Shown here: positions 1-33,797 of the stretch, piece after piece | Position numbering within the stretch: position 1 is the stretch's first letter | How the letters are laid out: each line of letters begins with the position of its first letter | Origin: Armatimonadia bacterium | GTDB lineage: Bacteria > Armatimonadota > Zipacnadia > Zipacnadales > UBA11051 | DNA length: 33,797 nt | Assembly: GCA_039683575.1 (NCBI GenBank) | Contig: JBDKRC010000239.1 | Coordinates: forward strand, 1-33,797 | Reading direction: 5' to 3' | Made by a program: the position numbers and the translations under genes | Notes under the pieces: generated by a model | The model's input: the letters and a program-made list of their open reading frames with translations, nothing else | Databases searched by the model: none | What the model was told of the DNA's origin: nothing

Positions 1-369
1 GCCCGCGCCCCCGGGAACGGCAAGAAGGCTCCCTCGAATGAGGGAGCCTTCGTTTCTTGACGTGTTCCGGCCTACGGCGCATGGGCCGGCATGCATAGAG
101 AGGGGCTGGCGCCCCTTCGGGGCTCTAGCGGAGGGGCGCCGCGGCCCAGGGCCTTGCGGCCCTGGCTAGATGCTGACGGCCCTGCGGGCCTGCGGAAGAG
201 AGACAGCGGCCCAGGGCCTTGCGGCCCTGGCTAGTGGCTTACGGCCCTTCGGGCCTGCGGAAGAGAGACAGTGGAGCAAGGGCGGGGGGAGACAGGACGG
301 ACCCGAGGCGGGCTGGAAGCCCGCGCCTCCGGGAACGGCAAGAAGGCTCCCTCGAATGAGGGAGCCCTC
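1..369. repeat. Duplicated hairpin module AAGAAGGCTCCCTCGAATGAGGGAGCC (1..48 and ~319..367)
   Basis: Near-identical ~48-nt copies. Degenerate copies at ~1443..1475 and ~1926..1955. Confidence 0.8.
53..259. repeat. ~207-bp direct repeat copy A (composite of REP-like hairpins)
   Basis: Aligns without gaps to 1477..1683 (offset 1424), about 10 substitutions by eye. Contains two tandem CCAGGGCCTTGCGGCCCTGGCTAG...CGGCCCT(T/G)CGGGCC units. Confidence 0.9.
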
Positions 370-401
370 TTTGTGGATGGATGGGAGGGGAGGAGGTTGG
401 G

Positions 402-488
402 AAAAATGGGGACGGAGCCTTTGCGCGACGGGCGGTTGGCGGGTGCAGGCGAAAGGTGGCGGCGCGCAAAGGCTCCGTCCCCATTTTT
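402..488. repeat. Perfect 26-bp inverted repeat, MITE/REP-like element
   Basis: AAAAATGGGGACGGAGCCTTTGCGCG (402-427) and its exact reverse complement (463-488), 35-nt spacer. Confidence 0.85.
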
Positions 489-617
489 GGCAGTGGCTGG
501 TCGGGGATAACGGCGTGGGCCGGATGCGCGGTGAGGCTGCGCATTCGGCCCCTCCAACGGCGGGGGCGGAGGCGGAGCAGGCTCCCTGGGAGAGGGGAGC
601 CTGCGATTCTGGCAGGG

Positions 618-682
618 GTTCCGGCACACGGAGTGTGCCTACCACGCGTAGAGAGGGTTCCGGCACGCGGAGTGTGCTATGG
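618..682. repeat. Two GTAG-type REP-like hairpins (GGCACACGGAGTGTGCCTAC)
   Basis: GTTCCGGCACACGGAGTGTGCCTACCAC at 618-645 and a degenerate copy at 657-682. Confidence 0.75.
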
Positions 683-688
683 CGGCTA

Positions 689-1366
689 CTAGTTTGTGGC
701 TGCGACGTTGTCTTCGCGGACGGTCCACATGCCTGGTTCGGTGTTCTTGAGCCACTTGGAGTGCCCGTCGCAGAAGGTGTAGTTGGCGCCATCGTTGTGG
801 ACCTTGGGCACACGCGAGCCGCCGCCAACTTCGGTGAACCACAGCGGGTCCGGATTGCCGCTCCAGGCCCCGAAGATCTCGGGGGAAGTGGCATCGCAGA
901 GTATGAGCGTTTCGGCGGGGCGGGGGATGCTGCCCAGGGACGAGCCGGGAAGCGGCTGACTGGCGAAGCCTCCGCGGTTGCTCGTGATGTTGAAGATGAT
1001 GGCGTAGGAGCCATCGAGGGGGCCGGGGAGTTCCGGCGGGCGGCAGGAGGTGTAGGGGGATGCCCACTTGGCGCTGGGGCAGAAGTTGATCTGGCGATTC
1101 TTGATGTATGGCTGGAGCACGTCCATGGGCCAGTAGAGGGGGCTGGAGCCGGCGGCGCCGGTGTAGAAATAGGTCAGGGGCAGTTTCTCATCGAAATCCT
1201 GGGCGTACGAGAGGATCGCGACGCCGATCTGTTTGCAGTTTGACAGGCAGCTTGCCTGGCGCGCCTTCTCGCGGGCTTTGGCGAAGACGGGGAACAGGAT
1301 CGCCGCGAGGATCGCAATGATGGCAATGACCACGAGAAGCTCGATCAACGTGAAGCCGCGTTTCAT
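689..1366 (-). CDS. Prepilin-type N-terminal cleavage/methylation protein, DUF1559 / H-X9-DG family
   Basis: N-terminus [43 protein letters not shown]-terminal [13 protein letters not shown] (H-X9-DG); upstream AAGGGAG RBS. Confidence 0.93.
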
Positions 1367-1476
1367 ATTGTCGTCTCCCTTACTGGTATATGAGTAGAAG
1401 ATTCTGCGAACGAGCGGCCCATTCCTGCAGGTCTGGTATGAAAAGAAACGCTCCCCTGGAAGAAGGGAGGCTTTCC

Positions 1477-1683
1477 TTTCTTGACGTGTTCCGGCGTACG
1501 GCGCATGGGTCGGCCTGCATAGAGAGGGGCTGGCGCCTCTTCGGGGCTCTAACGGAGGGGCGCCGCGGACCAGGGCCTTGCGGCCCTGGCTAGATGCCGA
1601 CGGCCCTTCGGGCCTGCGGAAGAGAGACAGCGGACCAGGGCCTTGCGGCCCTGGCTAGTGGCTGACGGCCCTTCGGGCCTGCG
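1477..1683. repeat. ~207-bp direct repeat copy B
   Basis: Gapless match to 53..259. Confidence 0.9.
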
Positions 1684-1774
1684 AAGGAGAGTGGTACCAG
1701 GCGGTCAGTAGCAGGGCGCTGCAGCGTAAGTAGAGGCGACTTGGGCCGAGCGCTATGCGGACGCGGGGAGACGA

Positions 1775-1860
1775 CGGGTGACCCCGTTGGGGTCCGGAGA
1801 GGGGGTGGGCCCGCACCAGGGGTTTCACCCCTGGCTATATTCGGTGACCCCTTCGGGGTC
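1775..1860. repeat. REP-like multi-hairpin element
   Basis: GACCCCGTTGGGGTC ... CCAGGGGTTTCACCCCTGG ... GACCCCTTCGGGGTC palindromes. Confidence 0.7.
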
Positions 1861-2019
1861 AAACAGCGGGTGAGCAAGAGGAAGTCGGGCGACCGGAGTG
1901 GGTGAGGCACTTGTCAGAGTACGCGAAGAAGGCCCCCTCGATTGGGGAGCCTTTCTTTTCATGTACTTGTTCCGGCACACGGGGGGCCAAGGCGAGGCGG
2001 TAATGGCAGCGGCCGGGGT

Positions 2020-2165
<146 letters not shown>

Positions 2166-2236
2166 GGACGGCAGAGGCGAGAGCCAACGGCCAGGCGTGG
2201 GGGCCTGGCCGTTGGGATTGTCGCCATGCGGAGAGG

Positions 2237-3580
2237 CTAGAGGACCGGCAGGTAGCGCTTGATCTCGTAGTCGGTGACCTGTTTGCGCCACTGGTCCCAC
2301 TCGACCTTCTTGTTCTCGATGAGCTTCTGGTGCATCTCCTCACCCAGGCCCTTCTTGAGGACCTCGCTGCCCTCGGCGAGCTCAATGGCGCTAAGGAGGT
2401 CTGAGGGCAGGGTGCCGATGTTGCGTGCCTTGCGCTGCTGCTCGTCGAACTTGTACACGTTCTCCTGAGTCGGCGGCGGGCACTCGTACTCATTCTCGAT
2501 GCCCTCAAGCCCTGCGGCCAGCATTACGGCGAACGCCAGGTAGGGGTTGCAGGCGGGGTCCGGAGCGCGGTACTCGATGCGGGTGCTCTCTTCCTTGCCG
2601 GGCGCGTACTGCGGCACGCGGATGAGGTCAGAGCGGTTGCGCAGCGCCCATGAGAGGTACACAGGGGCCTCGTAGCCCGGTACCAGCCGTTTGTAGGAGT
2701 TGATCCACTGGTTCGTCACGAGCGTGATTTCCGGCCCGTGGCGCAGCAGCCCAGCGATGTAGTGGTAGCATTCCTTGGACAGGAAACGGGGGTCTTCGGC
2801 GTTGAAGAACGCATTGCTATCGCCTTTGAAGAGCGACTGGTGGACGTGCATGCCGCTGCCATTCTCGCCGAAGATCGGCTTGGGCATGAAGGTCGCGTAC
2901 AGGCCGTGGCGCATGGCCACTTCCTTGACCGTGATGCGGTACGTCATGCAGGCATCGGCCATCGAGAGCCCGTCAGTGTACCGCAGGTCAATCTCATGCT
3001 GCGATGGGGCTACCTCGTGGTGGCTGTACTCGACGTCCACACCCATGGCCTCAAGCGCGACGATGGTCTCGCGGCGCAGATCCATGGCCATGTCATTGGC
3101 CGTCATATCGAAGTACCCGCCAGTGTCGAGAGCCTCGGGGGTCGAGGAGTTGGGGAAATAGAAGTACTCCAGCTCCGGGCCGACATAGAAAGCATAGCCC
3201 TGGTCGGCAGCGCGTTTGAGCTGGCGCTTGAGCACATAGCGCGGATCGGCGTTGAAGGGCTCCCCAGTGGGCTGATAGATATCGCAGTACATCCGGCCGA
3301 CGGAACCATACTCGTCGGTGCTGCGCCAGGGCAGGACGACGAAGGTGGAGGCGTCGGGTATGGCGATCATGTCGCTTTCGTCGATGCGGACGAAGCCATC
3401 AATGGACGACCCGTCAAAGCCGCGGCCATTGATCATGGAATCTTCGAGCTCGGTCACAGTGATCGAGAAGCTCTTCAGATAACCCAGAATGTCAGTGAAC
3501 CACAGCTTGATGAACCGGACGTTGTTGGACTTAGCCTGCTCCAACACATACTCAATGGCTTCGGGGCTGTTAAACTGCAT
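2237..3580 (-). CDS. glnA: Glutamine synthetase type I (GSI-alpha-like, ~447 aa)
   Basis: Motifs FDGSSI, GPELEY, HHEVAPSQHEI, TFMPKP, NGSGMHVHQSL, NSYKRLVPGYEAP, RIEYRAPDPACNPY. Start placed at ATG 3580 behind GAGGAGG (3583 is an alternative). Confidence 0.96.
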   Translation of the reverse strand: MQFNSPEAIEYVLEQAKSNNVRFIKLWFTDILGYLKSFSITVTELEDSMINGRGFDGSSIDGFVRIDESDMIAIPDASTFVVLPWRSTDEYGSVGRMYCDIYQPTGEPFNADPRYVLKRQLKRAADQGYAFYVGPELEYFYFPNSSTPEALDTGGYFDMTANDMAMDLRRETIVALEAMGVDVEYSHHEVAPSQHEIDLRYTDGLSMADACMTYRITVKEVAMRHGLYATFMPKPIFGENGSGMHVHQSLFKGDSNAFFNAEDPRFLSKECYHYIAGLLRHGPEITLVTNQWINSYKRLVPGYEAPVYLSWALRNRSDLIRVPQYAPGKEESTRIEYRAPDPACNPYLAFAVMLAAGLEGIENEYECPPPTQENVYKFDEQQRKARNIGTLPSDLLSAIELAEGSEVLKKGLGEEMHQKLIENKKVEWDQWRKQVTDYEIKRYLPVL

Positions 3581-3690
3581 CATGTCCTCCTCGGGGCTGG
3601 ATAACGCGCAACACGCCCGGCGGAGGGTCGGGCGCATCAGTCACAGACATCAAAATAGCGGGGGAATGTTACACAGATGTTTCGCGGGGC

Positions 3691-3732
3691 AAAAAAAGCA
3701 GGACGGGCCGGCAAAATGTTTGCCGGCCCGTC
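3691..3732 (-). terminator. Intrinsic terminator between the dehydrogenase and glnA
   Basis: Stem GACGGGCCGGCAAA/TTTGCCGGCCCGTC followed on the minus strand by a T7 run. Confidence 0.75.
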
Positions 3733-3900
3733 AAGGGGGATGCGCCGAATGGCGGCGCAGTCCAGAAGCAAGGTCTGATTTCGTGGATAGAGGTGCGTGT
3801 ATTGTTGTGGCTGAGGTGCGGCTGGGGTTACAGGGATGCTACTGTGGACCTTCAGCGAATATGACCACTATCCCGCCTGAAAGGTTCCACAGCTAGATAA

Positions 3901-4761
3901 CTACCATCCAAGGAGCTTCACCAGGCCCTGAGTGCCAAGGTCGCCGAGCCCCTCCGTCGTGGCCTCGCCAAAGAGGCGCGTGGCTAGCGCCGTCCCCTCG
4001 TAGTCGGCTGGCAGTTCGGCCATCGTGCCAGAGGCGATATTGAGGTCCTTGGCCTGCAGGCGGATCATGAAGCCGGGGGCGAAGTCGTTGGCGATCATCT
4101 TCGGGCCAAGGTTCGCCAGCATCCAGCTCGCTGCCGCGCCACTGGACACGACCTGATGGACGGTCTCCAGGTCGAGGCCCATTTGCTTGGCGAAGAGCAT
4201 GCCTTCGGAGCAGGCGAGGATGTTGAGGGCGCAGATGACCTGATTGACGGCTTTGACGCGCTGGCCGTTGCCCTGGGCGCCGCAGTAGACGAGGTTCTTG
4301 CCCATGGCCTCGAAGTAGGGGCGGACGCGGTCGAAGACGGGCTGTTCGCCGCCGACCATGATAGCGAGAGTGGCGTTGACGGCCCCAAGTTGCCCGCCGG
4401 AGACGGGGGCGTCGAGGTAGTCACAGCCGAGATCGTTGATCCGGCGGGCGAAATCAACGGTGGCCTCGGGGGAGATGGTGGAGTGGTCCACGATGGTCTT
4501 GCCGGGGCAGAGGGCAGAGGCGAGGGCGTTGTCGGCGAAGAGCACGGCTTCGACGTCGGGGGTGTCGGCGACGCAGATGAAGATGATATCGCAGGCGCCG
4601 GCGAGTTCGGGGAGGGTGTCAGCGACGGTGGCACCGAAGGCCACGGCATCGCGAGTCTTTTCACGGGTGCGGTTATAGACCATGACCGAGTGGCCGGCCT
4701 TGAGGAGGTTTTGGGCCATGGGGGAGCCCATGATGCCCATGCCGATGAAGCCGAGTTGCAT
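3901..4761 (-). CDS. NAD(P)-dependent beta-hydroxyacid dehydrogenase (2-hydroxy-3-oxopropionate reductase / 3-hydroxyisobutyrate dehydrogenase family)
   Basis: GFIGMGIMGSPMA Rossmann motif, LDAPVSGG, catalytic K in VKAVNQ, FMIRLQAKDL. Start at ATG 4761 with AAAGGA RBS. Confidence 0.92.
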   Translation of the reverse strand: MQLGFIGMGIMGSPMAQNLLKAGHSVMVYNRTREKTRDAVAFGATVADTLPELAGACDIIFICVADTPDVEAVLFADNALASALCPGKTIVDHSTISPEATVDFARRINDLGCDYLDAPVSGGQLGAVNATLAIMVGGEQPVFDRVRPYFEAMGKNLVYCGAQGNGQRVKAVNQVICALNILACSEGMLFAKQMGLDLETVHQVVSSGAAASWMLANLGPKMIANDFAPGFMIRLQAKDLNIASGTMAELPADYEGTALATRLFGEATTEGLGDLGTQGLVKLLGW

Positions 4762-4834
4762 TTGGTGGGAAGGTCCTTTCGGAGGGAAGTGTCGGGGGGG
4801 AGATTTCAGCGGGGGAGGGGAGGAGACCTTCATC

Positions 4835-4862
4835 TTGACTATGTAACTAATATAGTTACAAT
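4835..4862 (+). promoter_or_regulatory. sigma70-like promoter (TTGACT-N16-TACAAT) overlapped by palindrome TGTAACTA-N3-TAGTTACA
   Basis: AT-rich island directly upstream of the wHTH-MNT ATG; perfect 8-bp inverted repeat at 4842..4860. Confidence 0.65.
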
Positions 4863-4872
4863 AGATACTGTT

Positions 4873-5460
4873 ATGATTACAGAGACTCGACCGCTACCGA
4901 TGCTGTTGGGAAAGACGCGCAGCGCCATTTTGGGGTTGCTGTTTGGGCATGTAGAGGCTGAGTATCACCTGCGGGAGATTGTGCGAGTGGCGCAGGTGGG
5001 GCTAGGGCCGGCGCAGCGCGAACTGGCGCAACTTGTGGCGGCGGGGCTGGTGACGCGGCGGAAGTTGGCGAATCTGGTGCTGTACCGGGCGGACCCGCAG
5101 TCGCCGGTGTGTGCCGAGATCAGGGCGGTGGTGATGAAGGGCATGGGCGTGGCGGGGGAGTTGGCGGAGGCGCTGGGGCCGTTGCGGGAGCGGATCGAGG
5201 TGGCTTTCATCTATGGGTCGGTGGCGGAGGGGAGAGAGACGGCGGGGAGTGACGTGGATCTGGTGGTGATAGGCGACGTGAGGCTGGAGGAGGTTGTTGA
5301 GGCGCTATACGAGGCGCAGGAGCAAGTGGGGAGGGAGATCAGTCCGGTGGTGTACAGCCGGGACGAGGTGGAGGAGCGGTTGCGGCGGAAGGATCATTTT
5401 GTGACGGCGGTTTGGCGAGGGGCGAAGGTGTTTGTGGTTGGGGATGAGCAACTATTGTGA
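4873..5460 (+). CDS. Winged-HTH + minimal nucleotidyltransferase (MNT, antitoxin-like)
   Basis: N-terminal HTH (YHLREIVRVAQVGLGPAQRELAQL); Pol-beta-type motif YGSVAEGRETAGSDVDLVVI. The part of the tracked ORF upstream of 4873 is antisense shadow. Confidence 0.88.
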   Translation: MITETRPLPMLLGKTRSAILGLLFGHVEAEYHLREIVRVAQVGLGPAQRELAQLVAAGLVTRRKLANLVLYRADPQSPVCAEIRAVVMKGMGVAGELAEALGPLRERIEVAFIYGSVAEGRETAGSDVDLVVIGDVRLEEVVEALYEAQEQVGREISPVVYSRDEVEERLRRKDHFVTAVWRGAKVFVVGDEQLL

Positions 5461-5474
5461 AACGACGGCCGTCC

Positions 5475-5500
5475 GAGCGGGCAGGATGCCCGCGCTCCCA
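5475..5500. repeat. REP-like hairpin GCGGGCAGGATGCCCGC
   Basis: Same palindrome as at ~2055 and ~9369. Confidence 0.75.
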
Positions 5501-5554
5501 GCGAACGGCTCTGAGGCGCCACCATGCCGGTTGCAGACGAGAAGGGGATAGCCG

Positions 5555-6358
5555 ATGTCAGACATGATTTCGCTGTCGAAGCTATTGCATCCACAGCTTC
5601 GTGACAAATGTATGCTTCTCTTCTCTCAGGAGCACTTCATCGAGGCTGCTCGAGATGCCGTCGTGCTTGTAGAGGATGAGCTGCGGCGAAAGGCTGGCTG
5701 CACGTCACACTACTACGGCGTGAAGCTCGTGGATCATGTTTTCGGCAAGGAAGACCCGGTCAGGCTGCGGACCGTTCTGGATGCGGAACGGCATAGGGCG
5801 GCGGAGCAATTCTTCAAGGGCACGTTTGCATACTACCGCAATTACGTCATGCATCATGCGTCAGGCATTCATAGAGACAAGTGCGCGACGGTACTGGTAG
5901 TGGCAAGTGAACTGCTGTGGCTAGTAGGGGCAGGCGTTTCGGTGTTCAAAGGCGAGGAGACCCTGAATCAACTGATTTGCACGGGTCAGATCGACAGCGC
6001 AAGACAATTGGGAATGCTACTGCAATATCTGGATGGCCGAATTCTGCCAGACGAGGTATATGACGGGATGTTTGAGATGTTGGCAGACAATCACGTGCCG
6101 ACGGAGGTTTTCGAATTGGTACATGACCTTGGACTGGTGGAGTGGACGCGGCGTGATGTTGTTGAACCCGCCGATCAAGCGCTTGGTGGGTATCCGACTG
6201 AGCTCATTGATATTGCGGAACTAACGGACGATGGCCGGGAAATGCTGCGCCTTTGCGCCGAAAGGCAGCCATTTCAAAAGCTGGATGCATTTCGTTCCGC
6301 GGGATTGAACTTCGCCTTCGGGCGGAGTGGCCGTCGAGACGTCGGTAGCACTTCTTAG
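5555..6358 (+). CDS. TIGR02391/Ymh-like (HEPN-fold) protein with uncharacterised C-terminal domain
   Basis: LHPQL...F..EHFIEAARDA...VED..R, GVKLVDHVF, FFKGTFAYYRNYVMH (Rx4H at 5837..5854). Visibly lower GC than neighbouring genes. Confidence 0.72.
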   Translation: MSDMISLSKLLHPQLRDKCMLLFSQEHFIEAARDAVVLVEDELRRKAGCTSHYYGVKLVDHVFGKEDPVRLRTVLDAERHRAAEQFFKGTFAYYRNYVMHHASGIHRDKCATVLVVASELLWLVGAGVSVFKGEETLNQLICTGQIDSARQLGMLLQYLDGRILPDEVYDGMFEMLADNHVPTEVFELVHDLGLVEWTRRDVVEPADQALGGYPTELIDIAELTDDGREMLRLCAERQPFQKLDAFRSAGLNFAFGRSGRRDVGSTS

Positions 6359-6373
6359 GCCGAAGGACAAGAC

Positions 6374-7945
6374 ATGATAACCGACTGCAACACATTGTTC
6401 GGCTATTGGCAGAAGGATACGCAGGATCGGTCGGTTGAGCGGCTCTCGCACATCATGCGGACCAATGGGATTGAGCGGGCTCTGACTTGCTCGGGGCGAG
6501 GGGTTTGGGATGACTTCGTAGAGGGCAATGAGGAGACGCTGCGGGTCTGCGCAGAGCATCCCGAACTGCTGCCGGTGGGGACGGTGCGGCCGGGGGACTA
6601 CTACCGGTGCGTGGAGGAGATTGGGTCGCTGCGGGGGCGAGGGTTCCGGATGGTGCGGTTGTTTCCGGCGACGCAGGGGTGGGGTGTGGGGAGTCTGGGG
6701 TTCCGAAGGCTCCTGGAGGCGCTGGTGGAGAGTGAGTTGCCGGTCTTCATTGATAACGGCTATGACAGTACGGGGTTGATTGCGCCGTTGGTGGACTATT
6801 TCCAGGGGACTGAGGTGCCGCTGATCTTCAGCGGGGTGTCGTATGGGTTTGGGGAGTTTCTGGCGGCGTGTGAGGTCTATGAGCACTGTTACATGGATAC
6901 CTGGCAGTCGTTTTTGCTGAATCAGATCGAGTTGGTGCGGGATGCGGCAGGGATTGGGCGGGTGCTGCTCGGGACTAAGGCACCGTTTGAGATGCCTGGG
7001 CCGTGCCTGGAGATGGTGCGGCATGGGCGGCTGACGGAGGAGGAGAAGGCAGCGGTCCTGGCGGGGAATGTGGGGAGGCTGATGGGGGAATCGGGAATGG
7101 GGAATGGGGAATCGGGGGAGAGTGCGGCGGCACGTGTGGATCAAGCTTCGGGCAGGCGGGGCATGTGTGGCAGGGGAGACGAGGCTAGTTCCGGCATGCG
7201 GAGCATGCCTACCACGCGTTTGATTGACGTTCATGCGCACTATGGGCCCTGGGTGGGGTTGCCGAATCCGTATGTGGGGATTGAGGACTTGGTGGGGACT
7301 TGCGAGCGGTATGGAATCGAGCATATTTGCCTGTCGAGCACGCTGGCGATTGGGTATGACATGGTGGAGGGGAATGCGCGGCTGGCGGCGGCGATTGAGG
7401 GACGGGAGGGGCTGCATGGGTATGTGGTGATCCATCCTGGGTATGCGGCGGAGTCGCTGGCGCAGATGAAGGAGTACTTCCAGAACCCGCAGTTCGTGGG
7501 GGCGAAGCTGCACCCGAAGCATGCGGGGTATCAGATAGATTGTGACGAGGCGCGGCCGCTGCTGGAGTACCTGGTCGAGGTGGGGAAGCCGCTGCTGGAG
7601 CATACGTGGTTTGACGAGATGTGCCTCGCGACGGGGAACGCGGCGGACTTGTTTCCGGAGTTGGTGGTCATCATGGGCCACATGGGCGGGGATACGTGGG
7701 AGAAGGCGCTGGAGGTAGCGGCAGAGCGGCCGAACGTGTATCTGGAGCTATGCTCGGGGCTGTCGCCGTGGGGGAAGCTGGAGCGGGCGGTGGCGATGGT
7801 CGGGGCGGAGAGACTACTGTTTGGGACCGACCTGACGCTGCTGGAGCCCGGGTATACGCTGGGGCTGGTGACGGGGGCGGAGATAGGGGAGAGGGCGAAG
7901 CGGATGATTTTGTATGAGAATGGGAAGCGGCTGATGGGGTTCTAG
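6374..7945 (+). CDS. Two-domain amidohydrolase (amidohydro_2-type TIM barrels)
   Basis: Domain 1 begins ITDCNTLFG and ends RVLLGTKAPF. Domain 2 has IDVHAH, GAKLHP, LEHT, MGHMGG, RLLFGTD, ILYENGKRL. Confidence 0.88.
   Translation: MITDCNTLFGYWQKDTQDRSVERLSHIMRTNGIERALTCSGRGVWDDFVEGNEETLRVCAEHPELLPVGTVRPGDYYRCVEEIGSLRGRGFRMVRLFPATQGWGVGSLGFRRLLEALVESELPVFIDNGYDSTGLIAPLVDYFQGTEVPLIFSGVSYGFGEFLAACEVYEHCYMDTWQSFLLNQIELVRDAAGIGRVLLGTKAPFEMPGPCLEMVRHGRLTEEEKAAVLAGNVGRLMGESGMGNGESGESAAARVDQASGRRGMCGRGDEASSGMRSMPTTRLIDVHAHYGPWVGLPNPYVGIEDLVGTCERYGIEHICLSSTLAIGYDMVEGNARLAAAIEGREGLHGYVVIHPGYAAESLAQMKEYFQNPQFVGAKLHPKHAGYQIDCDEARPLLEYLVEVGKPLLEHTWFDEMCLATGNAADLFPELVVIMGHMGGDTWEKALEVAAERPNVYLELCSGLSPWGKLERAVAMVGAERLLFGTDLTLLEPGYTLGLVTGAEIGERAKRMILYENGKRLMGF
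7086..7113 (+). repeat. (GGGAATS)x4 heptamer tandem repeat inside the amidohydrolase linker
   Basis: GGGAATC GGGAATG GGGAATG GGGAATC read directly. Confidence 0.8.
7188..7219. repeat. Intragenic REP copy (variant of 618..649)
   Basis: GTTCCGGCATGCGGAGCATGCCTACCACGCGT versus GTTCCGGCACACGGAGTGTGCCTACCACGCGT. Confidence 0.85.
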
Positions 7946-7949
7946 GAGC

Positions 7950-8186
7950 TCAGGCGGCATCGGGCAGCGTAATGACCTCGACCTCGGCACCGCGCCGGCG
8001 AGCATCGTCCGCAAGCTGTTCAAGCTTTTGGGTAGTCTCGTCAGAGAACCATTGCTCGCCACAGCGCGAGCAGACGAGCGCGGGGACGTTACGGACGACG
8101 AGGACGCCGGTACCCAATTCGACGGCGAAGAGGACTCTCTCGGGCTGCATCGTGCCGCCGCAGACGGTAAGACCGCACTTGGTCAT
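7950..8186 (-). CDS. YgiT-type zinc finger protein (MqsA N-terminal-like)
   Basis: C..xxCGG ... VVRNVPALVCSRCGEQWF, 78 aa. Confidence 0.85.
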   Translation of the reverse strand: MTKCGLTVCGGTMQPERVLFAVELGTGVLVVRNVPALVCSRCGEQWFSDETTQKLEQLADDARRRGAEVEVITLPDAA

Positions 8187-8256
8187 GTTGAGCTCTACCG
8201 AACCGTTTCCTCGTGATTGACTTCATCCAGACTATACCCCACATAGCCCCGCCTCG

Positions 8257-9273
8257 TCACTTCATTCGCACCACGACTTTGAAGGCCTCTTTGCTTTCGA
8301 GGAGGTCAAAGCCGCGCTTGGTTTCCTGTAGCGGGACGACGTGGGTGTACCAGTTTTTGAGGTTGACCAGGCCCTGCTTGACTAGCCAGAGCATTTGCTG
8401 GTGGGGGAGGGCCTCCTGGGGGTTGAAGAATTCGAGGGCCCATTCGTTGCGGGCGAGGGCGATGTCTACCGCGCGGCGTTCCATGTCTCCGGCGGAGCGG
8501 GTGGGAGCGATGCCGTAGACGCCGAGGCGGCCCTTGGGGCTGAGGAGGGAGAGACCGAGTTCGAGAACGGAGTCGCTGCCGATGGCCTCGATGACGCGGT
8601 CGGCGCCCCGGTTATTGGTCCACTGGTTCACGATTTCCCTGGCATTGTCTGTCGTGGTGTTTATGACTGCATCGGCGCCGAAGTCTAGGGCGCGTTGCAG
8701 AGCCTCGTCGCGCCTGCCTGCGACTATGACGGGATAGCAGCCGAGGAGACGGGCGAAGTGGGCAAAGGAGAGGCCGACGGGGCCGCTGCCGAGTACGACT
8801 ACGCTTTCACCGGGGCGAACAGGCCAACGCTGGAGCCAGGAGAGGGTCTCTTTGAGCGTGATGAGCATCGTGGCGTCGACCGGATCGAGGTCGGAGGGGA
8901 TGATTTGCTGCATGGGTGAGCCGCCAGCGAGGGGCTCAGTGACCTTGCCGTATTCGGCTAGGCCGCCGTACATGGAGGTGGGGCCATCGCCGGGTGCGTA
9001 GGAGGCGCGGGGGCGCAGGACGAGGTCTCCGGGCTTGAAGCTGGTTACCTGGCTGCCGCATTCGACGACGCGGCCCACGGATTCGTGGCCGAGGATGCCG
9101 GGGTAGGCGTCGGGGCCCTTGTAGCGGAAGGTGCCCTGCAGGAGCTTGTGGTCGGTGCTGTTGCAGATTGCGCAGGCGAGGATTTCGACGAGACACTCGG
9201 TCTCGGTGATGGTTGGGAGAGGAACGTCACGGACGGTGAGGTGGCCGGGGCGCTGGGCGATGGCGGCTAGCAT
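8257..9273 (-). CDS. Zinc-binding medium-chain dehydrogenase (MDR family)
   Basis: CAICNSTD, ILGHESVG, GSGPVG nucleotide-binding motif, FKVVV C-terminus. Lacks the 4-Cys structural-zinc loop. Start at ATG 9273. Confidence 0.9.
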   Translation of the reverse strand: MLAAIAQRPGHLTVRDVPLPTITETECLVEILACAICNSTDHKLLQGTFRYKGPDAYPGILGHESVGRVVECGSQVTSFKPGDLVLRPRASYAPGDGPTSMYGGLAEYGKVTEPLAGGSPMQQIIPSDLDPVDATMLITLKETLSWLQRWPVRPGESVVVLGSGPVGLSFAHFARLLGCYPVIVAGRRDEALQRALDFGADAVINTTTDNAREIVNQWTNNRGADRVIEAIGSDSVLELGLSLLSPKGRLGVYGIAPTRSAGDMERRAVDIALARNEWALEFFNPQEALPHQQMLWLVKQGLVNLKNWYTHVVPLQETKRGFDLLESKEAFKVVVRMK

Positions 9274-9319
9274 GGTTTTTGGTCCTGTTTCCAACGTGTG
9301 GCGACAAGTGTCGGTTGCC

Positions 9320-9515
9320 GGTGACGCAGACGTCGCTTTGCGCACCTACGGCCAGGCAACGGCCCGGAGCGGGCAGGATGCCCGCGCACCTACGGCTAGG
9401 CAACGGCATGCGGGCAGGGATGCCCTGCGACGCAGACGTCGCTTCGCGCACCTACGGCAACGGCAATGGCGGAGCCGGTTCGGGACGAACCGGCCTACGC
9501 GGCGGTGGAGGCAAC
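9320..9515. repeat. Intergenic cluster of GTAG-type REP-like hairpins
   Basis: GACGCAGACGTCGCTT(T/C)GCGCACCTACGGC x2, GCGGGCAGGATGCCCGCGCACCTAC, GCAGGGATGCCCTGC, GCCGGTTCGGGACGAACCGGCCTAC. Confidence 0.8.
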
Positions 9516-10493
9516 CTACGCGTTTTGGATGGCGGCGATTTGGGCCAGTTCGTCCGGCGTTAGCGGCGGGCAGTCTGTTGTGGCGATGTTCTCCTGCATG
9601 TGGGGCCACTTGCTGGTGCCGGCTATTACGGTTGAGACGCCTGGTAGCTGGAGGACGTATTGGACCGCCAGTTGCGCGAGGGAGCGGTTGGGCCCGGTGA
9701 GAGCCCGAAGGGCTTCGGCTTTGGCGGCGAGAGCCTGTTTGCTTTCGAGTTGCTGCCAACTGCGGCGGTCGTCTTTGGCGAACTCGGCGTCGGGCCTGAG
9801 GGTGCCGGGGAGGAAGCCGGCGCCGAAGACGCCGCGGGCCACGATGCCGACGTTGTGCTCGACCGCGGCGGGGAGGAGGGCATCGGCGGCTCCTGGGCCG
9901 ATGATGCTGATGGCTTGCTGGAGGACGTCCACGGCGTCGCGCTTGATGAGGTCCACGCCAAGCTCATTCGGGCCGATGGAGACGCCGACGAAGCGGGTTT
10001 TGCCCTGCTGGCGCATGATTTCCATGGCTTCGAGGCATTCGCCAGGAGACCCGTCGGGTCTCACGATATCGTCGGCGGAGGGGCCGTGGAGGAGGTAGAC
10101 GTCCACGTGGTCCATTTTGAGGCGCTTGAGGCTGCGGTCGATTTGCCAGAGGAGCTTGTCCTTGCTGAAGTCGGTCCAGGCGTGGCCCTTGGTGGCGCCA
10201 TGGCCGCCCTTGGTGCAGACGATCCACTCGTCGCGGCAGCCCTGGAGGGCTCGGCCGATGACCTCTTCGCTGTGGCCGTTGCCGTAGATGGGGGCGGTGT
10301 CTATGAGGTTGACCCCGGCTTCGCGGCACTTGGCAATGAGGTCGATCGAGGCGGCGTCATCGGTGGCGCCCCAGCCGTGGGGGATTTTGCCAAGACCCTC
10401 GAATTTGAGGGTGACGGCACCGCCGATCTCCCAGGCGCCGAGGGAGACGGCGGAGACTTTGAGGTTGGTGCGGCCGAGGGTGCGATATTGCAT
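9516..10493 (-). CDS. Aldo/keto reductase
   Basis: [46 protein letters not shown]. Confidence 0.93.
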
Positions 10494-10514
10494 GGTAACT
10501 CCTTGATTCTGTCG

Positions 10515-11345
10515 CTATTGTGGCCCCAGACGGCTCTCGAATAGTCCATTTGCGCGTCTGAGAAATTCGGTGGTTGTCCAGGGCTGGCCGGAAGCCAGGG
10601 GTGGCAGGTCGTCTACACCGATCTTCGCGACTAAGTATGGTTGCAGTGGCAAACGATCTCGTACCTTGAGTGTATGTAAGCCGTCTCGGACGGCGAGACC
10701 GGCCTGGATGATCAAGTGGGCATCGAAGTACAGGCGTACGCCCGGCTGGTATTCGGTGTCCGGGTTCGGCAGCATCTTGCCGGCCTGGCGACAGGCGACT
10801 ACGAACTCAGGTCCGATGGCCTCCGTGGTGCCGAGGGCGACGTACTGGGCATAGTCGGGCGGATCGCCCACCAGGCGCTCGCCGAGGGTGGTATCGAGGG
10901 ACTCGAGGCCGGCGAGAGTAGCGGCAGAACGCAGTTCACCACAGCGCTCGATCATCATCCAGGCCTCGATCGTGGTCGAGTGCACCACCCAGCGCGGATC
11001 GTGGGGGCGGACGGACGTGGACAATGAGGTCTGCGCCAGAGCTTCGGCGATGAAGCTCTCTGCGTCGGTGTCCTGCTGAAGGGCGACAATCACGCGCCGG
11101 CCGTGGCCTGTCTCGTAGCGAAGGAAGTCGCCCAACCGTTCCCGCAGATGCTGCGTCCGCCGGCCAAAAGTGGCCATGTACAGGCCGCTTGGGCGCCGGC
11201 CGTTGCACACGACATCATCGTCCGCGGCAGATAGTTGTAAGCAACTCCAGCCCTCCGCATAGGTTCCATCCGCCGAGAAGGGGTTCGGCTGGTCCGGTTC
11301 CCAGCCTGTCGGAGCGACGAACCAGCCGGCGGGATCGTCAGCCAT
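10515..11345 (-). CDS. Hypothetical protein, possible ADP-ribosyltransferase-like fold
   Basis: 276-aa ORF coupled to the upstream AKR by a TAATG overlap. VVHSTT...I...GELRS...DY..YV pattern. Confidence 0.7.
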   Translation of the reverse strand: MADDPAGWFVAPTGWEPDQPNPFSADGTYAEGWSCLQLSAADDDVVCNGRRPSGLYMATFGRRTQHLRERLGDFLRYETGHGRRVIVALQQDTDAESFIAEALAQTSLSTSVRPHDPRWVVHSTTIEAWMMIERCGELRSAATLAGLESLDTTLGERLVGDPPDYAQYVALGTTEAIGPEFVVACRQAGKMLPNPDTEYQPGVRLYFDAHLIIQAGLAVRDGLHTLKVRDRLPLQPYLVAKIGVDDLPPLASGQPWTTTEFLRRANGLFESRLGPQ

Positions 11346-12331
11346 TACGCCACCCCGGGGCCCTTGTAGCCGTTGAAGCCGCAGCCGAAGGGTTCGTTGA
11401 AGGGCCTAAACGGCACCATGGCACCGATCTCTTCGAGGCGGGACATGATGTCGTCGGGCAGCGGGCCCTGTTCTACGGCGGCTGTGTTCATTTCTACTTC
11501 CTGGACTGAGCGGGCGCCCATTAGCGTGCTGTCTATGTCCTGGTTGCTGATGACCCAGCGGATCGCGAGGTCCGTGATGGGCATTTGTAGCTCGTCGAGG
11601 AGGGCGTAGAGGGCCTGGAATTGCTGGCGGCGGGGCGGGGAGAGCCATGCTGGCGGGTTGTTGTTGACCTGATCGTCGAAGCGGCGGGAGAGCCAGCCTT
11701 GCTGGAGGGGGGAGCCGATGATGATGCCCATGTTTTGCCTTTTGGCCTCGGGGATGACCGCTATGGCCGATTCGCGCCAGAGGAGGCTGTAGTTGAAGGC
11801 GCTGAGGACCACGTCGAACTGGCCGGTGGCGCAGATGGCGGCGAGAATGTAGGGGGTGGTGCCGCCGAGGCCGGTGTATTTGATGAAGCCCTCCGCTTTC
11901 AGTGCGGCGAGGTATTCGGTGACAGGGCCGGTGAAGCTCTCCCAGTCGGTCCACCAGTCGTACTGTTGCGGGCGGTCGGGCTCGTGGATCATGAGCATGT
12001 CGAAGGAGTCGCGCTTGAGCAGGCGGAGGCTTTCCTGGAAGGAGAATTTGAGGTGATCGAGGTTTTGAGGCTCGAAGGGAGTGGGCTTGCCGCCTAGCTT
12101 GGTGGAGAGGTAATAGGGCTTCGTGACGCCCTTGAGGGCTTCGCCGAGGACTTCCTCGCTGTCGAGGTAGCCGGGCGCGGTGTCGATGAAGTTGACGCCG
12201 AGGTCGAGGGCGCGGTGAATGGCCTCGTAGGCGCGGGGGCGGTCGGCGCCGCCGGCCTTGGAGACGAACAGGCCGCCCATGCCGAGGACGGAGATTTCGA
12301 GACCGGTACGGCCAAGGGTGCGATATTCCAT
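11345..12331 (-). CDS. Aldo/keto reductase
   Basis: MEYRTLGRT, FIDTAPGY, SEEVLG, LSTKLG, SLRLLKRD..D..MIH. Confidence 0.93.
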   Translation of the reverse strand: MEYRTLGRTGLEISVLGMGGLFVSKAGGADRPRAYEAIHRALDLGVNFIDTAPGYLDSEEVLGEALKGVTKPYYLSTKLGGKPTPFEPQNLDHLKFSFQESLRLLKRDSFDMLMIHEPDRPQQYDWWTDWESFTGPVTEYLAALKAEGFIKYTGLGGTTPYILAAICATGQFDVVLSAFNYSLLWRESAIAVIPEAKRQNMGIIIGSPLQQGWLSRRFDDQVNNNPPAWLSPPRRQQFQALYALLDELQMPITDLAIRWVISNQDIDSTLMGARSVQEVEMNTAAVEQGPLPDDIMSRLEEIGAMVPFRPFNEPFGCGFNGYKGPGVA

Positions 12332-12480
12332 GTTAGGCCCCTTTCGGATTGCAGCGTTACTATTCGGCGGGAGGTGGGGGAGACCTTTGCGGGGCAGCCA
12401 TCACGGTCAACAGGAGATCGGGGTTGGGCGTCGAAATACCATTTGTCGCACTTGCAGCCACTACAAAGGACCCACAGAGT

Positions 12481-15141
12481 ATGAAGAAGCTTGTCTCGGG
12501 CGTTTGTCTCCTGGTTGCGCTGACTGCCCTGGGGGTGGCGCCGAAGGCATGGGCTCAGGGGGGCTTTAGCCCGGAGAAGTACTTGATGCGGCAAAAGGAG
12601 CTTCCGGCGCCTTATCGGGTGCATGATGAGGAGAACCGATTTCCCGCGTGGTCGTGGGATGATGGGCATTGGTACCGGGCTGGCAAGGATCCGGAGGGGA
12701 TGACGCCCAAGGATTTCGACTATAAGTTCATTCATGAGGAGATCTGGAACGGCAACACCAACACCATCCAGGTCGAGGGGGCGGTGTTTGGGCGGGCGGA
12801 TGTCGCGGAGTTGCGGATGTCTGATCAGGCGAAGGTGAGAGACTACAAAAAGGTGGGTATTGGCGGGGCGCAGGCGCTGCATGAGACCAATGAGCAGGGG
12901 GAATTTCCCCGTTACTACATCCAGATCGGCACTGTTTTCGGGTATGTATACGGCGGGCAGCAGTCTGGCGAGGACACGCTGGCCATTGCGAAGCTATGGG
13001 TCCAGAAGCTGCAGGGGCAGCTGACTGAGCAGCCTCAGCCGAAGCCGCCGACGCCGACTGCGACACCCGCTAAGGACGTCCCGGACCTGCATGTCGATCA
13101 GGACGGGTTCGCGTTGACACTGGCGAGCGACAACACGGTACTGGAGTATGAGCCTGCCGCCGACAAGCAGAGCGTGGCAGTGCAGATCGAGAACCGCAGT
13201 CAGAAGGTCCCTGCCACCAATGCCTTCATCCAGCTCTACGTTGCCTCTCCGGCGGGTTCCACGCCTCAGCCTGTGGGGAAGCAGCTTGCGCTGCCTACCA
13301 TTCCTGCCGGAGGCAAGATTGCGGTCGGCACGACGTGGGACCTCGGCGGGCAAAACCAGGTCGATGTCGAGCTTTGGGTCAAGGTCTACATCCCCTACAC
13401 CGATGACGCCAATCCCGCCGATAGCCAGGCAAGCCTCAAGTGCAGCATTCGCTATGCCCACAACGGCCGGCGGGCCTTCAGTTGGTTCGATGACACGTAC
13501 CGTTTCGTGAACTTCGGTTACAAGGACCGCGAGACCGAGGAACTGGTTGAGGGCGTGGTGGCTACCGTCCTCGGCAACCTGCAGGGAGGGTCAGAGGTCA
13601 GCAAAGTCTGGCAGAAGCTGACCTTCGCCGCTATCTACCAGCGCGTCGAGTCATACATGAACAAGAGCCTCAATGCCGGCGCAGGTGGGCATTGCTACGG
13701 CATGGCGGCCACCGCGGGGCTGTACTTCGAAGGGACCGCTGCGCCACCGCTGGGGAAGGCCACACCAGCCCTGACCCTCGAAGAGGCCTCTACCAACATC
13801 AACATCTACCACCGCGCGCAGATGCTGCCGGTGCTGCAGGCGCTGTCGAGCAAGGGCGACTATCTGCAGCGCGATCTCAGTCCACGCAATTGCTATAACT
13901 GGGTCAAGAATGCCCTGGACCCGTCACGCCTGCCGCCCATAGTTGAGTTCTTCGGGCGCGACCCCGGCGACAAGACCACCATCATCGGCCACGCTGTGTT
14001 GGCCTACAAGCTGATTGAGGTCGAGGGGCGCGATCCGGTGATTTACATCTACGATCCCAACTACCCGGCCAGCGCGGTCAAAGCGCCGCACCCCATGCCG
14101 CAGATTTCCCTCAAGATCGACAAAGCCACCTGGGCCAATCCGACATATATGGGTTACGACTGGGCTGTAGGCGAGTGGATAGGCGCGCGTCGTGTGGCGC
14201 GGGAGATCTCGGTGGACATGGCCAATGCCCTTGGTCCGCAGCTTAAGGCGATGGCGTATACCGCAGTCAATGCGCTCAACCAGGGGAAGCAGTTGATGGC
14301 CATCCTGCGCTGCCCGGCGGATGTCTGTTTCACTGACGCCCAGGGCCGCCGCACCGGGACGGTCAACGGCAAGCTGGTCAACGAGATACCGGGAGCCGAG
14401 CCGGGGTCCGTGGGTGAAGTGGAGATGTACTTGCTGCCACTGGGGCAGAATTACAGTGTGACCGTAACCGGTACCGGCGCCGGGACGATGTCACTCGACC
14501 TGCTGCAGGCCCCGACGGCAGGGCAGCTTACGGCTGCCTCTTTCGAGCGGGTGCCAGTGCAGAAGGGCGGGCAGCTTGCCGGGACGCTGACGGGTACCGG
14601 ACAGCTTGCGAACCTCAAGTCGGGGTCGCAGACGTACCCGGTGCAGTGGAGTGGCAGCGCCAACCTGGCCGCCTTCAACCCTGGCGACGGCACGAGCACG
14701 CCGCCGCCGACAACGACGGCTCCTCCCGTCCAGCCGAAGCCTCCCACGCCGCCCACACAGCCTGCCACTGCCAATCCTCCCCCGGCTGCGTCCACCCCGC
14801 CCGTTGCGACAGACCCTGACCGCGTCGTATTGTCGAGGCCGCAGGCGAACCAGCTTGTTGACACGACAATCGAGGTCGTCGGACGGGCGCGGCCCCAGGC
14901 TACCGTGGTCGTCTATACCATTGTCTATAACGCCCAGAATGGGCAGATGATCAGCACCATCCCGGGCCTCCGCGCGAAGACGAAAGACAACGGCGAGCTG
15001 GCATGGGTCATCGCGGCGCCGCGGGTCAGCTTCGGTCAGCCCAACACACCATTGATTTTCGAACTGCACGCGCGGATCATCCGGAGCAATGGCACTGACG
15101 GGCCCGAGACGGTGGTTCGGGTTCGGGGGGCGTCGATCTAG
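12481..15141 (+). CDS. Large secreted multidomain protein (signal peptide, CARDB/Ig-like domain, putative papain-like cysteine protease core, Pro/Thr linkers)
   Basis: MKKLVSGVCLLVALTALGVAPKAWA signal peptide; GHCYGMAA, GHAVLAY and IYIYDPN motifs; two Pro/Thr-rich linkers. Confidence 0.75.
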   Translation: MKKLVSGVCLLVALTALGVAPKAWAQGGFSPEKYLMRQKELPAPYRVHDEENRFPAWSWDDGHWYRAGKDPEGMTPKDFDYKFIHEEIWNGNTNTIQVEGAVFGRADVAELRMSDQAKVRDYKKVGIGGAQALHETNEQGEFPRYYIQIGTVFGYVYGGQQSGEDTLAIAKLWVQKLQGQLTEQPQPKPPTPTATPAKDVPDLHVDQDGFALTLASDNTVLEYEPAADKQSVAVQIENRSQKVPATNAFIQLYVASPAGSTPQPVGKQLALPTIPAGGKIAVGTTWDLGGQNQVDVELWVKVYIPYTDDANPADSQASLKCSIRYAHNGRRAFSWFDDTYRFVNFGYKDRETEELVEGVVATVLGNLQGGSEVSKVWQKLTFAAIYQRVESYMNKSLNAGAGGHCYGMAATAGLYFEGTAAPPLGKATPALTLEEASTNINIYHRAQMLPVLQALSSKGDYLQRDLSPRNCYNWVKNALDPSRLPPIVEFFGRDPGDKTTIIGHAVLAYKLIEVEGRDPVIYIYDPNYPASAVKAPHPMPQISLKIDKATWANPTYMGYDWAVGEWIGARRVAREISVDMANALGPQLKAMAYTAVNALNQGKQLMAILRCPADVCFTDAQGRRTGTVNGKLVNEIPGAEPGSVGEVEMYLLPLGQNYSVTVTGTGAGTMSLDLLQAPTAGQLTAASFERVPVQKGGQLAGTLTGTGQLANLKSGSQTYPVQWSGSANLAAFNPGDGTSTPPPTTTAPPVQPKPPTPPTQPATANPPPAASTPPVATDPDRVVLSRPQANQLVDTTIEVVGRARPQATVVVYTIVYNAQNGQMISTIPGLRAKTKDNGELAWVIAAPRVSFGQPNTPLIFELHARIIRSNGTDGPETVVRVRGASI

Positions 15142-15165
15142 GCCACGGCTGGCGCAATGGCTCGT

Positions 15166-15200
15166 CAGGCGGCCGGCACCGTATCCCGGCCGCCTGGTTG
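15166..15200 (+). terminator. GC-rich hairpin after the secreted protein (possible terminator)
   Basis: CAGGCGGCCGG...CCGGCCGCCTG stem, weak T tail. Confidence 0.4.
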
Positions 15201-15220
15201 TGCCACAGCATCCATGATTT

Positions 15221-15250
15221 TTGAACCTCCCCTTGCTGGCGCGTGTTCAA
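15221..15250 (+). promoter_or_regulatory. Candidate ECF-type promoter/operator TTGAAC-N18-GTTCAA
   Basis: GAAC -35-like element and (C)GT/GTT -10-like element upstream of the ECF gene; the two halves are also an inverted repeat. Confidence 0.35.
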
Positions 15251-15277
15251 CTCCACAAGCGCGCGTTATGAACCCTC

Positions 15278-15853
15278 ATGCTGACCGATCATGAACTGAT
15301 GGCCAATCTGAAGCGGGGTGACCAGGAAGCCTTCATCGTCCTGGCCCAGCGTCACAAGCCGTGGCTGACGCGCGTGCTGTATCACCTGTTCTGGGATAGG
15401 GAAGAGGCGGATGACGGGGCACAGGAAGTGCTCTTGCGAGTGTGGCTCGCACGGCGAGACTATGAGCCGACGGCCGCGTTTCGGACGTACCTCTTCTCAA
15501 TCGCCCGCAACTACTGGCACAACCGCGCCCAGCGGGTGATCAAGCGCAACCCGGTGGTGTCACTGGAGGATCAGTTCGGGCCGGGAGCGCGCGAGATCAT
15601 CGAGGGATTCGCGGATAGGTCGCCCACGACAGAGCAGGTAGTGATGCAGCGCTGGGAGCTGTTCCAGATCAGGCGCGCCGTGGACCAACTTCCGGAAAAG
15701 CAGCGGCTCGTGTTCATTCTGAGCCAGTTCGGGGGGATGAAGTATGCGGAAGTGGCGGAGTTGCTGGGGATACCGGAGGGCACGGTGAAGTCGCGGATGG
15801 CGGCGGCCGTGCAGAGTCTGAGAGTGAAGCTAACCTCTATCGGAGGGCAGTAA
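15278..15853 (+). CDS. ECF RNA polymerase sigma-70 factor
   Basis: Region 2 (EEADDGAQEVLLRVW, FRTYLFSIARN) and region 4 (LPEKQRLVFIL..GMKYAEVAELLGIPEGTVKSR). Confidence 0.95.
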   Translation: MLTDHELMANLKRGDQEAFIVLAQRHKPWLTRVLYHLFWDREEADDGAQEVLLRVWLARRDYEPTAAFRTYLFSIARNYWHNRAQRVIKRNPVVSLEDQFGPGAREIIEGFADRSPTTEQVVMQRWELFQIRRAVDQLPEKQRLVFILSQFGGMKYAEVAELLGIPEGTVKSRMAAAVQSLRVKLTSIGGQ

Positions 15854-15855
15854 CC

Positions 15856-17181
15856 ATGAAATGTGAAGCCTGTCGGGAGCTGATGACGGCTTATCTGAAG
15901 GAAGAGTTGGAGGCGGGGGAGAGGGAAACGGTGGAGGAGCATCTGGCGAGTTGCGCCGAGTGCGCGGAGGAGTGTGCGGGGGCGCGGAAGGTGCTGGCGG
16001 CGGTGGATCAGGCGAGCGACGAGCCGATCGTGCGTATCCTCGACAATATCATCGACGAGGCCATAGGCCATGGGGCCAGTGACATTCATATCCAGCCGCG
16101 GAGCGAAGTCACCGTGATTCGGCTGCGGATTGATGGGGTGCTGCACGACAAGATGCTGCTCCCTACCTACACCCTTCAGCCCCTGGTGAACCGCGTCAAG
16201 CTGATGGCGGGGCTGAGCCTCACCACGCAGGGCGTGCCGCAGGACGGTCGGATACAGACAAAGATAGAGGAGCGGGATTACGACCTGCGGGTGTCGGTCG
16301 TGCCGAGCGTGCTGGGGGAGACGGTGGTTATGCGGATTCTGGACAAGAGCGGCGTGAGCATGTCGCTGGACCAGGTTCAGTTCGTGGGCGAACAGCGCAA
16401 GCAGCTCGAGCAGATGATGCATTCGCCGAGCGGGTTGCTGCTGGTCACGGGACCTACGGGCAGCGGGAAGACGACCACGCTTTACGCGGTCATGCATGAG
16501 CTGAACAAGGTGGAGAACAACCTGATGTCCATCGAGGACCCGGTGGAGTACCAGTTCGATGGCTTCACCCAGATTCAGGTGAATCGCGCGGCGGGGCTGG
16601 ACTTCAAAGGGGCCATGCGCAGCATCCTGCGCCAGGACCCGGATATCATACTGTGCGGCGAGATAAGGGACCGGGAGACTGCCGAACTGGTCGTGCAGGC
16701 GGCGATAACCGGGCATCTGGTGCTCAGCACGCTGCACACGAATGAAGCGATCAGTGTGATCCGGCGGCTGCTGGACATCGGCATCGAGAGGTTCCTGATC
16801 GCTCAGAGCCTGCTGGGGGCGACGGCGCAACGGCTGTTCCGCCGCGTGTGCCCCGATTGCCGGGAGAAGTATGAGGCAAGTGAGGCTGAGCGCGCGTGGT
16901 TGCAGGCGGCGGGGATTGCCGAGATACCGGCGAAGCTGTGGCGGTCGAAGGGCTGCGAAAAGTGCCGCAGTACGGGCTACAAGGGCCGGCTGGCCGTGTA
17001 TGAGGTTTTCCTGATGGATCAGGAGATCGTGAACCTGATGGTGAGGAACACGCCGCTGGAGGAGATAGAGAAGCTGGCGGCGACGAAGGTGAAGTCCATG
17101 AAGCTGACGGCGGCGGAGAAAGTGGTGGCGGGGGAGACTACGGCGGCGGAGGCGATGCGGGTGCTGGCGTTTCTGACGTAA
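15856..17181 (+). CDS. zf-HC2 (ZAS anti-sigma) zinc finger fused to a GspE/PilB-family ATPase
   Basis: N-terminal C...L.AYL..EL...ER..VEEHLASCAEC, then ASDIHI, PQDGR, Walker A GPTGSGKT, IEDPVE, LRQDPD, Walker B ILCGEIRD, GHLVLSTLH, CPDC/GCEKC, GYKGRLAVYE. Confidence 0.92.
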   Translation: MKCEACRELMTAYLKEELEAGERETVEEHLASCAECAEECAGARKVLAAVDQASDEPIVRILDNIIDEAIGHGASDIHIQPRSEVTVIRLRIDGVLHDKMLLPTYTLQPLVNRVKLMAGLSLTTQGVPQDGRIQTKIEERDYDLRVSVVPSVLGETVVMRILDKSGVSMSLDQVQFVGEQRKQLEQMMHSPSGLLLVTGPTGSGKTTTLYAVMHELNKVENNLMSIEDPVEYQFDGFTQIQVNRAAGLDFKGAMRSILRQDPDIILCGEIRDRETAELVVQAAITGHLVLSTLHTNEAISVIRRLLDIGIERFLIAQSLLGATAQRLFRRVCPDCREKYEASEAERAWLQAAGIAEIPAKLWRSKGCEKCRSTGYKGRLAVYEVFLMDQEIVNLMVRNTPLEEIEKLAATKVKSMKLTAAEKVVAGETTAAEAMRVLAFLT

Positions 17182-17198
17182 CACGATCGAAACGGATT

Positions 17199-17234
17199 GC
17201 CGGGAGCGGCCGAGAAGCCGCTCCCGGCTTCTTT
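17199..17234 (+). terminator. Intrinsic terminator ending the ECF/ATPase operon
   Basis: GCCGGGAGCGGC-6 nt-GCCGCTCCCGGC followed by TTCTTT. Confidence 0.75.
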
Positions 17235-18241
17235 CAGACGGAGACTTTCTCAAACACCCTCAGGAAATTGCCCCCCAGTATCTTCAGTACCGTCTCCTCG
17301 TCTAATCCCCGACCCACCAGCGCCTCTGTGAACTCCACCAGCCGCCCCATGTGAGGCGGAATCGGGATCTCTTCTTTCGGCAACCCATCGAAATCCGACC
17401 CGAAGCCGATGTGGTCAGGGCCTACGAGATTGATCACATGCTCCACCTGATCCATCAGCCGCTCCATCGAGGGGCTGTCCTGATGGATGAACTTGGTGTA
17501 AAACGCGACGCCCATGACGCCGCCGTTGTCGGCCAGCGCCCGAATCTGATCGTCCGTGAGGCCCCGCCAGTGCGGACAGACGCTGAAAACGCAGCCGTGG
17601 GAGAAGATGCAGGGCTTGCTGGAGACTTCCAGGGCATCGTAAAAGGTGCGGTCGTTGGCGTGGGCGAGGTCTACTACAATTCCTAGTTGATTGGCGGCGT
17701 TGATGACCTCGCGCCCAAAGTCAGTCAGCCCGCCCATTTCGCGGCGTGCTGTCTCGCGTTCGTCGGCGGTGGTATAGGCGAAGGGGCTCTTGTCCACCTG
17801 CAGCGCGTGCTCGTATTCGTTCTGGGCTTCACCATGGGTCAGATTTGCGACGCGCAGGCCGAGGCGGTGCATCAGGCTCATGACGCGGAGGCTGCCCTGC
17901 AAGCACGTGCAACTCTCCACCTGGGGCAGAAACGCCACTTTGCCGCCTGCTTTGGCGGCGCGTATGTCAGCGGCGCTGCGGGCGAGTGTGAAGTCATTGG
18001 GGTATTCGTCCAGGTGCCAGTAAATCGCGTCCCAGAGTTCCAGGGCGGCGTCGAGGTCGCGCGCGCCGACGTAGTTGTTGAAGGCCGTCAGGCCGGCCTC
18101 CTTGAGGCGCGGCAGGTCCACGTGGTACCGCTCATCCGGCGGCCCGAAGTCCATCGGATCGCCATTCTGGCGCTTCAGTACGAGTGAGTCGTTATGTCCG
18201 TCGATGATGATGGCTTGCTGGTGGATTTCGCGGGGGTTCAT
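17234..18241 (-). CDS. Membrane dipeptidase (peptidase M19)
   Basis: IIDGHND, GLTDFGREVI, VVDLAH, IFSH, GFGSDFDG, ILGGNFLRVF. Start at ATG 18241 preferred over 18298. Confidence 0.92.
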   Translation of the reverse strand: MNPREIHQQAIIIDGHNDSLVLKRQNGDPMDFGPPDERYHVDLPRLKEAGLTAFNNYVGARDLDAALELWDAIYWHLDEYPNDFTLARSAADIRAAKAGGKVAFLPQVESCTCLQGSLRVMSLMHRLGLRVANLTHGEAQNEYEHALQVDKSPFAYTTADERETARREMGGLTDFGREVINAANQLGIVVDLAHANDRTFYDALEVSSKPCIFSHGCVFSVCPHWRGLTDDQIRALADNGGVMGVAFYTKFIHQDSPSMERLMDQVEHVINLVGPDHIGFGSDFDGLPKEEIPIPPHMGRLVEFTEALVGRGLDEETVLKILGGNFLRVFEKVSV

Positions 18242-18401
18242 GGGGGATAGATTGTCGAGATAGGGCGGCAAGTCCTCCTCTGCGGTCGCCATCCCCATAC
18301 ATCGATATAATACAGATTATGTCAAATCTAAGCGCACTTTTCCACAACAAAAGACCCACCACACACCCACCACCTCCTCCCAAAACAACCCTCGCGCGCT
18401 G

Positions 18402-19298
18402 CTAAACGCCCTCGTGGGCCGGCCGTTGGGGCCCGCTGGGCTGAACTGAGGGCTGCTCCACATACTCAGCGTAGTCAGCCGGCTCGATCCGGTGCCCGTA
18501 CAGCCTTGCGTACACCTGGGTAAGCTCCGCCCCAAAGAACACGATCAGCGCCGAGTAGTACACCAGCAGCAATAGCAGCACCAGCGACCCGGCGGCCCCG
18601 TAGGCCGACGCGATGTGGCTGTACGTGAGGTACAACCCGATGCCATAGCGGCCGGCAGCAAACAGCACCCCCGTAATCGTCGCCCCAATCCATACATCAC
18701 TCCACCCAATCTTCGTATCCGGCAGGAATTTGAACACCATCGCAAACAGCGCGATGAAGAATGCCAGCCCCAGAATCGTCTCCGCCGTGCCCACCCAGAC
18801 CATGTGAGCAGGCAGCACCGCCCTCAATATCCAGCTAAAGAGCACCGCCGCGAGCATCAGCCCCCCCAGAATCAGCACCATCAAGAACGTGGCGCCACGT
18901 TGCCGGGCCCACGTCCACACATTCAGCCCAGGCTTCGGGCGCACGTCCCATATCTTATTCAGGGCGCTCTGCAGTTGCACGAAGACCGCCGTGGCGGCCG
19001 TCAGCAGCACCACCCAACCAAATATTGACGAAGTTGCGGCCACATTGCGATCAGTGTTCACATTCTGGAGAATTGTGCCGATGGTCTGGCTCACCTGCGG
19101 CCCCGCCGCCTGCTCGATCTTTCGCACGAAGTCACGCTGAGCCGCCGGGTCTATTCGCCCTGCTGCCGACAACAGGATGATCACCAGCGGCGATAGTGAC
19201 AGCACCGTGAAGAACGCGACTGCGGCCGCATGGACTACCGCTTCATCAGCGACAAACTCCATCGCTGCCGTCTTGATGATCTCCACGATACGTTTCAC
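18402..19298 (-). CDS. YihY/BrkB family membrane protein
   Basis: AAAVAFFTVLSLSP, LQSALNKIW, FKFLPD, YGAAGSLV.LLL.VYYSA..FFGAE; multiple TM helices. Confidence 0.92.
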   Translation of the reverse strand: MKRIVEIIKTAAMEFVADEAVVHAAAVAFFTVLSLSPLVIILLSAAGRIDPAAQRDFVRKIEQAAGPQVSQTIGTILQNVNTDRNVAATSSIFGWVVLLTAATAVFVQLQSALNKIWDVRPKPGLNVWTWARQRGATFLMVLILGGLMLAAVLFSWILRAVLPAHMVWVGTAETILGLAFFIALFAMVFKFLPDTKIGWSDVWIGATITGVLFAAGRYGIGLYLTYSHIASAYGAAGSLVLLLLLVYYSALIVFFGAELTQVYARLYGHRIEPADYAEYVEQPSVQPSGPQRPAHEGV

Positions 19299-19394
19299 AA
19301 ATCCTCACCTGCCGCCCTACGGGGGCGCCCTTGCCCCCGCTTCTTACCACGCTGATTTTCCCTCCCAAGTTCAGTCAGCGCGGCAAAACGGCAG

Positions 19395-19421
19395 TCAAGA
19401 CCGCTCGCGTGCTGCCGAAGA
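19395..19421 (+). promoter_or_regulatory. sigma28 (FliA/WhiG)-like promoter TCAA-N15-GCCGAAGA
   Basis: Matches the spacing of TAAA-N15-GCCGATAA; ends 16 nt before the fliJ ATG, with a GGAGG RBS in between. Confidence 0.55.
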
Positions 19422-19437
19422 GTCTACGGGAGGTCAT

Positions 19438-19911
19438 ATGCCGCGATTCCATTTTCCCTTGCAGCAGCTTCTTGACCTGAGGACGACCGCGGAGAAACGG
19501 TCCCGGTCTGACCTCGTTGCGACCGAGCGCGCCCTGTCACTTGAGCGGGTCCGCCTCGATGAACTGAGTCGCTCGTGCGATCAGGCACTGCAGGTCACGG
19601 CCGCCGTCCCCGGACACCCGGTCGAAACCGACCTCCTTCTCAACAACGGCCTGCACCTCGCCCGTCTGAGGCTGAGGATGGCCGCACAGCAGGCCCGCGT
19701 GCAACAGTGCTCCGACCTGGAGGAGGCACGCCGCTATGAGCATAGCCGCCTCAGTCGGGAGCGCCAGGTGGTTGAGCGCTTGAAGGAGCGCCGGCACGAG
19801 GAGTTCCGTGAGCGCGTCGCTCACGCCGAGACAAGCGCTCTGGATGAAGCTGCCATGATGGTCTTCGCCAGACAGAAGACGGAGTGGCAATCATCTTCCA
19901 CCACCGACTGA
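19438..19911 (+). CDS. fliJ: Flagellar export chaperone FliJ
   Basis: MPRFHFPLQQLLDLR, coiled coil, ERLKERR...ETSALDE; GGAGG RBS; flagellar context. Confidence 0.85.
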   Translation: MPRFHFPLQQLLDLRTTAEKRSRSDLVATERALSLERVRLDELSRSCDQALQVTAAVPGHPVETDLLLNNGLHLARLRLRMAAQQARVQQCSDLEEARRYEHSRLSRERQVVERLKERRHEEFRERVAHAETSALDEAAMMVFARQKTEWQSSSTTD

Positions 19912-19991
19912 CGCCACGTCGCCGCGAGTCCTGCAACAAGCATCGGAACCATCGTCTATCGTGTCCGCAGGCAATCCGGGAGGGAGCCCCT

Positions 19992-20573
19992 GTGTTGGTA
20001 CATGGTCTGTCGGCGACGCTTGGCCGCGTCTCCGAGATACAGCAGAAGCTAAAGGCCTTGCAGCCCTCAGACGTCACCGCGGTCACTGAGGCTGTCCCCG
20101 CAGCCCCCGGGAGCTTCGCCTCCGCCGTGGCCGAGGCCGAGAGTGCTTACCGTCCGACCAGAGCGCGCAAGACAGCTTTCCTCTCCCCCACCCGCTTCGA
20201 CGATCTCATCCGCACCACTGCCGCCAAGTATGGCGTTGATCCGGACCTCATCCATGCTGTGGTGCAGGCGGAATCCGGCTACGACCCCGACTGTCGCTCC
20301 GGGGCCGGCGCCCAGGGGCTTATGCAGCTAATGCCGGGCACCGCCCGCTCATTGGGGGTCAGCAACGCCTTTGATCCCTCCCAGAACCTCGACGGCGGCG
20401 TGCGTTACCTCCGCCAGCAGATCCAGCGCTTTGGCGAGATAGACCTTGCGCTTGCTGCCTACAACGCTGGTCCCGGCGCCGTCCAGGCTCACGACGGCAT
20501 TCCGCCGTACCGGGAGACCCAGGCTTACGTCAAGCGCGTCATGCAGAATCTCTGGCAGCGTAAGGGAGATTAG
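19992..20573 (+). CDS. Lytic transglycosylase (SLT domain)
   Basis: AVVQAESGY, GAQGLMQLMPGTA, LAAYNAGPG, IPPYRETQAYV. GTG start behind GGAGGGAG. Confidence 0.92.
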   Translation: MLVHGLSATLGRVSEIQQKLKALQPSDVTAVTEAVPAAPGSFASAVAEAESAYRPTRARKTAFLSPTRFDDLIRTTAAKYGVDPDLIHAVVQAESGYDPDCRSGAGAQGLMQLMPGTARSLGVSNAFDPSQNLDGGVRYLRQQIQRFGEIDLALAAYNAGPGAVQAHDGIPPYRETQAYVKRVMQNLWQRKGD

Positions 20574-20574
20574 G

Positions 20575-22317
20575 TTGACTCTGGCCGCGACGATGAGCCC
20601 CGGTCTGGAAGCGCTCCTGCCCGTGCTGCAACCCACGGCGGAGCCGCTTTTCGACGCCTCACTCCTGCCTGCTGAGTTGCCCGGCGATGATGAAGTGGTC
20701 GGACCGGATGACTTCAGCGCTCTTCTGGCTCTCGTAGTGCCGCCTCCAGCGGCGCCGTTGCCTCAGGTCCCCCCGGACACAAGCCCCCAGCCGGCTGGGC
20801 CCGACCAGATTTCCAGTGCACAGCGCTCGCAGACGGGCGCCGTCGTTGCCGCTCCGTACGAGCGTGGGGTAGTTCCGAATCTGCCTCCCATGACTAGCTC
20901 TGTGGAACCTGACCCTTTGACAACCGCGGGTGATTTGCGCGGGCAAGCCCCAGTGGCTGCGGTCCAGCCGAAGCCTGACCAGGTGGGCTTGGTTGTGCCT
21001 CCTGCGAACGACGTTGGGGAGGCGAACAGGGGCGCCCAGAAGACGGCTTCGAATGCGCCGCAGGTCCAGCGACCGCTGCTACAGGTTGAGCCGGCAATAG
21101 CCCCGCCGGCTCCCCTTCCCGCCGCGGTGCTGGCGCACGGTGAACTGGCCTCGACACGTCCTGCAACCAAAGATGAGCAGGCCATGGTGCAGCAGGTGTT
21201 GCCTTCCGGGCAGCCAGTCATGCCACAACAGATAACTGCCGCGGTCACCGTGCCACCGGCACCCCAGCAGACTGCCATGCCGATGGTCATGCGCCTTGAC
21301 GCACCGGCCTTGCCGCTACCCGTGATCCGTCGGCTGACAGGCCTTGCTCCACAGCCTGTTCAGACACGCTTGCCCAAGCCAGTGCCGGCACCTCCGGCCA
21401 GCGCCTCTGAACAGACGCAGCTGATGACGGCAGCCATCCAACCCGCAGATGAGGCGGCGCTTGTGCCTGCCTCGCCACAGCCAGTCGCCGCGCCAGCCAG
21501 CGCGCCGGTCATGCAAGCTGTTACAGCCCAAACCAAGCAGGTGCCCGAGTCTTCGGCCACACCCGCCATGCCTACCACACGCTTGGCGGAACTCGCCGAC
21601 ACGGTCGTCAGGCACATAGCTGTCGCCGTTGCAGCGCCTCCCGCCAAAGCGGCCTTGACCGCGCCTGAGCCCAGCGAGCAGGCCATCAAGCATCTCGCGA
21701 GGGCGGCGGAGCGCGCTCCAATGGCCTCTACTGTCGAGAAGGCCCCTGCGATCACCGCCGACGTCGAGCCTTCGCGACGGGAGGCGGCGGAACCGGGGCC
21801 GAGTAACTCAGCGGCCTCCCCCGCGCCCCAAGTCCTCAGCCAGACCTTGCAGGACGGCTTGCCAATCACTCCGACGGCGGCGCCCCAGTTCCAGCAGACA
21901 GTGCAGGGCCTGCCCGAGCGCGAAGTCTCCGCCGCCGAACGCGTCACGGCCCAGCCACAGGCTACCGAGACCCCGGACGAAGTGGTCCACCAGGTGCGCC
22001 TTACGCTCAGTCCGCCCGATCTGGGAGCCGTGACACTCCGCATCGAAACCCGTGGGCAGGAAGTCAGCGCGCACCTGGTCGTGGACCAACTCGTCGCCGG
22101 GCATGTGCTCCGGCAGGCCGAGACGGAAGTCCGCCAGTTGCTCCACAATCAGGGCCTGCAGATGGGCTCGTACGAAGTGGACTACCAGCAACCCCAGCAG
22201 CACCAACCACATCAGCGCCCGCTGCCCCTGGCGCTGCCCGGGAAAGCCATTGCCGTCCCGTCGCGGCCTCACGGCCGCCAGCCAAGGCAGGAGTCGGCCA
22301 TAGACGTCTTTGCCTGA
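20575..22317 (+). CDS. fliK: Flagellar hook-length control protein FliK
   Basis: Long Pro/Ala-rich region and C-terminal VRLTLSPPDLGAVTLRI...LHNQGL; TTG start with AAGGGAG RBS; precedes flgD. Confidence 0.85.
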   Translation: MTLAATMSPGLEALLPVLQPTAEPLFDASLLPAELPGDDEVVGPDDFSALLALVVPPPAAPLPQVPPDTSPQPAGPDQISSAQRSQTGAVVAAPYERGVVPNLPPMTSSVEPDPLTTAGDLRGQAPVAAVQPKPDQVGLVVPPANDVGEANRGAQKTASNAPQVQRPLLQVEPAIAPPAPLPAAVLAHGELASTRPATKDEQAMVQQVLPSGQPVMPQQITAAVTVPPAPQQTAMPMVMRLDAPALPLPVIRRLTGLAPQPVQTRLPKPVPAPPASASEQTQLMTAAIQPADEAALVPASPQPVAAPASAPVMQAVTAQTKQVPESSATPAMPTTRLAELADTVVRHIAVAVAAPPAKAALTAPEPSEQAIKHLARAAERAPMASTVEKAPAITADVEPSRREAAEPGPSNSAASPAPQVLSQTLQDGLPITPTAAPQFQQTVQGLPEREVSAAERVTAQPQATETPDEVVHQVRLTLSPPDLGAVTLRIETRGQEVSAHLVVDQLVAGHVLRQAETEVRQLLHNQGLQMGSYEVDYQQPQQHQPHQRPLPLALPGKAIAVPSRPHGRQPRQESAIDVFA

Positions 22318-22330
22318 AGAGGAAAACGCC

Positions 22331-22705
22331 ATGAATATCAGCGCGGTAAGCAGCAGCACGTCTGCTTCAACCACCACGGCCAGTAACAGCCTCGGCCCCG
22401 ATGCCTTCATGCGGCTGCTGATCGCTGAACTGCAGAATCAGGATCCGCTCAGCCCCATGGACACCCAGGCCATGCTTACCCAGCTTTCCACCATGGAGTT
22501 GGTCTCAGAAAGTCGTGCCGCACGCCAGAGCCAGGACATGGTACAGGCCATGGGCATGATGGGACGGACGGTCGCCTGGCAGGATTCGGACACGGGAGAC
22601 GTGTACTCCGGCACCGTGGATGCGGTGGTCAGAGATGGTTCAGATCCCGTGCTGATGGTCGGTGGCGTCCAGCTTACGCTCGAAGAGATCATCGCCGTGT
22701 CGTGA
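22331..22705 (+). CDS. flgD: Flagellar hook capping protein FlgD
   Basis: LGPDAFMRLLIAELQNQDPLSPMD...QL. Confidence 0.92.
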   Translation: MNISAVSSSTSASTTTASNSLGPDAFMRLLIAELQNQDPLSPMDTQAMLTQLSTMELVSESRAARQSQDMVQAMGMMGRTVAWQDSDTGDVYSGTVDAVVRDGSDPVLMVGGVQLTLEEIIAVS

Positions 22706-22738
22706 CACTCATTGTGAAGACAATCCCAGGAGGACAAC

Positions 22739-23968
22739 ATGAATCGTACGCTACTGGCCGGACTATCCGGAACACTCGCCAATCAGACCTACATTGATGT
22801 GCTGGGCAACAACGTCGCTAACGCCAACACCATCGGCTTCCGCGAAAGTCGCGTGACCTTCCAGGACGCCTTCTACCAGACCCTGAGCGGCGGCCGCGCG
22901 GGCGGTGACCTCGGCCTCGGCGGCATGGATCCCGCCCAAGTCGGCAGCGGCACCACTATCGGGCAGATTCAGACCGTGCACACTCAGGGCGCCATGCGGT
23001 ACAGCGGCTCGCCCCTGGATGCCGCCATCGAGGGCAATGGCATGTTCGTGCTCGACAACGGCAGCGGGGGCTATCTCTATACCCGCGATGGCGCCTTCAT
23101 TCTCGACAACAATCGAACCCTCGTCGCAGGCTCCAGCGGGCAGTGCGTGATGGGTTGGATGGCCCAGAACGGTACGGTCAATCCTACCGGCGAACCGACG
23201 GCTCTCACTTTCCCCCTGGGCCAGGTACGGCCGGGCAGCATGACGGGAAACGTGGAACTGGGAGGCAACCTTGACGCTGGTCTCGCCGCGGGGGACACGC
23301 GCACTGCCACCGTCTCCGCCTACGATTCGCTTGGGCTGTCGCATCAGGTGACGCTGACCTTCACCCGCGGCGCAGACGTCAACGAGTGGACGTGCCAGGG
23401 CGCCTGCGAGGGCACCACGGCCTCCGTCGATATGGCGTTCGATGGCACAGACGGCAGCCTGAGCAGTGGTGGGACGCTCAATCTCAGCGTGGCTCTCGGC
23501 AATGGGGCTGCCACTCCTCTGGCGCTCAATATCGACCTCTCTGAGGTCACACAGTTGAACCAGGAAGGCAGCGCGGTTGTGGTCCGGTCGCAGGATGGTT
23601 CGGCGAGCGCTACCCTCAGCGGCGTCAGTATCCTTGAGGGCGGGGGGATTCAGGGCGAGTACTCCGACGGTCACGTCGAGGTTCTGGGGCAGATCGCAGT
23701 GGCGGGTTTCGCCAACGTTGGCGGCCTCGTACGCCTCGGCAATAACCTCTACCAGGAGGGCGCCAACAGCGGCCAGACTGAGATCGGCGCCGCCGGCACG
23801 TCCGGACGCGGTGAAATCCGTTCGCGCCGGCTCGAAATGTCAAATGTGGACCTCACCCGCTCGTTCGTGGAGATCATGACCGCCCAGCGGGGCTTTCAGG
23901 CCAGCACGCGTGTTATCTCAGCGGCTAACCGGATGCTGGATGACGTCATGCAGCTCAACATCGGCTAA
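22739..23968 (+). CDS. flgE: Flagellar hook protein FlgE
   Basis: GNNVANANTIGF, DAAIEGNG, YTRDGAF, LEMSNVDL..FVEIMTAQRGFQA. Confidence 0.93.
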   Translation: MNRTLLAGLSGTLANQTYIDVLGNNVANANTIGFRESRVTFQDAFYQTLSGGRAGGDLGLGGMDPAQVGSGTTIGQIQTVHTQGAMRYSGSPLDAAIEGNGMFVLDNGSGGYLYTRDGAFILDNNRTLVAGSSGQCVMGWMAQNGTVNPTGEPTALTFPLGQVRPGSMTGNVELGGNLDAGLAAGDTRTATVSAYDSLGLSHQVTLTFTRGADVNEWTCQGACEGTTASVDMAFDGTDGSLSSGGTLNLSVALGNGAATPLALNIDLSEVTQLNQEGSAVVVRSQDGSASATLSGVSILEGGGIQGEYSDGHVEVLGQIAVAGFANVGGLVRLGNNLYQEGANSGQTEIGAAGTSGRGEIRSRRLEMSNVDLTRSFVEIMTAQRGFQASTRVISAANRMLDDVMQLNIG

Positions 23969-23997
23969 CCCCCTAGCGGCCTCGCTTCTTTGGCGGT

Positions 23998-24040
23998 AAA
24001 GCACGAGCGGTCACCGATATCGACCGCTCGTGCTTTTTTT
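23998..24040 (+). terminator. Intrinsic terminator after flgE
   Basis: GCACGAGCGGTC-9 nt-GACCGCTCGTGC followed by T7. Confidence 0.85.
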
Positions 24041-24092
24041 GCGTCCGCGCCAGTGCCTTCCTGGCACGGAGCTTGCAGTAGTTCCTCCTGAC

Positions 24093-24323
24093 ATGATCAC
24101 CCTAACACGCCTGAACGGCTCTCCCATCTGCGTCAACGCTTTCCTCATAGAGCACATCGAGGAAACGCCCGACACCGTGATCACCCTGACCAATGGCCAT
24201 CACTTCCTGGTGAGGGAATCCGTCGACGAAATAGTCACTGCCGCGACGGGCTTTCTCGGCGGCCTGCGCCAGCATGACATAGACCCAGTGACCGCCGGCC
24301 AACTCGGCCGCGTTGCCCAGTAA
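24093..24323 (+). CDS. flbD: Flagellar FlbD/SwrD family protein
   Basis: MITLTRLNG...NAFLIEHIEETPDTVITLTNG..VRES. Confidence 0.9.
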   Translation: MITLTRLNGSPICVNAFLIEHIEETPDTVITLTNGHHFLVRESVDEIVTAATGFLGGLRQHDIDPVTAGQLGRVAQ

Positions 24324-24333
24324 GGAAGATATT

Positions 24334-25140
24334 GTGGATCTAGGTACCCTTATCGGTCTGGTGGCTGCTTTCGGGGCCCTGGGCGCCTCTGTGGTGATGG
24401 AGGGCGGGAGCCTTCAGGCTCTCGTCAGTCAGCCCGCTCTGATAATCGTCTTCGGCGGCACCCTTGGTGCAACCCTCGTCAGCGTCCCGCTCAAGGACTT
24501 CCTGCGCATGCCCGGGCTGCTCAAGCTCGCGTTCGTCCCGCAGTCGTTCAACCACGTCGGGACCGCCAAAGACATCGTGCGCCTGGCCGGTCTCGCACGC
24601 CGCAAAGGCCTGCTACACCTCGAATCCGAGGCGGCGGAACTCAAGGATCCGTTCCTGACCAAGGGCCTCGCGCTGGTGATTGATGGCACCGATGCCGACA
24701 TGATCCGCGAGACGATGGAAACCGAGATCATGGCAATGGAGACCCGCCACAAGGCCGGTGCCAAGCTCTTCGCCCTCATGGGCGGCCTTGCCCCGACAAT
24801 GGGCGTCATAGGCACGGTAATGGGTCTGGTCAACATGCTTGCTAACGTAAACGACCCCTCCACCATGGGTCCTGCCATCGCCACGGCCTTCCTGGCCACT
24901 CTCTACGGGGTGGCGTCCGCCAACCTGCTCTTCCTGCCAATCTCCAGCAAGCTCGCCATCCGCAGCGAGGAAGAGACGCACCTGTGCGAGATCCTGCTGG
25001 AGGGCCTGATGAGCCTACAGGCGGGCCACAGCCCGATGATGGTCGAGGAACGGCTGAAGTCCTTCCTCAAGCCCAAGGACCGCAACTGGGGCCGCGAAGG
25101 CGGCAATGACGATGATCAGCCGCAGATCGAGGCCGCCTGA
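24334..25140 (+). CDS. motA: Flagellar stator protein MotA/PomA
   Basis: IVFGGTLGA, ARRKGLLHLE, APTMGVIGTVMGL, ATLYGV..ANL; GTG start with TAAGGA RBS. Confidence 0.95.
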   Translation: MDLGTLIGLVAAFGALGASVVMEGGSLQALVSQPALIIVFGGTLGATLVSVPLKDFLRMPGLLKLAFVPQSFNHVGTAKDIVRLAGLARRKGLLHLESEAAELKDPFLTKGLALVIDGTDADMIRETMETEIMAMETRHKAGAKLFALMGGLAPTMGVIGTVMGLVNMLANVNDPSTMGPAIATAFLATLYGVASANLLFLPISSKLAIRSEEETHLCEILLEGLMSLQAGHSPMMVEERLKSFLKPKDRNWGREGGNDDDQPQIEAA

Positions 25141-25170
25141 CAACCTTCTCTGCCGTGAGACGACATACCC

Positions 25171-26019
25171 ATGGCCAAACGCAAACAACAACACGCCGAA
25201 CATGAGAACGCCGAACGTTGGCTGCTGACCTATGCCGACATGATTACGCTCCTCATGGCCTTCTTCATCATGCTCTACAGCATGAGCCAGCTTGATATCA
25301 GGAAGTTCGCCGCCGTCGCTGGCTCCGTCCGCGCGGAGCTCGGCGGTACTGGGGTACTTGAGGGTGCACAGGGCGTCGGATCGGGGTCGGGCTCGGGGAT
25401 TGATATGGGCATGAATGGCCTCGCGCCCTCGCTCGGCACCGACGTATCCGCGCAACTGCGGCGGGCTGTCGAGGCCGAGATGAAGGCCGCCTCCGCCTCG
25501 CAGGTGCAGGTTATCCAAGACGGCAGCACGGTTCGAGTCAGGATGCCTGCCGGGAGCTTGTACTTCGAGAAGGGCAGCGCCAGCCTCACTCCGCAGGCGC
25601 GCCGCGTCCTGCTTGCTCTGGCCCATACCCTGCGCAAGCAGCCGTGTGGCGTCCGCGTAGAGGGCCACACCTGCAACCTGCCTATCCACACTGTGGAATT
25701 CCCTTCCAACTGGGAGCTTTCTGCCGCGCGGGCCAGCAACACCGCGCTGTTCCTCGTCCGCGAGGGCGGCCTACCATCCGACCACTGCTCCTTCATGGGT
25801 CTAGCCGACCGCAAACCCCTCGTGCCGAACGTCTCGGAGATCAACCGCCGCCGCAATCGCCGCGTCGAACTGATCCTTCAACCGCTGGCCGCTGATCCGC
25901 CCGCCGACAAAGCCGCCCGCCCCACCGCGGCCACGCCAGAGCCTCAACCCAGCGCCTTGCCGCCTGCCATCGACATCACCACATCCTCCACTGAAGGGAC
26001 CACGGAGGTTGCCCCATGA
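25171..26019 (+). CDS. motB: Flagellar stator protein MotB (OmpA-like C-terminal domain)
   Basis: RWLLTYADMITLLMAFF, VEGHT, NWELSAARA, NRRVEL. Confidence 0.95.
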   Translation: MAKRKQQHAEHENAERWLLTYADMITLLMAFFIMLYSMSQLDIRKFAAVAGSVRAELGGTGVLEGAQGVGSGSGSGIDMGMNGLAPSLGTDVSAQLRRAVEAEMKAASASQVQVIQDGSTVRVRMPAGSLYFEKGSASLTPQARRVLLALAHTLRKQPCGVRVEGHTCNLPIHTVEFPSNWELSAARASNTALFLVREGGLPSDHCSFMGLADRKPLVPNVSEINRRRNRRVELILQPLAADPPADKAARPTAATPEPQPSALPPAIDITTSSTEGTTEVAP

Positions 26020-26567
26020 CCAGACTTGCCTGTCGAGCCGGAAAGCTCATGATCATCGCTGTCATCTGCGCCGGCGCTGTCGGCGTTGTCGGTGGCATCA
26101 TTGCTTCGCCAAAGCTTCTCAAGCACAAGCCCTCGACCACCGCGAGAGCGGAGAAGACGCAGGATCACAAGGAGAGGAAAGCGGAGGCCAGGGGGACGCG
26201 GGCGGAGGAAGACGAGGTAGCGGGTGGCGGGCACGCGACCATCGTGCCGTTGGGGGATTTCCTGGTCAATCTCGACGCGGGGTCAAGCGGCCGCTACCTG
26301 CGCGCTGAGGTTGCCATGGCGCTGGTAGACCTACCGGAGCCGAAGAAGGGGGGCCACGGCGGCGGAAAGGGCCCAGGCATACCGGAGGGCGACATCACTC
26401 TCGCCCGCGACCGCGTCGTCGCGGTTCTTTCCGCAGGCGATTTCGTCTCCCTCAAGACCGCTGCCGGCAAGGACAAGCTTAAGGCCCGCGTGCTCGACAA
26501 GCTCAGTGAGGCCCTGCCCCAGTATGACATCAGTGAAGTCCTCTTCACCTCGTTCGTGATGCAGTAA
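26016..26567 (+). CDS. fliL: Flagellar basal body-associated protein FliL
   Basis: N-terminal TM helix, FLVNL, GKDKLK, VLFTSFVMQ C-terminus. Confidence 0.9.
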   Translation: MTRLACRAGKLMIIAVICAGAVGVVGGIIASPKLLKHKPSTTARAEKTQDHKERKAEARGTRAEEDEVAGGGHATIVPLGDFLVNLDAGSSGRYLRAEVAMALVDLPEPKKGGHGGGKGPGIPEGDITLARDRVVAVLSAGDFVSLKTAAGKDKLKARVLDKLSEALPQYDISEVLFTSFVMQ

Positions 26568-26577
26568 GGAGATCACT

Positions 26578-26898
26578 ATGGGCGAAACCCCTGCACCCAA
26601 CCAGGAAGTGCCAGCACTTGCCGCCGGACGCCCGGACCTGGCTAATCTCGCGGCGATGCTCGATGTGCCGCTGCGCATCACGGTCGAACTTGGCCGGGCC
26701 GAGTTGCCTCTGGCGGAGGTTCTGGCCCTCAAGCCCGGCTCGGTGGTCGAACTGGACCGCTTCCCGGGCGAGCCGCTGGACCTTTACGCTAATGGCCGCC
26801 TCGTCGCGCGCGGCGAGATCATCGTCCTCAACGACATCTTCGGCTTCCGCATCACCGATATTCTGATGACCCCAACCGAGGCGGTGAATGCCCGATGA
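26578..26898 (+). CDS. fliN: Flagellar motor switch protein FliN
   Basis: LDVPLRITVELGR, GSVVELD, NGRLVARGE, FGFRIT (SpoA domain only). Confidence 0.93.
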   Translation: MGETPAPNQEVPALAAGRPDLANLAAMLDVPLRITVELGRAELPLAEVLALKPGSVVELDRFPGEPLDLYANGRLVARGEIIVLNDIFGFRITDILMTPTEAVNAR

Positions 26899-27548
26899 CA
26901 AGTGAAGCCAAACGCCGCCGCACCACCAACCCGTCCACCTTCAACTGGCGCCTGCTCATCGCCGCCGGCTCGGTCACGCTCCTGCTCGCCCTCTGGATGC
27001 AGCCCGGGAACGCACGACCGGTGCAATGGGATGAGGAGAAGTCCGCCGCCGCAACCGTCGAGAAGCCTGCCACGGCCGGACCCGCGCGGGTCTCCGTACT
27101 CGACCTGATCGGCAAGGTCAGCCTCGCGGTCCTGCTTGTCTACGGCCTCAGCTTCGGCCTCGCTCACGCCCGCAAGCTTGGCTTCGGTAAGAGCTTGATG
27201 CCCGTGGTGACGCCCGATGACAACCGCCGCCTGCAGCTTTGCGAGAGTCTTGCGCTCGGCAAACTTGGCACAGTCGTGCATCTCATCGAGGTGGACGGCA
27301 AGCCCCTGGTCATCGGCGCCTGCGCTGAACAGCTTTTCCCGCTCTGGCAGGCACCCTTGGCCGCCGAGGACACCAGCAGCTTCCGGCCGGTCAAAGCGCT
27401 GTCGGAGGCGGCCAAGCCCACAGCCAAACCCAGCGTTTCATCTGAACAGCCGCTCTTCCAGCACGGTTTCGGGCAGCCCGCGCGCGCTGAGTCCGATTGG
27501 GCCCAGCAGCGCACCCAACTCATAAGCTCCCTGCTACAAAGCCAATGA
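26895..27548 (+). CDS. fliO: Flagellar biosynthesis protein FliO/FliZ
   Basis: TM segments, ESLALG..VVHLIEVDGK.LVIG; located between fliN and fliP. Confidence 0.75.
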   Translation: MTSEAKRRRTTNPSTFNWRLLIAAGSVTLLLALWMQPGNARPVQWDEEKSAAATVEKPATAGPARVSVLDLIGKVSLAVLLVYGLSFGLAHARKLGFGKSLMPVVTPDDNRRLQLCESLALGKLGTVVHLIEVDGKPLVIGACAEQLFPLWQAPLAAEDTSSFRPVKALSEAAKPTAKPSVSSEQPLFQHGFGQPARAESDWAQQRTQLISSLLQSQ

Positions 27549-28282
27549 GACGCCTCCTGCCGCTGATTGTCCTTGCCCTTGTCCTGGGCACGGCTGCCTA
27601 TGCCGCGCCACCTGCCACGCTGCAGTCGCTGATCCCATCCCCGGACCATCCCCAGGAACTCGCCTCGGCCCTGAAGCTCCTGATCGGCCTTTCTGTTCTT
27701 TCCCTCGCCCCGGCGCTGCTGATCATGCTCACGTCGTTCACCCGCATCATCATCATCCTCAGCTTCCTTCGCAGCGCCCTGGGAACGCAGCAGACGCCGC
27801 CTAACGCCATCCTCATCGGCCTTGCACTGTTCCTGACCTTCTTCGTCATGTCACCGGTGTACGAGCAGGTGAACGAGCGGGCGCTGAAGCCCTACCTCGC
27901 TGGTGACATGAAGTATGCGCAAGCGCTCGACCGGGCGGCAGTGCCTGTCCGTGACTTTCTCTTCCGCCAGACCCGCGAGAAGGACCTGGGTCTCTTCATC
28001 ACCCTCTCCAAGTCCGCGCGGCCTGCTACTCGCGACGATATCCCAATGCGTGCTCTGGTCCCGGCCTTCATCATCAGCGAACTGCGCACGGCCTTTCAGA
28101 TTGGCTTCGTGCTCTTCATCCCGTTCGTGGTGCTGGACCTGATCGTCTCGAGCGTGCTCATGTCCATGGGCATGATGATGCTTCCGCCAGTGATGATCTC
28201 ACTGCCGATAAAGATCCTGCTATTCGTGATGGTGGACGGTTGGCACCTGATCACGCGCTCGGTAGTACTTAGTTTCGGGTAG
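27545..28282 (+). CDS. fliP: Flagellar export pore FliP
   Basis: TSFTRI, LGTQQTPPN, PAFIISELRTAFQIG, MGMMMLPP..ISLP.K. Confidence 0.96.
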   Translation: MRRLLPLIVLALVLGTAAYAAPPATLQSLIPSPDHPQELASALKLLIGLSVLSLAPALLIMLTSFTRIIIILSFLRSALGTQQTPPNAILIGLALFLTFFVMSPVYEQVNERALKPYLAGDMKYAQALDRAAVPVRDFLFRQTREKDLGLFITLSKSARPATRDDIPMRALVPAFIISELRTAFQIGFVLFIPFVVLDLIVSSVLMSMGMMMLPPVMISLPIKILLFVMVDGWHLITRSVVLSFG

Positions 28283-28296
28283 TCTGGAGCCAAACT

Positions 28297-28566
28297 TTGA
28301 CCGACGCCACAGTTCTTGAGCTCTGCCGACAAGCCTTTTGGACCGCCCTTCTTTGTAGCGGGCCGATCTTGGCTGTCGTGCTCGTTATCGGCGTCGCCGT
28401 CAGCATCCTGCAGGCGGTCACTCAGGTGCAGGAGGCGACGCTGACCTTTCTGCCCAAGCTCCTCGGCGCCGGGCTCGTGATGCTCGTCGGCGGCTATTGG
28501 ATGCTCGAGCAGATGGTGCGCTTTACCGAACAGCTCTTCGGCAACCTCGGCCAGTACGTGCGTTAG
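28297..28566 (+). CDS. fliQ: Flagellar export protein FliQ
   Basis: QAVTQVQEATLTFLPK. Confidence 0.95.
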   Translation: MTDATVLELCRQAFWTALLCSGPILAVVLVIGVAVSILQAVTQVQEATLTFLPKLLGAGLVMLVGGYWMLEQMVRFTEQLFGNLGQYVR

Positions 28567-28575
28567 GCCCTGCCC

Positions 28576-29352
28576 ATGACTCTCTCTCTCCCCCACCTCC
28601 TGATCTTCCTCGCCGGCTGCCCCCGGGTGATGGGCCTTGTGGCTTTTGCCCCCGGCTTCAGCGCTGGTTTCGTCCCGCCCACGGTCCGCGTCACCCTCAG
28701 CCTCGCTCTCGCCTTCGCCCTGGCGCCGCTCATCGTGCCACCAGGCCAGGACGTGCTTGCCCTCACCCCAGAGGCCTATGGCGGCCTGCTCCTGAGCGAG
28801 CTCGCCCTGGGCGCCGTCATCGGCTTCCTGCTGTCGACTCTCCTGGAGGCCGCGCGCCTTGCCGGCGAAATCGTGGACCTCCAGATCGGCTTTCGGGCCG
28901 GTTCGATGTACGACCCAGCCACGGGCGGCCACTCCGCGCTCCTGGGCCAGTTCTGGTATCTCGCCGCCTTGCTCTTCTTCTTCGTCATCAATGGACACCA
29001 CTGGCTCATGACCGGCCTCATGCGCAGCTTCGAACTCTGCCCCGTCGGTGGCCTCACCTTCGCCCCCGGTCTCGCCGACGTCGCCGTCCGTGTCCTAAGC
29101 GCTTCGTTCCTGCTGGCGCTGCAGGTCGCCGCGCCAGTCGTCGGAGCGCTCATCCTGGCCGATCTGACCCTGGGTCTCGTGGGCCGCGGTATGCCCCAGA
29201 TGAACCTGATGCTCGTGGGCATGCCCGCCAAAATCACCATCGGCGTGGCCGCTCTCGCGCTCTCCAGCCCGATGATGGCCACCGCCTTCACGCGTCTCTT
29301 CGAGAGCTTCCAGCACTACCTGACCGTTACTCTCCGGATGGTCGCCGGATGA
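28576..29352 (+). CDS. fliR: Flagellar export protein FliR
   Basis: AGEIVDLQIGF, YDP, INGHH, MPQMN..VGMPAK. Confidence 0.93.
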   Translation: MTLSLPHLLIFLAGCPRVMGLVAFAPGFSAGFVPPTVRVTLSLALAFALAPLIVPPGQDVLALTPEAYGGLLLSELALGAVIGFLLSTLLEAARLAGEIVDLQIGFRAGSMYDPATGGHSALLGQFWYLAALLFFFVINGHHWLMTGLMRSFELCPVGGLTFAPGLADVAVRVLSASFLLALQVAAPVVGALILADLTLGLVGRGMPQMNLMLVGMPAKITIGVAALALSSPMMATAFTRLFESFQHYLTVTLRMVAG

Positions 29353-29368
29353 CGCGGGATCTCTAACC

Positions 29369-30442
29369 ATGGCCCAGGACAAACAGTTTGAGCCAACCGC
29401 ACGCCGGCGCAGCCAGGCGCGCCAGAAGGGCCAAGTGCCGCGCAGCCGCGATCTCACTGCCGCCGGCGTGCTGCTTTTGGTCGCGTTATTTGCGCCTGCC
29501 CTCTTCGGAGGTCTCAGCCACAGCCTTGTCACGTCCTGGACCGCCTCTTTGGGCCAGCTTCACGAGGCCGACCTCACTGCGGCGACCCTTCGCGCTCTGC
29601 TGCTGACCTGGGGTGGCATCTGCCTGCGGGCGCTGGCGCCGATCCTGCTCATCGTCATCGCCGGCAGTGTCGCGCTGACCTTCGCCCAGAGCGGCCTCAC
29701 ACTTAGCACCTACCCGCTTCAGCCACGCCTGGATAAGCTCAATCCCGCCACGGCCCTGAAGCGCATTCTCTCCGTCTCCGGTCTGGTCGAGACCGCAAAG
29801 TCGCTCCTCAAGATAGTCCTCGTCGCGCTGGTTGCCTGGATTGTCCTGCGAGACAAGTGGAGTGGGATGCTGCTGCTGGGCCAGATGGAGCCCGCCCAGG
29901 CCCTGGGCGCAATCGGCCGCCTGGCGTGGGAGCTGACTCTCAAAACGGCCCTCGTCATGGCGATCCTCGGTGCTGCTGATTACTTCTACCAGCGCTTCGA
30001 GCACAACAAGTCCCTGCGCATGAGCCGCGAGGACATGCGCCAGGAGACCCGCGAGACCGAGGGCGACCCGCATGTACGCGCCCAGCAGCGCCAGCGTCGC
30101 CAGCAACTCCTCCGCGACGGCGTTAGCGCCCAACTCCCACAGGCCACCGTCGTCCTCACCAACCCCACCCATGTCTCCGTAGCGCTCCACTACAAGCCCG
30201 GCGAGGCCGCGCCGGTGGTTGTAGCCCGTGGCCGCGGCCGTCTCGCCGCTCGGATCAGGACACTCGCCCGCCGCTACGCCATTCCGATCAAAGAAGACCC
30301 GCCCCTCGCCCGTGCCCTCTATCAAGCCTGCCCGATGGGTGTGCAAGTCCCGCCGGCCCTCTACCGCGCGGTCGCCGTGATTATCGCCCAGGTCTACAAA
30401 GAGGCTGCCGACAGGAAAAAGAAAAGAGCGCCGTCATGGTGA
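29369..30442 (+). CDS. flhB: Flagellar export switch FlhB
   Basis: EPTARR..ARQKGQVPRS, ETEGDP, autocleavage motif NPTH, PPLARALY. Confidence 0.95.
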   Translation: MAQDKQFEPTARRRSQARQKGQVPRSRDLTAAGVLLLVALFAPALFGGLSHSLVTSWTASLGQLHEADLTAATLRALLLTWGGICLRALAPILLIVIAGSVALTFAQSGLTLSTYPLQPRLDKLNPATALKRILSVSGLVETAKSLLKIVLVALVAWIVLRDKWSGMLLLGQMEPAQALGAIGRLAWELTLKTALVMAILGAADYFYQRFEHNKSLRMSREDMRQETRETEGDPHVRAQQRQRRQQLLRDGVSAQLPQATVVLTNPTHVSVALHYKPGEAAPVVVARGRGRLAARIRTLARRYAIPIKEDPPLARALYQACPMGVQVPPALYRAVAVIIAQVYKEAADRKKKRAPSW

Positions 30443-30481
30443 CGGCGCCCTTCGATACGTCCTTGTGTTGGCGACTGGTAC

Positions 30482-31285
30482 TCAGTAGAGCAATCTCGGC
30501 TCAATCAATGCCGGGCCACCACTGTCGCTGCGCGGACCGCGAACGCGCTTCGCCGTGAACTCCACTCGCCCCACGCCGCTCACGTTCAGCGTCATCCGCC
30601 TGGAAAGCCCCAGCCTGACCAGTTGGTAGATCGGGGGCTGATCATCCAGGATTATGTTGAAAATCCATCTCCCTTGCGGGGTGGTCTCATCCCGAACCCC
30701 CACCGTTACTTCCAGCAGCTTCGGCTTGCCCGGATGCCGCAGATTAGCCAATGAGAAGGCGCCGCCCGGCAGTTGCGTGGTCTTGCTGCAATACGAGTAA
30801 GCATAGGCCTGCCCCTCGAAGTTCACTTTTGGCCCGAACCACGTTCCAGAAGTCTCGAAGTTGGGGTACAGCTCCTTCAGGTACACCCACTCACCCTCAG
30901 CCGCGACCTTGCCCGCGAGGTCATAGCAGAGCTTGGCCGCTGCCTCATTGCCCTTCTGGTCGCGCACTACATAGCTGAAAGCTCCCCACTCACACTGCCC
31001 ATAGCTCGCCGCCATCTTGCCCTCTCCGTCCGTCCGGGCCCCTTGCAGCACTACCTCTTGTGAAAACGGCCGCGTCGCCTGCCCCTCCGCCGCTCGCTCG
31101 CCTGAACAACGCACGACTAGCGCGCTGTTCGGAGCGAAGCCCTCACCGTTGAGACGGATCACATACTTGTCCGTGCCGCTGCCCGGCAGAAGCGACACGC
31201 CCACCGTCGCCGCCGATGCGTGGGTCAGAACCGACAGCAACACCAACGCCAAACCAACCCTTACGAAACCCTTGGCCTCATGCAT
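30482..31285 (-). CDS. Secreted protein with a possible C-terminal NPCBM/NEW2 carbohydrate-binding-like domain
   Basis: Signal peptide (LALVLLSVLTHASA); C-terminal VYL..L.P...EVTVGVRD...F.I..D...LNVSGV..VEF pattern; ATG 31285 with GAGGGA RBS. Confidence 0.55.
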   Translation of the reverse strand: MHEAKGFVRVGLALVLLSVLTHASAATVGVSLLPGSGTDKYVIRLNGEGFAPNSALVVRCSGERAAEGQATRPFSQEVVLQGARTDGEGKMAASYGQCEWGAFSYVVRDQKGNEAAAKLCYDLAGKVAAEGEWVYLKELYPNFETSGTWFGPKVNFEGQAYAYSYCSKTTQLPGGAFSLANLRHPGKPKLLEVTVGVRDETTPQGRWIFNIILDDQPPIYQLVRLGLSRRMTLNVSGVGRVEFTAKRVRGPRSDSGGPALIEPRLLY

Positions 31286-31329
31286 GGCATCCCTCACATA
31301 CGGCGTGTTGATGAAAGGCCTCCAACTGC

Positions 31330-32418
31330 CTACCCGCGCACGGCCGCGATGACCGCGTCAGTCTCTTCATCCCGCATCCCCGGGAACATGGGCAGCGACA
31401 GAACCTCCCGGCAAGCCCGCTCTGTCTCGGGGAAGTCCCCCGCCTTGAGCCCGAGGTACCGGTAAGCTTTCTGCAGATGGATCGGCACCGGGTAATGCAG
31501 GCCCGTAGCGATGCCGCGGTCCTTCAGGCGCCCCGCCAGGTCATCTCGAGCCTCCGACCGCACCACATATATATGATATACATGCTCGACGCCATTCGCC
31601 ACTGCCGGCGCTATGCCGGTGCCCTTTAGCCCCTCAGCATACCGCGCCGCAGTCGCCCGCCGCGATTCGTTCCAAGCGTCCAAATGGGGCAGCTTCGCCT
31701 TCAGCACCGCCGCCTGCACGGTATCGAGACGCCGGTTGTATGCCAGATACAGGTGCTCATATTTCACGCGCTGCCCGTAATTCCGCAGCATCCGCACCCG
31801 CTCCGCCGTCTCGGGGTCGTTGGTGCACAGCGCCCCGCCGTCTCCGAAGCAACCCAGGTTCTTTGCCGGGTAGAAGCTGAATGCCGCCGCATCGCCAAGC
31901 GAGCCGCACCGCTTCCCCTTGTAGCGCGCGCCATGCGCCTGGCACGAATCTTCAAGCACTTTCAGCCCCCGCCGCCGCGCGATCTCCATGACCGGGTCCA
32001 TATCGGCTGGTTGCCCATATAGATGCACCGGCACAATGGCCTTAGTGCGCGGAGTGATTGCCGCCTCAAGCCGCTGCGGGTCGAGGGTATAAGTCGCCGG
32101 GTCAATGTCCGCGAACACCGGCCGCGCCCCGGTAAAGGCAATCCCGGAGGCGCTCGCTATGAACGAATTCGGCGCCGTTATGACTTCGTCTCCGTCCCCT
32201 ATCCCCCACGCTCGCAGGCAAAGCTCCAGTGCCGAACTACCATTATCAAGCCCCACGCAGTGCGCCGCCGCGCAATATTGCGCAAAGGCTGCCTCAAACT
32301 CCCCCACCTCGCGGCCAAGGATGAAGTCATTGCGCCCGATGACGTCATCCATTCCCTGCCGTATCTCCTCCAGTAAGGGCGCATGCATTCTACTCAGATC
32401 CATGAAAGGAACGTTCAT
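31330..32418 (-). CDS. DegT/DnrJ/EryC1/StrS PLP-dependent sugar aminotransferase
   Basis: VPVHLYGQ, EDSCQAHGA, SFYPAKNLG..GDGG, LSLPMFP. Confidence 0.95.
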   Translation of the reverse strand: MNVPFMDLSRMHAPLLEEIRQGMDDVIGRNDFILGREVGEFEAAFAQYCAAAHCVGLDNGSSALELCLRAWGIGDGDEVITAPNSFIASASGIAFTGARPVFADIDPATYTLDPQRLEAAITPRTKAIVPVHLYGQPADMDPVMEIARRRGLKVLEDSCQAHGARYKGKRCGSLGDAAAFSFYPAKNLGCFGDGGALCTNDPETAERVRMLRNYGQRVKYEHLYLAYNRRLDTVQAAVLKAKLPHLDAWNESRRATAARYAEGLKGTGIAPAVANGVEHVYHIYVVRSEARDDLAGRLKDRGIATGLHYPVPIHLQKAYRYLGLKAGDFPETERACREVLSLPMFPGMRDEETDAVIAAVRG

Positions 32419-32465
32419 GATCACCTCAAAATCAGTCTCATCCGTCTGCCTGTGAAGACCCTGTC

Positions 32466-33485
32466 CTATGCCTCAGCCTCTACCTTCACAGGGGCCCCAC
32501 CCGCCGCGGCTGACTGCTCCGCCGCCTCGAGGATTACGCAGATCCTGTACCCATCCCGGACGTCGCTGAGTGGCTGGTGCCCTGTCTTGATCGACCGCAC
32601 GAATTCCAGGCACTGCTCCTTCAGCGGCTCTTTGGGCTCGATATACGGGATGATGCCCCCGCTGGCGTGGGTCACAAGCTGGAACTCACCAAAAGTGGTA
32701 TACGACGGCACCTCGCGCAGCGATCGCTGGATGATCCGGACGGGCTCGCCGAGGTTCATGTCATCAAACCGCACCAGAGCATTCGTCCCGATTACTTCCA
32801 CCTCGCGCCGCTTCTGGGGGTCAACCCAGCTTACCAGTATGTTGAACAGTTCGCCCTGCGGAAACAGCAGGTTGATGAACGCCACGTCACCCTTGGAGCC
32901 CTGAAGATAATGCCCCATCGTCGCGGAAACCTGCAGCGGCATCCCGTTGAACAAATGCAGGGCTATGGACACGTCATGCGGAGCCAGGTCCCAAATCACC
33001 GAGACATCCTTGCGCACCGGCCCCAGGTTTGTCCGCACACAGTTGACGTACCGCACGGGGCCGAGGGTCCCGTCGTACATGACCTCGCGCATCTTGTTGA
33101 TGCCCGGGTGAAAGCGGAAAATGTGCCCCACCATAAAGATCTGTCCCGGCGCAAGCGGGTATTGCGCCAGTTCCAGCGCCTGCCGGCTGCTGTCGGCCAG
33201 CGGCTTCTCAATCAGTACATGCTTGCCTGCTTGCAGGCAAGCCAGCCCGATCTCGTGATGTGTGGAAGCTGGCGTCGCCACCACGATGGCGTTGATCTCG
33301 GGGTCTGCGATCAGTTCGCGATAGTCGTTGACCAGCGCCAAGTCAGGGAAACGCCGCCCAACCTCCTGCAGTGCCTGATCCCTTGGGTCAGCCACCGCTA
33401 CCATCTGCACACCCTCAAGGTCAGTGAAGTTGCGCACATAGTTGGGCCCCCAACGCCCGGCACCGATCACACCGATCCGTATCAT
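32466..33485 (-). CDS. Gfo/Idh/MocA oxidoreductase (nucleotide-sugar dehydrogenase-like)
   Basis: GVIGAGRWG, VATP, HVLIEKP, WDLAPHD; adjacent to the aminotransferase. Confidence 0.92.
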   Translation of the reverse strand: MIRIGVIGAGRWGPNYVRNFTDLEGVQMVAVADPRDQALQEVGRRFPDLALVNDYRELIADPEINAIVVATPASTHHEIGLACLQAGKHVLIEKPLADSSRQALELAQYPLAPGQIFMVGHIFRFHPGINKMREVMYDGTLGPVRYVNCVRTNLGPVRKDVSVIWDLAPHDVSIALHLFNGMPLQVSATMGHYLQGSKGDVAFINLLFPQGELFNILVSWVDPQKRREVEVIGTNALVRFDDMNLGEPVRIIQRSLREVPSYTTFGEFQLVTHASGGIIPYIEPKEPLKEQCLEFVRSIKTGHQPLSDVRDGYRICVILEAAEQSAAAGGAPVKVEAEA

Positions 33486-33609
33486 AGGAACTTCCTCATA
33501 TTAATGGTAGGGGCGCCAATCCACCTTCTCATCGCCGCCTCTAGCCTTTTTGGGCCGTCCTTGGCACGCCACTACTGCCTTCGCCGTCCCCCCGGCTGTT
33601 CCCTCCCCG

Positions 33610-33797
33610 CTACTGCCCGCCCATCTCGTGCCAGACCACCCGCACCGCCTGCCCCCAAACCTCGCTCAGGGCCGTCTGCACCGCCTGCTGGTATGGCTCC
33701 ACTCGCCGCCGTACATTCACCGGTACCAACACGATCGCCAGCCCGTCCTCCACCCGCTTCAGATAGCACATGGCCAGTGCCAGTGACCACTCCCCAC
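33610..33797 (-). CDS. 3' end of an ORF truncated by the window edge; C-terminus resembles a DnaA N-terminal-like domain
   Basis: Open frame to TAG at 33610 reads ...GEWSLALAMCYLKRVEDGLAIVLVPVNVRRRVEPYQQAVQTALSEVWGQAVRVVWHEMGGQ*; not in the supplied ORF track. Confidence 0.45.
   Translation of the reverse strand, partial: GEWSLALAMCYLKRVEDGLAIVLVPVNVRRRVEPYQQAVQTALSEVWGQAVRVVWHEMGGQ

Follow-up and report, generated by a model that had tools for sequence, protein, structure and literature searches.

Organization of the two-gene unit

The window, by which we mean the whole stretch of 33,797 nucleotides analyzed here, contains two adjacent forward-strand genes: the first encodes an ECF sigma factor, and the second a protein in which a zf-HC2 domain runs directly into a PilB/GspE-type ATPase (hereafter, the fusion). 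The genes, the domains of the fusion and the surrounding signals are as follows.

15222..15247, + strand: promoter-like motif of the ECF type (TGAACC-N15-GTGTT), 30 nt ahead of the start codon of the sigma gene
15278..15853, + strand: ECF sigma gene, ORF of 191 aa
15856..17181, + strand: fusion gene (zf-HC2 plus PilB/GspE ATPase), ORF of 441 aa
15856..16014, + strand: anti-sigma domain of the zinc-binding ZAS type, fusion residues 1-53
16021..16350, + strand: N2 domain of PilB/GspE type, residues 56-165, two residues past the last anti-sigma helix
16378..17181, + strand: ATPase C-terminal domain and stop codon, residues 175-441
16450..16476, + strand: Walker A, GPTGSGKTT, residues 199-207
16636..16671, + strand: Walker B with the catalytic Glu, DPDIILCGEIRD, residues 261-272
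16849..16965, + strand: tetracysteine motif, C332, C335, C367 and C370
17199..17228, + strand: hairpin resembling an intrinsic terminator and closing the two-gene unit, 12-pair stem with 11 G-C pairs, then TTCTTTC
17234..18298, - strand: M19 dipeptidase gene (Pfam Peptidase_M19), convergent and using the same hairpin

The two genes are separated by 2 nt (TAA CC ATG), and a GGAGGG sequence lies about 10 nt 5' of the fusion-gene ATG. A preliminary description of this DNA had proposed such a two-gene unit, closed by a terminator; the open reading frames, their spacing, the Pfam domains (all above cut-off) and the hairpin with its T-rich tail agree with this proposal. The operon leader matched no RNA family in Rfam. 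Contigs from RNA libraries, which can hold DNA, are identical to the window over parts of the sigma and fusion genes (X2, X4); the one that crosses the boundary between the genes extends only 24 nt into the fusion gene, below the 31-nt rule.

As had been claimed, no pilC/gspF, gspD or pilin gene adjoins the pair: the gene annotation of the window places no T2SSF, secretin or pilin gene within about 14 kb, and the nearest pilin-like gene is an N_methyl+DUF1559 gene at 692..1366. A flagellar cluster is present in the window from 19177 on.

The sigma factor

By its domain content, the product of 15278..15853 is an ECF (group IV) sigma-70 factor. Pfam reports Sigma70_r2 (residues 22-84, E 5.5e-14) and Sigma70_r4_2 (residues 129-180, E 2.8e-19) and no region r3, leaving sigma2 and sigma4 only, and the protein scores 98 bits against the sigma70-ECF model TIGR02937, whose cut-off is 42.9. 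Its best solved relatives are SigH, AlgU, SigW and RpoE, with E values of about 1e-16, and its gene has an anti-sigma gene directly downstream, as is usual for ECF sigmas. The closest sigma paralogue in the same genome is only 33.5% identical and has as partners an ordinary short anti-sigma and an RseB-like gene, so that the sigma of the window represents a distinct orthologous line.

An anti-sigma domain at the N terminus of the fusion

The zf-HC2 domain (PF13490) that the preliminary description had placed at the N terminus is recovered by Pfam at residues 3-37, with an E value of 3.5e-8 and 33.8 bits against a cut-off of 22.2. Translation and alignment give the zinc-ligand motif as C3 and H29-x3-C33-x2-C36; C3 is kept in 39 of the 43 rows of the family alignment, and H29, C33 and C36 in 41 each. 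With its H-x3-C-x2-C signature, upstream Cys and zf-HC2 match, the domain is by sequence criteria a class I anti-sigma domain of the ZAS type.

Structural comparison points in the same direction. The AlphaFold2 (AF2) model of the domain, with pLDDT of 85-90, consists of three helices (residues 3-14, 20-32 and 34-53), followed by the first N2 helix at 56-71. When the model was compared with 48,161 chains using VIA-align, the three top matches were RsiW (Z 7.3), RslA (Z 6.3) and MucA (Z 6.2), all of them solved in complex with their ECF sigmas; Z scores of 6-7 are middling and lie in a range that the tool calls common for helical models. The anti-sigma matches found by Foldseek have E values of 0.2-0.8, and the N-terminal profile of the family matches RslA (3hug_B) at E 3.4e-5. 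RsiW residues 3-72 superpose on model residues 2-76 (70 aligned positions, rmsd 4.7 A) and, taking this alignment at its middling Z, the position of the fourth class I helix would fall on N2 helix 1. A complex prediction for sigma and fusion gave a median score of 0.30 against a mark of 0.32, with no controls, and weighs neither for nor against binding.

Some zinc-binding anti-sigmas, such as ChrR and RsiW, do not act as thiol switches, so that a zinc motif by itself is no proof of redox sensing. We may consider that the domain works as a classical ZAS redox switch, in which oxidation or thiol stress at C3/H29/C33/C36 would free zinc and sigma, as in RsrA/SigR. The ATPase would then be an effector or scaffold instead of the sensor or, conversely, sigma binding might hold the ATPase inactive. 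Conservation of the zinc ligands is consistent with this explanation, as is the general behavior of such proteins: a passage in a review (PMC8999054) names oxidative stress as the normal signal of soluble anti-sigma factors with a ZAS domain, and a passage in a second source (PMC7406223) reports the zinc motif for roughly 72% of those class I anti-sigma domains that are soluble. Against it, the comparison of neighbors shows no thioredoxin or other redox gene conserved beside the pair. Furthermore, the ATPase module and its nucleotide-binding motifs have been kept throughout the history of the family, which is hard to explain if the ATPase is a passive appendage. We regard such a redox switch as unlikely, though not negligible.

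A PilB/GspE-type ATPase without its usual N-terminal domain

The remainder of the fusion is assigned to the T2SSE family (PF00437, residues 52-435, E 1.5e-123), with the N2 and C-terminal ATPase folds and every expected motif. Besides the Walker A, Walker B and tetracysteine motifs listed above, translation and alignment identify E227 in the Asp box and H287/H294 in the His box, so that the ATPase core is complete, as had been noted from the sequence; the tetracysteine residues are kept in 42-43 of the 43 family rows. Profile residues 45-99 match the first part of N2 in PilB and GspE structures (E 1.8e-12 to 1.5e-9), the secondary structure of N2 being taken from the AF2 model. In Foldseek searches with the whole model, Geobacter PilB (5tsh) is matched at E 2e-47 with TM scores of 0.75/0.84, and Thermus PilF (5oiu) with TM scores of 0.78/0.89.

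Two sequence features set the protein apart from PilB and GspE proper. First, its scores stay below both equivalog cut-offs: 484 against 630 for GspE (TIGR02533) and 436 against 676 for PilB (TIGR02538). Second, Pfam reports no MshEN/N1 domain (PF05157) in the fusion, although it does so for two canonical paralogues encoded by this genome. In such ATPases, N1/MshEN serves to dock GspL/PilM or to bind c-di-GMP. In its place, the anti-sigma domain reaches the ATPase core by about residue 55, and the proposed replacement of N1 is thus upheld. The fusion was also thought to be devoid of transmembrane helices; no membrane helix is apparent, since the highest 19-residue Kyte-Doolittle mean is 1.38.

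With an ATPase this complete, we must ask whether the fusion is simply a working motor of a pilus or type II secretion system (T2SS), in which the zinc finger replaces N1 for docking or structure, and whose gene is merely transcribed by the sigma, with no inhibition involved. All catalytic motifs of the window protein are intact and its fold matches PilB at TM 0.75-0.9. The same genome also has T2SSF platform genes with no ATPase gene alongside, on three contigs (C331, C207 and C264). Yet the N-terminal domain matches an anti-sigma family, both in Pfam and in the profile comparison to RslA, and the gene neighborhoods and residue conservation described in the following sections further lower the probability of this explanation.

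Distribution and synteny of the fusion family

A profile of the N-terminal part that spans the junction (residues ~1-99) has matches in 35 of 401 sampled Armatimonadota genomes, in 29 of 208 genera; two of the genomes with the module, G303 and G333, consist of a single contig. The combination of PF13490 and PF00437 occurs in 24 of the best 120 homologues listed, and a family HMM retrieves full-length fusions as 28 of the best 150 representatives at 50% clustering. A sigma orthologue, 35-68% identical to that of the window, adjoins the fusion in all 35 places outside this genome. In 34 of these it is the next gene upstream, in the same orientation, the canonical arrangement of an anti-sigma gene directly behind its ECF gene, and in one (G203) about 380 nt downstream. 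At the seven loci where the stop codon was located, it falls anywhere from 3 nt short of the start of the fusion gene to 11 nt past it. The sigma and fusion genes are a conserved unit, and the architecture behind ECF genes that the preliminary description had suggested looking for in several genomes does recur.

No other neighbor is conserved among the seven other annotated loci that we compared. In particular, neither these loci nor the window have platform, pilin or secretin genes alongside the fusion, as would be expected for GspE or PilB proper. This, together with the canonical anti-sigma position, argues against a motor gene that is only transcribed by the sigma.

These data also bear on a trivial explanation, namely that the fusion is only apparent, arising from an assembly chimera, a deletion of recent date or a wrongly called start codon. 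The window does come from a fragmented assembly of 352 contigs. However, the same junction is found in 34 other genomes, from 28 further genera; contigs from two DNA runs span the place where the sigma and fusion genes meet and the passage from the anti-sigma domain to N2 (X3 record 15, 15816-16064; X1 record 2, 15952-16385); and the reading frame is open, with AF2 pLDDT of 85-91 across the junction. Recurrence of the junction, synteny with the sigma and the bridging contigs practically refute an artefact, and the misassembly that the preliminary description had set out as a caveat is answered in the same way.

Mean identity to the window protein is similar along the length of the family: 46% in the anti-sigma domain, 44% in N2 and 48% in the ATPase domain. 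In a tree restricted to the ATPase core, a single branch separates all 43 fusion rows from the others, which corresponds to 1 change against a mean of 25.9 in shuffled data (0 of 500 shuffles as low); the branch that would represent a single origin has a weak SH-aLRT support of 38. Cluster look-up of ten divergent family members returned only Armatimonadetes/Armatimonadota names. One family member among the best homologues is labelled as a Bacteroidota MAG. A search of loci with the pattern R[YL]RIDGV[LM]H found a zf-HC2 match or a sigma neighbor in 0 of 80 loci among the matches listed; this pattern is common to all PilB/GspE, and the search is uninformative on spread beyond the phylum.

A putative autoregulatory promoter

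The motif at 15222..15247 is probably an autoregulatory promoter, a prediction that rests on its conservation upstream of the sigma genes. Autoregulatory promoters of ECF sigmas have a -35 element of AAC type and a -10 element of CGT type. At 28 of 36 loci, GAACC occurs in the 200 nt that precede the sigma gene, and in 24 of those 28 a (C/T)(G/A)T(T/A)-type element, read by eye, is located 14-15 nt past it. Scanning the genome of the window (G000) with a position weight matrix (PWM) placed the operon site at the top, with a score of 31.1; the next site (20.7) is coding, and nothing convincing appears below the training site.

Pattern searches gave a similar picture. TGAACC-N14-16-[GC]TGTT has 8 matches in G000 against 8.9 expected, the sigma promoter being the sole intergenic one, and 33 matches in five relatives against 10 in controls. 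We examined 30 loci from the relatives together with the 8 from G000, using a crude ORF test: besides sigma promoters, 36 of the 38 matches lie inside ORFs. The two exceptions are L164 (G235), where the match precedes a 190-aa ORF, and L174, where it lies at the edge of a contig and no ORF follows. The more specific pattern GAACCTTTT-N10-GCRTTC has one match per genome in five other genomes, always at the sigma promoter, and allowing one mismatch adds 3 sites against 2 in controls. One intergenic one-mismatch site (L190, in G313) precedes a gene for a 372-aa secreted protein.

Overall, the pattern and PWM scans of G000 and its relatives found no target promoter beyond that of the operon itself. 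That this operon is the only detectable target is what a sigma dedicated to transcribing a motor gene would produce. The preliminary description had suggested that the unit could link pilus mechanics to transcription, possibly of DUF1559 pseudopilin genes. No link to such genes or to any pilus or T2SS locus was found: the motif is absent before the DUF1559 gene at 692..1366, it is found only at the sigma gene, and the neighbors of the pair are not conserved. What stands of the earlier interpretation is the conserved unit and the soluble zf-HC2::PilB/GspE protein with its anti-sigma domain in place of N1.

Divergence of catalytic residues

Not all members of the family have kept the residues of an active motor. 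Of the 43 family rows, 12 have another residue in place of the catalytic Glu (Asp in 11 and Leu in 1), and 16 in place of the Arg that follows it (Pro in 8), so that GD(V/L)PD members occur beside GEIRD members; in 35 canonical ATPases neither residue is ever replaced. In the 42 rows other than that of the window, the usual Lys-Thr-Thr of Walker A is missing in 5 of the 12 Glu-replaced rows and kept by the rest, and Glu227, Asp261 and Asp263 are kept in 43 of 43 rows. The fusion protein of the window has every catalytic residue intact, with Lys205 in Walker A and Glu269 as the catalytic Glu.

Since catalytic residues are replaced in about one third of the members examined, motor activity is not a conserved property of the family. 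The replacements in the divergent subgroup suggest a nucleotide-binding switch or regulator more than an obligatory motor, and with this subgroup, which has lost Glu/Arg and mostly kept the P-loop, the family provides natural stages between a motor and a pseudo-enzyme. Taking into account the anti-sigma match, the gene order and these replacements, we judge it improbable that the fusion is only a pilus or T2SS motor.

A proposed model for sigma control by the ATPase module

We favor, as a fairly probable reading of the sequence evidence, a cognate ECF sigma/anti-sigma module in which the ATPase module is the probable signal input. In this model, the sigma would recognize the conserved GAACC...GTT promoter and so transcribe the operon that encodes it, the anti-sigma domain would bind the sigma and keep it inactive, and the state of the ATPase module would decide its release. 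Candidate states are the bound nucleotide, closing of the clamp between N2 and the C-terminal domain, hexamer assembly and docking of a partner. As only two residues join the anti-sigma domain to N2, movement or packing of N2 could reach the anti-sigma domain. The sequences show the architecture and its conservation, the strict synteny of sigma and fusion, the promoter motif and the conserved zinc ligands and nucleotide-binding motifs; to this the model adds, by inference, the binding of the sigma, the nature and direction of the signal, and a regulon.

Several observations weigh against this model: we count three helices in the anti-sigma domain where class I domains have four, and its structural matches have middling Z scores and Foldseek E values of 0.2-0.8; its zinc motif equally allows a classical redox switch; the scans found no target promoter beyond that of the operon; the branch for a single origin is weakly supported; and the intact catalytic residues of the window protein would also permit motor function.

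ECF sigmas are among the most abundant signalling devices of bacteria, and what their anti-sigmas sense is usually an open question. Here we have a phylum-wide family whose sensing part would be an ATPase of the motor type, known elsewhere only in the assembly of pili and in type II secretion. Should the ATPase prove to gate the sigma through its state, ECF signalling would gain a new class of input, namely the nucleotide that a secretion ATPase has bound or the oligomer that it forms, and we would also have an example of a motor recruited as a switch. Promoter, sigma, regulator and terminator together make up a small, soluble and self-contained module, which should be easily testable in a heterologous host and might be of use as an orthogonal switch.

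Relation to known systems

RsrA/SigR, RshA/SigH and RslA/SigL are among the closest known systems. These ZAS proteins, soluble or membrane-bound, are likewise encoded directly downstream of their ECF sigma and share with the fusion a helical N-terminal domain with Cys...His-x3-Cys-x2-Cys. Unlike them, the fusion has three helices followed, two residues on, by a PilB/GspE ATPase of about 390 residues; redox sensing is not indicated for it.

The ChrR/SigE system of Rhodobacter sphaeroides provides a precedent for the overall logic: ChrR combines an N-terminal zinc anti-sigma domain and a separate C-terminal signal-receiving domain in one soluble protein. The profile match between ChrR and the fusion is marginal (E 0.84), and ChrR ends in a cupin, whereas the fusion ends in a P-loop secretion ATPase of the oligomeric type with nucleotide-binding motifs.

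With PilB, GspE and PilF the fusion has in common the N2 and ATPase domains, Walker A and B, the Asp and His boxes and the tetracysteine motif, and it is 40-44% identical to the solved PilB, PilF and EpsE, with TM scores of 0.75-0.9. It differs from them by the absence of N1/MshEN, by scores below the equivalog cut-offs and by the lack of platform, pilin or secretin genes alongside; furthermore, the fusions form their own cluster in the ATPase core, and some of them no longer have the catalytic Glu/Arg. The Foldseek matches include 4pht, a GspE-GspL complex.

Two further systems are alike in concept only, with no relation to the fusion in sequence or fold. FlgM ties its anti-sigma activity towards sigma-28 to the state of a filament-assembly machine, and is small and exported; RsbW and SpoIIAB are ATP-binding anti-sigma kinases, RsbW being a GHKL kinase. 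In the fusion, by contrast, the anti-sigma domain is covalently part of a motor-type ATPase.

The preliminary description did not recognize this architecture, and neither did we find an anti-sigma::PilB/GspE fusion described in the literature searched; the main text of the ECF classification of Casas-Pastor (2021) mentions no ATPase, pilus, PilB or Armatimonadetes. Fusion and sigma thus look like an undescribed way of sigma control.

The genome of the window also encodes another conserved pair, in which the partner of the ECF sigma is a soluble protein devoid of membrane segments, with tandem T2SSF domains similar to the cytoplasmic domains of PilC. At least one zf-HC2 protein has a weak pseudopilin-like (DUF1559) match. 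We may speculate, very tentatively, that Armatimonadota have turned parts of type IV pili (T4P) and T2SS into a family of cytoplasmic ECF regulators comprising the fusion, the sigma/PilC-like pair and the zf-HC2/DUF1559-like protein. The fusion would then be a sensor of nucleotide or assembly state that frees the sigma upon hexamer formation or docking to a platform. It would thereby couple transcription to the state of a filament motor, as the FlgM checkpoint does, but through a covalent link. Since its own promoter is the sole detectable one, it might also tune its supply to demand. The soluble PilC-like module was found in 22 genomes, related genomes not being independent; as only 6 of these 22 also have the fusion, the two are not strict partners.

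A two-gene unit of an ECF sigma factor and an anti-sigma::ATPase fusion

ORFs, Pfam matches, hydropathy and the terminal hairpin confirm in every particular the preliminary description of a two-gene unit, in which an ECF sigma gene (gene 1) is followed by a zf-HC2 anti-sigma domain fused to a PilB/GspE-type ATPase (gene 2) and a terminator. The features of the window discussed here are:

15222..15247: ECF-type promoter-like motif TGAACC-N15-GTGTT, upstream of the sigma gene
15278..15853 (+): ECF sigma ORF, 191 aa, with Sigma70_r2 and Sigma70_r4_2 (Pfam)
15856..17181 (+): anti-sigma::ATPase ORF, 441 aa, with zf-HC2 and T2SSE (Pfam)
17199..17228: hairpin of 12 pairs, then a T-rich tail, at the end of the unit
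19177..30439 (+): flagellar cluster, beginning 2 kb downstream of the unit

The two genes are co-directional and separated by two bases, with GGAGGG about 10 nt 5' of the second start. The sigma gene product scores 98 bits against TIGR02937 (cut-off 42.9), and its closest solved relatives are SigH, AlgU, SigW and RpoE (E ~1e-16). In the fusion, zf-HC2 matches residues 3-37 (Pfam, 33.8 bits versus a cut-off of 22.2), followed over residues 52-435 by T2SSE (E 1.5e-123). An MshEN/N1 domain is absent from this protein, whereas the canonical paralogues of the same genome have one, and no membrane helix is apparent, since the highest 19-residue hydropathy mean is only 1.38. A convergent M19 dipeptidase gene lies past the hairpin; directly 5' of the unit is a 930-aa ORF (12349..15141, +) with a probable signal peptide and Pro/Thr-rich linkers, without a Pfam match.

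An AlphaFold2 model of the fusion, built on 23 family members (mean pLDDT 90.9, pTM 0.76), has helices at residues 3-14, 20-32 and 34-53; after a two-residue break, helix 56-71 is the first of the N2 domain. The whole model fits Geobacter PilB and Thermus PilF (E 2e-47, TM 0.75-0.9, identity 40-44%). When residues 1-100 were modelled separately (pLDDT 87), Foldseek matched them to anti-sigma factors only weakly (E 0.2-0.8). The top three of 48,161 representative chains in VIA-align were RsiW (Z 7.3), RslA (Z 6.3) and MucA (Z 6.2), each solved in complex with its own ECF sigma; a Z of 6-7 is often reached by helical models, which gives these matches corroborative weight only. The N-terminal sequence profile of the family matches RslA with E 3.4e-5.

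Distribution and genomic neighbourhood

The preliminary description had also raised the prospect of a singleton produced by recent deletion or misassembly. A junction-spanning profile (positions ~1-99) finds the fusion in 35 of 401 sampled genomes of the phylum and in 29 of 208 genera, and related-strain contigs from two DNA runs cross the joint between the two genes as well as that between the anti-sigma domain and N2. Because the fusion recurs across the phylum and DNA-run contigs span the junctions, misassembly and recent deletion are excluded; we give an artefact practically no credence.

A PF13490-type zf-HC2 domain and T2SSE occur together in 24 of the 120 top-ranking homologues listed. 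The named ones come from Armatimonadia/Armatimonadota MAGs and one labelled Bacteroidota; ordinary PilB proteins of ~590 aa with MshEN rank below the fusions. A search with residues 1-100 against 1.84 billion cluster representatives gave 2253 matches: by the family HMM, 28 of the best 150 of these are full-length fusions, and ~20 more are fragments that start at position 1. The anti-sigma domain occupies a non-N-terminal position in the proteins P0003 (615 aa), P0144 (634 aa) and P0133 (471 aa), the first of which carries a partial copy (anti-sigma domain and N2 fragment) and then a complete second copy. Other proteins of ~300-470 aa (P0143, P0148, P0149 and ~25 more representatives) have two or three tandem zf-HC2 domains resembling that of the family; Pfam finds three repeats each in P0143 and P0148.

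All 35 places of the fusion outside the window's own genome were retrieved, and a sigma orthologue (35-68% identical) adjoins it in every one: in 34 it directly precedes the fusion on the same strand, and in genome G203 it lies ~380 nt downstream. We consider it very probable that sigma and fusion form a cognate sigma/anti-sigma pair. The closest sigma paralogue in the window's genome is 33.5% identical, and its partners are a conventional anti-sigma and an RseB-like protein. No conserved neighbour besides the sigma gene was found, seven loci showing unrelated enzymes, transporters and glycoside-related proteins. The flagellar cluster of the window (FliJ-like, SLT transglycosylase, FliK, FlgD, FlgE, FlbD, MotA, MotB, FliL, FliN, an unassigned 217-aa ORF, FliP, FliQ, FliR and FlhB) was not seen next to the pair in the loci of other genomes.

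A second T2SSE ATPase gene directly follows the fusion in 3 of 26 loci (L135:572-1714, -; L146; L148:5010-6200, +). Pfam finds no N1 and no anti-sigma domain in the copies of L135 and L148; that of L146 is truncated by the contig end. These ATPases may be partners for mixed hexamers.

Conservation of the ATPase core and possible mechanism

A tree of the ATPase core alone, with anti-sigma columns removed, has a branch with all 43 fusion rows on the same side (1 change versus a shuffled mean of 25.9), with an SH-aLRT of only 38%. P0003, P0009, P0011, P0012, P0014, P0015, P0017, P0019, P0020, P0026, P0027, P0144 and P0194 were left out of the tree. Zinc ligand C3 is conserved in 39 of the 43 family rows, and H29, C33 and C36 in 41 each. 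With these sites in view, a classical zinc/redox switch has to be weighed; we hold it to be unlikely.

The tetracysteine motif is conserved in 42-43 of the 43 rows and E227, D261 and D263 in all of them; no catalytic residue is missing from the window's protein or its clade. The Walker B Glu, the Arg that follows it and the Walker A Lys are invariant across 35 canonical ATPases, whereas in the family the Glu is Asp in 11 rows and Leu in one, the Arg is replaced in 16 (by Pro in 8) and the Lys is Arg in four. Only 19 of the 42 other rows are identical to the window's protein at all 20 scored motif positions. Fold and zinc sites are retained across the family, as are the acidic residues of the Asp box and Walker B and, in most rows, the P-loop; catalysis is not always conserved. 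That the fusion is a true motor whose zinc finger is merely structural seems very improbable.

A divergent subgroup (P0134, P0191, P0139, P0178, P0156, P0188, P0132, P0142, P0158, P0129, P0196, P0161 and others) shows GD(V/L/I)(P/S/D)D instead of GEIRD, the catalytic Glu becoming Asp and the Arg Pro, Ser or Asp. In part of it, Arg also replaces the Walker A Lys, and the second His-box histidine is lost. Such sequences may be pseudo-ATPases.

The best reading, which we regard as moderately probable, is a cognate sigma/anti-sigma pair with the ATPase module as signal input. Taken by itself, the role of the module as signal input has about an even chance, and a link between the fusion and a real pilus/T2SS machine is conceivable but doubtful. 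In PilB/GspE-type ATPases, N2 moves with nucleotide state and forms inter-subunit contacts. Because the anti-sigma domain is fixed to this mobile, contact-making domain, the surface that would bind the sigma could become exposed or occluded depending on nucleotide state, on assembly of the hexamer or on docking of a partner.

In searches of full-text literature, we found no description of an anti-sigma::PilB/GspE-type ATPase fusion or of its pairing with an ECF sigma; the group descriptions supplementing PMC7826278 could bear on novelty. The terms 'ATPase' and 'Armatimonadetes' were not found in the accessible text of the ECF re-classification (PMC7826278) or of the study dealing with class I anti-sigma co-evolution (PMC7406223). 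In the excerpts of a review of non-canonical ECFs (PMC8999054), the single mention of 'ATPase' concerns AAA ATPases near group ECF257; three soluble anti-sigma mechanisms are given (conformational change, partner switch and mechanosensing complex), and ECF270 and ECF271 appear as ZAS-regulated groups of unknown mechanism.

Promoter motif and candidate targets

Of 36 loci, 28 have GAACC no more than 200 nt upstream of the sigma gene; seven lack it, and one is without upstream sequence. The promoter motif in many families is GAACCTTTT-N10-GC(A/G)TTC, and this strict form occurs once per genome in five genomes, every time at the sigma gene. Because the motif precedes the sigma gene, and its strict form is unique to that gene in the five genomes, the operon is likely autoregulated. 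Neither looser motif searches nor scanning the window's genome with a weight matrix yielded anything convincing.

The sole candidate for an additional target lies in locus L190 (G313:C89), where a one-mismatch copy, GAACTTTTT-N10-GCGTTC, at locus position 1501 in an AT-rich intergenic region precedes by 67 nt the gene for a 372-aa secreted protein. This copy could belong to another ECF. The earlier suggestion that the sigma may control DUF1559 pseudopilin-like genes was not borne out: no motif was found upstream of the DUF1559 gene. The Rfam Acido-Lenti-1 RNA motif matches at three sites (146..191, 211..256 and 1635..1680, +; 38-40 bits, gathering 37) that flank this gene (N_methyl+DUF1559, pseudopilin-like; 692..1366, -).

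Other pilus-machine parts beside ECF sigma factors

On another contig of the window's genome, C234 (L194:5488-6802, -), an ECF sigma gene (P0277, 197 aa) precedes P0276 (244 aa), the stop of the former and the start of the latter overlapping by 8 nt. Two T2SSF (PilC cytoplasmic-type) domains make up P0276, which has no obvious membrane helix. Of 400 other genomes of the phylum, 22 encode full-length relatives, and only 6 of these 22 also have the ATPase fusion; in 9 of the 11 loci inspected, a sigma orthologue is directly upstream. P0276 may be another undescribed ECF partner. Lone T2SSF (PilC/GspF-like) genes are also found on contigs C331, C207 and C264 of this genome (L193, L195 and L196), among unrelated metabolic neighbours and with no ATPase gene next to them.

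In genome G292, a second ECF gene (L040:5-685, -) followed by the gene for a zf-HC2 protein (L040:685-1230, -) is located 3.3 kb downstream of the fusion pair. This protein, truncated at the contig end, matches zf-HC2 at residues 7-41 and, weakly, DUF1559/SBP_bac_10 at residues 116-142 (23.2 bits versus a cut-off of 23.3), and may combine an anti-sigma with a pseudopilin-like portion. Taken together, the ATPase fusion, the P0277/P0276 pair and the G292 protein suggest that pilus-machine parts may have been repeatedly recruited as ECF sigma partners in this phylum.
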